From: an uncultured Planctomycetales bacterium
Lineage (GTDB): Bacteria; Omnitrophota; Gorgyraeia; Zapsychrales; JANLHA01
Length of the DNA: 64,000 nucleotides
Reading direction: 5' to 3'
NCBI GenBank assembly: GCA_964450385.1
Contig: CAYVEC010000007.1
Span: forward strand, 5,977 to 69,976
Under the pieces are notes generated by a model. The model saw only the letters and a list, made by a program, of their open reading frames with translations. It had not been told where the DNA came from and did no database searches. How positions within the stretch are numbered: position 1 is the stretch's first letter; every line of letters starts with the position of its first letter. Below are positions 1-64,000 of this stretch, one piece after another. The translations under genes and the position numbers were made by a program.

Positions 1-94
1 TATACTGACTCTGCGGCGTTTGGGGCGCGAGGTTGTTGGTATTTTCTGGGAGGCAACGGCTCGTGATCGGTGCAAGGTTATTGGAAAGACAGCG

Positions 95-799
95 ATGGGT
101 GACGTGATACAACGAACGGGTCGAAAGAGGCATCAGCCGAAGGGTTTTGACATTCTCTATGAAGATCGGGACGTGATCGTGGGGAATAAAGCCCCGGGGG
201 TTTTGACGGTCGCGGCGACGTATGACAAGGTCCATACTGTTCATCATGCCTTGAATCAATATGTCCGAAAGGGCAACGCGCGTTCGACAAAACGGGTCTT
301 TGTGGTCCATCGGCTTGATCGTGAGACGTCCGGGGTGCTGATCTTCGCGAAGACCGACGAGGTCAAGGAGGTGCTCAAGGCCCAGTGGAACGTCACCCGA
401 AAAACGTATCACGCCGTGGTCCACGGCCGGCTCGCTGATAAAAAGGGAACGATCTCGAGTCATCTGCTCGAGGATGAGGAATATACGGTCCGGCCCACAG
501 AGGATGCTGCGAAAGGAAAGTTATCGCACACCTCCTACACGGTCGTTAAGGAGGGGAAAAAGCTTTCCCTGCTTGAGATCGACCTCCTCACCGGCAGAAA
601 AAATCAGATACGGGTCCATCTCGCGCAGATCCATCATCCGATTGTAGGCGATAAAAAATATGGCGGCGGCCATGACCGGTTTCCGTTTTTGGCCTTGCAC
701 GCCCGATCGATCTCGTTTCTCCATCCTTTTAGCGGAAAGCGCATTGATATTGAAGCCCCTGCGCCTGATTATTTTTCAGCCCTGGTGGCTCGGATTTAA
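95..799 (+). CDS. RluA-family 23S/tRNA pseudouridine synthase (start uncertain: ATG 95 or TTG 20; frame is open to window edge)
   Basis: Motifs ILYEDRDVIVGNKAPGVLTV and HRLDRETSGVLIFAKT (catalytic Asp), typical of RluA/RluD family; no S4 domain so RluA-type. Confidence 0.85.
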   Translation: MGDVIQRTGRKRHQPKGFDILYEDRDVIVGNKAPGVLTVAATYDKVHTVHHALNQYVRKGNARSTKRVFVVHRLDRETSGVLIFAKTDEVKEVLKAQWNVTRKTYHAVVHGRLADKKGTISSHLLEDEEYTVRPTEDAAKGKLSHTSYTVVKEGKKLSLLEIDLLTGRKNQIRVHLAQIHHPIVGDKKYGGGHDRFPFLALHARSISFLHPFSGKRIDIEAPAPDYFSALVARI

Positions 800-944
800 G
801 AAAAGGGCTTTGTATCGGTAGGCTTATGAGGGCCGGCCTTTTGCAGGCCGATGCTCAAAAAACGCTCTTTTGGTTTTTTCATTTTTGGCCGCGTGATATA
901 CTGCTCCTGAAGACATACCGAAGTCTCGGTACTGGGGGATGCTC

Positions 945-1970
945 ATGAAAAAACAGATCGGGATAGTTCTTGTCGTCGCAGTGTTGATTGCAGGCGGGAT
1001 GCGTGACGCGGCTTCCGAAGGCCGGGCGGACGGAGCGTATGCGGAATATTTCGATAATGGGCAGGTCCGCGAGGAGGGTGTTTATCGTGGGGGCGAGCGC
1101 GACGGCTTATACAAACGCTATTATAAGAACGGGATCCTCGCTGAGGAAGGCGCCTATCGTCAGGGCGAGCGCGACGGGGTGTTTACCGCCTATTATCCGA
1201 ACGGCCAGATTCGTGAGGAGTCGTTCTACGCGGCCGGCCGACGTGAGGGCGCGCTCAAGCGTTATTATGAGGACGGAGAGATCCAGGAAGAGGGGCTGTT
1301 CAAGGACGACAAACGTGAGGGCACGTACCGCCGTTATGCCGATGGCGGCCGGCTCTATATTGAGGAGATCTATCGTGAGGGCCGAGCCGTCGTATCGCTT
1401 CGAAAGGAGTATTACGAGAGTGGCAAACTGAAAAAAGAAATGGTCTATCATGATGATAAGTTTGAGGGGCCCTATCGTTCCTTTTATGAGAATGGCCAGA
1501 TCGGCGAGTCGAAGACCTATAAGGCGGACAAGCTTGATGGGACCTATATGTTCTATTATGAAGACGGCCAGATCGGAGAACAGGCAACCTATCAGAACGG
1601 GTTGAAGGAGGGCCTTTATGCCTCCTATTATGAGAACGGCCAGATCCGGGAGCAGGGAAATTATGTCGCGGACCAGCGGAACGGTCTTTATACCACTTAT
1701 TATGAGAACGGCAGGGTCCGGGTTGAGGAGGTCTATACGAACGGCCGGCTTAACGGGCCGTATAAATGGTTTTATGAGGGCGGGCAGGTCGGTGAAGAGA
1801 AGGTGTATGTTAATGGAACCTTAAACGGGCCCTACACCCGTTATTATGATAACGGCCAGATCCGTGAGCAGGGGGCATATAAGGATGACAAGCGGACGGG
1901 CCACTATACTTCGTATGATGAAAACGGCGTCGTTCGTGATCAGGCGGTCTATTGTGACGGAGGGGTCTAG
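945..1970 (+). CDS. MORN-repeat (YwqK-type) secreted/periplasmic repeat protein
   Basis: N-terminal signal peptide, then about 14 tandem ~23-aa units of form G-x-Y-x-x-Y-Y-E-N-G-Q-I-R-E-E-G; the underlying DNA repeats periodically. Confidence 0.7.
   Translation: MKKQIGIVLVVAVLIAGGMRDAASEGRADGAYAEYFDNGQVREEGVYRGGERDGLYKRYYKNGILAEEGAYRQGERDGVFTAYYPNGQIREESFYAAGRREGALKRYYEDGEIQEEGLFKDDKREGTYRRYADGGRLYIEEIYREGRAVVSLRKEYYESGKLKKEMVYHDDKFEGPYRSFYENGQIGESKTYKADKLDGTYMFYYEDGQIGEQATYQNGLKEGLYASYYENGQIREQGNYVADQRNGLYTTYYENGRVRVEEVYTNGRLNGPYKWFYEGGQVGEEKVYVNGTLNGPYTRYYDNGQIREQGAYKDDKRTGHYTSYDENGVVRDQAVYCDGGV
1000..1950 (+). repeat. Intragenic tandem repeat (~69-72 bp period) encoding MORN-like units
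   Basis: Recurrent DNA words such as tattatgagaacggccagatccg at ~1623, 1701, 1842, 1551, 1479. Confidence 0.7.
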
Positions 1971-2012
1971 CGGATTTGGGGATCAGGTGCCTCATGGGGC
2001 AGGGAACGTGAA

Positions 2013-2040
2013 ACCGGTGACAGACTGTCACCGGTTTTTT
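2013..2040 (+). terminator. Rho-independent terminator after MORN-repeat gene
   Basis: ACCGGTGAC-AGACT-GTCACCGGT perfect 9-bp stem followed by TTTTTT. Confidence 0.8.
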
Positions 2041-2092
2041 ACTGGGTAAGAAAAGGCCGCACCGCACGACTAACCTGTACACGAGGTGCGTC

Positions 2093-2734
2093 ATGCCAAT
2101 AAGACGAAGCGGTTTCATACTCATGATTTTCTTGTCGCTCTCAGCCGGTTCCGCCTGGGCACGTAACGTCACTTATACCGGCGGCACGGCGCTCATCGGA
2201 TCCTTTGACGACGACTCGTTTTCTTCACTCGTTCATTACACCCCGTATTACCGCTATTCTGTGGGGTATCGGTATGAATATTTTCGCGAACGCGAGTGGC
2301 ATTACAATGGCCTCCAGGTGAACTATCTGCTCCACCGCTGGAATCAACCCGATGCCCAGGCGAATCTGTATATTCTTACGAGCGTGGGATCAGGGGCGAG
2401 CCGTGATCATGACACCACCGCCGCGGGGTTCGTTGGGGCGGCCGCGGATTGGGAGAATCGGAGGCTTTTTGTTTCGTATGAAAACCGGTATCTCAACGCC
2501 GGCGAGACCGATGAATTCTATGTTCAGAAGGCGAGGCTGGGCGTGGCCCCGTATGTCGCTGAATTCGGAGGGATCCACACGTGGCTCATGATCGAGGCCT
2601 CAGAGAGCCCACAGCGCGAAGACCGATCGTTGACGTTCACCCCGCTCGTCCGTTTTTTTAAAGGCACGGACATGGTCGAGCTCGGTTGGACGATTGATGG
2701 CGGGGCCATGGCGAATCTGCGCCTGGTCTTTTAG
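2093..2734 (+). CDS. Putative outer-membrane beta-barrel protein
   Basis: Signal peptide ending SAWA; Tyr/Gly-rich alternating segments; C-terminal ...LRLVF aromatic terminus typical of OMPs. Confidence 0.45.
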   Translation: MPIRRSGFILMIFLSLSAGSAWARNVTYTGGTALIGSFDDDSFSSLVHYTPYYRYSVGYRYEYFREREWHYNGLQVNYLLHRWNQPDAQANLYILTSVGSGASRDHDTTAAGFVGAAADWENRRLFVSYENRYLNAGETDEFYVQKARLGVAPYVAEFGGIHTWLMIEASESPQREDRSLTFTPLVRFFKGTDMVELGWTIDGGAMANLRLVF

Positions 2735-2750
2735 ATGAAGGGAGGGGACG

Positions 2751-3053
2751 ATGAACAGGAACGGTTTTTTAAAACTCGTGGTTCTTCTGGCGTTCCTTTT
2801 TAGTGTTGCCGGTGTATCGATCGCCGACGGGGCACCGATCGTTGTTTATGTGAACGGCATGGTCTGTGATTTTTGCGCCCGGGCCCTTGAGAAGACATTC
2901 CTGAAACACGAGAGTGTCGACGGGATCACGGTTGATCTCACGAGTAAAAAGCTCACGATCACCCTGAAAGAGGGCGGCGCGTTGGATGATGCCGCGATCA
3001 CGGACCTTGTCCGGCATGCGGGGTACGCGGTGGAACGGATCGAAAGGAAATAA
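2751..3053 (+). CDS. merP: Periplasmic heavy-metal-associated (HMA) domain protein, MerP-like
   Basis: Signal peptide plus GMVCDFCA metal-binding motif (compare MerP GMTCAAC) in a ~70-aa ferredoxin-like HMA domain. Confidence 0.7.
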   Translation: MNRNGFLKLVVLLAFLFSVAGVSIADGAPIVVYVNGMVCDFCARALEKTFLKHESVDGITVDLTSKKLTITLKEGGALDDAAITDLVRHAGYAVERIERK

Positions 3054-3054
3054 G

Positions 3055-3423
3055 ATGAGGCTCAATGGCCGCCAGACCCTGTGGGTAACGCTCAGCCTCC
3101 TCGTGTCGTCATCGACGCTTGTCTGCTGCGCCTTGCCCGCGCTCCTTGTGGCCCTGGGACTCGGCGCGGCCGTTGCCGGCCTGGTCTCGGCGGTGCCGGG
3201 GGTGGTATGGTTTTCAGAGCACAAGGTCCTTGTGTTTGCGTTGGCGGGCGCGCTTTTTCTCGTGAGCGGCTGGCGCCGCCATGCTGATCGGGCCGCGTGT
3301 CCGGCGGATCCCGCGCTCGCCCTCGCCTGCGGCCGGGTCAAAAGGATCGCGACGGTTCTTTATTGGCTGTCGATCGTGCTCTATGCCGTGGGCTTTACTG
3401 TCGCATTTTTATATCGAGGATAA
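3055..3423 (+). CDS. merT: MerT-family heavy-metal (mercuric ion) transport membrane protein
   Basis: Three predicted TM helices, vicinal Cys pair (LVCCALP) in TM1 and second Cys pair (ACPADPALALAC) in the loop, the canonical MerT arrangement; RBS AAAGGAAA before ATG 3055. Confidence 0.7.
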   Translation: MRLNGRQTLWVTLSLLVSSSTLVCCALPALLVALGLGAAVAGLVSAVPGVVWFSEHKVLVFALAGALFLVSGWRRHADRAACPADPALALACGRVKRIATVLYWLSIVLYAVGFTVAFLYRG

Positions 3424-3519
3424 GACGCCGCGTTTTTGTTGGTGGGCGTCTCGCCTTTCTCTAAAACCATGCTATAATACGCTGGATTTTGTCCGGGGGA
3501 TCATCACCAGGAGGCGGGT

Positions 3520-4218
3520 GTGACAGGGAGAGAGTGGCTGAAGGGGTTTCGTGCGGCCGTGACGCTCGCGCTTGCCTTGGCGCTCGTGGGGGCCGGGGCA
3601 TTCATTTATCGACGCTATCAGGAGATCGTTCAGGAGCGGGCTGTTCTGCGTCAGATCGTCGAACGGCTGAGCGCTGATTCCCGGATCGCGGAGGTCGTGG
3701 TGACGGATGTGTCTGTTGATCCTCAGACCGCGCAGGTGATGACCACGATCAAATTTTTGGAACGGGACGCGGCAGGTACGGCTATGGCGCCCAGATATTT
3801 CACCTTTAGCGGAAATCTGATCCAGTTTCAGTCGTTGGTGGTCCGCTTTAATGATGACCTGGTGCGGTCGGGGGACGCCCTGCGGGGACGGAGCGCCTAT
3901 CTTTTTTGGAAGGCCTTTGTCCTCGACGGGCCGCGGACCGAAGAACATCTCATCACCCCGATCGGAGAGGTCCCTGAGGGCTATAAGCTCCCCGGGGGCC
4001 GGAATCCTTTTGAGGATCGGATCTGGGCCGAATTTTGGACCCATGCCCTTGATCCCCAAAAGGCGGTCACACGCGGGATCAAGAACGCGCAGATCGAGGC
4101 GCCGGGGACGCGGTTCGTGCCGGGGATTTTATATACGCTTAATATCGAGCATGACGGCGGGATCCGGATCGATGCGGCGCCGATCCCTGAGATCTTGAAG
4201 GGGGAACGCGTTTTGTAA
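3520..4218 (+). CDS. Hypothetical membrane-anchored protein (single N-terminal TM)
   Basis: GTG start with AGGAGG RBS; hydrophobic N-terminus; no recognisable motif. Confidence 0.4.
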   Translation: MTGREWLKGFRAAVTLALALALVGAGAFIYRRYQEIVQERAVLRQIVERLSADSRIAEVVVTDVSVDPQTAQVMTTIKFLERDAAGTAMAPRYFTFSGNLIQFQSLVVRFNDDLVRSGDALRGRSAYLFWKAFVLDGPRTEEHLITPIGEVPEGYKLPGGRNPFEDRIWAEFWTHALDPQKAVTRGIKNAQIEAPGTRFVPGILYTLNIEHDGGIRIDAAPIPEILKGERVL

Positions 4219-4267
4219 CGTTACGGATGACGCATTGTTGACACCATGAGGGAGGCGGAGGATCGTT

Positions 4268-4807
4268 ATGGAATCATGGATCTTTGAATGGGTGGCCCTT
4301 CCATTATTGATTTTTGTCTCGAGGGTGATTGACGTCTCGATCGGCAGTGTCAGGATCATTTTTCTTTACCGCGGGCTCAAGCTCCTCACGCCGATCCTGG
4401 CCTTCTTTGAGGTCTTGATCTGGCTTTTCGCGATCAGGGTCATCTTTCTGAATCTTGCCAATCCCGTTTGCTTTATCGCGTTCGCGGCTGGTTTTGCCAC
4501 CGGCAATTATGTCGGGATCCTCTTAGAGGAACGCCTGGCCCTGGGATACCGGATGATCCAGGTGATCACCCGTAAAGACGCGAGCGAGCTCATCGCGGCT
4601 TTAAAACAGCGGAATTTTGGGGTCACCCGCGTCAATGCCGAGGGCACGACCGGCGCGGTTCACGTCATCTTTATGGTCCTTAAGCGTGAGCATATTACCG
4701 AGGCACTGACCCTGGTGCGGACGTTCAATCCGAAGGCCTTTTACTCGGTCGGCGAGGTCCGCGAGGTCAGGGAGGGGATCTTCCCGCAGCCGCATTTTCT
4801 CCGTTAG
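4268..4807 (+). CDS. UPF0316/DUF2179 family membrane protein
   Basis: Sequence pattern ...RVIDVSIGSVRIIFLYRG...FATGNYVGILLEERLALGY...RVNAEGTTG... matches the UPF0316 family (~180 aa, 3 TM plus a cytoplasmic domain). Confidence 0.7.
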   Translation: MESWIFEWVALPLLIFVSRVIDVSIGSVRIIFLYRGLKLLTPILAFFEVLIWLFAIRVIFLNLANPVCFIAFAAGFATGNYVGILLEERLALGYRMIQVITRKDASELIAALKQRNFGVTRVNAEGTTGAVHVIFMVLKREHITEALTLVRTFNPKAFYSVGEVREVREGIFPQPHFLR

Positions 4808-4840
4808 GTCTTTATTTTTCCGTCGACAAAAAAAATTTTA

Positions 4841-4869
4841 TTGACAGCGGGAAAAATGATACTAAAATA
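4841..4869 (+). promoter_or_regulatory. Sigma70-type promoter of hcp (TTGACA-16-TAAAAT)
   Basis: TTGACA at 4841-4846 and TAAAAT at 4863-4868; AT-rich UP-like tract upstream; AGGAGG RBS at 4902. Confidence 0.6.
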
Positions 4870-4876
4870 GTGTCAT
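4856..4876 (+). promoter_or_regulatory. Imperfect 9-3-9 inverted repeat ATGATACTA-AAA-TAGTGTCAT overlapping the -10 of the hcp promoter (candidate Rrf2/NsrR-type operator)
   Basis: Half-sites are reverse complements with one mismatch; A/T-rich centre resembles NsrR-type 11-1-11 operators. Confidence 0.4.
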
Positions 4877-4915
4877 ATTTCGGACGACCGGTGATACACA
4901 CAGGAGGAATGACCT

Positions 4916-6556
4916 ATGGGAATGTTCTGTTTTCAGTGCCAGGAGACGGTGAAGAACCAGGGATGCACGGTCCGCGGGGTCTGCGGCAAGGACGAGAGGG
5001 CCTCGGACCTTATGGACCTGCTCATCTATGTCCTTGAGGGGATCGCGGCCGTGGCCGAAAAGAGCGGCCAGCCGATCGATCGGCGGTACGGGATCTTCCT
5101 GTGCCAGGGCCTGTTCGCCACGATCACGAACGCGAATTTTGATGAGGACCGGATCGTCGCCCTCATCCGTGAGGCCTATGTCCTCCGCGCCGACTTGGCG
5201 GCGAAGGCTGGTATTGATCTTCGTTCCAAGGATCTTCCGGATCAGGCGCGCTGGCAGGCCGATACGAAGGAGGCGATGCTCGCCAAGGCAGCTGCGGTCA
5301 GCCCGCGGTCATTCAGCGAGCGCGAGGACGCCCGTTCGCTCAAGGCCCTCATGATGTATGGGCTTAAAGGGATCGCCGCTTATGCGGATCACGCCCATGA
5401 GCTCGGGGCCTATGACGACAACGTTTTTGCGTTTGTGATCAAGGCGATGTCTGCTATGACGAAAGATCTTCCTGAGGAGGCATTGCTCGCACTTGTTATT
5501 GAGACCGGTGAGGCCTCGGTCAAGACCATGGCCCTGCTCGATGGCGCGAATACCGCGCATTACGGCAATCCTGAGATCACGCGGGTGAAGCTCGGTGTCG
5601 GGAAAAATCCCGGGATCCTGATCTCGGGTCACGACCTCAGGGACATGGAGGATCTGCTCAAGGCCACCGAGGGGACCGGGGTTGATGTCTATACCCACAG
5701 TGAGATGCTGCCGGCGCATTATTATCCGGCGTTCAAGAAGTATCGTCATTTTATCGGGAATTACGGCGGGTCGTGGTGGCATCAGAATAAGGATTTTGAG
5801 ACCTTTAACGGCCCGATCCTGATGACGACCAACTGTATCATTCCGGTGAAGGATTCGTATAAGGATCGGTTATTTACGACGGGCATGGCCGGATATCCCG
5901 GCATTAAGCATATTGGACCGCGGCCGAACGGCGGGTCCAAGGATTTTTCCGAGATCATTGCCCTGGCCAAGGGCTGCCCGCCGCCTCAGGAGATCGAGAC
6001 GGGCGAGATCGTGGGCGGTTTTGCCCACCAGCAGGTCCTCGCCCTGGCGGACAAGGTCGTGGCCGCGGTGAAGGCGGGGAAAATAAAACGGTTTGTCGTG
6101 ATGGCCGGATGCGACGGCCGTCAGCGCCAGCGTGGGTATTTCACCGATGTCGCAGCGAACCTGCCGAAGGATACGGTCATCCTCACCGCTGGGTGCGCGA
6201 AGTACCGGTATAATAAACTGAATCTTGGTGATATCGACGGGATCCCGCGCGTGCTTGATGCGGGCCAGTGTAATGATTCGTATTCGCTCGCGGTGATCGC
6301 GCTCAAGCTGAAAGAGGTCTTCGGGGTCAAGGATGTGAATGACCTGCCGATCTCGTTCGACATTGCCTGGTATGAGCAGAAGGCGGTCTGCGTTCTTCTC
6401 GCCCTGCTGTATCTTGGGTTCCGCGGGATCCGGCTCGGCCCGACGCTTCCGGCCTTTGTCTCGCCGAACGTGGCCAAGATCCTGGTTGAGAAGTTCGATA
6501 TCAAGCCGATCGGCGAGGTCGCGTCCGACATCGAGGCGATGATGGCCGGGCGATAA
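4916..6556 (+). CDS. hcp: Hybrid-cluster protein (hydroxylamine reductase / NO-stress prismane protein)
   Basis: N-terminus MFCFQCQET...[10 protein letters not shown] is the Hcp class-1 Cys cluster; ~546 aa; conserved core throughout. Confidence 0.95.
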
Positions 6557-6569
6557 GGCGGATGAGCGC

Positions 6570-6986
6570 ATGAAACTCTTAACGAAACACACCGATTACG
6601 CGATCCGGGCCCTGGTCTATCTCGCCAGGCGCCCGGACGCCTTTGTCTCGGCGCGCGAGATCGCCGAGGAGCAGATCGTTCCATACCCTTTCTTGCGTCG
6701 GATCCTGCAGTCCCTGATCCAGGCCAAGCTGGTTGTCTCGCAGGGCGGGGTTTGCGGCGGGGTCAAGATGGCCCGGGCGCCCGGTAAGATCCGGGTGGTG
6801 GACATCATCGATCTGTTTCAGGGAGAGGTCCAGCTCATGGATTGCATGATGCGATCCAAGGCCTGTCCGCATCGGCCGACCTGCCCGCTTCGCGGGGAGG
6901 TGTCCAAGATCGAGGCGCTCGTTGAGAAGGAGTTCGGCAAGATCACGATCGCGAAATTAATCGCAAAAAGGCATGAGGCGACATGA
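6570..6986 (+). CDS. Rrf2-family transcriptional regulator (NsrR/IscR-like; three Cys for Fe-S)
   Basis: N-terminal wHTH MKLLTKHTDYAIRALVYLA; Cys-x(n)-Cys-x5-Cys (CMMRSKACPHRPTC) cluster-ligand pattern. Confidence 0.85.
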   Translation: MKLLTKHTDYAIRALVYLARRPDAFVSAREIAEEQIVPYPFLRRILQSLIQAKLVVSQGGVCGGVKMARAPGKIRVVDIIDLFQGEVQLMDCMMRSKACPHRPTCPLRGEVSKIEALVEKEFGKITIAKLIAKRHEAT

Positions 6987-7813
6987 AACGAAAAATGATC
7001 TGTATCGATGAGAAGAAGTGTAACGGCTGCGGGCTCTGTATTCCGAATTGCCCGGAGGGGGCCATCCAGATGATCGACGGCAAGGCGCGGGTCGTCTCGG
7101 AGTCGGCCTGCGACGGCCTCGGTGCGTGCCTTGGCCACTGTCCCCAGGGCGCGATCACGATCGAGGAGCGCGAGGCGGCGCCGTATGATGAGCGCGCGGT
7201 CATGGACCGGCTGATCGGCCAGGGGATGAACGTGGTGCGGGCCCATCTTGAGCACCTCCAGCATCATGGAGAAGATGACCTCCTCGCGATCGCACGGGCG
7301 GTCTTAAAGGAGCGGGGGGTTATGATCCCGGCGTCAGGGCCGCATGCCGGCGGCCATGGCGGCTGCCCTGGGTCGCGCGTCATGGATATGAGGGGTGAGG
7401 CGGCGCCTGCCGCGGGGCCTGCTCTCTCTTCAGGACCGCGGGCCTCAGCGCTTCGGCAGTGGCCGACGCAGTTACAGCTCATCCCGACCCGGGCCCCATA
7501 TTTTGAGGATGCGGACCTCCTCGTGGCCGCCGATTGCACGGCCTTTGCCTACGCGAATTTTCATGAACGTTTTCTGAAAGGCCGGATCTTGGTCATGTTT
7601 TGCCCCAAATTAGACACCGCGCAACTGGAGCTGTATCGCGAGAAATTGACCGCGATCTTAAAGGAAAATCGTATCCGATCCGTCAGTGTCGTCCGGATGG
7701 AGGTCCCCTGCTGCGGCGGGACCGTGAGTATTCTTGAGGATGCGATCACCCGTTCTGGCAAAGCACTGGTGATCCGTGAGTACGTGATCTCGGTGCGGGG
7801 CGACCTTATCTGA
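6983..7813 (+). CDS. 4Fe-4S dicluster ferredoxin-domain protein with Cys-rich C-terminal domain of unknown function
   Basis: CNGCGLCIPNCP and CDGLGACLGHCP motifs; C-terminal ...VPCCGG...; translationally coupled to the Rrf2 gene (ATGA overlap). Confidence 0.6.
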   Translation: MKRKMICIDEKKCNGCGLCIPNCPEGAIQMIDGKARVVSESACDGLGACLGHCPQGAITIEEREAAPYDERAVMDRLIGQGMNVVRAHLEHLQHHGEDDLLAIARAVLKERGVMIPASGPHAGGHGGCPGSRVMDMRGEAAPAAGPALSSGPRASALRQWPTQLQLIPTRAPYFEDADLLVAADCTAFAYANFHERFLKGRILVMFCPKLDTAQLELYREKLTAILKENRIRSVSVVRMEVPCCGGTVSILEDAITRSGKALVIREYVISVRGDLI

Positions 7814-7883
7814 TAACGGGTGGGGCGCGTGTCCGGGTGTGTCCGGGCCTGTCCCTTGTCTGGGTTTGGGAGGGGTTGTCCCG

Positions 7884-7912
7884 TTGACAAACACGGTTCT
7901 GTCGATTACACT
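7884..7912 (+). promoter_or_regulatory. Sigma70-type promoter (TTGACA-17-TACACT) upstream of PEP-CTERM gene
   Basis: Read directly; followed by an AT-rich leader and an RBS. Confidence 0.5.
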
Positions 7913-7956
7913 TTGGTATCTTTTAAAAAAATAAAAAGTGTATCGAGGATTAGAAA

Positions 7957-8721
7957 ATGACGAATCGACGATATTTTTTGATGGCCGTGATCGTAGGGGC
8001 CGTCCTTGGAATGGCCGCAATGCCGGCAGGGGCCGCGGTCCTGGATCTGAGTCTTGTGACCTCATCCGGAACGGTGAACGGCGCCTTGTTCAGCCGGACA
8101 TCCGTTGGTGGTCAGGGGACAGGGAATTTTGACCCGTTTATCCGCCTTCAAGGCAAAGGCGGGGATCAGGCTGGATATAACACCGATGGTGTTGTGGAAT
8201 TCGACGCAAAGGCCGGCGGGCCGTGGACCGAGTCCGTGATGCTCGGAGAGCTTCCGGTCGTTATGATCAATGATGTTGATTATTATGAAATCTTGCTCGA
8301 CGCCGCTGAGCCAGGGAGTGGGAAGAGTGATCTGACGATCGATGTGATTGAACTTTATACCCTCTCGACCAATACAGTGAGCGGATATCCGATGAATTTC
8401 CCAACTGCGGACCGGCGGTACGCGCTCGATGTTTTTAATATGGCCGGGCTCGCTGAGGACAATAGTATTCTGCTCGACGATATTACCGGGAACGGTTTCG
8501 CGGACATGTATGCGTATTTCCCGGTGTCAATGTTCGAGGGGCGCAATCAATATTTATATTTTTACAGTGAGTTTACAGGCGCCGAGGGATCGTTTGAGGA
8601 ATGGGGGGTGCAAAGCAGGGTTTCGCCTTCGCCTTTGTCTACGTCCCCGGTCCCTGAACCGGCGAGCCTCGCCTTGTTAGGCGCGGGCCTTGCGGGGGCC
8701 GTTTTACGTCGTAAAAAATAG
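7957..8721 (+). CDS. PEP-CTERM sorting-domain secreted protein (exosortase substrate)
   Basis: Signal peptide; C-terminal VPEPASLALLGAGLAGAVLRRKK is the PEP motif, TM helix and basic tail. Confidence 0.8.
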   Translation: MTNRRYFLMAVIVGAVLGMAAMPAGAAVLDLSLVTSSGTVNGALFSRTSVGGQGTGNFDPFIRLQGKGGDQAGYNTDGVVEFDAKAGGPWTESVMLGELPVVMINDVDYYEILLDAAEPGSGKSDLTIDVIELYTLSTNTVSGYPMNFPTADRRYALDVFNMAGLAEDNSILLDDITGNGFADMYAYFPVSMFEGRNQYLYFYSEFTGAEGSFEEWGVQSRVSPSPLSTSPVPEPASLALLGAGLAGAVLRRKK

Positions 8722-8743
8722 CATCTGATCTTCAATACAGGAC

Positions 8744-8775
8744 AGGCCTATCGCCATGACGATAGGCCTTTTTTA
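8744..8775 (+). terminator. Rho-independent terminator
   Basis: AGGCCTATCG-ccatga-CGATAGGCCT perfect 10-bp stem followed by TTTTTT. Confidence 0.8.
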
Positions 8776-8876
8776 TTGGGCAGGACGACACGCCGCTGGT
8801 ATTTCAGACATGGTTTTGATATGATATCGTTCACTGTTTTTAAAAAGCGGTACATTCTCTACACAAGGAGGGCGGG

Positions 8877-9227
8877 ATGAGAAGGTTCAAGATCATGGTG
8901 TTGGCTGTGCTCATGATGGTCGGGTCTGTGATGACGGTATCTGCCCATCCGGCGCGCAATGTTCAATTGAGTTTTAATAAGGAGACCGGTGAACTCACGG
9001 TTGTCCTGACACATCCGGTGGTCGACCGGTCAGCGCATTACATTAAAACCATTGAGGTCCGGGTGAACAATCTTTTGGTCCATGTGAAGCCCCTGACGGG
9101 TCAGGAGAAAGAGGGCGGTCTCACCTATACAGTGAAACTGGATAATGTGGCGGTCGGGGCCGTGATTGAGGTCGCGACCGTCTGCTCGCGGAGCGGGAGT
9201 AGTCGTGACACGGTCTCGGTTGAATAA
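8877..9227 (+). CDS. Hypothetical small secreted protein
   Basis: Signal peptide MRRFKIMVLAVLMMVGSVMTVSA; beta-rich composition; no confident family. Confidence 0.4.
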   Translation: MRRFKIMVLAVLMMVGSVMTVSAHPARNVQLSFNKETGELTVVLTHPVVDRSAHYIKTIEVRVNNLLVHVKPLTGQEKEGGLTYTVKLDNVAVGAVIEVATVCSRSGSSRDTVSVE

Positions 9228-9272
9228 GGCGGGGTTAAATCACGGGGAAATCATTCTTTAGAGAGAGGGATT

Positions 9273-9587
9273 ATGCAGCTCGGCGAATATCAGCAAAAAT
9301 GTCTTAGGACATGGATGGGCGGGGAAAAATTGATCCGGTCGTTCTTGGGCGTGGCTGGCGAGTCCGGTGAGATGATGGAGTGCATGAAAAAACACCTGCG
9401 CGGGGATTTTGACCTTGAGGAGGTCAAACGACGGGCGTTTAAAGAGATCGGGGATACCCTGTATTATTTAGCGGTCTGTGCCCATGAGCTCGGTTTGAAT
9501 TTGGATGAGATCGCTGAGGCGAATATCGAAAAATTGGCCAAGCGCATGGCCGAGGGCAAGATCCGCGGCGATGGGGATAACCGCTAG
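9273..9587 (+). CDS. MazG-like nucleotide pyrophosphohydrolase domain protein
   Basis: E-x-x-E-x(n)-E-x-x-D pattern (GESGEMMEC...EIGDTLYYL...ANIEKLAKR) typical of the MazG/all-alpha NTP-PPase fold. Confidence 0.65.
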   Translation: MQLGEYQQKCLRTWMGGEKLIRSFLGVAGESGEMMECMKKHLRGDFDLEEVKRRAFKEIGDTLYYLAVCAHELGLNLDEIAEANIEKLAKRMAEGKIRGDGDNR

Positions 9588-9706
9588 GCCGGTTGTGCCT
9601 TATGGATGCCTGGTTGGTAGCGGGATCCTCGTAAGGAAAACCCGGGCCGTTCGACTACCGGTAGCGTGGTACAATTTTTATTACTTTTTTATCATAAGGA
9701 GGCTTT

Positions 9707-10237
9707 ATGCCGATCAATCCACTTAAATATGAAGAGGCGGGTGCCGCTCGTGAGATTTTTGATGAGATCAAGAAAAAGGCAGGCCGGGTGCCGAATATCT
9801 ATGCGGCCATGGCCCATTCGCCGGCTGCCTTAAAATCTTTCTTATCGTATAAAGAGGCCTTGTCAGGGGGCGAGCTCACGGCTCAAGAGGGCGAGGCTAT
9901 TGCCTTGGTCGTAGGTCAGGCGAATGACTGTGATTATTGTCTCGCCGCGCATACGGCGATCGCCCGGATGGCCGGGATCGACGCGGATGAGGCCCTGCAG
10001 CTCCGCCAGGGGGTTTCACCGGATGCGAAACGTTCTGCCCTGGTTCAACTTGCGCGCGAGATCGTGGTCTCGAAAGGCCGCCCGAAGAAAGAAGTGATAC
10101 AGGCCTTTCACGCGGCGGGTTACGGCGAGGCGGCCCTGGTTGAGGTGATCAGCCATGTGGCAGCGAATATTTTTACGAATTATTTCAATCATATTTCCGA
10201 GGTGGCGGTTGATTTTCCGGCAGCGCCTGCTTTATAA
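9707..10237 (+). CDS. Carboxymuconolactone decarboxylase / AhpD-like family protein
   Basis: CMD core motif ...ANDCDYCLAAHTA... (Cys-x-x-Cys-x-x-His). Confidence 0.75.
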   Translation: MPINPLKYEEAGAAREIFDEIKKKAGRVPNIYAAMAHSPAALKSFLSYKEALSGGELTAQEGEAIALVVGQANDCDYCLAAHTAIARMAGIDADEALQLRQGVSPDAKRSALVQLAREIVVSKGRPKKEVIQAFHAAGYGEAALVEVISHVAANIFTNYFNHISEVAVDFPAAPAL

Positions 10238-10374
10238 TTGATGACGCCCTTGTGTCTCGATAGGTTTTCTCACACAACGGAGTTTCTGTTTGGTCCGGAT
10301 CAGACAGAGAAAGATTGATTTTTTTAACCGTGGTATGGTAAAATATCACACCTTTTTGATTTATCACCTTTTTA

Positions 10375-11169
10375 ATGGGGCATCCGATGCCGTATTTTCG
10401 ACTTGGAAACAGCGACTGCTATTATGAGGTGCATGGGGAGGGGGAGCCGTTGCTCTATCTCCACGGTTGGAATGGGAACATGGGCGGGTTTCGGGAAAAC
10501 CTTGTCCCGGATTTGGCCAAGGGGTTTCAGTGTATCGCGGTTGATCTCCCTGGGTTTGGAAAATCGCAGCCCGCCGAGCTCTCGTTTGACAATCTTTCTC
10601 AGGGGGTTGATTCTCTGTTGGACCACCTCAAGATCAAGTCGGTGACCCTCCTCGGGTTTTGTATGGGCGGGGTGATCGCCCTGGATTATGCGATGCGTCA
10701 GCAGCGTCGGGTCAATAAGCTTGTCCTCATTGAGACGTATGCGGACTTTCCGTGGTTTTTAGCGCCGCTCTTGTCGAAAAAATACGGGCATCGGATCTTT
10801 GAATTCGCCCTGCGCCACCCGTTAGGGGTCTTTCTGGTGAAGAAGTATCTCCTCATGCGCGACACTTTGTATCGAGATGATTTTTTTAAGACCTTTCAGC
10901 TCGCCAATCCGAAGATATCGCTTGAGTATATCCGGATGCTCTGGCGTTATGCCCAGGAGGATCACTTTGAGCGGATGCGGCAGATGAACCTGAAGACCCT
11001 GCTCCTGTTTGGGCAGGAAACGCATCAAGGGGTAAAACGATCCATCGCCAAAATTCAGCGCCATATCCGAGGCAGCCGGATCGAGGCGCTCGACAATGCC
11101 GGCCATTTTCCGATCGAGGAGAATGGGGCCCGGGTCCTTGAGAAGCTCCGTCAGTTTTTGTCCCAATAA
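10375..11169 (+). CDS. Alpha/beta-fold hydrolase
   Basis: HGWNGN oxyanion region and nucleophile elbow GFCMGG; length ~264 aa. Confidence 0.75.
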   Translation: MGHPMPYFRLGNSDCYYEVHGEGEPLLYLHGWNGNMGGFRENLVPDLAKGFQCIAVDLPGFGKSQPAELSFDNLSQGVDSLLDHLKIKSVTLLGFCMGGVIALDYAMRQQRRVNKLVLIETYADFPWFLAPLLSKKYGHRIFEFALRHPLGVFLVKKYLLMRDTLYRDDFFKTFQLANPKISLEYIRMLWRYAQEDHFERMRQMNLKTLLLFGQETHQGVKRSIAKIQRHIRGSRIEALDNAGHFPIEENGARVLEKLRQFLSQ

Positions 11170-11282
11170 GAGCACGGTTTCCATTCGGCCTTCCGTCATG
11201 AATACTATTTGTATATATTTTTATTTTTTACTACAATACTCCCTTGGATTGTTCCGTATGACTCCTACGAAGGGAAGGGCGT

Positions 11283-13979
11283 ATGTCAGCTCAACGGCCG
11301 TTTGTGACGTTCTGTGAGGATGGGGTGAGCTTTCATTCGAGGCGCGCGGCCTCGATGCGGACCCTGTATTTCCCGCTTGCCGGGGCTGACGCAGCCTCGA
11401 TGAAATCCGCGGTGACCCCTTTTTTAAGCGGGGATATCAAGGTCGATAAATCCAAATATATAACGAAGCCGATGTCACGCGAAGATCTCCGCAACTCGGT
11501 CCGGAATTTTTTTGTTCGGACGCGGGGGGGCGAGGTCTTTTCATTGACGGAACGTGAGTCGGAGGACGCAGCCGAGGTCACGATCGGCCAGCTCTGGCAG
11601 ACCCTTACAAATACGAGTGCGCGCTTGGGGATTGAGCTTGAGTCGACGCATTTTGTGCCGGTCACCGGCGAGACCGTTGAGGTAATGTGTGTTAAAGTGA
11701 CAAACACCTCACGAAAACGGCAGCGGGTCGTGCCCATGGCTGTCGTGCCGATCTTCGGCCGGTCACTCGTGAACAAACACGATCATGAGCACGTCACCTC
11801 GCTCCTCCACCGGGTTCGCCAGGTTCCGGAAGGGGTGGTTGTCGCGCCAACGATGGCGTTTAATGAGGAGGGTCACCAGGAGATCGGGACGGTGTATTTT
11901 GTCCTCGGTGCTGAGGGCAACGGTGCGGTGCCAGCGGGGTCGTTTCCCACGGTGGACCAATTCCTGGGGGACGGGTCCACGCTTGAAGCGCCGGCGGCGG
12001 TGGTGTCCGGGGAACCGCGAAGGTATCCGCGGTCTGAGACGGATGGCCGCGAGGCGGTGGGGGCCCTTGTTTTTGGCGAGGTGGATCTCGCGCCTGGGGA
12101 GACGCGCGTTTACATCGTTGTGATCGGCGTGGCGGAATCTGAAGAGGCAGGGCGGGCGGCTTACGCCCGGTTTTCAAACGCGGCCCGGTGCGAGGCAGCG
12201 TTCGATGAGGTCAAAACGTTTTGGGCCGGAAAATCCGGCGCGATCGCGGTCTCGACCGCTGATCCTGAATTCGACGCCTGGATGCGGTGGGTCACGATCC
12301 AGCCGGTTCTCCGGCGGATTTTTGGATGTTCCTTCTTGCCGGACCATGATTATGGCAAAGGCGGCAAGGGATGGCGTGATCTCTGGCAGGACCTTCTTTC
12401 CTTGATCCTTATTGAGCCTGAGACGGTACGCGGGACATTAGTTGATCACATCGGCGGTGTCCGGATCGACGGGTCGCACGCGACGATCATCGGCACGGGC
12501 CGGGGTGAATTTATCGCGGACCGTAATGCGATCACCCGGGTCTGGATGGACCACGGGGCGTGGCCCTGGCTCACGCTCTCGCTGTATATGGAGCAGACCG
12601 GAGACCTTGACATTTTATGGACTACGAACAGCTATTTTCGCGATGTCCAGTTGTCCCGGGCCCAGCGCAAAGATGCGGGGTGGTCACTGACGGAGGGTAC
12701 CCGGCTCTGTGATCGTGCCGGCCGGGTGTATGAGGGCACCGTCCTGGAGCACATCCTTGTGGAGCACCTCGTCCAATTCTTTAATGTTGGAGAACACAAT
12801 CTCATTCGGCTTGAGAACGCGGATTGGAACGACGGCTTGGACATGGCCGCCGACCGAGGCGAGAGCGTGGCCTTTAGCTCATTTTATGCCGGCAACATGC
12901 GTTCGATTGCTGACACGTTGGAATATCTTCAACAGGAGCGCGGGATCGAGGAGATCGAGATTCTCGAGGAGATCACGCTTTTGATGGGTGCGGGGGACTA
13001 TGATGATCCTGCGGCGAAACGCAGGCGTCTCTACGAGCGATATTTCCCTTCGGTCCAGCCGGCCGTCAGCGGGCACAAGCGGCGTGTTCCTGTCTCTGAG
13101 ATCATCGCGGACTTGCGGGCAAAGGCGGCGTGGCTTGAGGGGCAGATCCGGCGCCAGGAATGGATCACCGCCGAGGCCGGGGGCAAGCGGTATGCGTGGT
13201 TCAACGGGTATTATGATAATCGGGGGGAGCGGGTCGAGGGGCAGCGCGGCGACCGCGTCCGCATGACCCTGACGGGTCAGGTCTTCCCGATCATGCATGG
13301 GGTCGCGGACACGGCGGCGGTCGCTGAAACCGTGCGCAGCGTTGATGCCTTTTTAAAAGACCCGGTCCATGGCGGGCATCGTTTGAATACGGATTTTGGC
13401 CTGCGCAATTATCTTGATCTGGGCCGGGCCTTTAGTTTTGCCTACGGGACTAAGGAGAACGGGGCGGTCTTCAGCCATATGGCGACGATGTATGCCTTTG
13501 CCTTGTATCAGCGCGGATTTGTGGAGGCCGGTTATGAGGCGGCCCTCGCGTTATACCGCATGGCGATGAATACGGAGGTCAGCAAGATCTATCCGAACAT
13601 CCCGGAATATTTTGATGCCCAGGGCCGGGGGATGTACTGTTATCTCACCGGGTCCGCGAGCTGGTACGCCCTTCTCGTCTTGACGCAGATGTTTGGGGTG
13701 AGGGGTCAGAAAGGGGACCTCATAATCTCGCCGAAATTGCGCGCCGCTCAATTTGACCCGAAGACCCGGGAGGCCAGGGTCCGGTGTCTGTTTGCCGGTC
13801 GGGGCCTTGAGGTCACGATCAAAAATCCCCGTGGCCTGGATTATGGGGGCTATAAGATCAACGACGTGACCCTGAACGGCCGGGCGGTCGCGGCCGAGCT
13901 GAGCACCGACGGGGCAGTGATCCCCCGGGCATGGATCGCGGCGGAAGAGACCTGTCGGATCGTCGTGGTCTTAGGATAG
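11283..13979 (+). CDS. Large (alpha/alpha)6-barrel glycoside phosphorylase/hydrolase-like protein (GH94-like; Pfam Glyco_hydro_36-type DWNDG motif)
   Basis: 898 aa; motif ENADWNDGLDMA resembles the catalytic-acid region of GH94 phosphorylases; family assignment tentative. Confidence 0.5.
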   Translation: MSAQRPFVTFCEDGVSFHSRRAASMRTLYFPLAGADAASMKSAVTPFLSGDIKVDKSKYITKPMSREDLRNSVRNFFVRTRGGEVFSLTERESEDAAEVTIGQLWQTLTNTSARLGIELESTHFVPVTGETVEVMCVKVTNTSRKRQRVVPMAVVPIFGRSLVNKHDHEHVTSLLHRVRQVPEGVVVAPTMAFNEEGHQEIGTVYFVLGAEGNGAVPAGSFPTVDQFLGDGSTLEAPAAVVSGEPRRYPRSETDGREAVGALVFGEVDLAPGETRVYIVVIGVAESEEAGRAAYARFSNAARCEAAFDEVKTFWAGKSGAIAVSTADPEFDAWMRWVTIQPVLRRIFGCSFLPDHDYGKGGKGWRDLWQDLLSLILIEPETVRGTLVDHIGGVRIDGSHATIIGTGRGEFIADRNAITRVWMDHGAWPWLTLSLYMEQTGDLDILWTTNSYFRDVQLSRAQRKDAGWSLTEGTRLCDRAGRVYEGTVLEHILVEHLVQFFNVGEHNLIRLENADWNDGLDMAADRGESVAFSSFYAGNMRSIADTLEYLQQERGIEEIEILEEITLLMGAGDYDDPAAKRRRLYERYFPSVQPAVSGHKRRVPVSEIIADLRAKAAWLEGQIRRQEWITAEAGGKRYAWFNGYYDNRGERVEGQRGDRVRMTLTGQVFPIMHGVADTAAVAETVRSVDAFLKDPVHGGHRLNTDFGLRNYLDLGRAFSFAYGTKENGAVFSHMATMYAFALYQRGFVEAGYEAALALYRMAMNTEVSKIYPNIPEYFDAQGRGMYCYLTGSASWYALLVLTQMFGVRGQKGDLIISPKLRAAQFDPKTREARVRCLFAGRGLEVTIKNPRGLDYGGYKINDVTLNGRAVAAELSTDGAVIPRAWIAAEETCRIVVVLG

Positions 13980-13997
13980 ACACGGAAAGGCGACCAG

Positions 13998-14867
13998 ATG
14001 ATTAATCCACAGACACACCGAGCCGTGCTTGACGCGCAGAAGGCGGAGATCACCGAACACCTGATCTATCGATCACTTGCCCGGTCGATTTCGAATGAGC
14101 GGAATCGAGCCCTTGTGAGCCAGATCGCCGATGATGAATTGCGGCATTATCATTTTTATAAAGCGTTTAGCGGTGTTGATGTGTATCCGGACCGGATCAA
14201 GGTGTTGTTCTATGTTCTCTTGGCCAGGGTTCTGGGATTAAATTTTACCCTCAAGCTCATGGAGCAGGGCGAGGATCTTGCCCAGGAGCATTATCGCCAG
14301 CTTGTAGCCGTGGACCCCGGGGTCCGTGACATTGTGGCCGATGAAGAGCGTCATGAGGCGGAACTCCTCGCGATGATCGATGAAGAGCGGATGCGTTACA
14401 CCGGTTCTGTCATCCTCGGCCTGAATGACGCCCTTGTCGAGCTTACCGGGGCCCTGGCCGGGTTTACCCTGGCGCTTCAGGAGACCCGGCTCATTGCGGC
14501 CTCAGGTCTCATCATTGGAGTGGCCGCCTCTCTCTCGATGGCGGCGTCGGAATATCTCTCGACCAAGGATGAGGCCGACGGCCGGGATCCCCTGCGGGCG
14601 AGCCTTTATACCGGGACGGCCTATGTGGGGGTGGTCACCGTGCTTGTTGCGCCGTATTTTATTTTTACCCAGGTCTTTGTCTGTCTCGGCGTGACCCTGG
14701 CCGTAGCGATGACGGTCATCGCGGTTTTTAATTATTACGTGGCCGTGGCCAAGGGATTGAATTTCAGAAGGAAATTTATCGAGATGCTCGCGATCAGCCT
14801 TGGTGTTGCGGCGGTGAATTTCGGCGTCGGGTTCGCGGTGAAGCACGGGCTTAATATCGATATTTGA
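13998..14867 (+). CDS. mbfA: Membrane-bound ferritin-like (erythrin)::VIT1/CCC1 iron transporter fusion, MbfA-type
   Basis: N-terminal ferritin/rubrerythrin-like E-x-x-H diiron motifs (DDELRHY...ADEERHEAE) followed by 5 TM helices of VIT1 type. Confidence 0.75.
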   Translation: MINPQTHRAVLDAQKAEITEHLIYRSLARSISNERNRALVSQIADDELRHYHFYKAFSGVDVYPDRIKVLFYVLLARVLGLNFTLKLMEQGEDLAQEHYRQLVAVDPGVRDIVADEERHEAELLAMIDEERMRYTGSVILGLNDALVELTGALAGFTLALQETRLIAASGLIIGVAASLSMAASEYLSTKDEADGRDPLRASLYTGTAYVGVVTVLVAPYFIFTQVFVCLGVTLAVAMTVIAVFNYYVAVAKGLNFRRKFIEMLAISLGVAAVNFGVGFAVKHGLNIDI

Positions 14868-14888
14868 TGGAGGTGACGGGGGGCGGGG

Positions 14889-15119
14889 ATGGCGTTTTAT
14901 CGGTATTATTGCGAACAGAATGGCCGGGAGATCGAGGTCGCGCATCCCATGACCGGGCGGCTGAAGACCTGGGGGGAGGTCTGCGCCTGTGCCGGGTGCG
15001 CGGTCGGAACGACGCCTCCGGAGGCCCCGGTGGTGCGGTTGATTAGCGCGCCGCTCGCGGTCCGATGGCGTCTTCGCGGCCTTGATGCGGATGCCCCGTC
15101 GACGAAATTGGACGTGTAG
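14889..15119 (+). CDS. FmdB-family zinc-ribbon protein (degenerate first Cys pair)
   Basis: Y-R-Y-Y-C-E...C-A-C-A-G-C...RLISAP resembles FmdB (YEYRCEKCG...CPECGG...RLISAP), but the first CxxC is CEQN. Confidence 0.4.
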   Translation: MAFYRYYCEQNGREIEVAHPMTGRLKTWGEVCACAGCAVGTTPPEAPVVRLISAPLAVRWRLRGLDADAPSTKLDV

Positions 15120-15132
15120 CGAAGGATGTGAC

Positions 15133-16065
15133 ATGCCTGCCTATGTGTTAGATCAAAAGATCATTATTGGGATCAGTGCCTGCTGTTTTGGCGCGCCGAC
15201 GCGGTGGAACCATCGCGGGTGGGACCGATTGGCGTGTCTCGGACGCGAGGCCCATGACTATCGTTGGCTGCCGGTGTGCCCTGAGGTCGCGGCGGGCCTT
15301 GGCGTGCCCCGCGACCCGGTCCGTCTCGTAAGCGGGAATGGAGATGATTTTTGGCAGGGCCGGGCCCGCGTGAAGAATCGACGCGGCCAGGATGTCTCTG
15401 CCCTGGTCCGGGCGGCCTGTGAGGAGACAGTCGGCATGCTCCGTCGGTCCGGGGCCGATGCCTGTGTCTTTATGGAAGGGAGCCCGAGCTGCGGGGTGTA
15501 TCGGACGACCCTGAAGGAGCACCGGCTGGGCAAGTCGCCCGGGGTCTTTGGCAGCCGGATCCTCGGCGAAGATCTTTTTTTGATCCCAGCCGCGGACCTC
15601 GAGAGCCCGTGGAAATGGTGGGACTGGTCGCGCCGGCTCCACGCCTTTGTCTGGCTGAAACGTCATCCGATCCGAGGGGCGGCGGATCTTTATGATGTGT
15701 GGCATATCTTAAAATTCATGTGCCAGGAAATCCATGAGGTCGAGGCCCGGGTCTTGGGCGTGCTCATGGCCGCGGGTTTCAAGCGGGCGTCCTCCGCCGA
15801 GATCGAACGGATGCGGGGGCAGATCTTGCGATTGCTCCGCCGGCCGGTCCCGCTTGCGCGGATCCAGGCCATGGCCGCGAAACATTATGCGTATTACCGC
15901 AAGCGCCGCGGGGTGAACGTCCTGGACCTTGAGGCTCCGGACAGCCAGAGGGCCAAGCGGGATTTTGTCGAGCAGCTCCGGCGTTTGGAGGCGCGGGTCG
16001 CGGCCCAGGCGGATCATTTTTCGGGCCGGCCGGTCGTGTACCGCCCGAGCCGCTCGCGATCCTGA
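15133..16065 (+). CDS. DUF523 (TudS-like [4Fe-4S] thiouracil desulfidase family)::DUF1722 fusion protein
   Basis: N-terminal IGISACCFG...C...C pattern of DUF523/YbbK; C-terminal helical DUF1722-like region; 311 aa. Confidence 0.65.
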   Translation: MPAYVLDQKIIIGISACCFGAPTRWNHRGWDRLACLGREAHDYRWLPVCPEVAAGLGVPRDPVRLVSGNGDDFWQGRARVKNRRGQDVSALVRAACEETVGMLRRSGADACVFMEGSPSCGVYRTTLKEHRLGKSPGVFGSRILGEDLFLIPAADLESPWKWWDWSRRLHAFVWLKRHPIRGAADLYDVWHILKFMCQEIHEVEARVLGVLMAAGFKRASSAEIERMRGQILRLLRRPVPLARIQAMAAKHYAYYRKRRGVNVLDLEAPDSQRAKRDFVEQLRRLEARVAAQADHFSGRPVVYRPSRSRS

Positions 16066-16119
16066 CCTGGTGAAAAGGTGTTGGCGCCCGAACGGCTTTT
16101 GTTTTATACTATCGGGGTG

Positions 16120-16518
16120 ATGACCATGAAACGGATAACAAGCGTCGTTGCAATAATCGGCCTTGCTGTTTTTTTGTCGTCGGGGTGCGCTCGGCACATC
16201 GCGCGCCATCCGTCTCTTGCCGTGAATGGGGGGTCTCTCTTGAACACGCGTTCCGATGAGGATCTCGGCGATGCCGTGACCGCCTTGGAGTCGGTGGCCG
16301 GCGGAATCTCCGCGCGTCCGGTCCGCCGAGAACAGCTTGTCGAGACCGTTAAGACCCTTCAGACGGATCCCGAGGCCATGTCGGCGATCCGGACGATCTC
16401 GGGCTCGTTTGACCCGACCGCGGTCACGATCAAATATTCACCCGTGACAGGCAAACGCTACAGCGCTGACCTGGAGTTCGACCCGGAGACCGGGGCGCGT
16501 CTCCTGCCGCTCGAGTAG
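16120..16518 (+). CDS. Hypothetical lipoprotein
   Basis: Signal peptide with lipobox LSSGC. Confidence 0.5.
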   Translation: MTMKRITSVVAIIGLAVFLSSGCARHIARHPSLAVNGGSLLNTRSDEDLGDAVTALESVAGGISARPVRREQLVETVKTLQTDPEAMSAIRTISGSFDPTAVTIKYSPVTGKRYSADLEFDPETGARLLPLE

Positions 16519-16532
16519 GGACAGGGAGGGAT

Positions 16533-17087
16533 ATGGAACAAAATCTGATCGTCAAGCTCCTGCTCGTTCTTTTGATCGTGTTTGCTGTTCGAACCGTCGT
16601 GGAGAAGCTCTATGACCCGAGCGTGTATAACGGTCCGTGGTATCGAGTGCGTATTCCAGAAGGCTGGGAGAAAGAGCAGCTTGATGATGAGGTGCGGTTT
16701 TCCAGCCCCGAGACCGATGACCTGTACCTGTCGCCTCAGGCCGTTTTTTCGATCTATGGGACGAAGTCCGAGGGGGCGCTCTTCGCCGAGGATTTTTTTC
16801 CCGAGGTCCTGGCCCAGCTCGCCCAGGTTCCTGGACAGCTCCTTGATCAGGGACAGCTCAAGGTCGGCGGTTACGTGAGTTACTGGACCCTCTTTCGAAA
16901 CGCGGATCCTGATTATGTCCTTTTGACCTTCTATGTAATCGATGATTTCAATCGCCTCACGAAGATTCAGTATATTACCCGTCCTGAATATTTTCCCAAA
17001 TACCGTTCCGCCTTTGACGCGTTTAGAGATAGTTTTATCTTTAAAGGTCTGGGCCGTATGCCAGGGATTGAGTCGACGTCGTTTTAG
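16533..17087 (+). CDS. Hypothetical membrane-anchored protein
   Basis: N-terminal TM LIVKLLLVLLIVFAV; the opposite-strand ORF 16458-17108 looks less protein-like. Confidence 0.45.
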   Translation: MEQNLIVKLLLVLLIVFAVRTVVEKLYDPSVYNGPWYRVRIPEGWEKEQLDDEVRFSSPETDDLYLSPQAVFSIYGTKSEGALFAEDFFPEVLAQLAQVPGQLLDQGQLKVGGYVSYWTLFRNADPDYVLLTFYVIDDFNRLTKIQYITRPEYFPKYRSAFDAFRDSFIFKGLGRMPGIESTSF

Positions 17088-17410
17088 GCAGTGGGGCGCT
17101 GCCCCCATAAAGGTTCACGAAAAGTTTTCATTCTGTTCTCTCCGCGTTAACACGGGGACCGTATCATCAAATGGGTTGTCAGGTGCGCAGAGGAGGACAG
17201 GATGAGACATGATGCGATTCAGGTCAGAAGGGGATGCCGGGTTGAGGGATCGTTGAAGCAGGGTCGGCGGACAGGTCGGTCGGCGCTGACTGCTTCGGTG
17301 GGGAGCGGCATCTTTCGTGAGGGGCGTAGTAGCGAGGGGTCACGGATAGCGAGCCGGCGGTTTCAGCAGCGGCGGTTTATTTTTGTGTAGCGGAACTAGC
17401 GGAGGCAGGG

Positions 17411-18100
17411 GTGGAGGTCAAACGCGCGCTTATTGTCGAGGATGATGCGAATATCGCCCGGCTGATCAAATATAATATTGAGCGGGAGGGTTTTCGTGCG
17501 GAGCATGTGATCACGGGTGAAGAGGCGATCAAGCGGCTGGCCCACGAGGCTGTGGATATCGTTGTCCTGGATGTGATGCTTCCGAAGATGGATGGGTTCG
17601 AGACCTGTCGCCGGATCCGGAAGATGCCGGAGGCTGCCGACGTTCGGGTGATCATGCTGACGGCGAAAGGCGAGGAGATCGACCGCATCGTTGGGCTTGA
17701 ACTTGGGGCCGATGATTATATGGTCAAACCCTTCAGCCCACGCGAGCTTGTCTTACGCATGAAGGCCGTCTTGAAGCGCCATGAACCCGAGGGGAACAAG
17801 AAAGATATTTTGACCGTCGGGGCGATCACCCTTAATGTCCCGCGGCATACGGTTCATGCGCATGAGCGGGAGGTCTCGTTATCGCCGATGGAATTCAAGC
17901 TTCTCGAGGTCCTCATGCGGCGTCAAGGCAGGGTTCAGACCCGGGAGACCCTTCTTGATGATGTCTGGGGGATCTCGGCGGAGGTGACGACCCGCACCGT
18001 GGATACCCACGTGAAGCTGCTCCGTCAAAAATTGGGCCGAGCCGCCGCGTTGATCGAAACAGTTCGCGGACTTGGATATAAGATCAGGGATGAGGATTAA
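17411..18100 (+). CDS. phoB: OmpR/PhoB-family response regulator (phosphate regulon)
   Basis: REC domain (D-D...D...K) plus winged-helix trans_reg_C; immediately upstream of a PhoR-like kinase and the pst operon. Confidence 0.85.
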   Translation: MEVKRALIVEDDANIARLIKYNIEREGFRAEHVITGEEAIKRLAHEAVDIVVLDVMLPKMDGFETCRRIRKMPEAADVRVIMLTAKGEEIDRIVGLELGADDYMVKPFSPRELVLRMKAVLKRHEPEGNKKDILTVGAITLNVPRHTVHAHEREVSLSPMEFKLLEVLMRRQGRVQTRETLLDDVWGISAEVTTRTVDTHVKLLRQKLGRAAALIETVRGLGYKIRDED

Positions 18101-18108
18101 CACGTCGC

Positions 18109-19872
18109 ATGCGCGTTCGTCTCTATAACAAAATCACGATCGTTGTTGCCGCTATCTGCGGGGCCTTGCTCCTAGCGGTTTTTTTGTATTTGAACGGCTC
18201 GCTGCAACAGGATATGTATAAGCGGGTTGAGGCCGGTCTTCGTCGGCAATTGGGCGTGGTCCGTCTTTATTTTGATGAGGTCTCTCAAATGGAACGCGTT
18301 CCCTGGCAGAGGGCGACGGAACGGATCGCGGCCGAAACGCGGTTGAGGGCCACGATCATTGATGCAGAAGGACATGTCCTCGCGGATTCGGATCTTCTTG
18401 AGGCATCGTTGCCCGCGGTTGAGAATCATTGGGAACGGCCTGAAATTCAAGCGGCGCGTGTTTCGCCGATGGGGACTTCGCGGCGGTTCAGCACGACGGT
18501 TCAGCAGGAGATGCTTTATGTCGCGGCGGCCTTTGGTGAGCCGGCACGGGGGTTTGTGCGGCTCGCGATGCCGCTTGCTGACATTCAGGCGGCTGAAGAT
18601 GAACTTCGGAAATTTTTGATCATCATGTGCTGCGGCGCCTTTCTTGTGTCAGCGGTGGCTGGATATGGCGCCGCGCGCTGGGTGGCCCGGCCTTTGCTCG
18701 AGATCTCACGGGCGGCGCGGCTCATCGCGAGCGGTGATTTTTCAAGCCGGGCCTTTGTCCAGACCCGGGATGAGGTCGGAGAGCTTGCGGGGACATTTAA
18801 TGACATGGCTGATCACATCGAACGGTATATCGGTGAGATCGAGCTCAACCGGTCGCGTATGGAGGCGGTCTTCGCCGGGATGACAGACGGGGTCCTTGTC
18901 GTTGACGGGCAGGGACGGGTCTTTTTGCTTAATGCCGCCCTGAGGCGGATGATGGCCTTAAGCGACCGCGCGATCGGTCAGCGTCCGCTTGAGGTCATTC
19001 TGAACGCGGACGTTCAGGACATCATCAAGGAGTGTCTGGGCGGCGGAGGCGGTTCCGTGACCCGTGAGGTGGTTTTTTCGGACCCGGTTGAACGTCATAT
19101 TTTTGTTCAGGGGGCGCCGGTCATGCGGGGCGGGATCAATGATGGGGCGGTCCTGGTCTTTCATGATGAGACGGAATTGAGAAAATTGGAGCGTATCCGC
19201 CGGGATTTTATTGCTAATGTCTCGCATGAACTTCGGACGCCGGTGACCAATATCAAGGGGTATGCAGATACTCTCATGGATGGCGCCCTGACGGATCCGG
19301 TCCACGCTCCTGAGTTTGTTCGCACGATCTGTTCCGAGGCCGATCATCTTGCCCGGTTGATCGAGGACATTCTTGATCTGTCGGCCTTGGAATCTGGCCG
19401 CTCACGGATGGACATGGCCCCGTGTTCGCTGGCCGCGCTAATTGAGAAGGCGTCAGCCATGGTGACCCCTCAGGCGCATGCGGCCGGGATCACAGTAAGG
19501 GTCGAGGGCGCTGCGGGGATCGCAGTCCTCGGAGATGAACGGAGTCTCGTCCGTGTTTTTATTAATCTCCTTGATAACGGGATTAAATATAACAAATCGA
19601 AGGGAACCGTTACGGTCTCGGCGGTCCGTTCCGAACCGGGATGGGTCGAGGTCCGCGTTGAGGACACTGGGATCGGGATCCCTGAGCGGGATCAGCCGCG
19701 GATCTTTGAGCGTTTTTATCGGGTCGACAAGGCCCACTCACGGCAGATGGGTGGGACGGGGCTTGGATTGTCGATTGTTAAACATATTATTCAGGCGCAC
19801 GGGGGGACCGTCTCGCTCGTGAGCCGTCTCGATCAGGGGTCGTGCTTCATCCTTCGTCTGCCGTCAGCGTAG
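18109..19872 (+). CDS. phoR: Sensor histidine kinase, PhoR-like (TM-HAMP-PAS-HisKA-HATPase)
   Basis: FIANVSHELRTPVTNIKGY H-box; N/G1/G2 boxes (GTGLGLSIVKHII); two N-terminal TM segments. Confidence 0.85.
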   Translation: MRVRLYNKITIVVAAICGALLLAVFLYLNGSLQQDMYKRVEAGLRRQLGVVRLYFDEVSQMERVPWQRATERIAAETRLRATIIDAEGHVLADSDLLEASLPAVENHWERPEIQAARVSPMGTSRRFSTTVQQEMLYVAAAFGEPARGFVRLAMPLADIQAAEDELRKFLIIMCCGAFLVSAVAGYGAARWVARPLLEISRAARLIASGDFSSRAFVQTRDEVGELAGTFNDMADHIERYIGEIELNRSRMEAVFAGMTDGVLVVDGQGRVFLLNAALRRMMALSDRAIGQRPLEVILNADVQDIIKECLGGGGGSVTREVVFSDPVERHIFVQGAPVMRGGINDGAVLVFHDETELRKLERIRRDFIANVSHELRTPVTNIKGYADTLMDGALTDPVHAPEFVRTICSEADHLARLIEDILDLSALESGRSRMDMAPCSLAALIEKASAMVTPQAHAAGITVRVEGAAGIAVLGDERSLVRVFINLLDNGIKYNKSKGTVTVSAVRSEPGWVEVRVEDTGIGIPERDQPRIFERFYRVDKAHSRQMGGTGLGLSIVKHIIQAHGGTVSLVSRLDQGSCFILRLPSA

Positions 19873-19884
19873 CTCATTGTTTCC

Positions 19885-19938
19885 TTCACACAAATTTCAC
19901 GTTCCTATCAAATCTCCTTCAATCTCCTTTTGTATACT
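19885..19938 (+). promoter_or_regulatory. Pho-box-like array of direct repeats (TTCACA/TTCACG/TATCAA/TTCAAT, ~11-bp phase; AATCTCCTT x2) ending 10 bp before a TATACT -10, upstream of the porin-pst genes
   Basis: Hexamer repeats at 19885, 19896, 19906, 19918 and -10 at 19933-19938; no -35 hexamer, as in PhoB-activated promoters. Confidence 0.5.
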
Positions 19939-20014
19939 CTGATGAGACGCATGGATCATCGACGGTGACCCTCATGCGGTCAGAATCAGGATTTTTAACG
20001 AGAGGAAAGGAGCC

Positions 20015-21289
20015 ATGATGAAACGACTATTTGTGATGCTGTGTGCGGTTGCCCTTGTGGTAGGAGGCTCGCTCTCTACGGCAGGGGCCGCGGAGATCGA
20101 TGTCTTGCTTCAGAAGCTCGTGGGAAAGGGGGTTTTGACTCCGGTTGAGGCGCAGATCGTAAAAGATGAGACGAAGATGGATGTCGCTCGACAGATCGCT
20201 CAGGGGCGGATGGATACCATGCCGAGCTGGATCCAGACGATGAAGCTCAAAGGGGACCTGAGGCTTCGGTATCAAGGGGAGAAGCAGGAGAGTTATTCGT
20301 CGTGGAGGAATCGTGGCCGATACCGTCTTCGACTGGGGCTTGAGGCCAATCCCTTGTCGAATCTAAAAGTTGGGGCTCGGCTGGCAACGGGGGACACCTA
20401 TGACAGCCGCTCAACGAATCAGACGATCGAAGACAATTTCAGCAAAAAGAACGTTTATATTGATTTGGCTTATGCGGAGTATTCCCCGATCAGTGATTTT
20501 AAGCTGATCGCGGGAAAATTTGAATCCAAGGATTATCTTTGGACAACTACAGATCTCTTGTGGGATGGCGACATTAATCCTGAGGGGGATTCCGCAGCGT
20601 ATAACCATGAGATCATGGATGATACAACGGCATTCTTTAATATAGGGTCATGGATTATCGATGACATCAATTCCCATTCTTCAAATAATAACGGCCAGCA
20701 TACTGACCCGTTTCTGCACTATGTTCAGGCTGGCGTTGGGATGAAGGCGGACGCGTTCGATTCAAAGCTCGCGGCTGTGTACTATGGGTTCAATGGGATC
20801 CAAGGCCGTCAACTGGATCATGCCAAGAACGGGAACACCGTGAATGGGTCGAACCAGCTGGTCTATGACTATGACGCCCTGGGCGGATCAGCGGAGATCG
20901 GTTTTAAAAAATTACTCGGTGGGCTCCCCTGGGGCGCCGATGACCGGATCGCTTTTTTTGGTGATTATGTGAAGAATGTGTCACGGGGTGTATCTCAGGA
21001 TACCGGATGGGCGGCTGGTGTGAAGTTCGGTCAGAGCAAGATCAGTGAGCCGGGGGATTGGGATATGAAATATATTTATGCCAGTCTTGATAAGGACGCC
21101 TTCCCTGATGCCTATCCCGATTCAGATCGTTATAGCGGAAAGACGAATAGTCAGAGTCATGAGGTGATGTGGAATTACTGCTGGAAGAAGAACGTGACGT
21201 TTGGGCTTGATTATTACCAGAGCAACGCGAAAGAGGGCACAAAAAATAAAGAGCATTTAGTTCAGGCGGATATCGGGATCAAGTTTTAA
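20015..21289 (+). CDS. Outer-membrane porin, likely phosphate-selective (OprO/P-like), first gene of the pst cluster
   Basis: Signal peptide; 424 aa with alternating beta-strand pattern; ends in ...IGIKF; position between phoR and pstS. Confidence 0.55.
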   Translation: MMKRLFVMLCAVALVVGGSLSTAGAAEIDVLLQKLVGKGVLTPVEAQIVKDETKMDVARQIAQGRMDTMPSWIQTMKLKGDLRLRYQGEKQESYSSWRNRGRYRLRLGLEANPLSNLKVGARLATGDTYDSRSTNQTIEDNFSKKNVYIDLAYAEYSPISDFKLIAGKFESKDYLWTTTDLLWDGDINPEGDSAAYNHEIMDDTTAFFNIGSWIIDDINSHSSNNNGQHTDPFLHYVQAGVGMKADAFDSKLAAVYYGFNGIQGRQLDHAKNGNTVNGSNQLVYDYDALGGSAEIGFKKLLGGLPWGADDRIAFFGDYVKNVSRGVSQDTGWAAGVKFGQSKISEPGDWDMKYIYASLDKDAFPDAYPDSDRYSGKTNSQSHEVMWNYCWKKNVTFGLDYYQSNAKEGTKNKEHLVQADIGIKF

Positions 21290-21327
21290 AGTCGATGATG
21301 AGAAGAGTTTTTTACAGAGGAGAGAAA

Positions 21328-22206
21328 ATGAACATGATGAACAAGGGACTTTTGGTAATTGCTGTCGCGTTATTGTGCAGCGGGGCGGCGCAAGCAGAGA
21401 TGCTTCAGATTAAGGGATCAGATACCATGGTGAATTTGGTCCAGCGTTTGGCTGAGGCCTACATGGAGCAAAATCCTGGGCGGATGCTGGCGGTGACCGG
21501 GGGAGGGTCAGGCACCGGGATCGCGGCTGTGATCAATGGGAAATGCGATATTGCGAACGCCTCGCGGAGCATGAAGCCTTCCGAGGTCTCTCAGGCCCAG
21601 ACCAAGGGGATCAGTCCGACGCGCCTTGTGATCGCGGTTGACGCGATCAGCCTGATCGTTCACCAGAGCAATCAAGTTGAACGGCTGACAGTTGATCAAA
21701 TCGGAAAGATCTTCCGCGGCGAGGTGAAAAATTGGTCTCAGGTCGGCGGGGCGGATATGCCGATCACCTTGTATGGACGGCAGTCGAATTCAGGGACGTT
21801 CGGGTTCTTTATGGATGAGGTCCTTAAGGGCGATTATTCACCTAAGATGAACCGCATGAATGGGAACTCTCAGATCGTTGAGGCGGTGAAGAATGATCCG
21901 TCAGGGATCGGATACGTCGGGGTTGGGTATGTCAAAAAGTCGTCGGACGGGCTTCGGGTCCTAGGGGTCGCCCGCAACGCGGCGAGTGTGTATTCAGACC
22001 CGCGTCATGAGAGTGAAGTGAAGACCGGGGTCTATCCGATCGTTCGGCCGCTTAATCAATATATTAACGGCATGCCGAGCGGGGCCATTAAGGAATTCTT
22101 GGCCTTTGAACTTGGTGACGCAGGTCAAAAGGTTGTCGAAGACCTCGGGTTCTTTGCAGTCCCGAAGGATTATCAGGATTTCAACCGAACGACATCAGGT
22201 CTTTAA
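21328..22206 (+). CDS. pstS: Phosphate ABC transporter substrate-binding protein
   Basis: Signal peptide; GSDTMVNLVQRLAEAY...TGGGSGTGIAA PstS signature. Confidence 0.9.
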   Translation: MNMMNKGLLVIAVALLCSGAAQAEMLQIKGSDTMVNLVQRLAEAYMEQNPGRMLAVTGGGSGTGIAAVINGKCDIANASRSMKPSEVSQAQTKGISPTRLVIAVDAISLIVHQSNQVERLTVDQIGKIFRGEVKNWSQVGGADMPITLYGRQSNSGTFGFFMDEVLKGDYSPKMNRMNGNSQIVEAVKNDPSGIGYVGVGYVKKSSDGLRVLGVARNAASVYSDPRHESEVKTGVYPIVRPLNQYINGMPSGAIKEFLAFELGDAGQKVVEDLGFFAVPKDYQDFNRTTSGL

Positions 22207-22271
22207 TCGTGATCTGCGGCAGGGACTCCCTGCCGCAGATCTATATACCGACGGAAAAGGTTGGGTGACAG

Positions 22272-23159
22272 ATGCGTCAACATAAGGTGAAGGAACGGCT
22301 CATCGAAGCGGCTTTTCTGATCAACGGGTTTCTTGTTGTCGGGATCCTTGTCTTGATCTTTGCCCTTCTAGTGAGGAACTCATTGCCGGCCTTTCAAGAG
22401 ATCTCCATTAAGGAATTTTTGTTGAGCGCCCGGTGGAATCCGTCATCGTATTATAAGGCGACCTATGGGATCCTCGCAATGGTGGTGAGCACTTTTATGG
22501 TGACGGTCGGGGCCCTCATGATCGCGGTGCCGCTGGGGGTCGGGGCCGCGGCGTATTTGTCTGAGGTCGCAACCCCCCGGGTTCGGGAGATCGCTAAACC
22601 CGTGGTTGAGATCCTGGCCGGTATCCCGTCGGTCGTTATTGGATTTCTGGGGATCGTTTTGGTGGGGCCGATGATCGCCCGGGCCACCGGTCAATATAAT
22701 GGTCTCAACGCGATTAACGGCGCTGTCCTCCTCGCGATCATGGCGTTACCGACGATCATCAGCCTCTCTGAGGACGCGCTCGGGAGTGTGCCGAAGACCT
22801 TCCAGCAGGCGTCGTTGGCATTGGGCGCCAGCCGGTGGCAGACATTGATCTTTGTCCGTCTGCCCGCGGCCTCATCCGGGATCTTGGCCGCCTGTATGCT
22901 CGGCATGGGCCGGGCGATCGGTGAGACGATGACGGTCTTGATGGCAACGGGAAATGCCCCAGCCATGCCAGACGGATTATTCAGCGCGATTCAGACGATG
23001 ACCGCGACGATTGCTATTGAGCTTGGGGAGGTGGCGTATAACACGACGCATTATTACGCGCTGTTTTCGATCGGCCTCGTCCTTTTCATTATTACATTTA
23101 TTATCAATATGATCGCCGATACGGTTTTGGAAAATTATAAACGGAAAACATCTTATTGA
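22272..23159 (+). CDS. pstC: Phosphate ABC transporter permease PstC
   Basis: 6-TM permease with EAA-like loop GRAIGETMTVLMATGN. Confidence 0.9.
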   Translation: MRQHKVKERLIEAAFLINGFLVVGILVLIFALLVRNSLPAFQEISIKEFLLSARWNPSSYYKATYGILAMVVSTFMVTVGALMIAVPLGVGAAAYLSEVATPRVREIAKPVVEILAGIPSVVIGFLGIVLVGPMIARATGQYNGLNAINGAVLLAIMALPTIISLSEDALGSVPKTFQQASLALGASRWQTLIFVRLPAASSGILAACMLGMGRAIGETMTVLMATGNAPAMPDGLFSAIQTMTATIAIELGEVAYNTTHYYALFSIGLVLFIITFIINMIADTVLENYKRKTSY

Positions 23160-23173
23160 TCGGGAAGGTTTGA

Positions 23174-24031
23174 ATGCGTCGACAGAAGGAAATACATCAA
23201 CGGCTTGGTTTCTCGCTCTTGGCCCTATGCATGGGCATGGTCGTCCTTTTTCTTGCCATGATCTTTTTTGATATTGTGCGAAAAGGGATCGGCGTGATCT
23301 CGTGGACCTTTTTGACCCACGCGCCGACCGACGGGATGCTTGAGGGGGGGATTCTTCCCGCGATCGTGGGGACATTCTATGTGACGATCATTACCGCGGT
23401 GGTGGCGGTTCCCTTGGGGATGGGCTGCGCGATTTATCTTAATGAATATGCGCAAAGCGGGATCGTGACCCGGGTCATTCGTATGGCGATCCGGAATCTT
23501 TCGGGTGTGCCGTCGATCGTCTATGGCCTCTTTGGTGTCGCCTTGTTTGTGGAGTTGATGCGCCTCGGGACCGGGATCCTTGCCGCCGGGCTGACCCTGG
23601 GCCTCATGACCCTACCGTGGACCATTACAGCTTCGGAAGAGGCGTTAAAATCTGTTCCGAAGGGCTATCGCGAAGGGGCCCTGGCCCTGGGCGCTACGAA
23701 GTGGTATGCGATCCGCACAAACGTCTTGCCGTACGCGGTCCCAGGGATGCTCACCGGAGCGATCCTCGGGCTTGCCCGCGCGGCCGGAGAAACAGCTCCG
23801 ATCTTATTTACTGGTGCGGCCTTCTTTTTGCCGCGGCTCCCCGAGTCGGTTCGAGATCAGTTCATGGCGCTTCCGTATCATCTCTATATTATGGCCACAC
23901 AGCATCGGAATATCGCCTTGGCCCGGCCGATCGCTTATGGGACGGCGCTTGTGCTGATCACGATGGTGTTCTTGATGAATTTAACGGGGGTCATCCTCCG
24001 ATATCATTTACGAAAGGCGCAGAGGGATTAA
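23174..24031 (+). CDS. pstA: Phosphate ABC transporter permease PstA
   Basis: 6-TM permease, [18 protein letters not shown] motif. Confidence 0.9.
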
Positions 24032-24032
24032 T

Positions 24033-24803
24033 ATGACAACAGGCCAACAGCAGATCTGTGTGACGGTGAGGGGGTTCGATTTTTTCTATGGCGATCATCA
24101 TGTGGTTAAGGATGTCTCGTTCGACATCGCCTGCCGCGAGGTGACGAGTATTATCGGCCCATCGGGGTGCGGGAAATCAACATTCTTGAGGTGCCTGAAC
24201 CGGATGAATGATCTCATCCCCGGGACGCGGTGCCGGGGGCTGATCAGTATCGACGGACAGGATATTTATGCCCCAGAGATTGATGTCGTGGACCTGAGGA
24301 AGAAGGTCGGCATGGTGTTTCAGCGGCCGAATCCGTTCCCGAAATCGGTTTTTGATAATGTGGCCTATGGGATGCGCGTGAATGGGATTCAGAATAAGGC
24401 TCAATTGACTCTTCGGGTCGAGCAGTGCCTGAAGGACGCCGCCCTTTGGGATGAGGTTAAGGACCGGCTTCACGAGAATGCCCTCTCCCTTTCCGGAGGC
24501 CAGCAGCAGCGTCTCTGTGTCGCCCGGGCCTTGGCGATTCAGCCTGAGATCGTGTTGATGGATGAGCCTGCCTCGGCCCTGGATTCGATCGCGACCGCGA
24601 AACTCGAGGAACTGATCATCCGTCTCAAACAGCGGTACACGATCATTATCGTGACGCACAATATGCAGCAGGCGGCCAGGATCTCGGACCGGACCGCCTT
24701 CTTTATGCAGGGGGTGTTGGTGGAATTTGGTTCGACGACGGACCTCTTCACGAAACCCCGGGTCAAGACAACAGAGGAATATATCACCGGGCGGTTCGGC
24801 TAG
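24033..24803 (+). CDS. pstB: Phosphate ABC transporter ATP-binding protein PstB
   Basis: Walker [10 protein letters not shown], signature LSGGQQQRL, Walker [13 protein letters not shown]. Confidence 0.95.
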
Positions 24804-24848
24804 ACAAAAATCGTCTCGGGGATATCCATGTAAGGAAAGGATGGATCA

Positions 24849-25520
24849 ATGGATCGACATTTTCATGAAGAGCTTGAACGTTTTAACACGCAGATTTTAC
24901 GCATGGCCGAACGTGCCGAACAGGCGATTGATAAGGCGGTGCGGGCCCTGGTCGACCAGAATGCCGATCTCGCCCGTGAGGTCATTGCCGAGGACAAACA
25001 GATTGACGAGTGGGAGAATGAGATCGACACGATGGCCGTTGATCTCTTGGCGCTTAATCAGCCCATGGCCATTGATCTTCGGAGTATCACGACCGGGATC
25101 CATGTCAATTCCGAGATGGAGATGATCGCGGACCTGGCCGTGAATGTCGCCCAGCGCGCGATCCAGCTCGCCGGCGAGCCGCCCCTGAAACCGCTCACGG
25201 ATATTGAACGCATGGCCGCGATCGCGAAACGGATGGTCCGGAATGTCGGCGAGGCCTTTATTCGTAAGGATATTCAGCTTGCCCGTCAGGTCATAGAGGC
25301 CGATGAGGAGAGCGACCGCCTGAGGGATGCCGTGTTCAATGAGGTCATTTATTCGTTTTTGGTCAAGGACGGGAGCCTGGCGCCGAGAGGCGTGCCGATC
25401 ATTTTGGTGGCCCGGGACTGCGAGCGGATGTGCGACCGGGCGGTATCGATCGCCGAGGACATTATTTACATGATCCAGGCGAAGGTGGTGCGTCATCACC
25501 CGGAACGTCTTGACGCCTGA
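24849..25520 (+). CDS. phoU: Phosphate transport system regulator PhoU
   Basis: Two PhoU repeats; ~223 aa; follows pstB. Confidence 0.9.
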   Translation: MDRHFHEELERFNTQILRMAERAEQAIDKAVRALVDQNADLAREVIAEDKQIDEWENEIDTMAVDLLALNQPMAIDLRSITTGIHVNSEMEMIADLAVNVAQRAIQLAGEPPLKPLTDIERMAAIAKRMVRNVGEAFIRKDIQLARQVIEADEESDRLRDAVFNEVIYSFLVKDGSLAPRGVPIILVARDCERMCDRAVSIAEDIIYMIQAKVVRHHPERLDA

Positions 25521-25597
25521 GGTCCGCGCGACCGCAGATTCAAAACCCTTGCCCCATCCCTTGAATGGTGGATAATAAGGATGCGGAGGGAAGTCCG

Positions 25598-26059
25598 ATG
25601 TCGATGGAAAAGCGGTTAAAAGCGGTCAGGGCCGGGGAATTGATGACACGTTTTGCCGTCACGGCCACCCCGGATCAGACGATCGTTGAGGTCGCGATGC
25701 TCCTCATGCGGTTTAAGATCAGTGGGGTCCCTGTTGTCGACGATGAGGAGGCGTTGATCGGGATCGTCACGGCCTCGGATCTGTTTGGCGTGATGGAGGG
25801 GATCATTGCCGATGTCGAGAAAGGCCGTGACCCCCGCGAGAGGTCCTGTCAGCTTGTCGGTGGCGTCATGACCCGGGCGGTTACCTGTGTTACCCCTGAG
25901 ACCTCGCTCTATGATCTTATCGGGCTGATGAACGATCAGAATATCCATACCCTTCCTGTTGTTGTTGACGGCAAGATCGAAGGCGTGGTCGGACGACGCG
26001 ACGTGATCAACGCCTGTTATCTCACCGTGGGCAGTCATTATTTTCATTCCGAACGATAA
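25598..26059 (+). CDS. CBS-pair domain protein
   Basis: Two CBS motifs (ISGVPVVDD..., IHTLPVVVDGKIEGVV). Confidence 0.75.
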   Translation: MSMEKRLKAVRAGELMTRFAVTATPDQTIVEVAMLLMRFKISGVPVVDDEEALIGIVTASDLFGVMEGIIADVEKGRDPRERSCQLVGGVMTRAVTCVTPETSLYDLIGLMNDQNIHTLPVVVDGKIEGVVGRRDVINACYLTVGSHYFHSER

Positions 26060-26104
26060 TGTTGAGTCTTTCCTTAAAGCATCCGTTGAACCGCATGTTC
26101 CCGC

Positions 26105-26133
26105 TTGACAAAGTTAGGTTAACCTAATATTAT
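26105..26133 (+). promoter_or_regulatory. Promoter TTGACA-17-TATTAT with embedded perfect 14-bp palindrome TTAGGTTAACCTAA (DtxR/IdeR iron-box-like operator) in the spacer
   Basis: TTGACA 26105-26110; palindrome 26114-26127; TATTAT 26128-26133; GGAGGG RBS before dtxR-like ATG 26156. Confidence 0.65.
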
Positions 26134-26155
26134 AGCGTTCAGAAGGAGGGTCTGA

Positions 26156-26572
26156 ATGGCCATGAAGGTGTCGCCCGCGCATGAGGATTATTTGGAGTGC
26201 ATTTATCGTCTCGAAGAGGCACGAGATCAGGTCCGGGTCAAGGACCTTGCCGAGGCCTTGTCGATCAAGGCCCCCTCGGTGACCGAGGCCTTGACTGCCC
26301 TGAAAGAAAAAGGCCTGGTTGTCCAGGAGCCTTATCAAGGGGTGTCGCTCAGTCCCGCGGGACGGGAGATGGCCCGACGGGTTTTTGGCCGCCACTGTGT
26401 GCTTAGGAGGTTTTTTGAAGAGGTGTTAGGCATCGGCCATGTGCGCGCTGAAGAGGAGGCCTGTGCCATGGAGCATGGGATGGGCACCGAGACCGCGGAA
26501 CGGATGAGGCGGTTCCTTCAATGGATCGATGAACAACGGGCGGCAGACCCGACGTTTTTGAAAAGATTTTAA
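26156..26572 (+). CDS. DtxR-family metal-dependent transcriptional repressor (no SH3 domain; MntR/TroR-sized)
   Basis: wHTH ...VRVKDLAEALSIKAPSVTEALTALKEKGLV... and metal-site helix ...RHCVLRRFFEEVLG... Confidence 0.85.
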   Translation: MAMKVSPAHEDYLECIYRLEEARDQVRVKDLAEALSIKAPSVTEALTALKEKGLVVQEPYQGVSLSPAGREMARRVFGRHCVLRRFFEEVLGIGHVRAEEEACAMEHGMGTETAERMRRFLQWIDEQRAADPTFLKRF

Positions 26573-26581
26573 GGGGGTTCT

Positions 26582-26836
26582 ATGGTGTCTTTGAACACAG
26601 CGGCGCTGAACGTGCCTGTCACTATTGTTCAGATCGATGCCGGGAAAGGGCTCCGCGGTCAGCTCGAGCATATGGGCCTTCGCAAGGGCGCGCGGGTTCG
26701 CGTCCTTCAAAATGCGGCTGGCCCGCTTATTGTGGCGCATGACAATCTCCGTCTTGCCATTGGCCGAGGGATGAGCCATCGGATCTTTGTTGAATATGTT
26801 GAGCTCGGTCCAGACCACAGCGCCCAGGGAGGGTGA
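26582..26836 (+). CDS. feoA: Ferrous iron transport protein A
   Basis: 84-aa FeoA SH3-like domain; directly precedes feoB. Confidence 0.8.
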   Translation: MVSLNTAALNVPVTIVQIDAGKGLRGQLEHMGLRKGARVRVLQNAAGPLIVAHDNLRLAIGRGMSHRIFVEYVELGPDHSAQGG

Positions 26837-26837
26837 G

Positions 26838-28853
26838 ATGACCGCTGAGTGTTATACGATCGCCCTGGCCGGCAATCCGAATAGCGGGAAGACCACGGTC
26901 TTTAATTATCTCGTCGGAGGGACCGAGACCGTGGGGAACTGGCCTGGGACAACGGTTGAGGTGCGTGAGGGGGTGGCCGAGATCGCGGGCCGCGCTTGCC
27001 GGGTCGTGGACCTGCCGGGGATCTATAGCTTGACGTCTTACTCTGAGGACGAACGGGTCGCGAGCGAGTTTCTTTTTCAGGAACGTCCGGATCTGGTCGT
27101 GTGTATTCTTGACGCCTCGAATCTGGAACGCAGCCTCTACCTTGTCTATCAGCTCCTTGAGATCGGTCAGGATGTCGTTGTCTGTCTTAATAAAATGGAT
27201 CTCGCCCGGCGGCGGGGGATCACGATCGATCGTCACATGATCTCGAGCGTCCTTGGCGTCGCTGTTCATGAATGCGTGGCCGCGCGTGGACAGGGTCTTT
27301 CGGAATTAGAGATGTCGCTCGGACCCGACCGTGGGGGCGCTGCCCAGTCGGCCGTTCATGCGTCGTATGGCGAGATGGAGCCGGTCCTTGAACGTATCGA
27401 GGCGGTTCTTGGCCAATCAGGCGTTGTCTCATGGGTCTCTCATCGAGGGCTGGCGATCAAGCTCCTTGATCAGGATGCCGCGGCCTATCGGTTCCTTGCC
27501 GGGCTGCCCGACGGCGCCCGGATTGTTCATGCAGTGGATGAGATCAAAGGCTCGCGTGGGGATGAGTATGAGGATGCCATGCGGGCGCGGCGCTATGCCT
27601 TTATTAAAGGGCTTGTCGGTGAGTGCGTCGTTAAGGTCATGACCCTCGAGGACATCGTCACCGTCTCAGACCGGATCGACCGAGTGCTGACCCACCGGAT
27701 CCTGGGGTTACCGATCTTTTTAGGGGCGATGTACGGGTTGTTTAAATATGTCTTTGCCCTGGGGGAACCCGCGGTCCGTTTGATTGAGGCCGGGACTGAG
27801 GCCCTATCCCACGCGGCGGCCCCGAGGATCGTCTCGATCGGATTTCCGTCGTGGACAGCGTCCCTCATCGCTGACGGGGTGATCCCGGGGGTGGGGAACG
27901 TGATCGCGTTCTTGCCGTATATCATGCTTCTCTATCTTGGGATCGCCGTGATGCAGGACAGCGGCTACCTCGCGCGGGCGGCGTTCATTATGGACCGCTT
28001 CATGCATGCCTTGGGGCTTCACGGGAAATCATTTATCCCAATGCTGTTGGGATTCGGGTGCACGATCCCTGGGGTGATGGCGGCGCGGACTCTTGCCTCG
28101 CCGAAAGACCGGATTCTTACGATCTTGATCCTGCCGCTCATGAGCTGCGCGGCCCGTCTGCCGGTCTATACCCTTTTTGCCGGGGTCTTTTTTGAGCGGT
28201 ATCAGGGGGTGATCGTTTTTTCACTCTATCTCCTCGGGATCGTTGTCGCGATCGCCGTGGCCAAGGTCTTTCGTCAGTTTGTCTTTTGTGGGGAGACCGC
28301 TCCGTTGATCATGGAATTGCCGCCGTACCGGATTCCTCACGGCCGTGACGTTCTGCGTCATATGTGGATCCAGGCCTGGTTGTTTGTGAAAAAGGCGGGT
28401 ACGATCATCTTCTTTTTTGTGGTGATGACATGGGCGCTCGCGTCGCTGCCCTGGGGGGTGGGCTATGCCTCGGACCAGAGCCTCATCGGCCGGATCGGGG
28501 TGTGGGTGGCGCCGATCTTTCAGCCTGGGGGGTTTGGTTTTTGGCAGGCAGGGGTGGCCCTGTTCTTCGGGGTGATGGCGAAGGAAACGGTTGTCGGGAT
28601 CCTCGCGACTCTTTACGGGGCCGAGGGGGAGGCCTTGTCGTCGGTCCTCGCGCAGGAGTTCTCGCCGGCGGCGGCGTATGCTTTTTTGGTGATGGTAGCC
28701 CTTTACGTGCCGTGTGTCGCGACCCTCGCTGTGGTCCGCAAAGAGATCGGGACCCGGTGGGCCATTGTGAGCGCGGTCTATACGTTTGTCGTGGCCTGGA
28801 CCCTGAGCGCCGCGGCCTATCAGGTGTTATCCCGAACTCTCCTCGCGGGTTGA
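26838..28853 (+). CDS. feoB: Ferrous iron transport protein B (GTPase plus permease)
   Basis: G1 GNPNSGKTT, G-domain then ~8 TM 'gate' motifs; ~670 aa. Confidence 0.95.
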   Translation: MTAECYTIALAGNPNSGKTTVFNYLVGGTETVGNWPGTTVEVREGVAEIAGRACRVVDLPGIYSLTSYSEDERVASEFLFQERPDLVVCILDASNLERSLYLVYQLLEIGQDVVVCLNKMDLARRRGITIDRHMISSVLGVAVHECVAARGQGLSELEMSLGPDRGGAAQSAVHASYGEMEPVLERIEAVLGQSGVVSWVSHRGLAIKLLDQDAAAYRFLAGLPDGARIVHAVDEIKGSRGDEYEDAMRARRYAFIKGLVGECVVKVMTLEDIVTVSDRIDRVLTHRILGLPIFLGAMYGLFKYVFALGEPAVRLIEAGTEALSHAAAPRIVSIGFPSWTASLIADGVIPGVGNVIAFLPYIMLLYLGIAVMQDSGYLARAAFIMDRFMHALGLHGKSFIPMLLGFGCTIPGVMAARTLASPKDRILTILILPLMSCAARLPVYTLFAGVFFERYQGVIVFSLYLLGIVVAIAVAKVFRQFVFCGETAPLIMELPPYRIPHGRDVLRHMWIQAWLFVKKAGTIIFFFVVMTWALASLPWGVGYASDQSLIGRIGVWVAPIFQPGGFGFWQAGVALFFGVMAKETVVGILATLYGAEGEALSSVLAQEFSPAAAYAFLVMVALYVPCVATLAVVRKEIGTRWAIVSAVYTFVVAWTLSAAAYQVLSRTLLAG

Positions 28854-28935
28854 CAGGAAACTTCTTTTTTGTCTTGTCCGCTCCTCCGGAATCTTTTAGA
28901 ATACCATCACATGAGACGATCCACGAAGGAGCGGC

Positions 28936-29889
28936 ATGAAATTAATCATCCAGATCCCCTGTCTTAACGAGGCCGAGAGCCTTCCGGCGACCCTGGCGGA
29001 CCTTCCGCGGCATATCGACGGGATCGATGTGATCGAGACCCTGGTCATTGATGACGGGAGCGGGGACGCCACCTCCGAGGTAGCGCGGGCCCATGGGGTT
29101 CATCATGTGGTGCGTCTGACCAAACAAAAAGGACTCGCGGTCGTTTTTAAGGTCGGGATCGACGCGAGTCTCGCGCGTGGAGCCGACGTCATCGTGAACA
29201 CGGATGCCGACGGCCAGTATAAGGGTGCGGATATTCCCAGATTGGTCGCGCCGATCATGGCCGGGCGCGCGGATATCGTGATCGGGAATCGCGATATTGA
29301 AAGGGTGCGGCAGTTCTCGTGGATCAAGAAACGGCTCCAGCGGCTGGGGAGTGCGGTTGTGCGCCAGCTCTCGGGCGCTCAGATCCCGGACGCCACGACG
29401 GGGTTCCGCGCCTACAGCCGTGAGGCAGCCCTGCGGCTCAATATTATTTCCGAGTACACCTACACGATCGAGTCGATCATACAGGCCGGGCACAAGGGCC
29501 TCGCGATCGAAAATATCACGATCCAGACGAATGATGTTCATCGCCCGTCGCGTCTTTTTAAAAGCATCCCGCAGTACATCCGTCGTTCGTTGATCACTAT
29601 GGTCCGTGTCTGGGCGATGTTCAATCCGATGCGGATGTTTTTGAACGCCGGTGTGATCTGCCTGTGTATCGGCGGGCTCGTGGTCTGGCGGTTTCTTCTG
29701 CTGTTTTGGGCCGGGAAGGGACAAGGCAATATTCAGTCGCTGATCCTCGCCTCGGTGTTTCTCATCAGCGGGATCCAGTTCATCGTGATCGGGCTTGTCG
29801 CGGACCTCATGTCTGCGAACCGCCGCCTCATCGAGGATGTGCTTCTGCGTGTGAAAAAAATCGAGTTGTCCCGAGATCGTCCTTCTTAA
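28936..29889 (+). CDS. GT2 polyprenyl-phosphate sugar transferase (ArnC/GtrB/DPM1-like) with two C-terminal TM helices
   Basis: IPCLNE...DDGSGD...NTDADGQY...GNR GT-A motifs. Confidence 0.8.
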   Translation: MKLIIQIPCLNEAESLPATLADLPRHIDGIDVIETLVIDDGSGDATSEVARAHGVHHVVRLTKQKGLAVVFKVGIDASLARGADVIVNTDADGQYKGADIPRLVAPIMAGRADIVIGNRDIERVRQFSWIKKRLQRLGSAVVRQLSGAQIPDATTGFRAYSREAALRLNIISEYTYTIESIIQAGHKGLAIENITIQTNDVHRPSRLFKSIPQYIRRSLITMVRVWAMFNPMRMFLNAGVICLCIGGLVVWRFLLLFWAGKGQGNIQSLILASVFLISGIQFIVIGLVADLMSANRRLIEDVLLRVKKIELSRDRPS

Positions 29890-29926
29890 GGACGAGGGTT
29901 TTCACGCCTCTCCGTTTTTTCACCGA

Positions 29927-31354
29927 TCAAAAATAACACATATTATTGGGAAAACTGACAACCGCGTTCAGGAGAGCGGTCTTCATGACGGCATAGAGGA
30001 TCACGGCCGCGAGGCTGCCTTTGACAGCCAGCCGGGGCACGAGGTGCTCGAGGCGGTTGGCCGCGTCCCAGGCCTTTACGATCATGTGGCTGCTCAAGAG
30101 CAGCATGAACGGGATCGACGGCAGGATGTAGCGTGATTGAAAATTCCCCCAGAGGATGAAAAAGATGATGATCGCTCCGGCCGAAAGGCGGATGAGGCCG
30201 CTTTCTTTGGGGTCCCGTGGATGAAAGGTGAACAACCCGATGAATCCGAAGAGATACACGAGGTTAAATTCGATGAGCCGTCCGAAATAAAAGACGGGCG
30301 GTTCATAGCGGAAAAAACTCTGTTGCCACGTTGTGGTCGGCGCGTGGTCGATCGAGAGGCTGTTCAGGATAAAAGTCTTCAGGACCGCGTGGGCGAGCAG
30401 GATCGCGATGACATAGCTTGTATATTGCAAGAGGTCGCGAGATCTCGGGGTTCGGACCGCCGCAGGGGTGCTTGTTTTTTTGACCTTGGTGATGACAAGG
30501 GAAAGGAGGGCAAGGATCACGAAAGCCACCATGATCACTGCGGCCTGTTGGCCGATGAGATTCACCAGGGCGAGGACCTCGTCGTGATGCGAGACCTCAG
30601 AGAGGATATTATTGCTGCCGTACACTGCGACATTCCACAAGATCCATGGGGTGAGCATGAGGATCGGCAGGGCCATGCTGATCCGGAAGACGGGTTGTCT
30701 GAAGAGTCCTCGGTTGTAAAGAACGGCATAGCCGATAAAGACGACCAGGATCAGGCCGGCACTGTATTTTGTATTGATGGCGAGCCCGGTTGCGATTCCG
30801 GCTACGACAAAGCCTCCTGGGGCGTTCTTTATGACAGCCCAGGCAAACCCCGTCACGGCCAGAAGGGTGAAGAAGGCGATCATTGAATCCGGCCAGATCT
30901 TTTGAGAGCAGATGATCGAGACTGGGTCCATCCAGAGGAGCAGGGCGGCGAGGAGGCCGATCGAGCGGCTAAAGACGAGCGAACCCAAGAGGTAGATCAC
31001 GGGTATGGCAAGGACTCCCATGATCAGGGAGGGGAGGATGGCATATTTGAAGTGCGTTCCTAAAAGGCGGAAGGTCCCGGCTATCGCGGCCGTGAAGACC
31101 GGGGGGTGTTTATAGAGCGGGGCAAAAAAGTAGTCAGGAAGCGGCCGGCCGGTTGAGGCCAAATCATGGCCATAGGCGATCGTGTTGTAGGCGTAGGGAT
31201 TTTCTCTCATCTGCCGGGCCATGCGCGCGTAAACGATCTCATCGATCGTCCAGTTGCGGCTCTTTTGGACATTATCCCATCGGATGACGAAGGCAGAGAC
31301 GGCGAGCGCGAGGAGAACGGCGAAGGTAAAAAGTTTGGAAAATAGTGGCTTCAT
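29927..31354 (-). CDS. ArnT/PMT-like (GT39/GT83) polyprenyl-phosphate-dependent membrane glycosyltransferase
   Basis: ~12 TM helices, N-terminal DE/periplasmic-loop pattern typical of GT-C enzymes; convergent with the GT2 gene. Confidence 0.65.
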   Translation of the reverse strand: MKPLFSKLFTFAVLLALAVSAFVIRWDNVQKSRNWTIDEIVYARMARQMRENPYAYNTIAYGHDLASTGRPLPDYFFAPLYKHPPVFTAAIAGTFRLLGTHFKYAILPSLIMGVLAIPVIYLLGSLVFSRSIGLLAALLLWMDPVSIICSQKIWPDSMIAFFTLLAVTGFAWAVIKNAPGGFVVAGIATGLAINTKYSAGLILVVFIGYAVLYNRGLFRQPVFRISMALPILMLTPWILWNVAVYGSNNILSEVSHHDEVLALVNLIGQQAAVIMVAFVILALLSLVITKVKKTSTPAAVRTPRSRDLLQYTSYVIAILLAHAVLKTFILNSLSIDHAPTTTWQQSFFRYEPPVFYFGRLIEFNLVYLFGFIGLFTFHPRDPKESGLIRLSAGAIIIFFILWGNFQSRYILPSIPFMLLLSSHMIVKAWDAANRLEHLVPRLAVKGSLAAVILYAVMKTALLNAVVSFPNNMCYF

Positions 31355-31605
31355 AGGAGTTATGTTATTTTTACGATCCTATGAGACCATACCACGGGTG
31401 GCTGGAAAAATCAACAGGGATCTCGACGATTTTTTGTGTGCGGCTGGAGTTTTTTAACTGACCGGGAATTAAAAATGTTGACAAAGTAAACATTATGTAT
31501 ACAATTTGGTAGTAACGTCGCATCATGATTTTATCGTGTTCACGCGATGGCGGTTTGTTAACGTTTTGTTTACATCACCATAAGAGTAGGCGCAGCGAGG
31601 GCGAT

Positions 31606-32067
31606 ATGTTCGGGACAAATCTGAAGAGAATTCGACAGAAGAAAAAACTCACCCAAAAAGATTTGGCCGGTAAACTCGGGGTCTCCCGCCAGGCGATCTG
31701 TCTGTGGGAGGCGAACAAGAGAGAACTTAAAGCATCTATTCTTAAAGATCTTGCACGGATTTTAGGTGTGAAGACTGAGGAACTTATGCGGGCAGAGTCA
31801 GGCGTGAACGGTAGCCGAATCCCTTTTGAGTGGATCGGCCCTGAGTCGCGCGAGGTCTTTTTGGTGGGGGATTTTACGGGATGGAAGCCGACGATCCCGT
31901 TGCGCAGGATGAAGAATGGAATCTGGCGGCGGAATGTGACCTTGCCTCGGCCTGGCCGGTATGAATATAAGTTTGTTGTTGATGGACAGTGGCAGATCGA
32001 CCCTAAAAATGCCGATACCATCCTTAATCAATTCGGCACATTGAATTCGGTGAAGGAGTTGACCTAA
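31606..32067 (+). CDS. XRE-family HTH regulator fused to a CBM48/AMPK-beta-type glycogen-binding domain
   Basis: N-terminal LKRIRQKKKLTQKDLAGKLGVSRQAICLWEANKR (HTH_3), C-terminal ...VFLVGDFTGWKP...RYEYKFVVDGQWQIDP... (CBM48/E-set). Confidence 0.7.
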   Translation: MFGTNLKRIRQKKKLTQKDLAGKLGVSRQAICLWEANKRELKASILKDLARILGVKTEELMRAESGVNGSRIPFEWIGPESREVFLVGDFTGWKPTIPLRRMKNGIWRRNVTLPRPGRYEYKFVVDGQWQIDPKNADTILNQFGTLNSVKELT

Positions 32068-32068
32068 G

Positions 32069-33226
32069 ATGCGGATCGCGTTGCTATCCTGGGAGGCGGT
32101 TCATTCGATCTATGTGGGAGGTGTGGCCTTTCATGTGACCGAACTCGCCTGCGCGTTACAGCGTAAGGGCCATGAGGTCCACGTCTTTACCCGGATGGGG
32201 AAACCTGATCATCCGCGTTATGAGCGGATCCATGGGGTTCATTATCATCGCTGTCCGTTCGGGGCGAATCTTGATTTTGTCGAAGAGATCCATAATATGT
32301 CCCGCGCCTTTTGCGATGCCTTCTTCTTTACTGAGGACAGGGTAGGCCACTTTGACGTGGTCCATGCCCATGACTGGCTCGCGGCGCCGGCCATGTATTG
32401 GATCAAACAGGGGCGCGGCAACCATACTGTTTTTACGATCCACTCGACCGAATACGGCCGCTGCGGAAATAATTTTTACGGCGGCAATTCCGAACGGATC
32501 CGTCATATTGAATGGAAGGCCTGTTATGAGGCCGACAGCGTGATCGCGGTCTCGCATTCGCTGAAGAACGAGGTGCAGTGGATCTACGGCGTTCCGGATT
32601 CGAAAGTGGATGTCGTCTACAACGGCATCGATTATCAAAAGTTTGATGGCTGGGTCGAGCCGGCCGCGGTGAAGAAGATGTATGATATCGGGCCGATGGA
32701 CCCGATGGTCCTTTTTGTCGGACGCATGGTCTATCAGAAGGGGGTCGACCTCCTGGTGAGCGCGATCCCGCATGTCTTGTCGTACTATCCGAATGCGAAG
32801 TTCGTCTTTGCCGGCGACGGAGAGATGCGCGGTCAGGTCGAGGAGCAGTCCGTGAGGATAGGGGTCAAACACGCCTGCCGGTTTTTGGGTCATGTCAACG
32901 GATGGCGCTTAAAGGATCTGTTTAAATCCACGGACTGTGTCTGTGTGCCGAGCCGGAACGAGCCGTTTGGGATCGTGATCCTTGAGGCCTGGAGCGCGGG
33001 CAAGCCTGTTGTGGCGAGCGCGAATGGCGGGCCCTCCGAGATCGTCTGGCATGAGATCAATGGACTTAAGATCGCGGACAATCCTGAGTCGATTGCCTGG
33101 GGGATCGGGTCATTGTTCGAGGATTTTGATGACGCCCGATGGATGGGCAGCAATGGACGGATTGCGGCTGAGTCGGTTTTTTCATGGGATATCATCGCGG
33201 ATGAGGTCGTTTCGATTTATGGGTAA
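32069..33226 (+). CDS. Archaeal-type glycogen (alpha-glucan) synthase, GT4/GT5-like
   Basis: MRIALLSWEAVHSIYVGGVAFHVTELACALQRKGHEVHVFT...HDW...FTIH...NGID...EPFGIVILEA matches the Pyrococcus-type GS signature. Confidence 0.6.
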   Translation: MRIALLSWEAVHSIYVGGVAFHVTELACALQRKGHEVHVFTRMGKPDHPRYERIHGVHYHRCPFGANLDFVEEIHNMSRAFCDAFFFTEDRVGHFDVVHAHDWLAAPAMYWIKQGRGNHTVFTIHSTEYGRCGNNFYGGNSERIRHIEWKACYEADSVIAVSHSLKNEVQWIYGVPDSKVDVVYNGIDYQKFDGWVEPAAVKKMYDIGPMDPMVLFVGRMVYQKGVDLLVSAIPHVLSYYPNAKFVFAGDGEMRGQVEEQSVRIGVKHACRFLGHVNGWRLKDLFKSTDCVCVPSRNEPFGIVILEAWSAGKPVVASANGGPSEIVWHEINGLKIADNPESIAWGIGSLFEDFDDARWMGSNGRIAAESVFSWDIIADEVVSIYG

Positions 33227-33244
33227 GGAGAAGGAGCTGTAAGG

Positions 33245-34606
33245 GTGGCAGAGCGAGCGAAGAAAAAGACAGCGGCAGTGAAGAAGGCTGCTACGACGAG
33301 GGTCAAGAGCGCGTCCAAAACGGTTCGGAAGTCTGAGGTCAAAAAGACGCCGGCCGCGGTAAAGGCAGCAGCCCGGCCGCGGAAGGCCTCGGCGATCGCG
33401 GCCGCGATGGCCACGGCCATTGATCGGATCGATCCGTCGAAGACGGCGGTGACGAACCCACGGCTGAACGGGATGATCCGTGAGAATCTCTCCCATGCCT
33501 CACGTGCACGCAAGGCAGTTTTCGTTGACAGCGAGATGATGCCGGACAATTATGGTTCAACAAGCATTACCCTTTTGGCGCGCGATCCCCACTGGGTCCA
33601 TGCCTATTGGGAGGTTGCTCCGGCCGCGGTGGGTGAGGCCTGCGCGCGTCTTGGTCTGGAGCAGGGGCACACTGCGTGGGTTCTGAGGATGTACGATGTG
33701 ACCCTGATCAACTTTAATGGCCAGAATGCCCATCATTGGTTCGATGTCGAGGTCGGTCCTGACGCGAATAATTGGTATGTAAATCTCTGGAGTGATCACG
33801 TCACTTATTGCGCGGAGATCGGGGTGAGGGCGCCGGACGGGCGTTTTGAAGCGCTCGCGCGTTCGAATGCTGTCACGACCCCGCGTGAATATATTTCTGC
33901 TCGGAACGAACTTGTCTGGATGGAGGTGGTGCAGCCTGAGGGTGAAGAGCCCGTGACCGCCGAACCATATGTCTACGCGAGCGGGAGCTGGGTTGAGGAT
34001 GAGGCGGAGGGGAAGGAAGGGGTTGCCGCGGCCCGACGGGGTAAGGGCCGGAGGTTCCGGATCTATCTTACGGAGGAGGACATCCGCGCCTATTATGCCC
34101 GGCTCTTTCCGCTGCTCCGGCGGATCTTGTCGCGACGGCGTCGAAAATCCACGCGAAAGACTATTGATACCGGCGATGCGGACCTGTTATTGGAAGAGCT
34201 CGAAGACATGGACCTGCCGGGGTACAGCTATTTTCGAAAAATACTCCTGGGCGCGTCCGAAGAGGCCTGGCTCCGCGGCCGCGGGCAGCGTGCCGGCCAG
34301 CCCGGCGGGGCGAGTGAGGAACTTGTTTCGTCCTGGACCACATCCCAGGCGCCGGCGAAGCCCGAGGGGTTTTTCTTCGAACTCGGGACCGAATTGATCG
34401 TTTACGGCCGGACCGAACCGGATGCCACGGTGACGTGGCACGGGCGGCCCGTGGCCCTTCGTCCCGACGGGACGTTTACCCTGCGGATGGCCCTGCCGAC
34501 CGATACGCACATTCCGTTGGATTTTAAAGCGGTTTCATTCAATCAGCGGCATCAGCGCCTGATCACGACCGCTGCTAACCGTGAGAAGACTGAATACGCG
34601 GAGTGA
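33245..34606 (+). CDS. DUF4912-like protein with N-terminal Lys/Ala-rich histone-H1-like tail
   Basis: N-terminus AKKKTAAVKKAATTRVKSASKTVRK...; core ...LLARDPHWVHAYWEV...; in operon with GH57 genes. Confidence 0.5.
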   Translation: MAERAKKKTAAVKKAATTRVKSASKTVRKSEVKKTPAAVKAAARPRKASAIAAAMATAIDRIDPSKTAVTNPRLNGMIRENLSHASRARKAVFVDSEMMPDNYGSTSITLLARDPHWVHAYWEVAPAAVGEACARLGLEQGHTAWVLRMYDVTLINFNGQNAHHWFDVEVGPDANNWYVNLWSDHVTYCAEIGVRAPDGRFEALARSNAVTTPREYISARNELVWMEVVQPEGEEPVTAEPYVYASGSWVEDEAEGKEGVAAARRGKGRRFRIYLTEEDIRAYYARLFPLLRRILSRRRRKSTRKTIDTGDADLLLEELEDMDLPGYSYFRKILLGASEEAWLRGRGQRAGQPGGASEELVSSWTTSQAPAKPEGFFFELGTELIVYGRTEPDATVTWHGRPVALRPDGTFTLRMALPTDTHIPLDFKAVSFNQRHQRLITTAANREKTEYAE

Positions 34607-34668
34607 GCCTCGGGGCGGTGCCGGAGAGACGTGTCGTGCCGGTGGCACGTAAACAGAAGTTATAGATC

Positions 34669-36270
34669 ATGCCCAAAGGATATCTTGCGTTAGTCTTGCA
34701 CGCCCATCTGCCGTTTGTCCGTCATCCTGAGGAAGAGTATTTTCTCGAAGAGAATTGGTTGTACGAGGCCATTACCGAGACCTACATTCCCTTACTGCAC
34801 GTCTTTGATCAGTTGACCCGCGAGCGGGTTCGGTTCCGGGTGACGATGTCGCTCACGCCGCCGCTCATCAGCATGCTCCAGGACCCACTCCTTCAGGACC
34901 GGTATATTCGTCATCTCGACCGGCTGATCGAACTTTCAGAACGCGAGATTCATCGGACGGGATATGAGGCCCACTATCATGGTTTGGCCCTGATGTACAA
35001 TCACCGTTTTCGTGAATACAAAAAATATTTTGTTGATGGGGTCCAGCGGGATTTGATCGCGGCCTTTAAGTATTTTCAGGATGCCGGGGTCCTCGAGATC
35101 ATTACCTGCTGCGCGACCCACGGGTTTCTTCCGATCCTCGGTGTCAATCCGAAGGCCGCTGAGGCGCAGGTGAAGATCGCGGTTGAGCATTATAAAAAGA
35201 CGTTTGACCGTCAGCCGAGGGGGATCTGGCTGCCGGAATGTGGGTTTTTGCCCGGGGTGGATGAGATCGTGCGTGATGCCGGGGTCCGGTATTTCTTTGT
35301 GGATTCGCACGGGATCATTAACGCGGATCCGCGGCCGCGCTATAGTGTCTATGCCCCGCTCTATACCCCGGCGGGGGTCGCGGCCTTCGGCCGTGACTGG
35401 GAATCTTCGAAGCAGGTCTGGAGCGCGCAGGAGGGTTACCCCGGGGATGTGGATTATCGTGAGTATTACCGCGACATCGGGCATGAACTCGAGTATGAAT
35501 ATATCCGGCCGTTCATCCATCCGTCGGGGTTGCGGGTGAATACCGGGATGAAATACTGGCGCATCACCGGACGCACGGAATATAAGGAGGCGTACCGGCC
35601 GGACTGGGCCCGTCAGAAGGCGGCCCAGCATGCTGGGCATTTTATGTTCAATCGCGAGAAGCAGGTCGAACATGTGGCGGCCCACATGGACCGTAAGCCG
35701 ATCATTGTGGCCCCGTATGATGCCGAGCTTTATGGGCACTGGTGGTACGAGGGCCCGATGTTCCTTGATTTCTTGTTCCGTAAGATGCATTATGATCAGG
35801 ATACGGTGAAGACGATCACGCCGTCGGAATATCTGACCGAATATCCCACGAACCAGATGGCGATGCCGTCCACCTCAAGCTGGGGATATAAAGGATACAG
35901 TGAGTACTGGCTCGAGGGCGGCAATGACTGGATCTATCGGCATATCCATAAGGCCGGGGAACGGATGGTCGAGCTCGCCGGGAAATTCAAGGCCAAGCTG
36001 TCGCCGCGGAGCAAACCTTCGCTAGTCAAGCGGGCCTTGAACCAGGCGGCGCGGGAACTTCTCCTCGCTGAGGCAAGCGACTGGCCGTTCATCATGAAGT
36101 CCGGGACCATGGTCCCCTACGCCAACCGCCGGGTGCGGCTTCATATCGCGCGTTTCACCCGGCTGTATGATGATCTGTTGAAGAACACGATTGACGAGGA
36201 CTGGCTCGCCGAGGTGGAATGGCGGGACAATATTTTTTCTCAGATCGATTGCGCCAAATATTATCTCTAA
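34669..36270 (+). CDS. GH57-family 1,4-alpha-glucan branching enzyme
   Basis: N-terminus MPKGYLALVLHAHLPFVRHPE... and catalytic regions typical of GH57 GBE (Thermus/Thermococcus type); ~533 aa. Confidence 0.8.
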   Translation: MPKGYLALVLHAHLPFVRHPEEEYFLEENWLYEAITETYIPLLHVFDQLTRERVRFRVTMSLTPPLISMLQDPLLQDRYIRHLDRLIELSEREIHRTGYEAHYHGLALMYNHRFREYKKYFVDGVQRDLIAAFKYFQDAGVLEIITCCATHGFLPILGVNPKAAEAQVKIAVEHYKKTFDRQPRGIWLPECGFLPGVDEIVRDAGVRYFFVDSHGIINADPRPRYSVYAPLYTPAGVAAFGRDWESSKQVWSAQEGYPGDVDYREYYRDIGHELEYEYIRPFIHPSGLRVNTGMKYWRITGRTEYKEAYRPDWARQKAAQHAGHFMFNREKQVEHVAAHMDRKPIIVAPYDAELYGHWWYEGPMFLDFLFRKMHYDQDTVKTITPSEYLTEYPTNQMAMPSTSSWGYKGYSEYWLEGGNDWIYRHIHKAGERMVELAGKFKAKLSPRSKPSLVKRALNQAARELLLAEASDWPFIMKSGTMVPYANRRVRLHIARFTRLYDDLLKNTIDEDWLAEVEWRDNIFSQIDCAKYYL

Positions 36271-36291
36271 CGAGCGAAGGAGACAGAACGT

Positions 36292-37719
36292 ATGAACGGG
36301 ATGCTGACGAACGGCCTGCCGGATATTTTTTTCACCGATGACGATGCCGCACGGCTGAGGCCGAACGCCGATTACGCGGCCTTCTCGAATCTCCGGCTTG
36401 CCGACGTTCAGGCGGCCTTCGGGATCGCGCTCCACATGCATCAGCCCACGATCCCCGCCGGCGGAGGGGCCCTTCATGAGGCGGCCCTGATCTCGAATCT
36501 GAAACACATGATGGACCATCAGGGGATCGGCGACAATCACAATGCCCCGGTCTTTCTTCATTGTTATTACCGGATGGGTGAGATTATTCCTGATCTTGTG
36601 GCCCGAGGCAGGAATCCGCGGGTCATGCTTGATTATTCAGGGAACCTCTTGTGGGGGATCCCGCAGATGGGAGAGACGGCTGCGGTCGAGACCCTGCGCC
36701 GGGTGACGTGCGACAAGAAATATTTTACCTATGTGGAGTGGCTCGGCACGATGTGGTCGCATGCGGTCGCGACCTCGACGCCGATCCCGGACCTTCGTCT
36801 TCATATCATGGCCTGGCGCCGGCATTTTGCCGCGCTGTTCGGCGAGGAGGCGGTGCGCCGGGTGAAAGGGTTCTCTCCGCCCGAGATGCATCTGCCGATC
36901 CATCCGGATCAGTGTTATGAATATATCAAGGCCTTAAAAGAGGCGGGATATGAATGGATGCTCGTTCAGGAGCACACGATCGAGAATGTGGATGGCGCCG
37001 GGATCCGCCGGCCGCATCTGCCGCATCGGCTGATCGCGAAGAATTCCTCCGGCGAGACCCAGGAGATCGTGGTCCTCATCAAGACGCAGGGGTCGGATAC
37101 GAAACTCGTGGCCCAGATGCAGCCCTATGCCGAGGCCAAGGGCCAGGTCCGGGAGGCCTATGCCGGGATCGATCTGCCCCGGATGGTCACCCAGATCGGT
37201 GACGGAGAGAACGGCGGCGTGATGATGAATGAGTTCCCCAGGGACTATCCGCGGGCCTTTGAAGAGGTCGGCCGGTCCGGGGTCGTGGCCATGAACGGAT
37301 CGGAATATCTCGATCATCTAAAAAAGGCAGGGGCCCGGGTTCAGGATTTTATTTCAGTTCAGCCCGTGGCCCAGCATCGCGTCTGGCACGAGATCGACGG
37401 TCATTATGGCCCCGGGGCCGCGGACGCGGCGATCGATCGGATCCGTCAGCGCGATCAGGGGTTTAATTTAGATCGTGCGTCGTGGACCTCCGACCGGAAC
37501 TGGGTCGCAGGTTATCAGGGCGTCTTGGGGCCGATCAACGCCCTGAGCGCCGCCTTTCATGCCCGTTATGACGGCAAGGCCGATGTCCGGTCAAGCGACT
37601 ATCAGCAGGCGCTCCTGTATCTTTTATTATCCCAGACGAGCTGTTTTCGGTATTGGGGCGAGGGGGCTTGGACGGATTATGCCAAGGAATTATGCCGCCG
37701 CGGCATGATTTTTTGCTGA
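36292..37719 (+). CDS. GH57-family-like alpha-glucan-active protein (HxHQP region)
   Basis: LHMHQP motif (GH57 region I); 475 aa; family call tentative. Confidence 0.5.
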   Translation: MNGMLTNGLPDIFFTDDDAARLRPNADYAAFSNLRLADVQAAFGIALHMHQPTIPAGGGALHEAALISNLKHMMDHQGIGDNHNAPVFLHCYYRMGEIIPDLVARGRNPRVMLDYSGNLLWGIPQMGETAAVETLRRVTCDKKYFTYVEWLGTMWSHAVATSTPIPDLRLHIMAWRRHFAALFGEEAVRRVKGFSPPEMHLPIHPDQCYEYIKALKEAGYEWMLVQEHTIENVDGAGIRRPHLPHRLIAKNSSGETQEIVVLIKTQGSDTKLVAQMQPYAEAKGQVREAYAGIDLPRMVTQIGDGENGGVMMNEFPRDYPRAFEEVGRSGVVAMNGSEYLDHLKKAGARVQDFISVQPVAQHRVWHEIDGHYGPGAADAAIDRIRQRDQGFNLDRASWTSDRNWVAGYQGVLGPINALSAAFHARYDGKADVRSSDYQQALLYLLLSQTSCFRYWGEGAWTDYAKELCRRGMIFC

Positions 37720-37917
37720 TTTTTTTATCCCTTCTGAAAATTTTTATATAAAATCCACAAACCATTGTGTTTTATGGGGTTATGCCTTCAAGAAAAGTTT
37801 GCGAAAGCGCTTTCTTTCATATATACTTTATAAGTACTAAATACTGATATTTGGAAGCCTTTGTGTGCCGCATTTCTCTACTCTTTTCAAATTTTATATC
37901 AAACGAAGGAGACAGGA

Positions 37918-40900
37918 ATGGTTTTGAGCCAGTACAAACAACGTCGGGGGTGTGTTTGTCGTGTGATCTCAGCGCTTCTTGTGGTTATCTTCTCTTCAAG
38001 TTTGATCCTTCCTCCATCCGTCGTTCAGGCTCAAATCATTCCAACATTGCCGCCGCCCGGGACCATGGTCATGGCGAGTCCGCATTTTGTTCCGGTCCTT
38101 TTAAAAGGGATTCAACCCGATCCGCAGAATCCGCTGCAATTCACCTTTTTTTTCAATACCGGTGATGTGAAGGAAAGCGACGAGGCCCTCCGGGCCGATA
38201 TCCTGCGGCTTATCCGATATTTTATGGCCGCGCTCACCGTGCCCGAGGATCAACTCTGGGTCAACCTCTCGCCGTATGAGGCGGGCCGGATCGTCTCCGA
38301 CTCCTTAGGCGCGACCGAGATGGGGATCGATCTCTTGGCGCAGGACTATATGTTGAAACAGCTCACCGCCAGCCTTTTATATCCAGAGAATGAACTCGGT
38401 CAGAAGTTCTGGAAGCGCGTTCAGCAGCAGGCACAGGCTCGGTTCGGCCGGTCCGATATTTCGCTTGAGGTTTTAAATAAGGTGTGGATCACGCCGAATG
38501 AGGCGGTTGTCTACGAACATAATGGCGCTGCGTATGTGGTGAAAAGCAGCCTGAAGGTTTTGTTGGAACAGGATTACATGGGCTTGGAGGCGAATTCATT
38601 ACAAGGGTCAGGGCCCAACGGGTCGTTGTCGAACGAAGGCCAGGCGATGTCCCCCGAGATGGTCTCCATTATAAAGGAAATCGTGATCCCTGAGATCGAG
38701 CGGGAGATCAATCAGGGCGAGACCTTTGCCCAGCTCCGTCAGGTCTATCAGTCGATGATCTTAGCGACCTGGTTTAAATTGAACCTTCGGCAGACCCTCC
38801 TGGGGCAGGTTTACGCGGATCAGCAGAAGGTGAAGGGAATTGACCTGGCGGATCCAGCGGCCCCGGAGGAGGTCTACAACCGCTATCTCGAGGGATTTCA
38901 AAAGGGCGTTTATGAATTTATCCGGGAGGATTATGACGAGGCCACGCATCGGGTGATCCCCAGGAAATATTTTTCAGGTGGTGTTGTTGTGCCGAAGGAT
39001 TTTAATCCTAAACGGATCACGGGCGAGCCTGCCACATTGTCTCCTGCCGACCGGGCGGTTGTTCGAGCGGGGCTGGCGTCCAACAATGGCGGAGACGGTA
39101 GCGCTCGGGTCGGGCTTGTTGAAAATGGAAATCCAGAGAGCCTTGAGGCGGCGAGGAGGCCAAAGGGCACAGACGGCGCGATGATCGCGTCACGGGTTGA
39201 TCTTACGATGCTAAATCCGCGAACCGAGAGTTCGGCGGTTGACCGGGCGCTCGTTCGGGCCGGGGGTGTCGTGGCCGGGGTCACCGCCTATGATGACCAG
39301 GGCCGGATCGCGGCGGCCCCGGTGTTAGTCGGCGATGATATTCAACAGAAGATGCAGGGCACGGCGATCATGATCGATGTCTCGATCGATCAAGGCGGCA
39401 ATATTCGACACCGATTGCCGGATGGTTTTAAATATTCTCATAGCACGCCCGCTGTAAAGAACCCGAATGGCCAGATCACCGAAGGGGTTCCGAATATGCT
39501 AGCGGCCATGGGTCAGCTCGCCACCCCGTATCTTTCCGAGGCGCGACAGCCGTATTTGATCGCCCTCATCAAGATGATCCAGGCCGTGCGTGACGGTCGG
39601 GAATTTTCAGCTGATGATGCGGTCCTGCGCACGGGATTAAAAAAAGGGTTCCGGTTCCTCGCGGGTGAGAATCTGGATGAGCAGGGCCTCTCACCGGAAG
39701 AGCTGGACCGAAAGATCCGCCAGGGCTTTGAACCGATCGCTGAGGGGCTACGGCGCGGGGCGACGTTGACGATTGGCGTGCCCGCCGAGATCCTCCAGGG
39801 GGAACGACGGTTCGGGATCACGCCGGTGATCGTTCAAGATCTTCAAGAACGATTCGGAGACGAGATCCAATTTAATGTGGAGCGCGGCGGCGGTGCCTTA
39901 AGCGAGATCAGCGATGGTGAATTTCCGTCGAGCGTTAATATGGTGTCTGCAGCCGGGGCTTGGAACAGCGATATTGTCTTAAAGATTAAGCAGCCTTTGT
40001 CAAATGAGCTTCACCGATTTCGCGAAGACGGAGTGATTTTTACCTATTATCATTTGGAGAACCGTTCGATCGCCGAGTCAGGATTAAAGGAGGCGCTCGT
40101 GGGCGCCAGGTCGTGTGCGATCGCCTATGAATCGGTGCGTGATGAGGCAGGCGGAACCCCGCTATTAAATCCGATGTCCCATATCGCCGGATGGCTTGCC
40201 TCGATGCGGTATGCCGTGTATCAGGGGCTGATCCGTGAGGGTTACGACCTGTTTAATGAGAGCGGGGTTCTTCGGTCTGAGGCCGTTAGTGAGATCAATC
40301 GCCGGCTCAAACCGATCATTGATTTTATTGCGGAAGGGGATCATTTTGACCGGCTTAAACGCCATGAATTGGTGATCACGCAAGACGTCCTCGCCGAGGC
40401 TGGTATCCCTCGTGATATTGGAGAGGTGGTGTTCCTCGGTGCGGGTCATGTGGGCCGAGAGGCTGCCCATATGTTTGTCCTGTTAGGTGGCATAAAGATG
40501 ACTGTCACCGAGACGAACCCGGCCCGTCAGGCCTCCTTGGCTGAAGACCTAAACAAGGTTGGAGATCGGGTCGCCCGTGATCACGGGATGCTGTCCCAAC
40601 AGTTCGAACTTGTGAGCGGGCCGATCCGTGTGGGGGCAGAGGATGATGTTCTTGCGTTCTATTTAAAAAATCGTGATAGCGCGGACCCCGCCCAATATAT
40701 CCTTGAAGTTGTGCCTCATGGCCGACGGGAGGGTCAATTTATTTTTAAATACGCTCTTCATCGTGTTAATGGTCACGCAACGGAGTGGAGATTGTCGAAG
40801 GAAGGGGCAGAGACTGCGACGGACATGTTCGGTATTGTAAGCCATGGGACCGATGAGGAACGGGACGCGCTGGCTGCGAGCTGGCCGCAGATCATTGATG

Positions 40901-43647
40901 AATTGGAACAGGCGAATGGGGGCAGGGTTCAAGTCCCGAGCGCTCGTGATGCCGGGATGATTAGCGCTCGGATCGGGCAGAAACAGGATATGAGTCTCCG
41001 CTTCGATGATCCTGTTTTGAATAAATTGATGAGGCGGGTCATCTCAGATAAAAGTGGTTTTGTGGTTTCGGATGTCTCGCTTGAGGCTATGCTGTCAGAG
41101 CTTGATCAAGACGGGCAGATCGCGCTCTTTCGTGGGGGGTTAGGGTTTTTGGCCGGAGAGACCTTCGGGGCGTATCGGAACGGGATCGGTGTCATGCCCT
41201 TGTACCATCAAAATTACAAGGGAAAACAAATTGATTGGCGTCATGAGAAGGGAATTCATGTCGTTACTGTTGATGGCAAAGAGTTAAAGTTGGCGGTTGA
41301 ACTGGCAGGGAAGACATATGAAACGACTGTTTTTTGGGTGAATCGAAAAGGCACTCCGGTCTTTTTGTTCGAGAATAAGGAGATCTTTCATCAGTTGTAT
41401 CCAGATCCGATGACCGGGGTCGAACGCATGCGTCAGTACGCGTTTTTGGGTAAGGCGTATGTAGCGCTGATGAATGCCTTGGAACTCAGGCCTGATATTT
41501 TGCGTCTTAATGAGGCTCAGCTGATGTTTGTTCAGCGCGCTATTGAGCTAGATCGTGCTGATAAAGGCGCCGACAGTGTGTTTGGTGGAACGCGGACGGT
41601 GATGACGAATCACACTCCAGAGAAGGCCGCATTGCCGAGGTTTTCACGGTACGTTGAAGGGGCGGGGCGGATGTGGTATCCCTTAGAAAAAGTGACGGGG
41701 ACCGATATGGTCTCATCTGATATGTTCGCCTCAGACGGCCAGATTAATGCCGCTGAATGGTTGGGACGGCGGTCGGTCTTGGTGACCGCGGTTTCAGAGG
41801 AACACGCGGAGGTGACGAAGCGTTTTGTCCTGCCGCAGTTGAGCGATCATATCACGGGGATCCAGAATGGATCTGATCCCGACGAGTGGCAGTCACCGGA
41901 ATTGAACGCCTTGATGAAGAAGGTCGGCCTTGAAGGTGTCACGGGTGAGGATCTGTGGCGTTTTCGGCAACAGCAGAAGACGCGGTTAAATGAGTGGCTG
42001 GCTCGTCACGGGGCCGGGGGATTTCATGATGTCAATCGTCCGTTATTTTCAGCAGTACGGCGATTGGTAACGTATAAAGCACAGGGGATCCTTGTTCCCT
42101 TGGTTGAGTGGATCACGGGAGATCCCGGGCGTGAGTATACGTTGCCGGATGGGAGCCGTCGCAATGGATTGGGTGCGAATCTCTTGGTCGGCGGTCCGGT
42201 AGCGGACACGATGGGCGAAGAATGGGCCCGGGAATTTAGGACATTGGCTCAGGATGAGCGGTTTCGAGGGAAGCTGGTTTTTGTAGAAGGGACCGGAAAA
42301 GAGATGATGCAGCTCGCGGCCTCTGCTCCGGACGGGTGGCTCGTGATGCCGCGTCTGACTCGTGAGGCGTCGGGGACCGGAGATCAACGGGCGGGGTTTA
42401 ATGGTGCGATCGTGATCGCGACCGCCACCGGCGGGCCGCTGGCGTGGGTGGAGGATGGAAAGAATGGCTGGCTGGTGGATCCGCTTGGGACCACAACGAC
42501 AAAGACACAAGACGGTGAATATGAACTCGGTGATGCGTTCAATCGCGTTGCCCTCATTTTGGATAATCCCGATCATCCGGAACACGCGGCTATCGTGGCC
42601 CGGTTTGAGCGTGAGGCTCAGGGGGTTTTTGCTGATCGGATGAGCCGGATCGTGATGATGTACCGGGCGTATGAGGCGGGGAGAGATAAGCGGATCTTGG
42701 GATTTATGAAGGGATCGTTTCAATCAGCCATGGAGAAGGTCTCCATTGACCGGATGATGAGTGACTATCAACGGTTGTTCCGTGAGGCGTTGAAACATGG
42801 GCAGACGAGCGACACCTTGGGCGCGGCGTCGTATGAGATCCAGCAGATCTCAGCGACTGAGGATGAGGAAAGGATCCGTCGATCTATTCAGCTGCTCAAG
42901 GATAGTTATGCGGGGCTCGCGGTCGATGGGAATCTTTCTCAATTGTTTAAAGGCCGGGGCCCGATTCGGGGAGTGATCCGCGATATTGCCGGGCAACCGC
43001 AAGTACAGGGCGGCGAAGAGGAGGCGCGGGTTGTGGTTGTGGCTGCGTGGCTCGTGGCCCATTTTGATCTTCGGTTATCAGCGGATGAATTCCGTATGCT
43101 GGTCCGCGGGATTATGACCCGTCAGGATCTTGGCGCCTTGATACGTTTTTCTCCTGAGATGCAGCGGCATTTTTATGAAGATGCCGAGAGCCTGCTCAAC
43201 GAGGTCATCCCCGGCGAGGAGAACATTGTCAAGGTTGAGGAGGGTTTCACGAGAGGAGAATCTCTGGCTCATATTTTGACACGGCAACGATTGGCCCGGT
43301 TGACATTGAAGCGGGCCTGGGCGAAGTTGCGGGCTCGCCACGAAACGCGTTCTGAAGGCACAACGCTGACCGAGCGATCGATTGATATTGACGTGCCTGC
43401 GGAGGGTCAGAAAACGGCCCCGGGTGGTATCGACCTTAATTCTGCGTATCTGGATCTGAAGATCGAACGCGATGGGCAGGGGGTTCCGCTCCCCATGTCT
43501 GAGCAGCCGGTGGATCTGATCCAACAGATCGAGGGGTTTGCCCCGGTCCTGATTGATATGACGCCGATCCCTGGGGTCTTGATGCTTTTAGGTATGGACC
43601 AGCAGGGCTCAGGAACGGTGGTGGGGCCGATGGCCAGGGCAGAGTAA
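37918..43647 (+). CDS. Giant (~1909 aa) secreted or membrane-anchored multidomain protein: unknown N-terminal region, AlaDH/PNT-family NAD(P)-binding module, GT35 alpha-glucan-phosphorylase-like domain, ~400-aa C-terminal extension
   Basis: Signal/anchor MVLSQ...ALLVVIFSSSLILPPSVVQAQ. AlaDH/PNT matches: IGVPAEIL...FGITP, FTYYHLE, IAYESV, LLNPMSHIAGWL, VVFLGAGHVGREAA. GT35 motifs: GGLGFLAGE, GVMPLY, TNHTPEKAALPRFS, EASGTGDQRAGFNG. Confidence 0.75.
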   Translation: MVLSQYKQRRGCVCRVISALLVVIFSSSLILPPSVVQAQIIPTLPPPGTMVMASPHFVPVLLKGIQPDPQNPLQFTFFFNTGDVKESDEALRADILRLIRYFMAALTVPEDQLWVNLSPYEAGRIVSDSLGATEMGIDLLAQDYMLKQLTASLLYPENELGQKFWKRVQQQAQARFGRSDISLEVLNKVWITPNEAVVYEHNGAAYVVKSSLKVLLEQDYMGLEANSLQGSGPNGSLSNEGQAMSPEMVSIIKEIVIPEIEREINQGETFAQLRQVYQSMILATWFKLNLRQTLLGQVYADQQKVKGIDLADPAAPEEVYNRYLEGFQKGVYEFIREDYDEATHRVIPRKYFSGGVVVPKDFNPKRITGEPATLSPADRAVVRAGLASNNGGDGSARVGLVENGNPESLEAARRPKGTDGAMIASRVDLTMLNPRTESSAVDRALVRAGGVVAGVTAYDDQGRIAAAPVLVGDDIQQKMQGTAIMIDVSIDQGGNIRHRLPDGFKYSHSTPAVKNPNGQITEGVPNMLAAMGQLATPYLSEARQPYLIALIKMIQAVRDGREFSADDAVLRTGLKKGFRFLAGENLDEQGLSPEELDRKIRQGFEPIAEGLRRGATLTIGVPAEILQGERRFGITPVIVQDLQERFGDEIQFNVERGGGALSEISDGEFPSSVNMVSAAGAWNSDIVLKIKQPLSNELHRFREDGVIFTYYHLENRSIAESGLKEALVGARSCAIAYESVRDEAGGTPLLNPMSHIAGWLASMRYAVYQGLIREGYDLFNESGVLRSEAVSEINRRLKPIIDFIAEGDHFDRLKRHELVITQDVLAEAGIPRDIGEVVFLGAGHVGREAAHMFVLLGGIKMTVTETNPARQASLAEDLNKVGDRVARDHGMLSQQFELVSGPIRVGAEDDVLAFYLKNRDSADPAQYILEVVPHGRREGQFIFKYALHRVNGHATEWRLSKEGAETATDMFGIVSHGTDEERDALAASWPQIIDELEQANGGRVQVPSARDAGMISARIGQKQDMSLRFDDPVLNKLMRRVISDKSGFVVSDVSLEAMLSELDQDGQIALFRGGLGFLAGETFGAYRNGIGVMPLYHQNYKGKQIDWRHEKGIHVVTVDGKELKLAVELAGKTYETTVFWVNRKGTPVFLFENKEIFHQLYPDPMTGVERMRQYAFLGKAYVALMNALELRPDILRLNEAQLMFVQRAIELDRADKGADSVFGGTRTVMTNHTPEKAALPRFSRYVEGAGRMWYPLEKVTGTDMVSSDMFASDGQINAAEWLGRRSVLVTAVSEEHAEVTKRFVLPQLSDHITGIQNGSDPDEWQSPELNALMKKVGLEGVTGEDLWRFRQQQKTRLNEWLARHGAGGFHDVNRPLFSAVRRLVTYKAQGILVPLVEWITGDPGREYTLPDGSRRNGLGANLLVGGPVADTMGEEWAREFRTLAQDERFRGKLVFVEGTGKEMMQLAASAPDGWLVMPRLTREASGTGDQRAGFNGAIVIATATGGPLAWVEDGKNGWLVDPLGTTTTKTQDGEYELGDAFNRVALILDNPDHPEHAAIVARFEREAQGVFADRMSRIVMMYRAYEAGRDKRILGFMKGSFQSAMEKVSIDRMMSDYQRLFREALKHGQTSDTLGAASYEIQQISATEDEERIRRSIQLLKDSYAGLAVDGNLSQLFKGRGPIRGVIRDIAGQPQVQGGEEEARVVVVAAWLVAHFDLRLSADEFRMLVRGIMTRQDLGALIRFSPEMQRHFYEDAESLLNEVIPGEENIVKVEEGFTRGESLAHILTRQRLARLTLKRAWAKLRARHETRSEGTTLTERSIDIDVPAEGQKTAPGGIDLNSAYLDLKIERDGQGVPLPMSEQPVDLIQQIEGFAPVLIDMTPIPGVLMLLGMDQQGSGTVVGPMARAE

Positions 43648-43691
43648 AGCGATCCGTTAATCTGTATTTGAAGAGGTTCGAAGGGGTCGGG

Positions 43692-43952
43692 CTATCGATT
43701 CATGCTACGGCGGATATCGTCCATCTTTCGGCGGTTCTCTTCCAGCTGACGCCGGTTCTCATCAAGGGCTCGTTGTTGTTCTCGCCGGATTGTGTCGGAT
43801 TGAGCGCGTTGATCACGTAACATCGTATCGATGGCCGGGAGTTCACTCGGGGGCGTGGTGTCACGCATGCTTTTGCTCATGAGGTCAATCAGGCCGAAGA
43901 AGGCAAAACCAAGTATTGCAATAATGGCGCTTAAGATTAAAATATGTTTCAT
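43692..43952 (-). CDS. Small membrane-anchored coiled-coil protein
   Basis: N-terminal TM ILILSAIIAILGFAFFGLI then Arg/Glu-rich helix. Confidence 0.4.
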   Translation of the reverse strand: MKHILILSAIIAILGFAFFGLIDLMSKSMRDTTPPSELPAIDTMLRDQRAQSDTIRREQQRALDENRRQLEENRRKMDDIRRSMNR

Positions 43953-44029
43953 AGAATAAGTATAGGGGGTCGTCAGGGAATTTGCAATCTGAGTTTTGTT
44001 GATCTGATCAGGTGAGATAACACAGGGAG

Positions 44030-44356
44030 GTGGCGATGGTTCAGCAGAATGATTTTAAAAAGGAATGGCCCAAGATTAAAAAGAAGCTCATGTCGATGAG
44101 CCAGGAGGCCCTGGTGCTCGCCAAGAAGGGCGAGGAACAATTGGTTAATTTTTCGAAAAAAGGAAAGCTCCATATTGATTCGACCGCCTTGTCCTTAAAA
44201 CGCGAGGCTGTGTTTGCTGCGATCGGCAAGGAATTCGTGAAAATGCCGGAAACGAGCAAGAAAACGGATAAAATGAAAAAATTATTGGACGAACTTGCTG
44301 GGATCAATAAAGAGATCCGCGGGATCAGCCGAAAATTAAAGAGCGGCAAGAAATAG
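44030..44356 (+). CDS. Hypothetical Lys-rich small protein
   Basis: 108 aa, ~25% Lys, GGAGG RBS; no family recognised. Confidence 0.45.
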   Translation: MAMVQQNDFKKEWPKIKKKLMSMSQEALVLAKKGEEQLVNFSKKGKLHIDSTALSLKREAVFAAIGKEFVKMPETSKKTDKMKKLLDELAGINKEIRGISRKLKSGKK

Positions 44357-44395
44357 CGGATGTTTGTTTTCGTCAGGATGTCAGCCAGCCAGGAG

Positions 44396-44419
44396 CCTTG
44401 AGGCCCCTCAGGGGTTTTT
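44396..44419 (+). terminator. GC-rich hairpin plus T5, terminator-like
   Basis: CCTTGAG-GCCC-CTCAGGG then G TTTTT. Confidence 0.45.
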
Positions 44420-44420
44420 C

Positions 44421-44449
44421 TTGACTATCCGGGAGTCCGATAGTATAAT
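44421..44449 (+). promoter_or_regulatory. Sigma70 promoter TTGACT-17-TATAAT for rpsO-pnp
   Basis: Near-consensus hexamers read directly. Confidence 0.65.
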
Positions 44450-44514
44450 AGCCAAACTTTTCAAAGGAAAAAGAAGACACAAGAACAGGTGGACGTAACA
44501 AGAGGAGTGGGACA

Positions 44515-44784
44515 TTGACTTTAGTTAAGGAAAAGAAGAAGGACATTATTGACAATTTTAAGATGCATGCCCAGGATACCGGGTCGCCGGAGGTCCAGGT
44601 CGCCATTTTAACAGAAAAGATCAACGAGCTCTCTGAGCATCTGAAGATTCATCGGAAAGATTTTCATTCCCGCCGCGGTCTTTTGATGATGATCGGCAAG
44701 AGACGACGACTCCTTGATTATCTGAAGAGCCACAAGTTGGACAAATACGAAGAGACAATCAAGAAGTTGAATCTCCGCAAGTAA
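44515..44784 (+). CDS. rpsO: 30S ribosomal protein S15 (TTG start)
   Basis: 89 aa; ...[29 protein letters not shown]... S15 signature. Confidence 0.9.
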
Positions 44785-44818
44785 GAATTAGTCATTAAAA
44801 GAGAAAAGAGGATGGTTT

Positions 44819-46924
44819 ATGAAGCAAGGACGAGTAGAGGTTCCTTTCGGCGCATATAGTCTTGTGGTCGAAACGGGAAAATTGGCCAAGCAGGCCGGCG
44901 GCGCCGCGATGGTGACGTATGGCGGCAGCGCGGTGCTTGTGACGGCGTGTATGTCGAAGCAGCAACGTGAGGGGATTGATTTTTTTCCCTTGATGGTTGA
45001 GTATCAGGAGAAGACGTATTCCGCGGGGATGATCCCTGGTGGATTTTTTAAGCGCGAGGGTCGTCCGACCCAAAAGGAGGTTCTGACCTCCCGCATGATC
45101 GATCGTCCGATCCGGCCGCTCTTCCCTGAGGGGATGTTTAACGAGGTCCAGGTCGTAGCCACGGTCCTAAGCAGCGACGGTGAGTATGATCCCGATATCC
45201 TCGGGATGATCGGTGCCTCAGCGGCGCTTGAGATCTCCGAGATCCCGTTTATGGGACCGATCGGGGCGCTTCGGGTAGCGGTGATCGATGGGCAGATGGT
45301 CTTGAACCCATCGTATGAGCAGCGCGAAAAGGCGCAGGCCGAGTTCGTTGTCGCGGGGAAGGGTGACGGGCTCGTGATGATCGAGGGCGAAGCCGATCAG
45401 GTCTCGGAAGATGTTGTGATGGAAGCCCTGACCTTTGCCCAAGGGCAAATGGTGCCGATTCTTGAGCTGCAGCATGAGTTGAAACGGCAGGCGGGTAAGC
45501 CGAAGGCCGATGTGGCCACAAAGCCGGTCAATGAGAAGTTGCGTGATAAAATTCAAAACTTGTTCGGCGCTCGTTTGAGAGAGGCATATACGATCAGTGA
45601 TAAAGAGAAGCGTGAGGTCGCGCGTGAGGCCCTTTTTAGTGAGGCCGTGGCCGACATGTCGGTGTATGCCGATTGTCAGCCGAGCGAGGATGAGGAGATC
45701 AAGGCCGGCGCGGTACGGAATCTCTTTGAGCTCATGGAATATGATGAGGTCCGCCGGTTGATCTTTGAGCAGGGGCGCCGGGCCGATGGCCGCAAACTCG
45801 ATGAGGTCCGCGCGATCTCATGCGAGCCGGATATCCTGCCGCGGACGCATGGATCAAGCCTTTTTACGCGAGGGCAGACACAGAGTTTGGGTGTGATTAC
45901 TTTGGGGACAAAGCGTGATGAGCAGTTGGTCGAGGCGTTGGATGGAACGACCTACCAGAATTTCATGCTCCATTATAATTTTCCGTCGTTTAGTGTCGGC
46001 GAGGTTCGGCCGATGCGGGGACCGTCACGGCGCGATATCGGGCATGGGGCCTTGGCTGCGAAAGCCTTGAAAGGTGTTCTCCCGACAAAAGATGAGTTCC
46101 CGTATACGATCCGTATTGTCTCGGAGATCCTGGAGTCGAACGGGTCATCGAGTATGGCTACCGTGTGTTCTGGTTCACTGGCCCTGATGTGCGCTGGTGT
46201 GCCGATCAAGGCGGCCGTTGCCGGGATATCGATCGGGCTGGTTACGAAAGAAGGGAAGGCGCCGGTCTTGTTGACGGATATCATGGGCCTTGAAGATCAT
46301 TTCGGGGACATGGATTTTAAGGTGGCCGGCACCCGGAGTGGTGTGAACGCTATTCAGATGGATATTAAGATCCAGAATGTTGGGATTGACCTTCTTCGTC
46401 GGGCGTTGGAACAGGCGCGTACTGCGCGTCTTTATATCCTGGATCAGATGGCGGCGAAGATTGATAGGCCGCGCGCTGAGGTTTCGGAGTTCGCGCCGAA
46501 GATCATGACCTGTATGGTGCCGGAGGAGAAGATCGGTGCGGTTATCGGCCCAAGCGGCAAGACGATCAAAAAGATGATCGAGGATTTTGCTGTGGAGTCG
46601 ATTGACATCGATGATGACGGCAAGGTCTTTGTTTCGTCGATCAAACGCGAGAACGCGGAGAAGGCGGTCGAGTATATCAAGGGATTCGCCGAAGAACCTG
46701 AGGTCGGAAAGATCTATGAGGCAACGGTTCGGCGCATTATGAATTTTGGCGCTTTCTGTGAGTTCCTTCCGGGCCGCGAAGGCATGGTCCACGTTTCGGA
46801 ACTCGCTAAAAACTACGTCAAGGACTGTAATGATGTGGTGAAAGTCGGTGATCGGATCAAGGTCAAACTATTCGAGATCGACAAAATGAAGCGGTATAAC
46901 CTCAGCAAGAAGCAGGCTGAGTAG
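44819..46924 (+). CDS. pnp: Polyribonucleotide nucleotidyltransferase (PNPase)
   Basis: Two RNase PH domains, KH (IGAVIGPSGKTIKK) and S1; 701 aa; after rpsO. Confidence 0.95.
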   Translation: MKQGRVEVPFGAYSLVVETGKLAKQAGGAAMVTYGGSAVLVTACMSKQQREGIDFFPLMVEYQEKTYSAGMIPGGFFKREGRPTQKEVLTSRMIDRPIRPLFPEGMFNEVQVVATVLSSDGEYDPDILGMIGASAALEISEIPFMGPIGALRVAVIDGQMVLNPSYEQREKAQAEFVVAGKGDGLVMIEGEADQVSEDVVMEALTFAQGQMVPILELQHELKRQAGKPKADVATKPVNEKLRDKIQNLFGARLREAYTISDKEKREVAREALFSEAVADMSVYADCQPSEDEEIKAGAVRNLFELMEYDEVRRLIFEQGRRADGRKLDEVRAISCEPDILPRTHGSSLFTRGQTQSLGVITLGTKRDEQLVEALDGTTYQNFMLHYNFPSFSVGEVRPMRGPSRRDIGHGALAAKALKGVLPTKDEFPYTIRIVSEILESNGSSSMATVCSGSLALMCAGVPIKAAVAGISIGLVTKEGKAPVLLTDIMGLEDHFGDMDFKVAGTRSGVNAIQMDIKIQNVGIDLLRRALEQARTARLYILDQMAAKIDRPRAEVSEFAPKIMTCMVPEEKIGAVIGPSGKTIKKMIEDFAVESIDIDDDGKVFVSSIKRENAEKAVEYIKGFAEEPEVGKIYEATVRRIMNFGAFCEFLPGREGMVHVSELAKNYVKDCNDVVKVGDRIKVKLFEIDKMKRYNLSKKQAE

Positions 46925-46985
46925 ATTGTGATCGGATCCGGCAGAGGCTGAATCCTGCGCCGGTGAAATCTTGTTGAAGTTCTGG

Positions 46986-47057
46986 CGTTCACTTATTTTT
47001 AATGTTACTATAAGACTCATTCATAGTATTAATTAAAAGTAAGTGAACGTTTTTTTT
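46986..47057 (+). terminator. Long-range hairpin (10-bp perfect stem CGTTCACTTA/TAAGTGAACG, 44-nt AT-rich loop) plus T8, pnp terminator-like
   Basis: Stem arms 46986-46995 and 47040-47049; T-run 47050-47057. Confidence 0.5.
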
Positions 47058-47084
47058 GGGGGTTCCTGAGTCCTGGCTGTCCTC

Positions 47085-49415
47085 ATGAAAAAAGAATATA
47101 TTGATGAAATCAAAGGGGTGATCATTCTGTCGGTGGGGCTCGTCCTCTTGGCGAGCCTTATATCGTTCACGCCCGGCGACCTCGCCTGGTATTCCTCCCA
47201 TCCGAACGTCCCGGCCCATAACCTTGTGCGTATCGTCGGGGCGTATCTTGCCGGGTCGATCCTGTTCGTCTTTGGGTATAGCGCCTATTTTTTGGCGGTT
47301 TTCCTGGTCTTCTGGAGCTGGAATAAATTCAGCGGCCGTGATATTGATTTTACCCTGTCGAAGACTGTTTGCGCCGTCGTCGCCTTTTCATCCCTGAGCA
47401 CGCTTTTTAGCATGACCGGGCCTCAGCTTGATACAGCGCAGTTTACTCGGGGGGGCGCTGTGGGGTTCTTGGCCGCCAATCCCATGATCCAATATTTGGG
47501 GTGGACCGGGTCGTTTATTTTTCTTGTAGCCTTGGGGGCCGTGACCTTGATCATTACGGCGGAATGCCTTGTATCGCCTCTTGTTATGAGAGGGATCGAG
47601 GCGGTGAAGGTCTTGATGATGAGTATTCATGAAATGATCGAGGCGCGTCGTGCATCCTCGCGGCCGGCGGTGCGGCGCATTGATGAGGGAAAAAAAGCAA
47701 GGGCTGTCCGACCCCCCGTCCGGCCGAAGAAAGACGATGGTGCGGCGGCGCAGACCCGTGAGGTTGACGAAGAGGAAGAAAGCACGGAAGAGGCCCCGGA
47801 GACGATCGCAGTTCAGGCGCCTAAAAAGGCGCCGGCCAAACCCGTGATCCGGATCGCCAATACGGTCACGGAAAAGGCGCGGGATGTCGAGCCCAAACAG
47901 GTCGGCGAATATCATCTGCCGTCGATGGAGCTTCTTAATGACCCGCCGGTTATTTCGACGAGCCGTCTTCAAAGTGATCTCGAGGATGGGGCCCAGACGC
48001 TTGAAACCATGCTCCGGGATTTTAATGTGAGCGCTCGCGTGGCGGACATCGAACGCGGTCCGGTGATCACCCGGTATGAATTGGAACCGGCGCCGGGCGT
48101 TAAGGTCCAGCGGATCACAACGCTCGCGGATGACATCGCCCTGGCGATGCGGGTCGCGGCGGTCCGCATCGTGGCGCCGATCCCGGGTAAGAACCGGGTT
48201 GGGATCGAAGTCCCCAACAGCGCCAAGGCCCCGGTCTATCTCAAAGAGGTTCTCGCGACGCCAAAGTTTCAGGGCGCGAAATCGAAGCTGACGCTCGCTT
48301 TAGGGAAGGACATTTCTGGCGTGCCGCTCATCGCGGACCTCTCGGATATGCCGCATCTGTTGATCGCGGGCACGACGGGTGCCGGCAAGACCGTTTGCGT
48401 GAACACGATCATCATGTCGATGCTCTTTAATTCATCACCCGAGGATCTGAAGTTCCTGATGGTCGATCCGAAAATGGTTGAGCTCGCCCCCTATAATGAG
48501 CTTCCGCACATGCTCTGCCCGGCGGTGACCGATGCGAAGAAGGTCGCCTCGGCCTTGAACTGGGTGGTGAGCGAGATGGAGCACCGCTATAAACTTTTAT
48601 CCAAGGCCTCGGCACGGAATATTAAGGGGTATCATGAGAAGGGGCTTGCCATGCCCTATATCGTTGTGATCGTGGATGAGCTGGCGGACCTCATGCAGGT
48701 CTCGGCGAAGACGATCGAGAGCGCGATTACCCGTCTGGCCCAGCTCTCTCGCGCGGTTGGGATCCATCTGATCCTCGCGACACAGCGTCCGTCGGTTGAT
48801 GTCATTACCGGGGTCATTAAGGCGAATTTTCCTGCTCGGGTCTCGTTCAAGGTCGCGTCAAAGGTCGATTCGCGGACTGTGTTGGATATGAACGGCGCTG
48901 AGACGCTCTTGGGCAAGGGGGATCTTCTGTTTATTCAGCCTGGGGACGCGAAACCAACCCGCGGGCAGTGCAGTTTTGTCTCGGACCAGGAGGTCTCGCG
49001 CGTGATTGATTTTATCAAGAAACAGCAGACCCCTGAGTATGACGACGCGATCCTCTCCCAGCAGACAAGCGCCGGATCAGGCTCGGGAGAGGATCATGAC
49101 GAACTGTATGATGAGGCGGTTCGTCTGGTCATTGAGACGAATCAGGCCTCGGTGACGCTCCTTCAGCGCCGAATGCGGTTGGGATACACGCGCGCGGCGC
49201 GGTTGATTGATATGATGGAGCAGGGCGGGGTTGTTGGGCCCTATTGCGGTAGCAAGGCCCGCGATATTCTCGTTGACCGGGAGCAGTGGCTGTTGACACA
49301 TATGAACGATGAGGGGGCCACAGCGGCCGGTGACAGTCAGGATGATGAAGGGATGAGCGCGGATGATGAGACAGAGGGCGATGAAGATCAGGACGATGGC
49401 GAGACCAATGGATAA
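47085..49415 (+). CDS. ftsK: DNA translocase FtsK (4 TM, linker, motor, gamma domain)
   Basis: Walker A GTTGAGKTVC, RecA-like motor, C-terminal winged-helix gamma (...LLQRRMRLGYTRAARLIDMMEQ...). Confidence 0.9.
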   Translation: MKKEYIDEIKGVIILSVGLVLLASLISFTPGDLAWYSSHPNVPAHNLVRIVGAYLAGSILFVFGYSAYFLAVFLVFWSWNKFSGRDIDFTLSKTVCAVVAFSSLSTLFSMTGPQLDTAQFTRGGAVGFLAANPMIQYLGWTGSFIFLVALGAVTLIITAECLVSPLVMRGIEAVKVLMMSIHEMIEARRASSRPAVRRIDEGKKARAVRPPVRPKKDDGAAAQTREVDEEEESTEEAPETIAVQAPKKAPAKPVIRIANTVTEKARDVEPKQVGEYHLPSMELLNDPPVISTSRLQSDLEDGAQTLETMLRDFNVSARVADIERGPVITRYELEPAPGVKVQRITTLADDIALAMRVAAVRIVAPIPGKNRVGIEVPNSAKAPVYLKEVLATPKFQGAKSKLTLALGKDISGVPLIADLSDMPHLLIAGTTGAGKTVCVNTIIMSMLFNSSPEDLKFLMVDPKMVELAPYNELPHMLCPAVTDAKKVASALNWVVSEMEHRYKLLSKASARNIKGYHEKGLAMPYIVVIVDELADLMQVSAKTIESAITRLAQLSRAVGIHLILATQRPSVDVITGVIKANFPARVSFKVASKVDSRTVLDMNGAETLLGKGDLLFIQPGDAKPTRGQCSFVSDQEVSRVIDFIKKQQTPEYDDAILSQQTSAGSGSGEDHDELYDEAVRLVIETNQASVTLLQRRMRLGYTRAARLIDMMEQGGVVGPYCGSKARDILVDREQWLLTHMNDEGATAAGDSQDDEGMSADDETEGDEDQDDGETNG

Positions 49416-49436
49416 GGGTTCGGAAGGGAGGGGGTC

Positions 49437-50321
49437 ATGACGCAGAGCGGGGCGTATAAAAAATCAGCCGGTCAGCTGCTCAAAGAGGCAAGGGAGAATA
49501 AGGGATTGTCTCTCATGACTGTGCATGAGATGACGAAGATCCCGCTCGATGTGCTAAAGGCGATCGAAGAGGGGTATACGGTGAGGACCCTGTCCTCTTT
49601 TTATTTGCGGGGTTTTGTTAAAATGTATGCCCAGTATCTTGATGTCGATCTTCATGATGTTCTCGATGCGCCGGTCCCTGAACGGCCCGAACCCAAGCCG
49701 GTTGCCCCTCCGCCCAAAAAGGTCCTTCCGCCGAAGGAAGTTGATGTCGATGTTTTTTTAACGAAAGAACGACAGCGTCAGATCTTTCAGGGGATCGTCC
49801 TGCTTCTTGTTCTTTTTGGTATTGTTAAGATCGGGGGGTGCCTCCTTAAGAAAGGGCGGCAGCCGAAGACCCCGGCAAAGGCTGTTGCGGTGGGCGCGGC
49901 TGTTGATGCTGGCCGAGGCGCGGCCCCGGTGCCGAAGGCCCGTCCCGCAGAGACCGCGCCGGCTCAGTCGGCAGCCTCGACACCGGAGTCGAAGGCGGCT
50001 GTTGAAAAGACGGTGGCCGTTACGCCGGAGAAACCCGTGCCAGAGGCTAAGAAGGCGGCCGAGGGGGTCCGTTTGACCGTTAGGATGAGGAAGGGCGGAT
50101 GGCTTCAGGTTAAGGTTGATGATAAGATCGTGCTTCAGTCCACAGTCCGTGAGGGGGCGGTCGAGACCTGGAAGGCCGAACGGGAGATCGAGCTCTCGGG
50201 ACGTATTGTCCATGACCTTGAGTTTGAGCTGAACGGCAAGATATTGGGTTCCCTGGGTCGGGCCGACGGCAGTGTACGAAAAGTCGTGATCACGAAGGAC
50301 GGCCTTTCCGTTAAAAATTAA
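49437..50321 (+). CDS. rodZ: RodZ-like cytoskeletal protein (HTH, TM, DUF4115)
   Basis: N-terminal HTH ...LLKEARENKGLSLMTVHEMTKIP...FYLRGFVKMYAQYL; central TM; Pro/Ala-rich linker. Confidence 0.55.
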   Translation: MTQSGAYKKSAGQLLKEARENKGLSLMTVHEMTKIPLDVLKAIEEGYTVRTLSSFYLRGFVKMYAQYLDVDLHDVLDAPVPERPEPKPVAPPPKKVLPPKEVDVDVFLTKERQRQIFQGIVLLLVLFGIVKIGGCLLKKGRQPKTPAKAVAVGAAVDAGRGAAPVPKARPAETAPAQSAASTPESKAAVEKTVAVTPEKPVPEAKKAAEGVRLTVRMRKGGWLQVKVDDKIVLQSTVREGAVETWKAEREIELSGRIVHDLEFELNGKILGSLGRADGSVRKVVITKDGLSVKN

Positions 50322-50388
50322 TCGATGATGTGTGAGACGCCTTCGGCCGGTCAGCCCGACGGCCAAGGCCGCCGCCTCGAAAGACGAC

Positions 50389-51642
50389 ATGAAACATGCT
50401 GTGTGTATGATCAGTCTTGGATGTGTCCGCAATCTTGTCGATTCGCAGGTCATGTTGGGTGCCATCCGCGACGGCGAGGTGGAGGTTGTGGACCTTGACC
50501 GCGCGGAGACCGTGATCGTGAACACCTGCGGATTTATTGAAGAGGCCAAGCAGGAGTCGCTCGACACCATCGCTGGGCTGATTGACCTAAAGAAGCGGGG
50601 CGAGATTCGGCATCTTGTGGTCGCCGGTTGTCTTGTGCAGCGTTATGTTGATGTGTTACATGGGGAGTTCCCTGAGATCGACGCCTTTATTGGGGTCCAG
50701 GAGCTTCTCCAAGACCGTGTCCCGGTGCAGCGGCCGCTCACTCCGCCGCACATGGCGTATCTGAAGATCTGCGAGAGCTGTTATAATCATTGCGCGTTTT
50801 GCGCGATTCCTAAGATTAAGGGACGGTTTGTTTCTCGCACGATCGAGTCGGTCTGCGATGAGGTGCGCGGTCTGGATCGTCGGGGTGTCAAAGAACTGAA
50901 TATCGTCGGTCAGGATATTACGGCCTATGGGATGGACCTCTATCGTCAACAGTCGCTCGCTCGATTGCTCCGCCAGATCTGCCGAGGGCTTGAACATATT
51001 CGATGGGTCCGGCTCCTGTATGCCTTCCCGGCCCATATCACGGAGGAATTGATCGGTGTGATCGCTGAGGAACCGCGGATCTGTAAATACGTGGATGTCC
51101 CGCTCCAGCACTGCAGCGATCCTATTCTTACGGCGATGAATCGCAGATTTTCACAGGCTCAGATCCGAGACCTCATTGGGCGCCTGCGTTCCCGGATCCC
51201 GGGGGTGCGGATCCGCACGGCGTTTATTACCGGGCTCCCAGGGGAACGCGAACGGGATTTTGAGGAATTGCTTGATTTTGTCCGGGAAATGCGTTTTGAT
51301 AAGGTCGGTGTCTTTGCGTATTCGCCTGAGGAAGGGACCCCCGCGTTCAACATGAGGGGCCGGGTTCCGGGAAAAGAGGCCAAACGCCGTCGTGATCTCG
51401 TGATGGAGGCTCAACAGGTGATCTCGCGGGAGCTGCAGGCTGCTTATGTTGGGAAGGCAATGACCGTTCTTATCGAGGAGCGCCAGGAGGATGGGATTTA
51501 CGTGGGTCGAAGTGAGTATGATGCCCCGGATGTTGATGGTGTTGTGTATGTCCAAACAGAGCGCACGCTTGCCATCGGAGATTTTTACGAGGTCATGATC
51601 ACCGATGCCTATGAATATGATCTGGCCGGAGAGGCGAGATGA
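50389..51642 (+). CDS. rimO: Ribosomal protein S12 methylthiotransferase RimO (radical SAM, TRAM)
   Basis: ISLGCVRNLVDS, radical-SAM CESCYNHCAFC, C-terminal ...EYDLAG; co-linear match to RimO rather than the longer MiaB. Confidence 0.8.
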   Translation: MKHAVCMISLGCVRNLVDSQVMLGAIRDGEVEVVDLDRAETVIVNTCGFIEEAKQESLDTIAGLIDLKKRGEIRHLVVAGCLVQRYVDVLHGEFPEIDAFIGVQELLQDRVPVQRPLTPPHMAYLKICESCYNHCAFCAIPKIKGRFVSRTIESVCDEVRGLDRRGVKELNIVGQDITAYGMDLYRQQSLARLLRQICRGLEHIRWVRLLYAFPAHITEELIGVIAEEPRICKYVDVPLQHCSDPILTAMNRRFSQAQIRDLIGRLRSRIPGVRIRTAFITGLPGERERDFEELLDFVREMRFDKVGVFAYSPEEGTPAFNMRGRVPGKEAKRRRDLVMEAQQVISRELQAAYVGKAMTVLIEERQEDGIYVGRSEYDAPDVDGVVYVQTERTLAIGDFYEVMITDAYEYDLAGEAR

Positions 51643-52211
51643 AACAGCTTCCGAATATATTAACAGTGTTGCGGATCGTCATGACCGCGGTGCTTATTGA
51701 CCTTTTTTTGCATGGGGGCGCAGGCTTCAGGTTCGGGGCGGGCCTTCTCTTCATAGGGGCTGCGGTCACGGACTTTTTTGACGGTTATCTCGCTCGGCGA
51801 TATGAGGTGATCAGCCGTTTTGGTAAGATCATGGATCCGATCGCGGACAAATTTCTTATGCTTTCCGTCTTTGCCCTTTTTGTCGTTGACGGGATCATGC
51901 CGTTGTGGATCCTGATCGTTATTGCCATGCGCGAGATCGGGATCACCGTCTGGCGCTTGATGGTCATGGCCCGAGGAGCGGTTCTGGCGGCCGAGCGTGC
52001 CGGCAAGATCAAGACGGTCATCCAGATGGTGACCGCGAGCCTCATGTTCGCTTTCATTATTGCGCGTGATGCCGGGATCGCCGGGGCGTCGGTTCTCGAG
52101 CTCGGGGCTCTTTTGGGTCAGGGGTTGTTTTATCTTACCGCTGGGGTCACGCTTGTATCGGGCTTCCTGGCGGTCCGGCAATATACAAGGCGGGAGAGGC
52201 CCGCGGTATAG
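51639..52211 (+). CDS. pgsA: CDP-diacylglycerol--glycerol-3-phosphate 3-phosphatidyltransferase
   Basis: D-G-x-x-A-R...G...D-P-x-A-D-K motif (DFFDGYLARR...GKIMDPIADK); 190 aa; co-linear with E. coli PgsA. Confidence 0.85.
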   Translation: MKQLPNILTVLRIVMTAVLIDLFLHGGAGFRFGAGLLFIGAAVTDFFDGYLARRYEVISRFGKIMDPIADKFLMLSVFALFVVDGIMPLWILIVIAMREIGITVWRLMVMARGAVLAAERAGKIKTVIQMVTASLMFAFIIARDAGIAGASVLELGALLGQGLFYLTAGVTLVSGFLAVRQYTRRERPAV

Positions 52212-52223
52212 GAAGAGGGGGAT

Positions 52224-52679
52224 ATGATGGATCAGAGATGGATCAAAATGATGTCAACGTTTTTTTATATTGGGTATGCGCCATTCGCCCCGGGAACGCT
52301 CGCGAGCCTCGCGGGAATGGTCCTTGCCTTAGTGTTAGGCGGTCAGACGGCGGTATATCTCATCTGCCTGGCGGTGGTGACAGGCACCGGGTTTGCTGTG
52401 AGCGGGGACATGGAGCGGATCGAAGGCAAGAAGGATCCGGGATATATTGTTATTGATGAGGTGGCCGGGATCATGATCGCCTGTTTTCTGCTGCCTATGA
52501 CGGCGGCCGTGGCCTGGACGACATTTTTCTTGTTTCGCGCCTTTGATATGTTTAAAATATATCCGGCGAACCGTTGTGAGGCCTTGGGTGGTAGCCGCGG
52601 CATCATGATGGATGATATCGTGGCGGGTCTCTACACCAATCTGATCATGCGCGTCGCGCTTTTTTTCATTGGGGGGTAA
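52224..52679 (+). CDS. pgpA: Phosphatidylglycerophosphatase A
   Basis: FFYIGYAPFAPGTLASLAGM... PgpA N-terminal signature; ~150 aa. Confidence 0.8.
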   Translation: MMDQRWIKMMSTFFYIGYAPFAPGTLASLAGMVLALVLGGQTAVYLICLAVVTGTGFAVSGDMERIEGKKDPGYIVIDEVAGIMIACFLLPMTAAVAWTTFFLFRAFDMFKIYPANRCEALGGSRGIMMDDIVAGLYTNLIMRVALFFIGG

Positions 52680-52705
52680 CTCGAGGGGGCTGTTACAAGG
52701 AGGGG

Positions 52706-53473
52706 ATGATGTTCCGTACAAGCAATCCGGCATTACGACCAGAGGCTTTTCGTGAGGCCCAGGGGTACGGCGGTGAGGTCATGACGATCTCCGGGGCCGT
52801 GAATAAGTGCTTTATCCTTTTGGCGCTGATCGCCTTATCAGCGTCGTGGATTTGGGGGAAGATGATGAGCGCGCCCTTGGCTGAGTATGGGGCAGCGCCG
52901 ATCAATGTTTCGTTTCAGGGATATGTGGTCTTTGGGGCCGTGGCCGGATTTGTGTTGGCCTTGGTCACGATCTTTAAAAAAGAATGGGCGCGGATCACAG
53001 CTCCGCTCTATGCGCTCTGCGAGGGGCTTGTATTAGGCGGCATCTCAGCGCTTTATCAGTACCAGTACGGCGGGATCGTGCTTCAGGCTGTTGGCCTGAC
53101 CCTGGCCGTGACGGTGACCATGCTTGTGATCTATCAGACCCGGTTGATCCAGGTGGATCAAAAGTTTTTGATGGGGCTGAGCATGGCCATGGGCGGGCTG
53201 CTCATTGTCTATCTCTGTAATTGGATCTTCATGTTTTTTGGCCGCGAGCTCTCGTTTATCTACAGCTCATCACCGATGGGAATTATCTTTAGCCTTTTTG
53301 TCTGCGCTCTCGCTGCGTTCAATCTCCTCGTTGACTTTTGGGTGATCGAGGAAGGGGCGCGTCAAGGCGCGCCGAAACACATGGAATGGTATGCGGCGTT
53401 TGGGCTCATGGTGACCCTGGTTTGGTTATACCTCGAGATCCTTCGACTCTTGGCAAAGGCTCGCCGACGATAA
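52706..53473 (+). CDS. Bax-inhibitor-1/YccA-family 7-TM membrane protein
   Basis: N-terminal SNPALRPEAFRE..., then 7 hydrophobic segments, basic C-terminus. Confidence 0.7.
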   Translation: MMFRTSNPALRPEAFREAQGYGGEVMTISGAVNKCFILLALIALSASWIWGKMMSAPLAEYGAAPINVSFQGYVVFGAVAGFVLALVTIFKKEWARITAPLYALCEGLVLGGISALYQYQYGGIVLQAVGLTLAVTVTMLVIYQTRLIQVDQKFLMGLSMAMGGLLIVYLCNWIFMFFGRELSFIYSSSPMGIIFSLFVCALAAFNLLVDFWVIEEGARQGAPKHMEWYAAFGLMVTLVWLYLEILRLLAKARRR

Positions 53474-53490
53474 AAAAATGACGTTTCGCA

Positions 53491-53523
53491 CCGGGCAGGG
53501 AGACATCTCTGCCCGGTTTTTTT
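53491..53523. terminator. Bidirectional rho-independent terminator between convergent BI-1 and thpR genes
   Basis: CCGGGCAG-ggagacatct-CTGCCCGG stem, T7 downstream and A7 upstream. Confidence 0.8.
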
Positions 53524-54103
53524 ATGCCAGGGGGACGGAGGCCAGGGCTGTATATTCAGATCCCTGTGGGGTCAGGGTGCTTTGATAAAGGGTCAGGGCC
53601 GTGAACGACCCTTCCCAGGGTGGAAGAAAGCCTGGTGCGTCGATGTCGTTCAGAGTCTCGGGATCGGGACGGGCTGTGAGCCGCGCGAGGGTCAGGTGGG
53701 GGATCAGGATCTCGGAGGGCCGGGAGAATCCGAGGGGGATCAGGGCGTTATTGAGGGCCTCGTAAATTGAAGCGATAAGGGGGGGTTCCCGTGAGGAGCC
53801 GATCCAGAGGATCCGGGGCCGGTTGAGGTCAGGGAAACATCCGAACCGATCGAAGGTGAGGGTCACGCGAACGGGCGTCGGGAACCAGGTCGAAAGCCCT
53901 GTCGTGATCATTCGTACTGTTAGAGGATCGCATTCGCCAAGAAAGCGCATCGTGAGATGGATATTCGATGGCGGGAGCCATCGGGCAGGGAGCCGGAACG
54001 TTCGGAGACGGTCTTGAAGTGCGGTGAATTTTCGCGTATCGTCGAGAGAAGGGGTTAGGGCCAGAAAACAACGGATCGTTGTTTCAGTGGTTTTTTCGGG
54101 CAT
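53522..54103 (-). CDS. thpR: RNA 2',3'-cyclic phosphodiesterase (2H family, LigT/ThpR)
   Basis: Two H-x-T-x motifs (IHLTMRF and PHLTLARL) in ~190 aa. Confidence 0.8.
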   Translation of the reverse strand: MPEKTTETTIRCFLALTPSLDDTRKFTALQDRLRTFRLPARWLPPSNIHLTMRFLGECDPLTVRMITTGLSTWFPTPVRVTLTFDRFGCFPDLNRPRILWIGSSREPPLIASIYEALNNALIPLGFSRPSEILIPHLTLARLTARPDPETLNDIDAPGFLPPWEGSFTALTLYQSTLTPQGSEYTALASVPLA

Positions 54104-54111
54104 GGGAACGG

Positions 54112-54579
54112 TCAGGTTAAGAATTCGAGCAGGAGATCAAGGGCCTGGGTGGCGGCCTGCTGTTTGATCTGGGTACGCGTCCCGGGGAATTTGCATTTGA
54201 GGCACAGGGTCTCGTCCTCGGTCGCGATCGCGATAAAAACCAGGCCAACGGGCTTGGCTCGAGTGCCGCCGCCGGGTCCAGCGATGCCTGAGATCCCGAT
54301 TCCAAAATTTGTTTGTATCATGAGCCGCACGCCACGCGCCATGGCAATGGCCACATCCTGGGATACGGCGCCCTGATCCCGGAGCAGGTCAAACGGGACT
54401 TTGAGGAGATTGATTTTCGCGGTATTGCTGTAGGCCACGATTCCGAGGGTCATGGCCTCAGAGGCCTTGGGCACATTGGTGAGCCGATGGGCGAGGAGTC
54501 CGCCAGAACACGATTCGGCAACGGCCAGAGTTTGATGATTTTCAATGAGAAGGGAGATGACCTTTTCTTCTTTAAGCAT
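54112..54579 (-). CDS. CinA C-terminal domain protein / NMN amidohydrolase PncC-like
   Basis: ...TLAVAESCSGGLLAHRLTNVPKAS... CinA_C signature; ~155 aa. Confidence 0.8.
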   Translation of the reverse strand: MLKEEKVISLLIENHQTLAVAESCSGGLLAHRLTNVPKASEAMTLGIVAYSNTAKINLLKVPFDLLRDQGAVSQDVAIAMARGVRLMIQTNFGIGISGIAGPGGGTRAKPVGLVFIAIATEDETLCLKCKFPGTRTQIKQQAATQALDLLLEFLT

Positions 54580-54666
54580 ACATATATTATATATAAAAGA
54601 AGGGAAAATGAAAGGATAAAATATTGAAAAATCCATCATTTTTATTCAATATCACGTACAAATGCC

Positions 54667-54695
54667 TTGACTTTTTTTGATCGTTCCACTATAGT
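54667..54695 (+). promoter_or_regulatory. Sigma70 promoter TTGACT-17-TATAGT of the rib operon
   Basis: Read directly; TSS predicted ~54702. Confidence 0.65.
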
Positions 54696-54701
54696 AGACA
54701 C

Positions 54702-54890
54702 TACTTTCGGGATTGTTCGGCACCTCGTGCCGGACCGGGTGAAATTCCCAGCTGGTAGTGATTCATCCGCAGAGGATGAAAAGCCTACGACCCCTGAAAC
54801 AGTGTTTCTGGGTTGACCAAGTGAAGCGGTCATTGGATCGCGAGTCTTGGGCCAATAGTATAGCCTAGATGGGAGAAAGTAACGGCATTA
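54702..54890 (+). promoter_or_regulatory. FMN riboswitch (RFN element) aptamer
   Basis: Conserved CUUUCGGG, GGGUGAAAUUCCC, GGUAGUG, AGCC..CGACCCC, ...GAUGGGAGAAAGUAACGG, co-linear with the B. subtilis ribD RFN. Confidence 0.85.
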
Positions 54891-54944
54891 GGTGCCGCAT
54901 GCTGAAGGAAAGCGGATAGGATGGTGCGTCCGTTCTCATATTAT

Positions 54945-54975
54945 CCCGAGAGAGATCTTGGGATTTTTTATTTTG
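54945..54975 (+). terminator. Riboswitch expression-platform terminator (attenuator)
   Basis: CCCGAGA-gag-TCTTGGG hairpin followed by ATTTTTTATTTT. Confidence 0.65.
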
Positions 54976-55030
54976 GCAGAGGCTAGGGAAGGGATCTTTT
55001 AACGGGGGTATCCAACAAAGAGAGAGGGAT

Positions 55031-56236
55031 ATGTTCAGTCGGATCGAAGAGATTGTGGAGGATTTGAAAAAGGGAAGGATCGTTGTCGTCATGGATGATG
55101 AGGGCAGGGAGAATGAAGGGGATCTCTTGGTCGCGGCCCAGTTCATTACACCGGAAGCGATCAATTTCATGGCGCGATATGCCCGCGGATTGATCTGCGT
55201 CCCGATGGAACCGGACCGTCTGCGTGAATTGGGTCTGCATCCGATGAAGGACAATATCCTGTCGCATCAGCAGCATAAGCGGAGCAATACCGGATGGGCG
55301 ATTTCGGTTGATGCGGCCCACGGCATCACGACAGGGATCTCTGCCCACGATAGGGCGCGGACCGTGGAGGTTCTTATCGACCCTGCGACTAAGCCGAGCG
55401 ATCTCGAGACTCCAGGACACTTGTTCCCTCTTGAGGCCCGCCGGGGCGGGGTCTTGGTTCGCGCGGGGCATACCGAGGCCTCGGTTGACCTGATGCGGCT
55501 GGCGGACTTGTATCCGGCTGGGGTCATCTGCGAGATCATGAATGAGGATGGGACCATGGCCCGGACCGACGACATCAAGAAATTCGCTAAGACGCACGGG
55601 TTAAAGATCTGTTCGATCGCGAGCCTGATCGAGTATCGCCGGAAATATGAGCAGATGGTCGAACGGGTCTCGGAGGCCGAGATCCCGACGGAATATGGAA
55701 CGTTCCGCATGGTCGGTTACCGATCCGGACTGGATGAGCAGACTCATTTGGCCTTGATCATGGGTCAGGTGAAAGGAGCGGTCCCGGAACTCGTCCGGGT
55801 TCAGTCAGAGTGCCTGACCGGCGATGTCTTCGGTTCCTTGCGGTGTGATTGCCGCGATCAGCTTGAGGCCTCGATGAAGGCGATTGCGGAAAACGGGCAG
55901 GGGGTTATTCTTTATATGCGGCAGGAGGGCCGGGGGATCGGCCTTTTGAACAAGTTAAAGGCCTATACCCTTCAGGATCAGGGCATGGACACGGTTGAGG
56001 CGAATGAGGCCTTGGGGTTTGCCGACGACCTGAGGGATTACGGGATCGGGGCGCAGATCCTGGCGGACCTGGGGGTCCAAAAGATCCGGCTGTTGACCAA
56101 CAACCCTCGGAAGATCGTCGGGCTTGAAGGGTACGGGTTGAGCGTGGTTGAACGTGTTCCGCTCACGATCGCGCCGACGAAACATAATGAACGGTACCTG
56201 AAGACGAAAAAAGAAAAATTGGGTCATTTGATCTAG
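55031..56236 (+). CDS. ribBA: Bifunctional 3,4-dihydroxy-2-butanone-4-phosphate synthase / GTP cyclohydrolase II
   Basis: DHBP synthase N-terminal half (...RENEGDL...), GCH II half with C-x2-C-x-C...C zinc site ([18 protein letters not shown]). Confidence 0.95.
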
Positions 56237-56254
56237 TGGTCAGATAGGGGATGT

Positions 56255-56701
56255 ATGCCAAAACGGGTTCAGAAAAAGATCTACGCGGTCGTGGTGTCTC
56301 GTTTTAATGAGTTGATTACCCAGCATCTTCTTGATGGGTGTCTGAAGCAGCTCGAGGCCTTGGGGGTCGCGAAGGAGTGTATCGAGGTCATGTGGGTGCC
56401 TGGCGCGATCGAGATCCCGTTGGCGGCCCAGAAATGCCTCAAGCGGCGTTCGGTCTGCGCGGTCATTGCCCTTGGGTGCGTCATTCGGGGCGAGACGTAT
56501 CATTTTGAATTGGTGGCCCAGGGCGTGGCCCAGGGCGTGATGCGGGTCATGCTTGATACCGGAAAGCCGATCGCGTTTGGGGTTCTCACCGTTGACACGG
56601 TGAATCAGGCGTATGCCCGGGTGAGGACCAAGGGCGATCATAAAGGGCGCGAGGCGGCCGAGGTCGCCGTGGAGATGGTGCGGCATATCCAGGGAGTTTA
56701 A
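56255..56701 (+). CDS. ribH: 6,7-dimethyl-8-ribityllumazine synthase
   Basis: ...WVPGAIEIPLAAQK...ALGCVIRGETYHFELVAQGVAQG... Confidence 0.9.
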   Translation: MPKRVQKKIYAVVVSRFNELITQHLLDGCLKQLEALGVAKECIEVMWVPGAIEIPLAAQKCLKRRSVCAVIALGCVIRGETYHFELVAQGVAQGVMRVMLDTGKPIAFGVLTVDTVNQAYARVRTKGDHKGREAAEVAVEMVRHIQGV

Positions 56702-56719
56702 ACGTTAGGGGGAACGGCC

Positions 56720-57148
56720 ATGCGCAAAAGGACTCAGGCTCGGGAATATGCGTTATACATGCTTTATCAGAAGGATATTACCCGGATGGACCTCCCATGG
56801 GTGATTAGCAATGTCTGGGAACGCGAGGGCGAGAGCGATACCGAAGTCCGGGAGTTCGCCGAGCGCCTCGTGGCCGGGATCCAGACGAATATTGAGGCGA
56901 TCGATGCCAAGATCTCTGCCTACGCTACGAATTGGCAATTGAAACGTATGGCGATCATCGACCGGAATATTCTGCGGCTCGGCTTGTATGAGCTCGTGTA
57001 CGCCGACGATATTCCTCCGAAGGTCAGTATTAACGAGGCGGTCGAATTGGCAAAAAAATTCGGGGATCTCGAGTCGAGCAAATTCGTGAATGGGATCTTG
57101 GACAAGATCCACAAGACCGAGGTCTCTTCACAAGAGAAGGCGCCTTGA
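56720..57148 (+). CDS. nusB: Transcription antitermination factor NusB
   Basis: Co-linear with E. coli NusB (AREYALYMLYQ...LRLGLYEL...INEAVELAKKFGDLESSKFVNGILDK). Confidence 0.9.
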   Translation: MRKRTQAREYALYMLYQKDITRMDLPWVISNVWEREGESDTEVREFAERLVAGIQTNIEAIDAKISAYATNWQLKRMAIIDRNILRLGLYELVYADDIPPKVSINEAVELAKKFGDLESSKFVNGILDKIHKTEVSSQEKAP

Positions 57149-57975
57149 CGAAACGAGCTGACCTACATATCCACACCTCTTTCTCCGATGGGATCGATGC
57201 TCCAGAACGGGTTGTCGAGATCGCGGTGAAGCGGGGCTTGGCTGCGATCGCGATCACGGATCACGACCAGGTCAACGGGATCGCCCCGGCGCACGCCGCG
57301 GCCGAGGGCAGGGGCCTTGAGGTCATTCCGGGGATCGAATTGTCCACCGAGCATTCCGGCAAAGATATTCATATGTTAGGTTATTTTGTCGATGTCCAGA
57401 ACGCCCGTCTCCAGGAGGCCCTGGCCACGTTCCAATCGGTCCGGGTCTCCCGGGCCCGTCAGATCGTGGCCCGGCTTCGTCAGCACGGATGCGATCGCGT
57501 GACCTTTGAGGATGTTGAACCCTTGGCCGAGACAGCCTCGATCGGTCGGCCCCACATCGCCGCGGTCTTGATCGAGAAGGGGTACGCCCGTGATAATACC
57601 GATGCCTTTGAACGATTCATCGGCGAGGGGTGTCCGTGTTATGTCCCGAAACATAAGCAGTCTCCGTTTGAGGCGATCGACCTGATTCGCTCCTGCGGCG
57701 GTGCCGCGGTCATGGCCCATCCGATGCGTACCCAGCGAGATGAATTGATCGCGGCGTTTGCTAAGGCCGGCATGGTCGGGATCGAGGCTTGGTATAGCGG
57801 GAGTACGCCCAATGAGACTCAGTTTTATGAACGCCTGGCGCAGAAATACGGCCTTATTGTCACCGGAGGGTCTGACGCCCACGGGTATGCGTATAGTTTG
57901 ATCGGCCAGGTGACTGTGGATTATTCTGTGGTTGAGGCGCTTCGGGCGCGTGCGGGAGTCGGGCATGGCGGATAA
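57145..57975 (+). CDS. PHP-domain metal-dependent phosphoesterase (TrpH/YciV-like)
   Basis: ADLHIHTSFSDG...AITDHD PHP motifs. Confidence 0.75.
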   Translation: MTKRADLHIHTSFSDGIDAPERVVEIAVKRGLAAIAITDHDQVNGIAPAHAAAEGRGLEVIPGIELSTEHSGKDIHMLGYFVDVQNARLQEALATFQSVRVSRARQIVARLRQHGCDRVTFEDVEPLAETASIGRPHIAAVLIEKGYARDNTDAFERFIGEGCPCYVPKHKQSPFEAIDLIRSCGGAAVMAHPMRTQRDELIAAFAKAGMVGIEAWYSGSTPNETQFYERLAQKYGLIVTGGSDAHGYAYSLIGQVTVDYSVVEALRARAGVGHGG

Positions 57976-59068
57976 AACAGACTGCCTCTATATGGAATGC
58001 GCCTTGGGGCTTGCCCGTCGGGCAGAAGGCCGGACGTTGCCGAATCCGATGGTCGGTTGTGTAATCGTCAAGAACGATCGGATCATCGGCCAGGGGTGGC
58101 ACCGCCGGTGCGGTGCGGCCCATGCCGAGGTCGTGGCCTTAGCTGAGGCCGGGGCCCGGGCCCAAGGGGCCACGATGTATGTGACCCTGGAGCCGTGCGC
58201 CCATCATGGCCGGACCCCGCCGTGTGTTGATCAGGTGATCGAGAGTCGAGTCGCCCGCGTGGTGATCGCAAGTCCTGATCCGAATCCGCGGGTGAGCGGC
58301 CGCTCGATCCGACGGATGCGGGCTGCCGGGATCGCAGTTGAGACCGGGGTGATGCGGGCCGAGAGCGAGACGATGAATCGGTTCTTTTACAAATATATTA
58401 CAACAGGGATGCCTTTTGTTACCGTCAAGATCGCGCAGACACTCGACGGAAAGATCGCGACGGCCTCAGGCCAGTCCCGATGGATCACGTCGGCTCGGAC
58501 GCGCGCCGCGGCCCATCGGAGACGGGATGCTTTTGACGCGATCATGGTGGGGGTCAATACGGTGCTCGCGGATGATCCGGTCTTGAATCCGGTAAAAAAG
58601 CGTCAGCCATGGCTCAAGGTGATTCTGGATAGCCGTCTTCGGATCCCGATCGGGTCGGCTATTTTGAAGGGCGGACAATGTCTGATCGCGACTACAGGTC
58701 AGGCCTCCACGCGGAAGATCAATGCCTTGATGAGGCGTGGGGCCGATGTTCTTGTTTGTCCGAGTGTCCGAGGCCGCGTTGATTTATTGTGGCTGATCAC
58801 AGTGTTGGGTGAACGCGAGGTCTCGAATCTCCTGATCGAGGGGGGGGCTCGTGTGGTCTCGGCGGCTTTGATCGCTCGGATCGCGGATCGGGCTATGATC
58901 TTTGTGGCGCCGAAGATTATCGGGGACGAGCGAGCACTCAGTGCGGTATGTGGCCTTCGGCCGAAGACGCTTAGTGACGCGCTCGAGATTCATCCTGATC
59001 GGATGGACGTGATCGGGTCGGATATTGTGATCGAGGGGGATGTGCGGTATTTATCAGGCGGTGAATGA
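57965..59068 (+). CDS. ribD: Bifunctional riboflavin deaminase/reductase
   Basis: CMP/dCMP deaminase zinc site HAEVVAL...TLEPCAHHGRTPPC, then RibD C-terminal reductase domain. Confidence 0.9.
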   Translation: MADKTDCLYMECALGLARRAEGRTLPNPMVGCVIVKNDRIIGQGWHRRCGAAHAEVVALAEAGARAQGATMYVTLEPCAHHGRTPPCVDQVIESRVARVVIASPDPNPRVSGRSIRRMRAAGIAVETGVMRAESETMNRFFYKYITTGMPFVTVKIAQTLDGKIATASGQSRWITSARTRAAAHRRRDAFDAIMVGVNTVLADDPVLNPVKKRQPWLKVILDSRLRIPIGSAILKGGQCLIATTGQASTRKINALMRRGADVLVCPSVRGRVDLLWLITVLGEREVSNLLIEGGARVVSAALIARIADRAMIFVAPKIIGDERALSAVCGLRPKTLSDALEIHPDRMDVIGSDIVIEGDVRYLSGGE

Positions 59069-59081
59069 AAGGGGAGGGGCG

Positions 59082-59672
59082 ATGTTTTCAGGGATCGTTG
59101 AGGAGAAAGGGATCGTGAGGGAGGTCTCACGGCGAGAGAATCTTATTACCATGACGGTCGAAGGCGGGCGTGTCGTTCGGGGGACCCGGATCGGCGACAG
59201 CATTGCGGTGAATGGCGTTTGTCTGACCGTGACCCGGATCAAGGGGCGGTGCCTGACCTTTGATCTCATGAAAGAGACGCTTAAGGCCACGACCCTCGGG
59301 TATGCCCATGACGGTGTCTCGGTCAATCTTGAACGGGCCCTCCGGGTGAACACCCGGTTGGGCGGGCACTTTGTTTCGGGCCATGTCGATGGGATGGGCA
59401 TTCTTAAGAAGAAGGTCACCCTCCCCAATTATGTGGAATGGCAGATCGAACTTGATCGTGAGCTTATGATGTACATCGCTCCGAAGTGTTCGGTCGCGGT
59501 GGACGGCGTGAGCCTGACGATCGGCTGGGTCAAGAAGGCGGGACGGCTGTTTTCGATCTATTTGATCCCGCACACCCTTGAGGTCACGACCTTCGGGGAA
59601 AAACGCGTGGGTCAAAAACTGAATATTGAAACTGATATGCTGGCGAAGTATATTTTGCATGCCCGCGAATAG
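59082..59672 (+). CDS. ribE: Riboflavin synthase alpha chain
   Basis: MFSGIVEEKG... start and internal duplication (two lumazine-binding repeats). Confidence 0.85.
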   Translation: MFSGIVEEKGIVREVSRRENLITMTVEGGRVVRGTRIGDSIAVNGVCLTVTRIKGRCLTFDLMKETLKATTLGYAHDGVSVNLERALRVNTRLGGHFVSGHVDGMGILKKKVTLPNYVEWQIELDRELMMYIAPKCSVAVDGVSLTIGWVKKAGRLFSIYLIPHTLEVTTFGEKRVGQKLNIETDMLAKYILHARE

Positions 59673-59747
59673 CCGTCGGGATGCGCTCGTTTAACCAGGG
59701 CCATCGGTTTTGTTTGTATCGAATGACCCATATGTTATAATGTCGCT

Positions 59748-60995
59748 ATGTCGAAACGGATGGTTATTACAGGTCTAGGCGTTCTGGCGCCGAACGCCAA
59801 GGGGAAAGAGGCCTATTGGCAGGCCCTTCGAGAGGGCCGTGCTGGGTATCGGCCGATTTCCCTCTTTGATGTCTCTCCGTTCAACACGCAGATCGGTGCG
59901 GAGGTCCCAGACTTTGATGCGACCGAGTATCTGGGAAAAAAAGGCCTCCGGAACATGGATCGGGCCACACGCCTGGTCCTTTCGGCGGCAAAGATGCTCA
60001 TGGAGGATTCCGGTTATGGTGACAAGATCAGCGACGAGGCAACGCACGACTTTGGGGTCTCGGTCGGAACCACGCTTGGGAGCATCGATAGCATCGTGGG
60101 TTTTGGTGAGGTGATTGTGCGGGAAGGCCCGCGCTATGTTAATCCCGCCCTTTTTCCGAACACCGTTCTGAATTCACCGGCAAGTCATATTTCGATCTGG
60201 TTCAATATCCAGGGATTTAATTCGACCTTATCCAACGGATTTACAACGAGCCTCGATGCCGTTCAATACGGCTGTGATGCGATCGCAAACGATCAGGTTC
60301 AGGCTGTCCTGACCGGCGGGGTCGAGGAGATGTCCTGGCACACCTTTTTCGGGTGTCACACCCTCCAATACCTGTCTGGGTCCGTTAAGGGCGAGCCGTT
60401 TGTGAACTGCCCGTTTGACCGACGGCGGAATGGGATCGTCTTGGGAGAGGGGGCCTGTCTCTTCGGTGTCGAGTCGCTCGCGTTTGCCCAAGGCCGTCAG
60501 GCCCGGATCATGGCGGAGATCGTGGCCTACGGGTATGAGTTTGATCATTTTCGCGCCTTTAAATTCAATCCGCGCGGGTCAGGGATGCGCCACGCGATGG
60601 CCCAGGCCCTGGATCAGGCCGGGATGTCTCCAGGGGATATTGACTGTATTTTCGCGAACGCGAATTCTACCGTGGCGGCGGACCGGATCGAGGCCGCGGC
60701 CATCCGTAAAATCTTTGGTCAGGCTGCCTCGCGGGTTCCTGTGACCGCGGTAAAATCGATGATCGGTGAGACGTATAGCGTTTCCGGGGCCTTGTCGGCC
60801 GCGGCGGCGCTCGGCGCGATGGAGAAGAGCTTTATTCCGCCGACAATTCATTATCAGGAGCCGGACCCGGAGTGCGATCTGGAGATCGTGGGGAATCAGG
60901 CGGTCCAGGCGGATCTGAAGAATGTCATGATTTTGAATTTTTCTCCGTCGGCAGGAAACGTCTGTTGGATCCTTAGGAAATGGAACGGGTCATGA
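59748..60995 (+). CDS. Beta-ketoacyl-ACP synthase (FabF/KAS-II)-like protein lacking the Cys-His-His catalytic triad (pseudo-KS / chain-length-factor-like)
   Basis: Co-linear with FabF (MSKRMVITGLGVLAP...), but ATACTSG becomes SNGFTTS, NAHGTST becomes NANSTVA, KSMTGH becomes KSMIGE (C to F, H to N, H to E). Confidence 0.75.
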   Translation: MSKRMVITGLGVLAPNAKGKEAYWQALREGRAGYRPISLFDVSPFNTQIGAEVPDFDATEYLGKKGLRNMDRATRLVLSAAKMLMEDSGYGDKISDEATHDFGVSVGTTLGSIDSIVGFGEVIVREGPRYVNPALFPNTVLNSPASHISIWFNIQGFNSTLSNGFTTSLDAVQYGCDAIANDQVQAVLTGGVEEMSWHTFFGCHTLQYLSGSVKGEPFVNCPFDRRRNGIVLGEGACLFGVESLAFAQGRQARIMAEIVAYGYEFDHFRAFKFNPRGSGMRHAMAQALDQAGMSPGDIDCIFANANSTVAADRIEAAAIRKIFGQAASRVPVTAVKSMIGETYSVSGALSAAAALGAMEKSFIPPTIHYQEPDPECDLEIVGNQAVQADLKNVMILNFSPSAGNVCWILRKWNGS

Positions 60996-61741
60996 ATGAT
61001 CTAAAAGGCAAGGCCGCGATCGTGACAGGCGGGTCCCGGGGGATCGGCCGGGCGCTCGTCTTAATGCTCGCGCGCGAGGGATGCGATGTCGCGTTTAATT
61101 ACGCGCAGAACGCCTCGGCGGCGACGGCGCTCGTGGAGGAGGCGGCGGCCTATGGGGTGCGTTGTCGTGCCCGTCAGGTCGATGTCCGGGATTTCGAGGC
61201 GGTGAAGAGTTGGGTCGCGGAGGCGAAGGAGGCCTTTGGGCGCCTGGATATTTTGATCAATAACGCGGGGATCATTAAGGACAAGCCGTTCTTGATGATG
61301 ACGCCCGATGAATGGCATGCGGTCATTGATACGAATCTGAACGGCATGTTCAATGCGGCCCGGACTTGTGTTTTTACCTTTTTGAAACAGCGCAGCGGGG
61401 TCATTGTTAATATCTCATCGATCAGCGGGATCATCGGATTGCCGGGGCAGACGAATTATTCGGCCTCGAAAGGCGGGATGAACGCCTTCACGAAGGCTTT
61501 GGCTAAGGAAGCCGCGCCGTATAACGTCCGCGTCAATGCCGTGGCCCCGGGGTTCATCGAGACCGATATGCTTGTCGGGATGCCCGAGGATATCCGCGCG
61601 AAACTCGTGGCGCAGGTCCCGCTCGGCCGTGTCGGAAGCGTCGAGGATGTCTGCGGCTGTGTCCGGTTTTTGATCAGTGACGATGCAGCGTACATGACAG
61701 GGCACATTATTCAGGTCGATGGCGGGTTGGCGATCCGTTAA
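60992..61741 (+). CDS. fabG: 3-oxoacyl-ACP reductase (SDR)
   Basis: TGGSRGIGRA, NNAG, S...YSASK catalytic tetrad elements. Confidence 0.8.
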   Translation: MNDLKGKAAIVTGGSRGIGRALVLMLAREGCDVAFNYAQNASAATALVEEAAAYGVRCRARQVDVRDFEAVKSWVAEAKEAFGRLDILINNAGIIKDKPFLMMTPDEWHAVIDTNLNGMFNAARTCVFTFLKQRSGVIVNISSISGIIGLPGQTNYSASKGGMNAFTKALAKEAAPYNVRVNAVAPGFIETDMLVGMPEDIRAKLVAQVPLGRVGSVEDVCGCVRFLISDDAAYMTGHIIQVDGGLAIR

Positions 61742-61756
61742 CGGGGAGGGGCGGGG

Positions 61757-62191
61757 ATGGAGCTCGGCGTTCAAGAGATCAAAAAGATCATTCCCCATCG
61801 GTATCCGTTTCTTCTTATCGATCGGGTGATTGAGGTCAAACCGAAAGAATACCTCGTGGCTGTTAAGAATGTCTCGGTGAATGAGATGTTTTTTAACGGG
61901 CATTTTCCGGAAGAAAAGGTCATGCCCGGGGTCCTTATTGTTGAGGCCATGGCCCAGGCGGCGTGCGTTTATGGGTATTTCTCTCAGGGATGGGAGGGGA
62001 GAAATTTGATCTATTATCTGGGCAAGGTCACGGCACGGTTCATTCGGCCGGTGCGCCCCGGGGATCGCCTGGAGATACGGATCTCGACGGTCAAGCTCCT
62101 TGCGATGACGGGGATCGTTAAAGCCGAGGCCTCGGTCGATGGGCAGGCGGTTGCCGCGGCGGAGATCGCCTTTGGGGTGAAAGAGGCATGA
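61757..62191 (+). CDS. fabZ: 3-hydroxyacyl-ACP dehydratase FabZ (hot-dog fold)
   Basis: ...PHRYPFLLIDRV...FFNGHFP...MPGVLIVEAMAQA... with catalytic His. Confidence 0.85.
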   Translation: MELGVQEIKKIIPHRYPFLLIDRVIEVKPKEYLVAVKNVSVNEMFFNGHFPEEKVMPGVLIVEAMAQAACVYGYFSQGWEGRNLIYYLGKVTARFIRPVRPGDRLEIRISTVKLLAMTGIVKAEASVDGQAVAAAEIAFGVKEA

Positions 62192-62264
62192 GCGTCTATC
62201 CGAACGAGAGAGACTGGGAGCAGCCGCAGGGCTGCTTTTTTATTGTCATGAAGGCGGGGTCGAA

Positions 62265-63566
62265 ATGATGACGCGGGCAGCAGGGCATGGAGAGGTCTAT
62301 GACGTCGTGGTTGTCGGAGGAGGTCCGGCCGGCATGATGGCGGCCCTGCGCGCTGCTGAGCAAGGGGCGCGGGTTCTTTTATGCGAGCGGAATGATCAGC
62401 TCGGGCGGAAGCTGCTTCTTACGGGGAAGGGCCGCTGTAATGTGACGAACGCCTGCGGGTTGGATGATTTTTTAAAGCGGTTCTTCGGCCGCGGAGATTT
62501 TCTTCGCGATGCCTTTAAGGCCTTTTTCCATCAAGACCTCATTGATTTTTTAAAGACCCGGGGGCTTGATGTCCGGGTTGAACGCCAGCAACGCGTTTTT
62601 CCCGTGACCGACCGGGCGAGCAGTGTGCGAAATGTCTTGGAACGGGCCCTCGATGATCATCGGGTGACGATCGCCTACGGGACCCGGGTCACGGCGTTGT
62701 GTTGTGAGGGCGATCGGGTGACCGGGATCGTGACCGCAGAGGCCAGGACGATTATGGCGAAAACGGTGATCATCGCGACGGGCGGGTGCAGTTACAAGGC
62801 CACCGGATCAACCGGGGACGGCCTTCGTATGGCAGAACGGACCGGGCATCGGATCGTCCCTGTTCGGCCGTCGCTCGTCGGGATGAAGACCCGCGAGCGG
62901 TATGTCAAAGACCTGGAAGGGATCACATTAAAAAATATCCGACTCACTTTTGTCGGCGGTAAAAAAAGGATCCTGTCGGAGATCGGCGAGGTCCTGTTCA
63001 CCGGGGTCGGGATCTCAGGGCCCCTTGTCATCAGCGCGAGCGGGGATCTCGTGGATTGGCTTCGAGATGGGATAGAGGTCAGGGCTCTCATTGACATGAA
63101 ACCCGCGGTGACCGAGGAACAGCTCGAGCGGCGGTTTGTCCATGAGTGTTCGCGGGCGCCCCGTAAGGCCCTCAAGAATCTTTTTAAAGAGTTTGTACCG
63201 CAGCGGATGGTGGCAGTGCTTTTATCCCTGGCTGGGATCGATGGCGACCTCGCGGTGAGTCAGGCCCCCGCGCCTCAGCGCCGGAAGCTGGCGGCGTTGT
63301 TGAAAGAGATGGAGCTTCATATCGCCTCAAGTGAGGCATTTGATACGGCCATGGTGACCCGGGGAGGTGTTTCGCTCCGTGATATTGATCCGCGCTCGAT
63401 GGCATCGCGCCGGTGCGCAGGATTATATTTTGCCGGGGAAGTGATTGATATTGACGGGGATACGGGTGGATTTAATCTTCAGGCCGCGTTCTCGACCGGT
63501 CACCTCGCGGGTGGGGCCGCGGCCATGGGGTCTCGGGAGGCTAAAGAGGAGGGCTGTCATGAGTGA
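62265..63566 (+). CDS. HI0933/BaiN-family NAD(P)/FAD-dependent oxidoreductase
   Basis: YDVVVVGGGPAGMMAA dinucleotide fold, ...GKGRCNVTN..., C-terminal ...GGFNLQAAFSTGHLAG. Confidence 0.8.
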   Translation: MMTRAAGHGEVYDVVVVGGGPAGMMAALRAAEQGARVLLCERNDQLGRKLLLTGKGRCNVTNACGLDDFLKRFFGRGDFLRDAFKAFFHQDLIDFLKTRGLDVRVERQQRVFPVTDRASSVRNVLERALDDHRVTIAYGTRVTALCCEGDRVTGIVTAEARTIMAKTVIIATGGCSYKATGSTGDGLRMAERTGHRIVPVRPSLVGMKTRERYVKDLEGITLKNIRLTFVGGKKRILSEIGEVLFTGVGISGPLVISASGDLVDWLRDGIEVRALIDMKPAVTEEQLERRFVHECSRAPRKALKNLFKEFVPQRMVAVLLSLAGIDGDLAVSQAPAPQRRKLAALLKEMELHIASSEAFDTAMVTRGGVSLRDIDPRSMASRRCAGLYFAGEVIDIDGDTGGFNLQAAFSTGHLAGGAAAMGSREAKEEGCHE

Positions 63567-63948
63567 AAAAAGAAGGTGCCATCGTTTTCGGATGCAGCTA
63601 CCGGCATCGTTCGAGATCGGACCCGGCGAGAAAACCCTGATCATCGCCTCGACCCTTGATGTGAGCGCGACCGGGCTGAGCATGCTCGTTCGTAATGTCG
63701 ATCTTCGGGTCGATCAGGAGATTGATCTTTTGATCCGGCTCAATCGGGGGGAGAGGGTCCGTTTGAAGACGGCGGTGCGGTGGATCGAGGGCGCTGCTGC
63801 CTTTGGCGGGAGGGAATATCGTGTCGGGCTGGAGGTAATCACGGATGGGCAAAGCCAGGAGTTTAAACGTTTTGTCGTGATGGTGGCCCGGCACATGGTG
63901 GAATTTTTTAAGGGTTCAGCTGGGACTGAGTCTGCCCCGGGTCCGTGA
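63559..63948 (+). CDS. PilZ-domain protein (putative c-di-GMP receptor)
   Basis: RRCHRFR (RxxxR) and DVSATGLSM (DxSxxG) motifs; 4-bp overlap with upstream gene. Confidence 0.6.
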   Translation: MSEKRRCHRFRMQLPASFEIGPGEKTLIIASTLDVSATGLSMLVRNVDLRVDQEIDLLIRLNRGERVRLKTAVRWIEGAAAFGGREYRVGLEVITDGQSQEFKRFVVMVARHMVEFFKGSAGTESAPGP

Positions 63949-64000
63949 TCCGGGGTGTAAAATTTTATTGTCGTTGGCGAATATTTTGTTATCATATCTA

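Follow-up and report, generated by a model that had tools for sequence, protein, structure and literature searches.

Introduction

The beta subunit of AMPK/SNF1 carries a carbohydrate-binding module (CBM; structures 1z0m and 4yef) that enables this regulator to sense glycogen (PMC2642990, PMC6274970). In AMPK beta1, glycogen binding is lost with the substitutions W100G and K126Q and reduced with W133L and G147R (PMC6274970). PhaR is an autoregulated repressor of phasin genes that binds to PHB granules. Its DNA-binding domain is paired with a granule-binding one, and the protein comes off its promoter once PHB granules form (PMC3079617). Two further groups of proteins are relevant here: the XRE/Cro-C1 repressors, including 434 Cro/CI, P22 C2, SinR, CylR2 and PezA, and the stand-alone bacterial CBM48 proteins of about 95 residues, which are annotated as 'isoamylase early set domain-containing protein'. 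Bacterial glycogen synthesis is regulated by metabolites that act allosterically on GlgC, as well as by global regulators, and we know of no factor that senses the glycogen polymer. CBMs are nevertheless used as sensing or targeting parts in other settings, namely in the RsgI anti-sigma factors of Clostridium thermocellum and in the plant CBM48 proteins PTST and SEX4. RsgI detects polysaccharide outside the cell, across the membrane, and its output runs through a sigma factor; PTST and SEX4 serve in targeting or as phosphatases; and to our knowledge none of the three binds DNA directly.

The whole 64-kb stretch of DNA analysed in this study (the window) encodes a protein of 153 residues in which an XRE-type helix-turn-helix (HTH) is fused to a CBM48. 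Its CBM has the same fold and the same glycogen-contact residues as that of AMPK beta. In contrast to AMPK beta, however, the protein is bacterial, its CBM is joined to a DNA-binding domain rather than to a kinase scaffold, and its output would be transcription rather than phosphorylation. Pfam detected no domain after the CBM, and the protein ends at residue 153; given that the C-terminal alpha/gamma-interaction region of AMPK beta is absent, we do not regard it as an AMPK beta orthologue. PhaR likewise combines a DNA-binding part and a storage-polymer-binding part in one protein, both of which are predicted in the present case. The Pfam and NCBIfam searches gave no PhaR-family match for the regulator, and the relation between the two is best seen as an analogy of mechanism only. 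PhaR is concerned with a polyester, PHB, and with granule coat (phasin) genes, whereas the present protein would be concerned with an alpha-glucan and with genes for polymer-synthesis enzymes.

With regard to the XRE/Cro-C1 repressors, the likeness extends to the five-helix HTH_3 domain, to the position of the gene as the first of the unit that it would regulate, and to a predicted palindromic operator in the range of 14-20 bp that overlaps its own promoter. The difference lies in the C-terminal partner, which is a CBM and not a dimerisation, peptidase, cupin or toxin-binding domain. The stand-alone CBM48 proteins belong to the same CBM family (45-55% identity) and, in some Omnitrophota and one Nitrospinota, occupy the first position of the same operon of GT4, DUF4912 and GH57 genes; unlike the fusion, they have no HTH, and their promoters do not contain the 17-bp motif described below.

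Results

Domain architecture and structural model

The initial annotation had assigned an XRE-family HTH to the N-terminal part of the protein and a glycogen-binding CBM48 to its C-terminal part. Both assignments were confirmed by Pfam, in each case above the curated cut-offs. HTH_3 (PF01381) matched residues 6-60 (E 6e-14, 52.2 bits, cut-off 23), the profile being covered end to end (1-55 of 55), and AMPK1_CBM (PF16561) matched residues 74-149 (E 1e-14, 55 bits, cut-off 26.8), with CBM_48 (PF02922) as a second match to the same half (29.3 bits, cut-off 22.4). The peptides that had been quoted for the two parts are present in the translation (Table 1). The NCBIfam matches, to XRE-repressor and GlgB N-terminal models, were all sub-threshold, and the protein is therefore a member of no named equivalog. 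A longer open reading frame from an ATG at 31525 is possible in the window alone, but was rejected: the homologues all start with M-(F/I/V)-G, a Shine-Dalgarno sequence directly precedes the start codon that we retained, and a conserved leader site lies within the extension. As the HTH starts at residue 2, leaving no signal-peptide-like N-terminus, the regulator is predicted to be cytoplasmic, as glycogen is.

Table 1. Coordinates of the regulator gene, its upstream elements and the operon genes in the window
Feature	Position	Strand	Remarks
Dyad AATGTT-N9-AACATT	31474-31494	+	right arm coincides with left half of site 1; left arm extends into -35 element
Sigma-70-type promoter	31478-31505	+	-35 TTGACA 31478-83, 16-nt spacer, -10 TACAAT 31500-05
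Candidate operator site 1, GTAAACATTATGTATAC	31486-31502	+	over promoter spacer and first -10 bases
Candidate operator site 2, GTTAACGTTTTGTTTAC	31557-31573	+	5' leader, 71 bp after site 1, 49 bp before ATG
Shine-Dalgarno GAGGG	31597-31601	+	4 nt 5' of start codon 31606; read off the sequence
XRE-CBM48 regulator gene	31606-32067	+	153 aa, single intact ORF; stop TAA at 32065-32067
XRE/Cro-C1 helix-turn-helix (aa 1-63)	31606-31794	+	recognition helix SRQAICLWE; HTH_3 52 bits; contains LTQKDLAGKLGVSRQAICLWE
Flexible linker (about aa 64-69)	31795-31812	+	low pLDDT
CBM48/AMPK-beta-type beta-sandwich (aa 70-153) and stop codon	31813-32067	+	AMPK1_CBM 55 bits; contains FLVGDFTGWKP...YEYKFVVDGQWQIDP
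GT4 glycosyltransferase, putative alpha-glucan synthase	32069-33226	+	Glycos_transf_1, Glyco_transf_4 and Glyco_transf_5 matches
DUF4912 protein, Lys/Ala-rich N-terminal tail	33245-34606	+	PF16258 126 bits
GH57 1,4-alpha-glucan branching enzyme	34669-36270	+	Glyco_hydro_57 and BE_C; NCBIfam branching-enzyme models 309-352 bits
GH57-like protein, 475 aa, last conserved operon gene	36292-37719	+	weak Glyco_hydro_57 match, 15.5 bits

An AlphaFold2 model of the protein, built on 31 homologues, showed a five-helix bundle (residues 2-61), a linker (61-70) and a beta-sandwich (70-152), with a mean pLDDT of 90.9 and a pTM of 0.55. The helices of the N-terminal domain, the second and third of which make up the HTH, span residues 2-12, 17-24, 28-35, 43-53 and 57-61 (pLDDT 87-96), and the pLDDT of the linker is about 60. 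Given the low pTM and the low linker pLDDT, the two domains are predicted to fold independently, with neither fixed packing nor contact between them. Profile matches of the HTH in the PDB were to CylR2, SinR, P22 C2 and PezA. For the CBM, the first match in a Foldseek search of the PDB was 1z0m, the glycogen-binding domain of AMPK beta1 (1z0m_C: target-normalised TM 0.91, rmsd 1.2 A over 83 columns, E 9e-9, 35% identity).

Both presumed binding surfaces contain invariant residues in the 31-sequence alignment. In the CBM, these are W93, K122, W129, G144 and N147, which align with W100, K126, W133, G147 and N150 of AMPK beta1, the register being that of a HMMER alignment to AMPK beta2 moved to beta1 numbering by counting along the human beta1 sequence. 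The CBM thus appears to keep every residue needed for glucan binding, and binding itself, which is a prediction, is in our view likely. In the HTH, the invariant residues S27, R28, Q29, A30, W34 and E35 lie in the recognition helix (pattern SRQAxxxWE). This invariance implies that all members of the family would read one conserved, specific DNA target, and we have good confidence in a DNA specificity of the regulator.

Conserved position at the head of a glucan operon

The gene had been described as heading an operon for a glucan synthase and a branching enzyme. Its position was found to be strictly conserved: the regulator is the first gene of the set encoding the GT4, the DUF4912 protein, the GH57 branching enzyme and the GH57-like protein at all 17 orthologous loci. 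In the window, the ATG of the GT4 gene begins one base after the regulator stop codon; the GT4 gene follows the regulator at 15 of the 17 loci and is missing at the other two. The DUF4912 gene is present at every locus whose sequence reaches that far, and orthologues of the GH57-like protein (60-75% identity) occupy the same position. The branching enzyme matches the NCBIfam models for such enzymes. The synthase part of the description has to be qualified. The GT4 scored 167 bits against the NCBIfam model glgA_Coryne, which is below the cut-off, and the role of GT4s that occur beside GH57 enzymes is described as unresolved in a review (PMC11046441). For these two reasons, the GT4 cannot be called a proven synthase, and we treat it as a putative alpha-glucan synthase only.

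The genes upstream of the operon vary among the 17 loci and include PMT, pilus genes, PFK, GH57-DUF3536 and CBS/PhoU; at several loci, an obvious terminator is located just 5' of the promoter. Given these unrelated neighbours and terminators, the glucan operon is probably a transcription unit of its own. One of the neighbours, a CBS-domain gene, was considered as a partner by analogy with AMPK gamma and was rejected, as it is adjacent at only five loci, travels with pstB/phoU, is missing at locus L094 and, in the window, is located at a distance of 5.5 kb. Two peculiarities were noted among the operon proteins. At locus L008, an extra stand-alone CBM48 gene is found right after the fusion, and Lys-rich stretches resembling histone H1 occur in the linker of the L008 homologue (P0043) and in the N-terminus of the DUF4912 protein.

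Promoter and candidate operator sites

The TTGACA-16-TACAAT promoter proposed upstream of the gene matches 11 of 12 consensus positions, and it withstood comparison, since TTGACA and a -10 element are present at the equivalent position at 17 of 17 loci. In an alignment of the orthologous upstream regions, the spacer is conserved in addition to the -35 and -10 elements, as GTnAACA-N3-TGTnnnC/A. This 17-mer appears again 40-92 bp further downstream, in a leader that is otherwise unconserved, so that the regulator gene is preceded by two copies of a 17-bp motif, GTTAACA-N3-TGTnnAC/CA. Its ideal form, found as site 2 of locus L001, is the palindrome GTTAAC(G/A)-N3-TGTTAAC. Site 1 is located upstream of the transcription start point, which is predicted near 31512 in the window, and site 2 downstream of it.

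When the window was scanned with a matrix built only from the other loci, site 1 (16.5 bits) and site 2 (16.1 bits) ranked first and second among 128,000 positions, and the next match scored 13.9. The other matches in the window (22052, 43935 and 44133; 14 bits or less) fall in AT-rich stretches of a sequence with 56% GC and were dismissed as background. Matches about 0.7 kb downstream, inside the GT4 gene of eight loci, were also set aside, as they coincide with a conserved coding motif, AAyAAyATGTGyCG (NNMCR). The spacer sequence that forms site 1 is conserved in 17 loci, although this conservation is partly confounded with an extended -10 element (TGn) and with the -10 element itself; site 1 is weak in L005 and L008. 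Site 2 was found at 14 of the 17 loci. A leave-one-out matrix derived from site 1 alone retrieved site 2 in the leader (Fisher combined p 1.8e-9, 13 loci), and at all four held-out loci, which were fetched later and had no part in training, both sites were among the top matches at the expected offsets. The distance between the two sites is close to integral helical turns (Rayleigh R 0.70, p about 0.001, uncorrected for phylogeny).

A dyad, AATGTT...AACATT, had initially been suggested to serve autoregulation. The dyad is present, and autoregulation as such is backed by the comparison of loci, but the conserved element is the 17-mer, which shares only the right arm of the dyad; the left arm is unconserved in the orthologous promoters. 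The dyad is thus specific to the window and was rejected as the operator. A conserved RNA element or attenuator in the leader was rejected as well. Rfam gave no match for such an element in the window, RNAalifold found 0 consensus pairs in the orthologous leaders, and single leaders, whose folds had z-scores between -2.7 and +1.6, did not show any hairpin consistently. A terminator-like leader hairpin is convincing at one locus only, L091. Given that the leader shows no consensus RNA fold and that site 1 precedes the predicted start point, the 17-bp motif is presumably read as DNA.

Extent, reality and origin of the fusion

It had been proposed to look for the same fusion in related genomes, and a word-indexed search retrieved about 50 clusters at 90% identity in which both domains lie in one ORF. 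The encoded proteins are 146-223 residues long, share 40-66% identity with the protein of the window and carry no database name other than 'helix-turn-helix domain-containing protein'. All the named sources are Candidatus Omnitrophota MAGs, except for one labelled Bathyarchaeia, which is a probable case of mis-binning. Among the GTDB species representatives, the full-length fusion was found in eight genomes, all of them Omnitrophota or 'uncultured Planctomycetales' bins. In an exhaustive profile search, only about six clusters at 50% identity matched end to end; the top-scoring matches were multi-CBM48 or multi-HTH repeat proteins, which are unrelated to the fusion and were discarded as family members. 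The fusion family is confined to uncultured Omnitrophota. In Velamenicoccus archaeovorus, whose complete genome represents this phylum, we found only a stand-alone CBM48 of 93 residues, outside a glucan context.

A joining of separate xre and cbm48 genes by a sequencing or assembly frameshift, or by a lost stop codon, had to be considered, all the more so as the fusion evidently derives from two adjacent genes and relatives retain an old ribosome-binding site and ATG within the linker. The single ORF is nevertheless uninterrupted in some 50 clusters, drawn from NCBI, JGI, ENA and Logan assemblies, and at 17 independent loci at 40-66% identity, and no stop codon was found in the linker at any of these loci. 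Since the fusion is conserved and the linkers are free of stops, a frameshift or misassembly was excluded, and an artefact of this kind is exceedingly improbable. The HTH is consequently not a separate gene, a doubt that had been raised initially.

With regard to the origin of the fusion, stand-alone CBM48 genes open with GGAGG, 5-8 nt, ATG and a Lys-rich tail. Each of the nine long-linker fusions has AAGGAGG-N3-9-ATG in frame within its linker, with a Lys-rich stretch after it, and the residues around this signal are otherwise unconserved. As the long-linker fusions keep a ribosome-binding site and an ATG that resemble the start of a stand-alone cbm48 gene, the fusion appears to have arisen by read-through from an upstream xre gene into a cbm48 gene. 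The retention of the ribosome-binding site over 40-50% divergence further suggests that a CBM48-only isoform may still be produced in the long-linker clade. The clade of the window (146-153 residues) has a linker shortened to about 8 residues and has lost the internal start signal; its members are committed fusions.

Operons headed by a CBM48 without the HTH

A tblastn search with the proteins of the window revealed five loci, four from Omnitrophota and one from Nitrospinota, at which the same GT4/DUF4912/GH57/GH57-like operon is headed by a stand-alone CBM48 without an HTH. These loci provide a natural control. The 17-bp motif is absent from the 350 bp scanned upstream of all five operons, even though promoters are present. 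The best upstream scores were 3.0-8.7 bits at the five HTH-less loci versus 10.6-19.6 bits at the 17 fusion loci, and the separation between the two groups is complete (Mann-Whitney p 3.8e-5). Because the motif is absent from these sister operons, it appears to travel with the HTH, and not with the operon or the promoter. In addition, the right half of the operator covaries with residue 33 in helix 3 of the HTH, L33 occurring with TGTATAC and M33 with TGTGnCA. As this co-variation reflects a single clade split and not repeated events, we consider it supportive only. From the HTH-less operons it is also evident that the CBM48 protein fulfils a function independent of transcription.

Discussion

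We propose that the fusion protein acts as a repressor of its own operon and that its activity is linked to how much alpha-glucan the cell contains, a reading that we hold with moderate confidence. The XRE HTH, presumably as a dimer, would recognise the 17-bp pseudo-palindrome GTTAACA-N3-TGTnnAC at two sites located about 70 bp apart on roughly the same face of the helix. Occupied sites would block RNA polymerase and thereby silence the regulator together with the co-transcribed genes for the GT4, the DUF4912 protein, the GH57 branching enzyme and the GH57-like protein. The regulation would be autoregulatory, because the regulator gene comes first in the unit whose promoter the protein is predicted to bind. 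The location of site 1 over the spacer and -10 element, that of site 2 past the start point and the near-consensus promoter all point to repression, which, within this reading, we regard as reasonably probable.

The CBM48 would bind glycogen or malto-oligosaccharide through a Trp/Lys/Trp/Asn platform like that of AMPK beta. As one chain carries both activities, joined by a short flexible linker, a partition of the protein between glucan and DNA would be the simplest consequence, and the available glucan would set the pool that is free to bind the operators. The coupling of glucan to DNA binding is, within the repressor reading, an even matter, and its sign could take either of two forms. Titration onto granules could lead to a PhaR-like de-repression; alternatively, multivalent glucan could cluster the protein, raise its avidity for the paired operators and produce a product feedback. 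Titration by glycogen would place a synthesis operon under positive feedback, an unusual arrangement.

It is also conceivable that the protein is bifunctional and does not signal at all: the CBM48 would be an ancestral glucan accessory that, for instance, recruits the branching enzyme or the GT4 to the polymer, and the HTH would only autoregulate its dosage. The five sister operons that begin with a stand-alone CBM48 of the same family fit this picture, as do the linker start signals of the nine long-linker fusions, from which a CBM48-only product may persist, and the extra CBM48 gene directly 3' of the fusion at L008. A protein that binds an abundant polymer and two operators will, however, be divided between the two if it cannot occupy both simultaneously, so that some coupling is hard to avoid. 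Moreover, in the clade of the window the internal start is lost and the linker is reduced to about 8 residues, a sign that selection acts on the covalent link itself. We therefore consider the absence of signalling unlikely, but more credible than the two alternatives that follow.

In one of these, the protein would have the same sites, but its binding would recruit or stabilise RNA polymerase, glucan or a maltodextrin primer turning the operon on. Activation by XRE-family proteins does occur, lambda CI at PRM being an example, and the two sites are in helical phase with each other. Nevertheless, a promoter that matches the consensus at 11 of 12 positions needs no activator, and a site over the spacer and -10 element combined with one past the start point corresponds to classical repressor positions; activation is accordingly a poor candidate. 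Two independent binding modules on a flexible linker could also form a tether by which glycogen granules are attached to the chromosome and so positioned or partitioned, in the way that PhaM acts on PHB granules, and the histone-H1-like stretches in the P0043/L008 linker and in the DUF4912 N-terminus are in line with such a role. The DNA signal is, however, sequence-specific and limited to the protein's own promoter and leader, no comparable site being present in the 64 kb, the sites are placed exactly for blocking transcription, and the invariance of the recognition helix speaks for a single, specific target. A tether is, in our estimation, slightly less probable still than activation.

The glucan-coupled repressor would function as a one-component regulator whose sensor domain is without precedent. 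In the literature searched, we found no prior description of an HTH-CBM48 protein or of any XRE-CBM pairing, no DUF4912 in this glucan context and no glycogen regulation in Omnitrophota. The protein may be the first regulator to read the glycogen store of the cell directly. In its boldest form, the proposal is that it is the first transcription factor in any organism to gauge a storage polysaccharide itself by means of a CBM, as a glycogen-titrated or glycogen-assembled repressor, and that in the long-linker relatives an HTH-less isoform competes for glucan and tunes the switch; this we put forward only tentatively, as somewhat doubtful. The hypothesis, which was reached by comparative inference, is sharp and cheap to test, given that a protein of 153 residues and a 17-bp site make the reading of glycogen at a promoter directly accessible in vitro and in E. 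coli.

If the proposal holds, it would establish a polymer-to-promoter feedback for glycogen, of a kind known only for PHB through PhaR, and would mean that CBM48 has been recruited independently as a sensing module for regulation in bacteria and in eukaryotic AMPK. The protein would also offer a compact part for glucan-responsive synthetic circuits. For the uncultured Omnitrophota, it would provide the first regulatory handle on their poorly understood GT4/DUF4912/GH57 glucan pathway.

Stand-alone CBM48 genes and a possible internal start in long-linker regulator homologues

In five of the loci compared, the GT4/DUF4912/GH57/GH57-like operon was found to be headed by a gene for a CBM48 protein that lacks a helix-turn-helix (HTH) domain; these proteins are about 95-110 aa long and Lys-rich at the N-terminus. 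Regulator homologues with a long linker between the HTH and CBM48 domains carry a related signal: an in-frame AAGGAGG Shine-Dalgarno sequence, located 3-9 nt 5' of an ATG within the linker, is kept in all nine of them (L005, L007, L008, L010, L014, L015, L016, L017 and L018), and the Lys-rich stretch that follows this ATG resembles the N-terminus of the stand-alone CBM48 proteins. This Shine-Dalgarno/ATG signal is absent from the short-linker clade to which the window's regulator belongs.

Lysine-rich segments are also observed elsewhere among the operon products. The DUF4912 protein of the window starts with such a tail, the Lys/Ala-rich tails of its orthologues in L009 and L092 match Pfam HC2, and the regulator homologue of L008 (P0043) has a Lys-rich linker of 60 aa. 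These tails and this linker hint at nucleic-acid or polyanion binding by the operon proteins.

Coordinates of the features discussed
Feature	Locus	Position	Strand	Remarks
CBS-pair gene	window	25565-26059	+	downstream of pstB and phoU
Weaker hairpin	window	31531-31550		z -0.8; same place as the L091 hairpin
Lys/Ala-rich, histone-H1/HC2-like tail	window	33245-33430		N-terminus of the DUF4912 protein
Giant ORF, 1928 aa	window	37861-43647	+	directly 3' of the glucan operon
Strong terminator-like hairpin	L091	2921-2949		GAGGGCUCA...UGAGCCCUUUUU; leader, between both operator sites
Stand-alone CBM48 operons	L040, L054, L064 (Omnitrophota), L078 (Nitrospinota)	around 8000
Stand-alone CBM48 operon	L079 (Omnitrophota)	around 2400
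Linker Shine-Dalgarno and ATG	long-linker loci	about codons 57-80 of the regulator gene

Operator-like matches, leader RNA and neighbouring genes

The operator matrix repeatedly matched, with 10-14 bits, a conserved coding motif of the GT4 gene, AAyAAyATGTGyCG, which encodes N-N-M-C-R. These matches, found in L005, L007, L008, L010, L014, L015, L016, L018, L040, L078 and L079, lie about 0.5-0.8 kb (in L008, about 1.3 kb) downstream of the first gene's start. As the motif is present in HTH-less operons too, it probably reflects coding conservation rather than an operator.

With regard to the leader, the L091 hairpin is predicted at -16 kcal/mol (z -2.7), and neither this hairpin nor its window counterpart is conserved across the loci compared. 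A search of the entire 64-kb window with Rfam returned no RNA family at the gathering threshold.

In L008, L009, L091, L092 and L093, the gene directly 5' of the HTH-CBM48 gene encodes a 150-aa CBS-pair protein; this pairing of CBS and CBM48 is reminiscent of the gamma and beta subunits of AMPK. The window contains a 50%-identical homologue, which is separated from the regulator by ~5.5 kb containing genes for a DtxR-like repressor, FeoB, GT2 and PMT. The adjacency may be mere synteny with the pst-phoU cluster.

In the giant ORF, aa 484-776 correspond to the AlaDh/PNT N- and C-domains and aa 1111-1317 to a Glyco_transf_5 domain of the starch-synthase type; the greater part of the ORF is without annotation. 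The operons of L001 and L003 are likewise followed by giant genes, of 1570 aa and >1673 aa respectively, the latter with UDPGP and NDK matches. The window ORF may itself be the genuine GT5 glucan synthase, joined to further modules. The + strand of the window is strongly G-rich (G 32.1% vs C 23.9% over 64 kb), and nearly all genes examined in the region from about 24 to 47 kb are encoded on it.

Implications for the glucan pathway

The linker Shine-Dalgarno/ATG could be a remnant of the fusion event, or else a functional internal start that would yield a CBM48-only isoform. Given that a stand-alone CBM48 gene occupies the first position of the same operon in five loci, we infer that CBM48 is an ancestral component of the GT4/DUF4912/GH57 glucan pathway, independent of the HTH, in which the stand-alone protein may act as a targeting factor.

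Follow-up and report, generated by a model that had tools for sequence, protein, structure and literature searches.

Why would a bacterium place an alanine dehydrogenase (AlaDH) module and a module resembling the alpha-glucan phosphorylases of family GT35 in one, apparently exported, polypeptide, next to a group of glycogen genes? This question is raised by the gene at 37918-43647 (+) of the window, i.e., the whole stretch of 64,000 nucleotides analysed here. A preliminary description had seen in its product an enzyme that couples an NAD(P)-dependent module to a GT35 fold. The open reading frame is real and uninterrupted (1909 aa): an AAGGAG Shine-Dalgarno sequence precedes the ATG at 37918, the frame is open throughout, the stop codon is at 43645-43647, and the modules reported before were recovered in their places.

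The N-terminus (aa 1-38; 37918-38031, +) has the features of a Sec-type signal peptide with a signal peptidase I site: a positively charged n-region (K7, R9, R10 and R15), a hydrophobic core at aa 16-31 (Kyte-Doolittle 15-residue mean of 2.59) and small residues at positions -1 and -3, with predicted cleavage in PPSVVQA/Q (V36-Q37-A38/Q39). This assignment is heuristic, being made from the n/h/c features only; the same design is present in 108 of 114 family members (a net-positive n-region in 106 and an x-x-A-(Q/E) site in 94), in line with the cleavable signal or anchor noticed earlier. The signal peptide is followed by a head domain of approximately 320 residues (aa 39-356; 38032-38985, +), with the motifs NPLxFxF, WVNLSPYE, DLLAQDYxLKQ, EVNEGxxFAxLRQ and YFSGG, for which we obtained neither a Pfam or NCBIfam match nor a significant fold match. 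A low-complexity linker (aa 357-421; 38986-39180, +) ends at a degenerate DGAMI (aa 419-423), a copy of the D-x-A-M-L linker motif of the family. At the C-terminal end, a proline-rich tail of about 58 residues (aa 1836-1895; 43423-43602, +) reads GGIDLN…RDGxGVPLP…QP…EGFxPVxI…TP…LLG and follows the family pattern GGI(D/N)(L/F)…RDGxGxPLP…GFxPxII…LLG. The columns of Gly1836, Gly1837, Gly1873 and Pro1876 are invariant or nearly so among 120 tails, and the tail is predicted to be an extended coil rather than a globular domain.

Residues 1 to ~356 and ~1836-1895 are common to nearly all of the best 120 homologues (head identity, over aa 39-356, of 43-55% in nearly all of them), while the interiors differ. 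The 1909-aa protein is a member of a very large and apparently undescribed head–cargo–tail family, seen here only in Omnitrophota-type genomes. With 2666 of the 8000 scored candidates at E<=1e-5, the family comprises at least this number of protein clusters, and the source names on the named matches are Omnitrophica or Omnitrophota, with the exception of one unclassified vent metagenome. At least 594 head copies were confirmed in GTDB species-representative genomes, and the best 80 of these are found, several per genome, in MAGs titled Omnitrophota/Omnitrophica, "uncultured Planctomycetales", "bacterium" or "Elulimicrobium". The cargo includes domains of glycolysis, the glyoxylate pathway, glycogen metabolism and signalling: among the best 120 homologues we identified enzymes (PGM, UGPase, PGK, TIM, PGI, GAPDH, enolase, ICL, malate synthase, PEPCK and hexokinase) and receiver, GGDEF and HEAT domains, and sigma-54-activator domains are also present as cargo in family members.

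The ~590 N-terminal residues that had been left without a recognisable motif consist in part of this conserved head; in addition, aa 422-577 correspond to the C-terminal half of the AlaDH fold. The presence of an AlaDH/PNT module, as previously described, is supported by Pfam (AlaDh_PNT_N, PF05222, 5.9e-20; AlaDh_PNT_C, PF01262, 3.4e-13; both above gathering scores), by TIGR00518 (1.2e-40 and 139.6 bits, below the equivalog cut-off of 391.85) and by the AlaDHs of the PDB, which match at ~1e-23. Its parts do not follow the canonical colinear order of N-domain, NAD domain and C-terminal helices: residues 208-325 of the canonical ruler align with aa 422-553 and residues 1-213 with aa 617-885, in a complementary and non-overlapping manner, and the PDB AlaDHs are split in the same way. 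The module is circularly permuted, a feature missed by the preliminary description, with its termini between Rossmann strands beta2 and beta3 and the native termini joined by a connector of ~40 aa. The first piece (aa 422-577; 39181-39648, +; canonical ~208-345) contains the Rossmann strands from beta3 onward and the C-terminal part of the substrate domain, including D491 (IDVSIDQGG); the connector (aa 578-616; 39649-39765, +) links the native C- and N-termini of the fold; and the second piece (aa 617-895; 39766-40602, +; canonical 1-213) comprises the N-domain and a hinge with a clade-specific insertion of ~45 aa, followed by the dinucleotide-binding motif GAGHVG (841-846) and the acidic NAD-specificity residue E865, both of which are kept. 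Alignment to the canonical AlaDH P0121 and to the PDB AlaDHs indicates that the four catalytic residues are also kept (R631, K691, H712 and D491, equivalent to Arg15, Lys74, His95 and Asp269).

Two other head–tail proteins, P0130 and P0240, have the AlaDH pieces in this permuted order, with the same insertion in the hinge, and pair the module with glutamate dehydrogenase (in P0130 also with 2-hydroxyacid dehydrogenase); in P0120 the AlaDH is colinear. His95 and the acidic NAD residue are lost in P0130 and P0240, and therefore the permuted lineage may be evolving toward roles other than catalysis. Compared with L-alanine dehydrogenase (TIGR00518; PDB 2vhw, 2eez, 1pjb and 8hye), the module shares both AlaDh_PNT domains, ~34% identity to the canonical ruler in the N-half, the catalytic residues, GxGxxG and the acidic beta2 residue, and differs in its permutation, with a breakpoint near residue 210, in the hinge insertion and in being a cassette within a signal-peptide-bearing protein. 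The conserved permutation is well suited to studies of protein evolution and protein engineering.

A spacer with no domain match (aa 896-1012; 40603-40953, +) separates the AlaDH module from the GT-B domain described as GT35-like (aa 1013-1660; 40954-42897, +). In the Pfam scan of the query, neither Phosphorylase (PF00343) nor DUF3417 matched and Glyco_transf_5 was found in the N-half of the domain (3.3e-9); PF00343 is sub-threshold in P0002 and P0008. The relation to GT35 nevertheless stands through TIGR02094 (1.6e-23 and 83.3 bits, below the cut-off of 191.7) and through the clade profile, whose best 48 of 51 matches in the PDB are alpha-glucan, glycogen or maltodextrin phosphorylases, among them the "alpha-glucan family phosphorylase" 9l6i (9.4e-23; profile 462-907 on chain 124-623), with homology that spans the two Rossmann halves of the GT-B fold. 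The region that follows (aa 1661-1825; 42898-43392, +) has no domain match and is common only to the closest GT35-like homologues, P0002-P0007.

Within the GT35-like domain we located GGLG (1073-1076), TNHTPEK with the glucosyl-binding histidine (1230-1236), IQNGSD (1315), RRLVTYK with the phosphate-site arginine and lysine (1381-1387; R569/K574 equivalents) and EASGTGDQR (1483-1491). The residue-level alignment to GT35 members places the PLP lysine of EASGTSGEK on the arginine of EASGTxxxR, confirming the lysine-to-arginine change that had been proposed: R1491, at the position of Lys680 of muscle phosphorylase, which forms the PLP Schiff base, is encoded by CGG (42388-42390, +), two substitutions away from any lysine codon, and, of 23 homologues with the motif, 22 have arginine here and one has alanine. 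The clade also has a basic residue directly before GGLG. The GT35 alpha-glucan family phosphorylases (TIGR02094 type; PDB 9l6i and 20yr) and, more distantly, glycogen and maltodextrin phosphorylases resemble this domain in the two-Rossmann GT-B architecture and in the GGLG, HTP, NG, RRxxxYK and EASGT(S/G) motifs, and differ from it at the PLP lysine and at the residue preceding GGLG, as well as in lacking its placement between a signal peptide plus head and a tail.

GT35 catalysis relies on the PLP 5'-phosphate and no GT35 enzyme is known to work without PLP; therefore, the domain may be inactive. A non-catalytic glucan-binding or scaffold role had been suggested, by which the protein would only tether other activities to alpha-glucan, and the absence of the Schiff-base lysine is consistent with such a pseudoenzyme, as are the scores below family cut-offs (83 bits versus 191.7 for TIGR02094, and no Pfam Phosphorylase match). 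However, the other active-site motifs (GGLG, HT, NG, RR..YK and T-R-EASGTS…NG) are invariant among 14 homologues with identities to the reference of 36-56% (83% in one pair), which fits selection on the active site, and arginine itself is conserved at the lysine position instead of being a random replacement. We consider a dead domain unlikely and favour an active cassette, for which we predict action at the ends of alpha-1,4-glucan chains with no PLP bound covalently, and in which R1491 and the basic residue by GGLG may hold a phosphate-bearing ligand that replaces the PLP 5'-phosphate. The clade is a natural test of whether GT35 chemistry can run without covalent PLP, with the PLP lysine as the only loss among the active-site motifs, in a phylum that reportedly lacks PLP biosynthesis. 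It also bears on the proposed NDP-sugar origin of the GT35 family.

Is the pairing of the two modules functional? The five genes upstream are tightly packed and encode proteins without signal peptides. A regulator (HTH+CBM48), a GT4/GT5 synthase-like gene, DUF4912 and a GH57 branching enzyme were identified among them, as formerly listed, whereas the second "GH57" has a weak, sub-threshold match (E = 0.011). The view that the gene ends a glycogen-type operon is justified in part, since the synteny of the glycogen block with a neighbouring GT35-like head–tail gene is conserved; on the other hand, a terminator-like hairpin (37683-37715, +), in which a T-run follows a stem of 15 pairs and which lies where the upstream 475-aa ORF ends, a 198-bp AT-rich spacer and a sigma-70-like promoter match (TTGCGA-17-TATACT, 9/12, a consensus match only; 37799-37827, +) lie in between. 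At the syntenic locus of GCA_022711395.1 the flanks are 72-84% identical (58% for DUF4912) and the head–tail gene content is different; the locus next to the glycogen operon is hypervariable.

A dedicated bifunctional enzyme, in which AlaDH/PNT NAD(P) chemistry and the GT35-like domain would together perform a new alpha-glucan step encoded by the last gene of the operon, would explain why one polypeptide holds both modules and why the gene adjoins the regulator, synthase, DUF4912 and GH57 genes in a conserved manner. We regard this as very unlikely. The syntenic gene of a related genome (P0006) and the close relatives P0004, P0005 and P0007 have no AlaDH module, and the GT35-like domain is the sole recognised cargo in these four as well as in P0009 and P0011-P0013, being accompanied by UGPase in P0008. 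Elsewhere, the permuted AlaDH travels with amino-acid and 2-oxoacid dehydrogenases, and P0130 and P0240 carry it without glucan enzymes; its catalytic residues are of the pyruvate/alanine type; the 117-aa spacer between the modules is unconserved; and the hairpin, the promoter-like site and the operon proteins without signal peptides set the gene apart. The pairing looks like cargo shuffling rather than a dedicated redox–glucan enzyme, because cargo is freely recombined family-wide and the permuted AlaDH sits elsewhere with glutamate dehydrogenase, and because the lysine-to-arginine change is clade-wide while the other GT35 motifs are invariant. The purpose-built coupling of the two modules in alpha-glucan metabolism was thus not supported.

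The AlaDH-to-GT35 junction (aa ~896-1012) has no second example; this protein alone has it and forms a singleton cluster from a single contig, and two head–tail genes occupy this locus in a relative. It could be argued that two such genes, one with AlaDH and the other with GT35-like cargo, were misjoined during assembly, or that a frameshift was missed. The frame, however, is open over 5.7 kb, and GC, GC3 and codon usage are uniform across the large modules, which we count against a chimera. A misjoin via the repeated head or tail would exchange cargo; it would not take out a tail, a head and the DNA between the two genes by breaks at non-homologous positions. Moreover, the flanks are colinear with those of related genomes, and the upstream gene of the relative has no AlaDH similarity. 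An artefact is, in our assessment, extremely improbable.

The earlier remark that export of such domains would be unusual holds. The classical periplasm supplies neither NAD(H), ATP, GTP nor cytoplasmic partners; export conflicts with the cargo of this protein because AlaDH needs NAD(H), and with that of other family members, whose PGK, hexokinase, receiver, sigma-54-activator and GGDEF domains depend on ATP, GTP or partners in the cytoplasm. Furthermore, the upstream glycogen enzymes have no signal peptide, and therefore an exported GT35-like domain would not meet their glycogen. These difficulties would disappear if the N-terminal segment were an uncleaved anchor, or otherwise non-translocating, and head and tail organised the enzymes on the cytoplasmic side of the membrane or on a granule, where NAD, ATP and glycogen would be at hand. 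The cargo census, in which enzymes and signalling domains requiring cofactors or partners from the cytoplasm predominate, and the cytoplasmic nature of the neighbouring glycogen-making proteins agree with such a tethered metabolon, and West-Roberts et al. raise a possible mis-predicted localisation for glycolytic domains of giant Omnitrophota proteins. Nevertheless, by the positive-inside rule the basic n-region would be in the cytoplasm and the remainder outside, and in most members the core is followed by a helix-breaking PP and an AxA/Q site, as in cleaved signal peptides. Hydropathy exceeds the threshold only at aa 11-38 and in a marginal stretch from aa 1873, and no second hydrophobic segment is able to bring the chain back to the cytoplasm. 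A cytoplasmic location thus seems to us rather unlikely.

The protein is probably a modular, Sec-targeted head–cargo–tail protein, whose head and tail share one fate and whose cassettes are independent and interchangeable. The precursor would be directed to the Sec translocon, with cleavage after A38. Head and tail would specify the shared fate, because they are the only parts common to all family members; the proteins may be retained or assembled at the envelope, or be passed onward. The interior cassettes would be passengers acting independently of each other, with the AlaDH cassette predicted to catalyse pyruvate + NH3 + NADH <-> L-alanine + NAD+, and their pairing would have arisen by cargo shuffling at the hypervariable locus beside the glycogen operon, not by catalytic coupling.

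Going further, head and tail could represent an undescribed sorting or delivery system of Omnitrophota, within which the lysine-to-arginine GT35 clade would be truly PLP-independent and possibly NDP-sugar-dependent, and thereby a living counterpart of the "proto-GT35" hypothesised in a review (PMC11046441); we consider this combination unlikely at present. Such a system would export dozens of central-metabolic and signalling enzymes that are otherwise cytoplasmic, to a nucleotide-containing envelope compartment or to host or prey cells (as an effector-like repertoire), and would fit the hypervariable loci in conserved synteny and the many paralogues per genome.

In this family, a conserved Sec-type signal peptide precedes domains of glycolysis, gluconeogenesis and glycogen metabolism, amino-acid dehydrogenases and signalling domains. 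Either much of the central metabolism of Omnitrophota is extracytoplasmic or host-delivered, or the signal-peptide-like segment does something unexpected, and either outcome bears on the lifestyle of these ultra-small, probably host-dependent bacteria. With head and tail defined, fusions, pull-downs and localisation experiments have specific targets.

Two preprints have already drawn attention to giant Omnitrophota proteins in which a signal peptide precedes glycolytic or sugar-metabolism domains (10.1101/2023.11.21.568195; 10.64898/2026.06.07.730766). These multi-enzyme "metabolic cluster" proteins (Archaeovorins and relatives) belong to the same phylum, combine a signal peptide with sugar-metabolism Pfams (starch synthase PF08323, GT1, PGM and receiver) and led their authors to raise the same localisation paradox. 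They are, however, at least 10,000 aa long in those preprints, which mention no shared head, GGIDLN tail, permuted AlaDH or lysine-to-arginine GT35 clade.

Proteins with a T9SS CTD, PEP-CTERM/exosortase and LPXTG/sortase cargo, and dockerin-tagged cellulosomal enzymes likewise combine a Sec signal and variable enzyme cargo with a short conserved C-terminal module present on many paralogues per genome. NCBIfam includes models of these sorting signals. The T9SS CTD, PEP-CTERM, LPXTG, GlyGly-CTERM and dockerin models (NCBIfam/Pfam) gave no match to the whole protein at E<=1, to its tail at E<=10 or to 55 family tails at E<=5, and the tail contains neither a TM-plus-basic cluster nor LPXTG, nor is an Ig-like fold predicted for it. 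In contrast to all these systems, the members of the family described here also share a large N-terminal domain, and what they carry is central metabolism instead of extracellular hydrolases.

The open reading frame (ORF) runs unbroken on the forward strand from the ATG at 37918, which is preceded by an AAGGAG ribosome-binding site, to the stop codon at 43645–43647, and encodes a protein of 1909 amino acid residues. The longest version of this ORF opens at an upstream TTG (37861); the starts of the homologues agree with the ATG at 37918. The large modules are uniform in GC content, GC3 and codon usage and resemble the neighbouring genes in these measures, and the sequence shows no sign of a frameshift or a misjoin. 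Pfam scans identified AlaDh_PNT_N (aa 620–757, 5.9e-20), AlaDh_PNT_C (best stretch aa 465–572, 3.4e-13) and Glyco_transf_5 (aa 1092–1298, 3.3e-9), with no match in the protein to Phosphorylase or DUF3417, while the NCBIfam models for alanine dehydrogenase (AlaDH; TIGR00518, 1.2e-40, in three stretches) and alpha-glucan family phosphorylase (TIGR02094, 1.6e-23) matched far under their curated cut-offs. The preliminary description had recognized an AlaDH-type and a GT35-type enzyme, and these scans confirm both identities at superfamily level. Of the two AlaDh_PNT_C stretches, the better one precedes the N-domain, which that description had missed.

Searching with the full-length protein gave 2666 clusters with E ≤ 1e-5 among 8000 candidates scored, and all source-named matches are from Candidatus Omnitrophica/Omnitrophota, with the exception of one from an unclassified hydrothermal-vent metagenome. 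When the best 120 matches were mapped on the protein, nearly all shared aa 1 to ~356 (43–55% identity) and aa ~1836–1895 (about 35–60% identity), and almost all shared nothing in between. The protein belongs to a family in which an N-terminal domain of ~320 residues (aa 39–356, the head) and a C-terminal motif of ~58 residues (the tail) enclose variable enzymes (the cargo). The interiors carry metabolic Pfam domains (phosphoglucomutase, UDP-glucose pyrophosphorylase, PGK, TIM, PGI, GAPDH, enolase, aldolase, FBPase, hexokinase, isocitrate lyase, malate synthase, PEPCK and NDK), and also response-regulator receiver, GGDEF and sigma-54 activator domains and HEAT repeats. A pattern scan with the head alignment retrieved at least 594 confirmed head copies in GTDB species-representative genomes, the best 80 of which are in MAGs titled Omnitrophota/Omnitrophica, 'uncultured Planctomycetales', 'bacterium' or 'Elulimicrobium'. 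Single genomes carry several copies (six of the best 80 are in one MAG), and no second head or tail is present elsewhere within the 64-kb window. A general tandem arrangement of head-tail genes was ruled out, as a tail lies at most 3 kb upstream of a head at only 3 of 62 loci.

About 60 positions of the head are invariant among 34 sequences, and scanning 34 heads with Pfam at permissive thresholds gave only scattered noise. The tail follows the pattern GGI(D/N)(L/F)NPxLLDLQIKRDGxGVPLPxxQQPxxxMxIEGFxPVIINxTPxxNLPxLLG, in which the Gly/Pro framework is nearly invariant; its AlphaFold2 model is coil (pTM 0.34), and no catalogued sorting-signal or dockerin model matched it (55 tails gave only scattered noise in NCBIfam). 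In isolation, the head, the tail, the spacer and the region after the GT-B domain had no Pfam or NCBIfam match at E ≤ 10. The tail may be an extended docking or sorting peptide.

Two further features were noticed in the family. A D-x-A-M-L linker motif occurs 73 times in the best 120 members (3.2 expected from residue shuffles), mostly immediately behind the head, between two cargo domains or in front of the tail, with variable flanks, and may serve for processing or for docking; the window holds only a degenerate copy (DGAMI, aa 419–423, 39172–39186). Some members, P0060 among others, contain PLP-dependent-enzyme domains (PF00291), so the reported lack of PLP biosynthesis in the phylum Omnitrophota does not amount to a family-wide avoidance of PLP enzymes, and these members presumably obtain PLP by salvage.

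Solved AlaDHs align to the protein as three out-of-order pieces, AlaDH residues 2–146, 167–212 and 242–329 corresponding to aa 618–766, 834–883 and 465–563, respectively. In agreement, P0121, a canonical relative of 360 aa that served as ruler, gives two complementary matches (208–325 to aa 422–553 and 1–213 to aa 617–885). The AlaDH module is circularly permuted, with the breakpoint between Rossmann strands β2 and β3 and the native termini bridged by a connector of ~40 residues (aa 578–616). P0120, another head-tail protein, has a normal colinear AlaDH. In an exhaustive HMMER search covering 1.84 billion representatives, two further head-tail proteins with the same permuted order were found, P0130 and P0240, which align colinearly with the present protein at about 28% identity. 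A ~45-residue hinge insertion common to the three proteins indicates that the permutation arose once and has since been maintained. All AlaDH catalytic residues are present in the window's protein (Arg631, Lys691, His712 and Asp491), as are a GAGHVG motif and the acidic Glu865 after β2, and its permuted AlaDH is apparently intact; the catalytic histidine and the acidic residue are missing from P0130 and P0240. In these two proteins the permuted AlaDH adjoins a glutamate dehydrogenase, and in P0130 also a 2-hydroxyacid dehydrogenase, with no glucan enzymes beside it.

AlaDH domains were also observed in large proteins with signal-peptide-like N-termini and no family head. Among six such headless proteins (P0125, P0176, P0220, P0229, P0245 and P0246), a canonical AlaDH domain follows the signal-like N-terminus almost directly in P0125, P0176 and P0220 and lies deeper in P0229 and P0245; P0125 also contains a glutamate dehydrogenase. 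AlaDH behind a signal-like N-terminus is thus not confined to the head-tail family.

For the second cassette, a profile built from 14 homologues with a head, GT-B and tail architecture was run against the PDB and matched 51 sequences. The top match covers both Rossmann halves (9l6i, 'alpha-glucan family phosphorylase', E = 9.4e-23), phosphorylases of alpha-glucan, glycogen or maltodextrin make up the best 48 of the 51, and there is no glycogen synthase among the 51. The alignment superposes the GGLG, HTP, RRxxxYK and EASGTS motifs and places the PLP lysine of EASGTSGEK against an arginine of the Omnitrophota GT35-like domain, Arg1491 in the present protein. The loss of this lysine, proposed in the preliminary description, is borne out by this alignment, by the codon (CGG, two changes from any Lys codon) and by the motif-bearing homologues, in which the position is Arg in 22 of 23 and Ala in the remaining one. 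A base-call error at Arg1491 was ruled out by the codon and by the clade-wide conservation of the arginine. The other active-site columns are invariant among homologues that are 36–56% identical to the reference (one pair, 83%), a pattern that favours an active site under selection over an inert relic, without being proof of catalysis. A proto-GT35 has been proposed to be NDP-sugar-dependent, with later recruitment of PLP (PMC11046441). The clade may be PLP-free, bind PLP non-covalently, use NDP-sugars or be inactive.

Upstream of the gene we identified five genes separated by gaps of 1–62 bp: a regulator (31525–32067), a GT4/GT5 synthase-like gene, a DUF4912 gene (33245–34606) whose product has a highly basic, Ala/Lys-rich N-terminus, a GH57 branching enzyme gene and a 475-aa ORF (36292–37719). 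None of the five proteins has a signal peptide. The preliminary description had listed these neighbours as regulator, glycogen synthase, DUF4912 and two GH57 genes, at the head of a glycogen-type operon ended by the present gene; the first four types were found, the 475-aa ORF giving only a weak, sub-threshold GH57 match (E = 0.011). The adjacency is conserved, but the gene is set apart from the upstream block by a terminator-like hairpin of 15 pairs (37683–37715), an AT-rich spacer of 198 bp and a promoter-like sequence, and probably forms a transcription unit by itself.

The locus is syntenic with GCA_022711395.1, where the order is synthase, DUF4912 (58% identity), GH57, a 478-aa ORF (75% identity to the 475-aa ORF), a 1570-aa head-tail protein, P0006 (head, GT35-like domain and tail, 1293 aa), S15, PNPase and FtsK, with flanks 72–84% identical. 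One 1909-aa gene (37918–43647) in the window is opposed to two with different cargo (1570 and 1293 aa; 5167–13882 of the related locus, L001) in the relative. A GT35-like head-tail gene beside the glycogen block is therefore conserved while head-tail content varies between relatives, and the head-tail locus is a hypervariable spot within conserved synteny. A simple fusion of the relative's two tandem genes was ruled out, since the 1570-aa gene has no AlaDH similarity.

The regulator gene immediately precedes the glycogen gene block (1-bp gap). Its small product combines a Cro/C1-type HTH with a CBM48/AMPK-type glycogen-binding module and is a candidate regulator of transcription that senses glucan. 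All 2-kb bins of the window (1–64000) have a positive GC skew, so that the cumulative skew climbs monotonically, and, of the genes between 26.8 and 49.4 kb that were examined, all except a PMT-like glycosyltransferase gene are on the forward strand, which fits a leading-strand segment containing neither origin nor terminus.

At the N-terminus of the protein, four basic residues precede a hydrophobic core of 16 residues, which is followed by PPSVVQA↓Q, and no other clearly hydrophobic segment is present in the whole protein. With the head motif as anchor, 114 family members were compared: the hydrophobic core is found in 108, a net-positive n-region in 106 and an x-x-A-(Q/E) site in 94. By the usual rules a cleaved Sec signal peptide is predicted, which would direct export. 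Nevertheless, the family's cargo requires NAD, ATP, GTP or cytoplasmic partners, a localization paradox already met for giant Omnitrophota proteins (10.1101/2023.11.21.568195; 10.64898/2026.06.07.730766). The cargo could function in a non-classical compartment, or could be delivered to the cells of a host or prey, in which case the hypervariable loci and the numerous paralogues in each genome would suit a repertoire of effectors. A membrane-tethered cytoplasmic model, with the N-terminus a mis-read anchor and the cargo remaining in the cytoplasm, is a serious rival that would accommodate these cofactors and partners, while the conserved x-x-A-(Q/E) site speaks for cleavage. We give most weight to export, because it is the reading that the only direct sequence evidence supports. 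Head and tail would set one fate common to every family member, and the cargo cassettes would work independently of each other, the AlaDH cassette as an active NAD-dependent alanine or 2-oxoacid dehydrogenase and the GT35-like cassette on alpha-1,4-glucan without covalent PLP.

Signal-peptide-bearing multi-enzyme proteins have already been reported in Omnitrophota, as giants of at least 10,000 aa (10.1101/2023.11.21.568195; 10.64898/2026.06.07.730766). In the searchable literature we found no description of the shared head and GGIDLN tail (motifs GGIDLN and WVNLSPYE) or of a circularly permuted alanine dehydrogenase, and a limited literature search gave no case of a PLP-independent GT35. A minority reading, which we regard as unlikely, takes head and tail as the marks of a sorting or delivery system of a categorically new kind. 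Each of the two enzyme cassettes is a variant of a well-known family and fails at least one defining feature: in contrast to canonical AlaDH, the permuted module is non-colinear and falls under the family cut-off, and, in contrast to known GT35 enzymes, the GT35-like domain has no PLP lysine and falls under the family cut-offs.

Follow-up and report, generated by a model that had tools for sequence, protein, structure and literature searches.

The window, i.e. the whole stretch of 64,000 nucleotides that was analysed, carries on its forward strand a compact unit of three genes, which encode a dead FabF-like ketosynthase (hereafter the dead KS), the reductase FabG and the dehydratase FabZ (Table 1). 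The three open reading frames lie exactly where the original prediction had placed them.

Table 1. Features of the dead KS–FabG–FabZ unit (positions are those of the window).
Feature	Position	Strand	Remarks
Extended -10-like element TGTTATAAT	59733..59741	+	Read from the sequence; putative
Dead FabF-like ketosynthase (KS), amxFabFmut type; F165, N304, E341, K336 kept	59748..60995	+	ORF of 415 aa; predicted non-catalytic subunit of a heterodimeric KS
3-oxoacyl-ACP reductase FabG	60992..61741	+	ATGA start/stop overlap with the dead KS at 60992-60995; alternative upstream ATG at 60980
3-hydroxyacyl-ACP dehydratase FabZ	61757..62191	+	Catalytic His and Glu motifs intact
Terminator-like GC-rich hairpin, then T-run	62216..62249	+	Closes the three-gene unit

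The overlap proposed between the stop codon of the dead KS and the start of FabG is real, and the same 4-nt ATGA is found in a related locus, L001. Since this 4-nt overlap is the conserved form, the more downstream of the two candidate start codons of FabG is the more probable. FabG has the motifs of a bona fide reductase, as had been claimed: TGxxxGIG, NNAG and Ser...YxxxK (here Ser...YSASK). It passes the model NF009466 (248 for a cutoff of 222) and falls 1.5 bits under the cutoff of TIGR01830 (296.2 vs 297.75 bits). The FabZ that follows closely, again as described, carries the motifs GHFP and EAMAQ and scores above the cutoffs of both FabZ equivalog models (NF000582, 166 vs 113; TIGR01750, 163 vs 155).

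Upstream of the unit, a putative -35 element (TTGTAT, 59714-59719) is separated by a spacer of 16 nt from a TATAAT (59736-59741), which is itself preceded by the TG of an extended -10 element. This putative promoter was missed by a consensus scan because its -35 element matches the consensus at only three of six positions. The -10-like element ends 6 nt upstream of the ATG, so that a transcript initiated there would be leaderless. In many orthologous loci, the dead KS gene overlaps the upstream gene ribE, an arrangement that implies transcription together with the rib operon.

The operon is set inside a conserved string of housekeeping genes (rib operon, nusB, ligA), and its neighbours in the window are the rib operon, an HI0933-like flavoprotein and a PilZ protein. 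The sole radical-SAM gene nearby (50332-51642) is of the RimO/MiaB type; its orthologue in L001 has the UPF0004, Radical_SAM and TRAM domains. An Rfam scan of the window returned no matches.

Fold, catalytic residues and conservation of the dead KS

The dead KS had been described as co-linear with FabF over its full length, and this is borne out by domain searches, alignments and structure prediction. Both KS domains of Pfam, PF00109 and PF02801, are detected over residues 3-369 (E-values of 1e-32 and 1e-27), and the AF2 model, which has a pLDDT of 87.7 and is confident except for residues 110-141, is closest in the PDB to the FabF of B. subtilis (TM 0.93, Foldseek). It should be noted that the Foldseek PDB library is older than the release of 9s5h, and that it returned canonical FabFs only.

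In HMMER alignments to solved FabFs, the catalytic Cys is replaced by Phe165 (tvtaCatg vs lsngFtts), the first His by Asn304 (inaHgtst vs ifaNanst) and the second His by Glu341 (ksmtgHllg vs ksmigEtys), while the active-site Lys, K336, is retained. The original prediction had proposed all three substitutions. Those of the Cys and of the second His are recovered as such; the replacement of the first His by Asn also stands, but not its register, since N306 had been paired with the His and the alignment places N304 there, two residues away. The loss of the entire Cys-His-His triad supports the view that the dead KS is a KS homologue that would not condense.

The residues at these positions hardly vary. 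Position 165 is Phe in 145 of the 146 family members, position 304 is Asn in 137 and position 341 is Glu in 141; K336 is invariant in all 146. Three further residues, F136, T139 and V140, are invariant in a 36-sequence alignment (A1), F136 and V140 also in the 146-sequence set. The dN/dS of the dead KS is about 0.04-0.07, below the values that the same genome pairs give for FabG and FabZ. The family is present in 347 species-representative genomes, the best 80 of which all belong to the Omnitrophota.

A fabF pseudogene in decay could also have lost its three catalytic residues, and it could also score below the cutoffs of the FabF models, as the dead KS does (306 vs 494 for the TIGR03150 equivalog model, 291 vs 387 for the NF005589 subfamily model). 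On the contrary, the reading frame runs uninterrupted from end to end, the same substitutions have become fixed among 146 orthologues, dN/dS is about 0.05, synteny is kept across the phylum and the stop codon is translationally coupled to FabG. The conservation of the residues across the 146 members excludes both decay and a misalignment of the triad caused by indels; we therefore reject the pseudogene reading, to which we give practically no weight.

Kinship with amxFabFmut and probable location of the active ketosynthase

In anammox bacteria, amxFabFmut is the inactive, chain-length-factor (CLF)-like partner of the active ketosynthase amxFabF2; the two proteins co-purify and are active only together, in malonyl-ACP decarboxylation and acetoacetyl-ACP formation, while isolated amxFabFmut shows neither activity nor ACP crosslinking (10.64898/2026.05.19.726425). 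Residues F135, T138 and V139 of amxFabFmut line the substrate tunnel, and the protein from S. brodae crystallised as a homodimer in which a helix-loop-helix motif is disordered (10.64898/2026.05.19.726425). The authors interpreted the pair with ladderane biosynthesis in mind and described it as including the first CLF in a fatty-acid pathway (10.64898/2026.05.19.726425).

The closest characterised relative of the dead KS is the amxFabFmut of B. fulgida (PDB 9s5h_C; 347 bits, 43% identity over 409 aa), whereas any catalytic KS scores at most 227 bits. F136, T139 and V140 of the dead KS correspond to the tunnel residues F135, T138 and V139, and the residues modelled with low confidence, 110-141, agree with the motif that is disordered in the amxFabFmut homodimer crystal. 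In a neighbour-joining tree, the dead KSs of Omnitrophota group with amxFabFmut, and the active KSs of Omnitrophota with amxFabF2, each in 100 of 100 bootstraps; canonical FabFs fall outside both groups. A crude count of net charges in the helix-loop-helix and in the helix with which it interacts did not reproduce the published electrostatic complementarity, even for the anammox pair.

The bit score, the common clade and the invariant tunnel residues support the original proposal of a CLF-like partner, and being such a partner of an active KS is the best-supported role of the dead KS. Heterodimer formation was demonstrated, in a preprint, for the anammox proteins only; by analogy, it would also take place in Omnitrophota.

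An active KS and an ACP had been expected nearby, possibly past the end of the window or elsewhere. The operon of the window consists of the dead KS, FabG and FabZ only, neither a partner KS nor an ACP was found within the 64 kb, and searches by motif and by phmmer detected an ACP neither in the window nor in loci that share its gene order. In other Omnitrophota lineages, the operon of the dead KS also encodes an amxFabF2-like active KS and an ACP, in the orders deadKS-FabG-ACP-FabZ-activeKS or FabG-deadKS-FabZ-activeKS-ACP; the dead and active KS genes sometimes overlap by 4 nt, and the Cys-His-His triad of the linked active KSs is intact. In most loci, the dead KS is not linked to any KS. 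Some lineages have a thioester reductase beside the cluster, which would be in keeping with a pathway dedicated to fatty alcohols or aldehydes.

The case of a relative with the gene order of the window is informative as to where the partner may be. On its 229,850-bp contig, the rib-deadKS-FabG-...-FabZ genes are at 39-44 kb and an amxFabF2-like KS is at about 167 kb, some 125 kb from the dead KS. This KS is 52% identical to amxFabF2, passes the NCBIfam FabF subfamily model NF005589 and occupies the fabF slot of the array recG-rsmD-coaD-yceD-rpmF-plsX-fabH-fabD-FabZ'-KS; this plsX array recurs on at least 10 further contigs. The partner KS of the organism studied here would be of this kind, by extrapolation from a relative with a dead KS of 55% identity. 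Regarding the searches, the top 120 matches of the B. fulgida amxFabF2 protein were all from anammox bacteria, and a profile of Omnitrophota active KSs worked instead. The gene-order statistics come from the best 80 loci of the active-KS metagenome scan, and the 1.17-Mb contig of L001 falls outside these 80.

The dead KS most likely pairs with an active KS encoded elsewhere. It may be asked whether it could act without any KS partner, for instance as a homodimer that binds acyl-ACP or ACP and serves FabG and FabZ as a scaffold or regulator. Such a role would be in line with the absence of linkage to a KS in most loci, with the homodimer crystal of S. brodae amxFabFmut and with the fact that, in the structure of the heterodimer, the dead subunit retains its own tunnel. 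We consider it quite improbable, however, in view of the lineages, many in number, where the active KS gene is adjacent or overlapping, of the inactivity and lack of ACP crosslinking of amxFabFmut alone, and of the motif at the dimer interface and tunnel, which is the most conserved segment and is disordered without the partner.

Another proposal is that Asn304, Glu341 and Lys336 of the dead KS support a different catalysis, such as decarboxylation or acyl transfer, as Rattray et al. proposed earlier for amxFabFmut. The near-invariance of these three residues suggests that selection acts on the former active site, and there is a weak similarity to the model of the cispentacin AmcF acyltransferase subunit. 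Yet the latter score is far under the cutoff (119 bits vs 325), position 165 offers no nucleophile in the 145 of 146 members where it is Phe, and the isolated dead subunit is inactive (10.64898/2026.05.19.726425), which makes this proposal very improbable.

A candidate role in type II fatty acid synthesis

We consider it probable that the dead KS, a FabF paralogue of the amxFabFmut family, is the non-catalytic partner of an amxFabF2-type KS in a heterodimer that belongs to the type II fatty acid synthase (FAS II) of Omnitrophota. According to this proposal, the dead KS would perform no condensation and would form a 1:1 heterodimer with the active KS. Its helix-loop-helix (residues about 110-141, including F136, T139 and V140) would complete and shape the acyl tunnel of the partner, which would hold the single active site, and the dead KS would also contribute to the surface on which the ACP docks; the heterodimer would thereby set activity and chain-length preference. 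Expression of the dead KS would be tied to that of FabG and FabZ by their common operon, with translational coupling. The gene of the active subunit would lie elsewhere, in the fabF slot of the rpmF-plsX-fabH-fabD array, and that of the ACP at a third locus. Together these subunits would make up the type II fatty acid synthase of the organism, and would serve primary lipid metabolism rather than a secondary-metabolite pathway.

The original prediction had favoured a specialised pathway of the polyketide or aryl-polyene type over core fatty acid synthesis. This part is not upheld: the housekeeping neighbours, the conservation across the phylum, the canonical scores of FabG and FabZ and the position of the partner in the plsX array all point to FAS II, and a housekeeping role of the operon is what this context suggests. 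A broader version of the specialised reading is that the operon serves a ladderane-like, aryl-polyene-like or fatty-alcohol/ether-lipid pathway beside a separate canonical FAS, with the dead KS as its CLF. The homologous anammox pair is indeed encoded in a putative ladderane cluster, with a canonical FabF elsewhere, antiSMASH tags such Omnitrophota clusters as 'ladderane', the cluster is succeeded by a thioester reductase in Ca. Velamenicoccus as well as on several metagenome contigs, and a third, divergent KS is often close by. On the contrary, neither here nor in the about 60 loci that share the gene order does the operon have beside it a B12-radical-SAM or phytoene-desaturase-like gene, as in ladderane Cluster I, or an aryl-polyene gene. 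The operon lies between the rib operon and ligA, its FabG and FabZ score at canonical levels, the partner KS holds the fabF slot of the rpmF-plsX-fabH-fabD array, and the plsX arrays have no FabG close by. A specialised pathway thus appears unlikely to us, and a place in FAS II remains the reading that we prefer.

A wider proposition, which we regard as possible rather than probable, is that primary fatty acid synthesis, throughout the Omnitrophota and on related metagenome contigs, relies for its essential elongating condensing enzyme on an obligate heterodimer, in which one KS is active and the other dead. If so, a CLF-like subunit would belong to housekeeping FAS II and not to secondary metabolism, and the primary fatty acid synthesis of a whole phylum would depend on a pseudo-enzyme subunit. 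The 'ladderane' KS pair of anammox bacteria would derive from an older, PVC-type FAS module instead of being a ladderane-specific invention. The work on the anammox enzyme would call for a new framing. What antiSMASH labels 'ladderane' outside anammox bacteria would simply be core FAS; the KS pair would be no marker of ladderanes, which would explain the puzzling 'ladderane BGC' calls in Omnitrophota. Genome annotation would also be concerned, since dead KSs are currently named beta-ketoacyl-ACP synthase.

A KS/CLF-like heterodimer in fatty acid synthesis was first described in 2026, in anammox bacteria. The present locus shows that the dead-KS family is fixed across another, uncultured phylum, in which ladderanes are not known, that it is integrated there into housekeeping arrays of fab and plsX genes, and that the dead KS can be genetically unlinked from its partner.

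Comparison with known systems

Like canonical FabF (KAS II; B. subtilis 4ls5, E. coli 1kas), with which it is collinear throughout, the dead KS has neighbours of a FAS II operon. Unlike canonical FabF, it lacks the Cys-His-His triad and has Pro400 in place of the gating Phe of the GFGG motif; the prediction is that it does not work as a homodimeric enzyme.

The CLFs of type II polyketide synthases (KS-beta; ActI-ORF2, PDB 1tqy_B; Iga12 of the ishigamide system, PDB 6kxd) are inactive KS paralogues that are expected to heterodimerise and to shape the acyl tunnel, as the dead KS would. However, the match to the act CLF 1tqy_B (133 bits) is below those of all FabFs, and the top 60 matches do not include Iga12. 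The Cys site has Phe instead of the Gln typical of aromatic-polyketide CLFs, the dead KS has no KS gene of its own next to it, and it keeps company with FAS-type FabG, FabZ, plsX, fabH and fabD. Given the score and the absence of an adjacent KS, membership of these CLFs is rejected. An aryl-polyene KS/CLF system is rejected as well: no aryl-polyene KS model is among the NCBIfam matches and the genes around the operon are of the housekeeping kind. With the flexirubin FlxB model, FabG reaches a score of 250, for a cutoff of 340.

The nearest known system is amxFabFmut (Broful02170 in Brocadia fulgida, or KustE3606 in K. stuttgartiensis; PDB 9s5h/9s5i, chain C). Both proteins have the full-length FabF fold and the tunnel-lining FPNTV motif, they share a clade with 100% bootstrap, and they have lost the triad in the same manner, with a hydrophobic residue for the Cys, Asn and Glu for the two His, and the Lys kept (V, N, E and K in amxFabFmut); moreover, the phylum of the window protein also has amxFabF2-like active KSs. 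They differ at the Cys position, which is Phe in the window protein and Val or Thr in amxFabFmut, and in their hosts, Omnitrophota, in which ladderane production is not known, as opposed to anammox bacteria. The genes of the partner KS and of the ACP are adjacent in anammox Cluster I and not in the window. The window operon lacks the radical-SAM and desaturase genes of the anammox ladderane cluster; its partner genes are a canonical FabZ and a FabG, the latter an enzyme that anammox Cluster I does not encode, and its context is one of housekeeping genes.

A ketosynthase homologue without its catalytic triad

The protein encoded by the first gene of the operon has both ketosynthase (KS) domains at full length (Pfam), and its residues 3–409 are collinear with positions 1–406 of the NCBIfam FabF model, in agreement with the full-length collinearity of the original prediction. 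In the HMMER alignment with solved FabFs, the catalytic Cys is replaced with Phe165, the first catalytic His with Asn304 and the second with Glu341, and Lys336 is kept. All three predicted substitutions are therefore found, although the register proposed for the first His was two residues off, which does not affect the conclusion. This "dead KS" scores 306 bits on the FabF model, against a cutoff of 494, and with its triad replaced it cannot be considered a canonical FabF.

The second and third ORFs had been read as FabG and FabZ. They match the SDR/KR families and the FabA/FabZ hotdog family, respectively (Pfam), and the NCBIfam scores agree: FabZ clears both FabZ equivalog models, and FabG clears one FabG subfamily model and falls 1.5 bits short of TIGR01830. 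The proposed overlap of the FabG start with the dead KS stop is real (ATGA, 60992–60995). Since it also occurs in L001, a homologous locus on a 1.17-Mb contig, the FabG start is probably at 60992.

Upstream of the dead KS gene, the only good −10 element is the extended −10 TGTTATAAT; the candidate promoter was not among the hits of the consensus scan. Just 6 nt, with no Shine-Dalgarno sequence among them, separate this −10 from the ATG (59733–59750), and transcription from here would give a leaderless mRNA. The dead KS gene of several orthologous loci instead overlaps the stop of the upstream ribE. The Rfam scan of the window (1–64000) gave no family at gathering score, and no FMN riboswitch 5' of ribBA-ribH and ribD-ribE. 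Elsewhere in the window, a 1928-aa ORF, adjoined by glycogen-type genes, is an unusual fusion of alanine dehydrogenase/PNT and GT5 domains.

Positions of the features in the window and in related loci
Feature	Location	Remarks
−35 TTGTAT	59714–59719	3/6 positions match
−10 TATAAT	59736–59741	perfect; preceded by TG (extended −10)
Dead KS ORF	59748–60995	415 aa; same strand as the other two ORFs
FabG ORF	60980–61741	253 aa in ORF listing; same strand as dead KS
FabZ ORF	61757–62191	144 aa; same strand as dead KS
GC-rich hairpin and T-run	62216–62249	3' of FabZ
GT4	32069–33226	glycogen-type
DUF4912	33245–34606	glycogen-type
GH57 branching enzyme	34669–36270	glycogen-type
1928-aa ORF	37861–43647	alanine dehydrogenase/PNT N- and C-domains, order swapped, and starch-synthase (GT5) domain
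FabZ'	L083 9562–10008; L089 8896–9336; L041 3561–3980; L057 11254–11667	second, divergent FabZ-like gene
Third KS type	L090 15499–16800	similar matches in L071, L095, L102, L109, L113–L116, L146, L155
Inserted defence/toxin-antitoxin-type genes	L086 8010–10969; L090 8222–9962 and 11281–12678	
Thioester reductase	L080 13967–15064	NAD_binding_4; TIGR01746, 158 bits
Type-A locus	JBFOMO010000179.1, ~39–44 kb	rib operon, deadKS, FabG, Mrr/HepT insertion, FabZ, acylphosphatase, ligA
amxFabF2-like KS array	JBFOMO010000179.1, ~167 kb	recG, rsmD, coaD, yceD, rpmF, plsX, fabH, fabD, FabZ', KS

Conservation in Omnitrophota

More than 100 homologues of the dead KS were found (52–73% identity), and every named one is from Candidatus Omnitrophota. 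A family-specific motif scan of 185,579 species-representative genomes detected a relative in 347 of them. The top 80 belong to Omnitrophota (MAGs, some labelled "uncultured Planctomycetales" or "Planctomycetia" in the record), and the complete Ca. Velamenicoccus archaeovorus genome is one of them.

The original prediction named a degraded pseudogene as one case that would oppose it. This is ruled out by three observations. The substitutions are fixed in the 146 family members (F165 in 145, E341 in 141, N304 in 137; K336, F136 and V140 are invariant). The dN/dS with the closest relatives is 0.04–0.07, lower than that of FabG (0.08–0.14) and FabZ (0.16–0.20) in the same genome pairs, although dS is saturated. 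Last, the synteny is kept: around the L001 ortholog (56% identical), the order is ftsK, rodZ, rimO, pgsA, pgpA, cinA, ribBA, ribH, nusB, ribD, ribE, deadKS, FabG, FabZ. The dead KS is a real, conserved feature of Omnitrophota.

The dead KS and FabG of the window are closest to those of L003/L004, unlike its FabZ, which is ~51% identical to theirs and 66–70% identical to that of more distant type-A genomes (L001/L051); this suggests that FabZ diverged faster, or was replaced, in the L003/L004 sister lineage.

Gene orders and the active ketosynthase

Neither a second KS nor an ACP is encoded in the 64-kb window; the original prediction had expected both nearby, possibly past the window end or elsewhere. 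In the best 80 of the 347 genomes, three orders were distinguished. In order A, that of the window (about 60 of the 80 loci), deadKS-FabG-FabZ has no active KS within 10 kb. Order B, as in Ca. Velamenicoccus, is deadKS-FabG-ACP-FabZ-activeKS-thioester reductase, and order C is (FabG)-ACP-deadKS-FabZ'-activeKS. Compact permutations occur on other metagenome contigs (FabG-deadKS-FabZ-activeKS-ACP, for example), some with a 4-nt overlap of the two KS genes, and some with plsX, fabH and rpmF close by. The KSs linked to a dead KS have an intact Cys-His-His triad. Their AHGTGT and GHTMG motifs also occur in amxFabF2, the active KS of a pair from anammox bacteria, to which these KSs are 49–57% identical, versus 39–43% to B. 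subtilis FabF.

Using a profile built from these linked KSs, we found one 229,850-bp contig (JBFOMO010000179.1) that holds both a type-A locus and, at a second locus, an amxFabF2-like KS in a plsX array (404 bits, above the NCBIfam FabF subfamily cutoff of 387). The same plsX array is present on at least ten further contigs, where such a KS takes the place of fabF without a dead KS in the vicinity. In genomes of the window's type, the active subunit would be encoded elsewhere.

FabZ' lies directly 5' of the active KS in type-A and type-C genomes and scores 50–83 bits against the window FabZ; the L083 copy is below both FabZ cutoffs. Several copies retain the Glu motif but have another sequence in place of the canonical GHFP His motif, or have that motif shifted (GQGYKSAVFPE, for example). 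FabZ' may be a dehydratase of an amxFabZ-like or non-canonical kind. A third KS type (~430 aa) is often found a few kb 3' of the active KS: the L090 copy, the only one translated, has an intact triad, 27–30% identity to active KSs and 207 bits on the FabF model, and the others are tblastn matches of 26–30%. The fab arrays of some Omnitrophota are interrupted by defence and toxin-antitoxin-type genes (Mrr, MNT/HepT, DUF1016, AbiEii and several 23S-rRNA-intervening-sequence proteins).

Pathway and relation to the anammox system

The operon probably belongs to the primary type II FAS of Omnitrophota, because it supplies canonical-looking FabG and FabZ, because the plsX arrays contain no close FabG, because the putative partner KS fills the fabF slot beside plsX, fabH and fabD, and because the module is conserved phylum-wide among housekeeping genes. 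On the basis of this gene context, we replace the specialised polyketide pathway proposed earlier; membership of an aryl-polyene system is rejected. The stand-alone thioester reductase that adjoins the type-B cluster would also be consistent with a branch dedicated to fatty alcohols or aldehydes. It directly follows the active KS in Ca. Velamenicoccus archaeovorus and in several contigs (L080, L092, L099, L122 and L153), which hints at release of a fatty aldehyde or alcohol.

The best solved match of the dead KS is chain C of PDB 9s5h (347 bits), versus at most 227 bits for catalytic KSs and 133 bits for the actinorhodin chain-length factor (CLF). By its sequence, it is not a PKS CLF. The 9s5h structure is the Brocadia fulgida heterodimer of amxFabF2 with its inactive counterpart amxFabFmut, described in a May 2026 preprint: the two proteins co-purify, each alone is inactive, together they catalyse malonyl-ACP decarboxylation and acetoacetyl-ACP formation, and ACP contacts both subunits (10.64898/2026.05.19.726425). 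The wall of the substrate tunnel includes Phe135, Thr138 and Val139 from a helix-loop-helix motif of amxFabFmut, and these residues affect chain-length preference (10.64898/2026.05.19.726425).

The dead KS is 43% identical to amxFabFmut, versus 32–33% to either amxFabF2 or B. subtilis FabF. In common with amxFabFmut, it has Asn and Glu in place of the two catalytic His, and it carries the tunnel motif FPNTV, in which F136, T139 and V140 are invariant. In an NJ tree, the Omnitrophota dead KSs form one split with amxFabFmut and the Omnitrophota active KSs one split with amxFabF2 (100/100 bootstraps each), canonical FabFs being outside both. The dead KS is placed in the amxFabFmut family by its fold, its triad pattern, the tunnel residues and the tree; the earlier idea of a CLF-like pseudo-enzyme was correct. 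Residues 110–141 (GSxxSIxxFDxxxLxEGPRYxNPxxFPNTVI), the only low-confidence stretch of the AF2 model (pLDDT 45–64), are conserved more strongly than any other part of the family sequence, and the equivalent segment of the active partner is highly variable; in amxFabFmut, the heterodimer alone shows the matching segment ordered, and crystals of the homodimer show it disordered (10.64898/2026.05.19.726425). The most likely role of the dead KS is that of a non-catalytic subunit in a heterodimeric condensing enzyme.

Unlike amxFabFmut genes, the dead KS gene of the window does not adjoin its predicted partner and has no ladderane-type neighbours. Clusters that antiSMASH labels "ladderane" are already on record from Omnitrophota MAGs, with a suggested link to fatty-acid synthesis, so that such genes outside anammox bacteria are not new. 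What is new is the placement of the dead KS in the only recently characterised amxFabFmut type, its housekeeping context and the split three-locus organisation.
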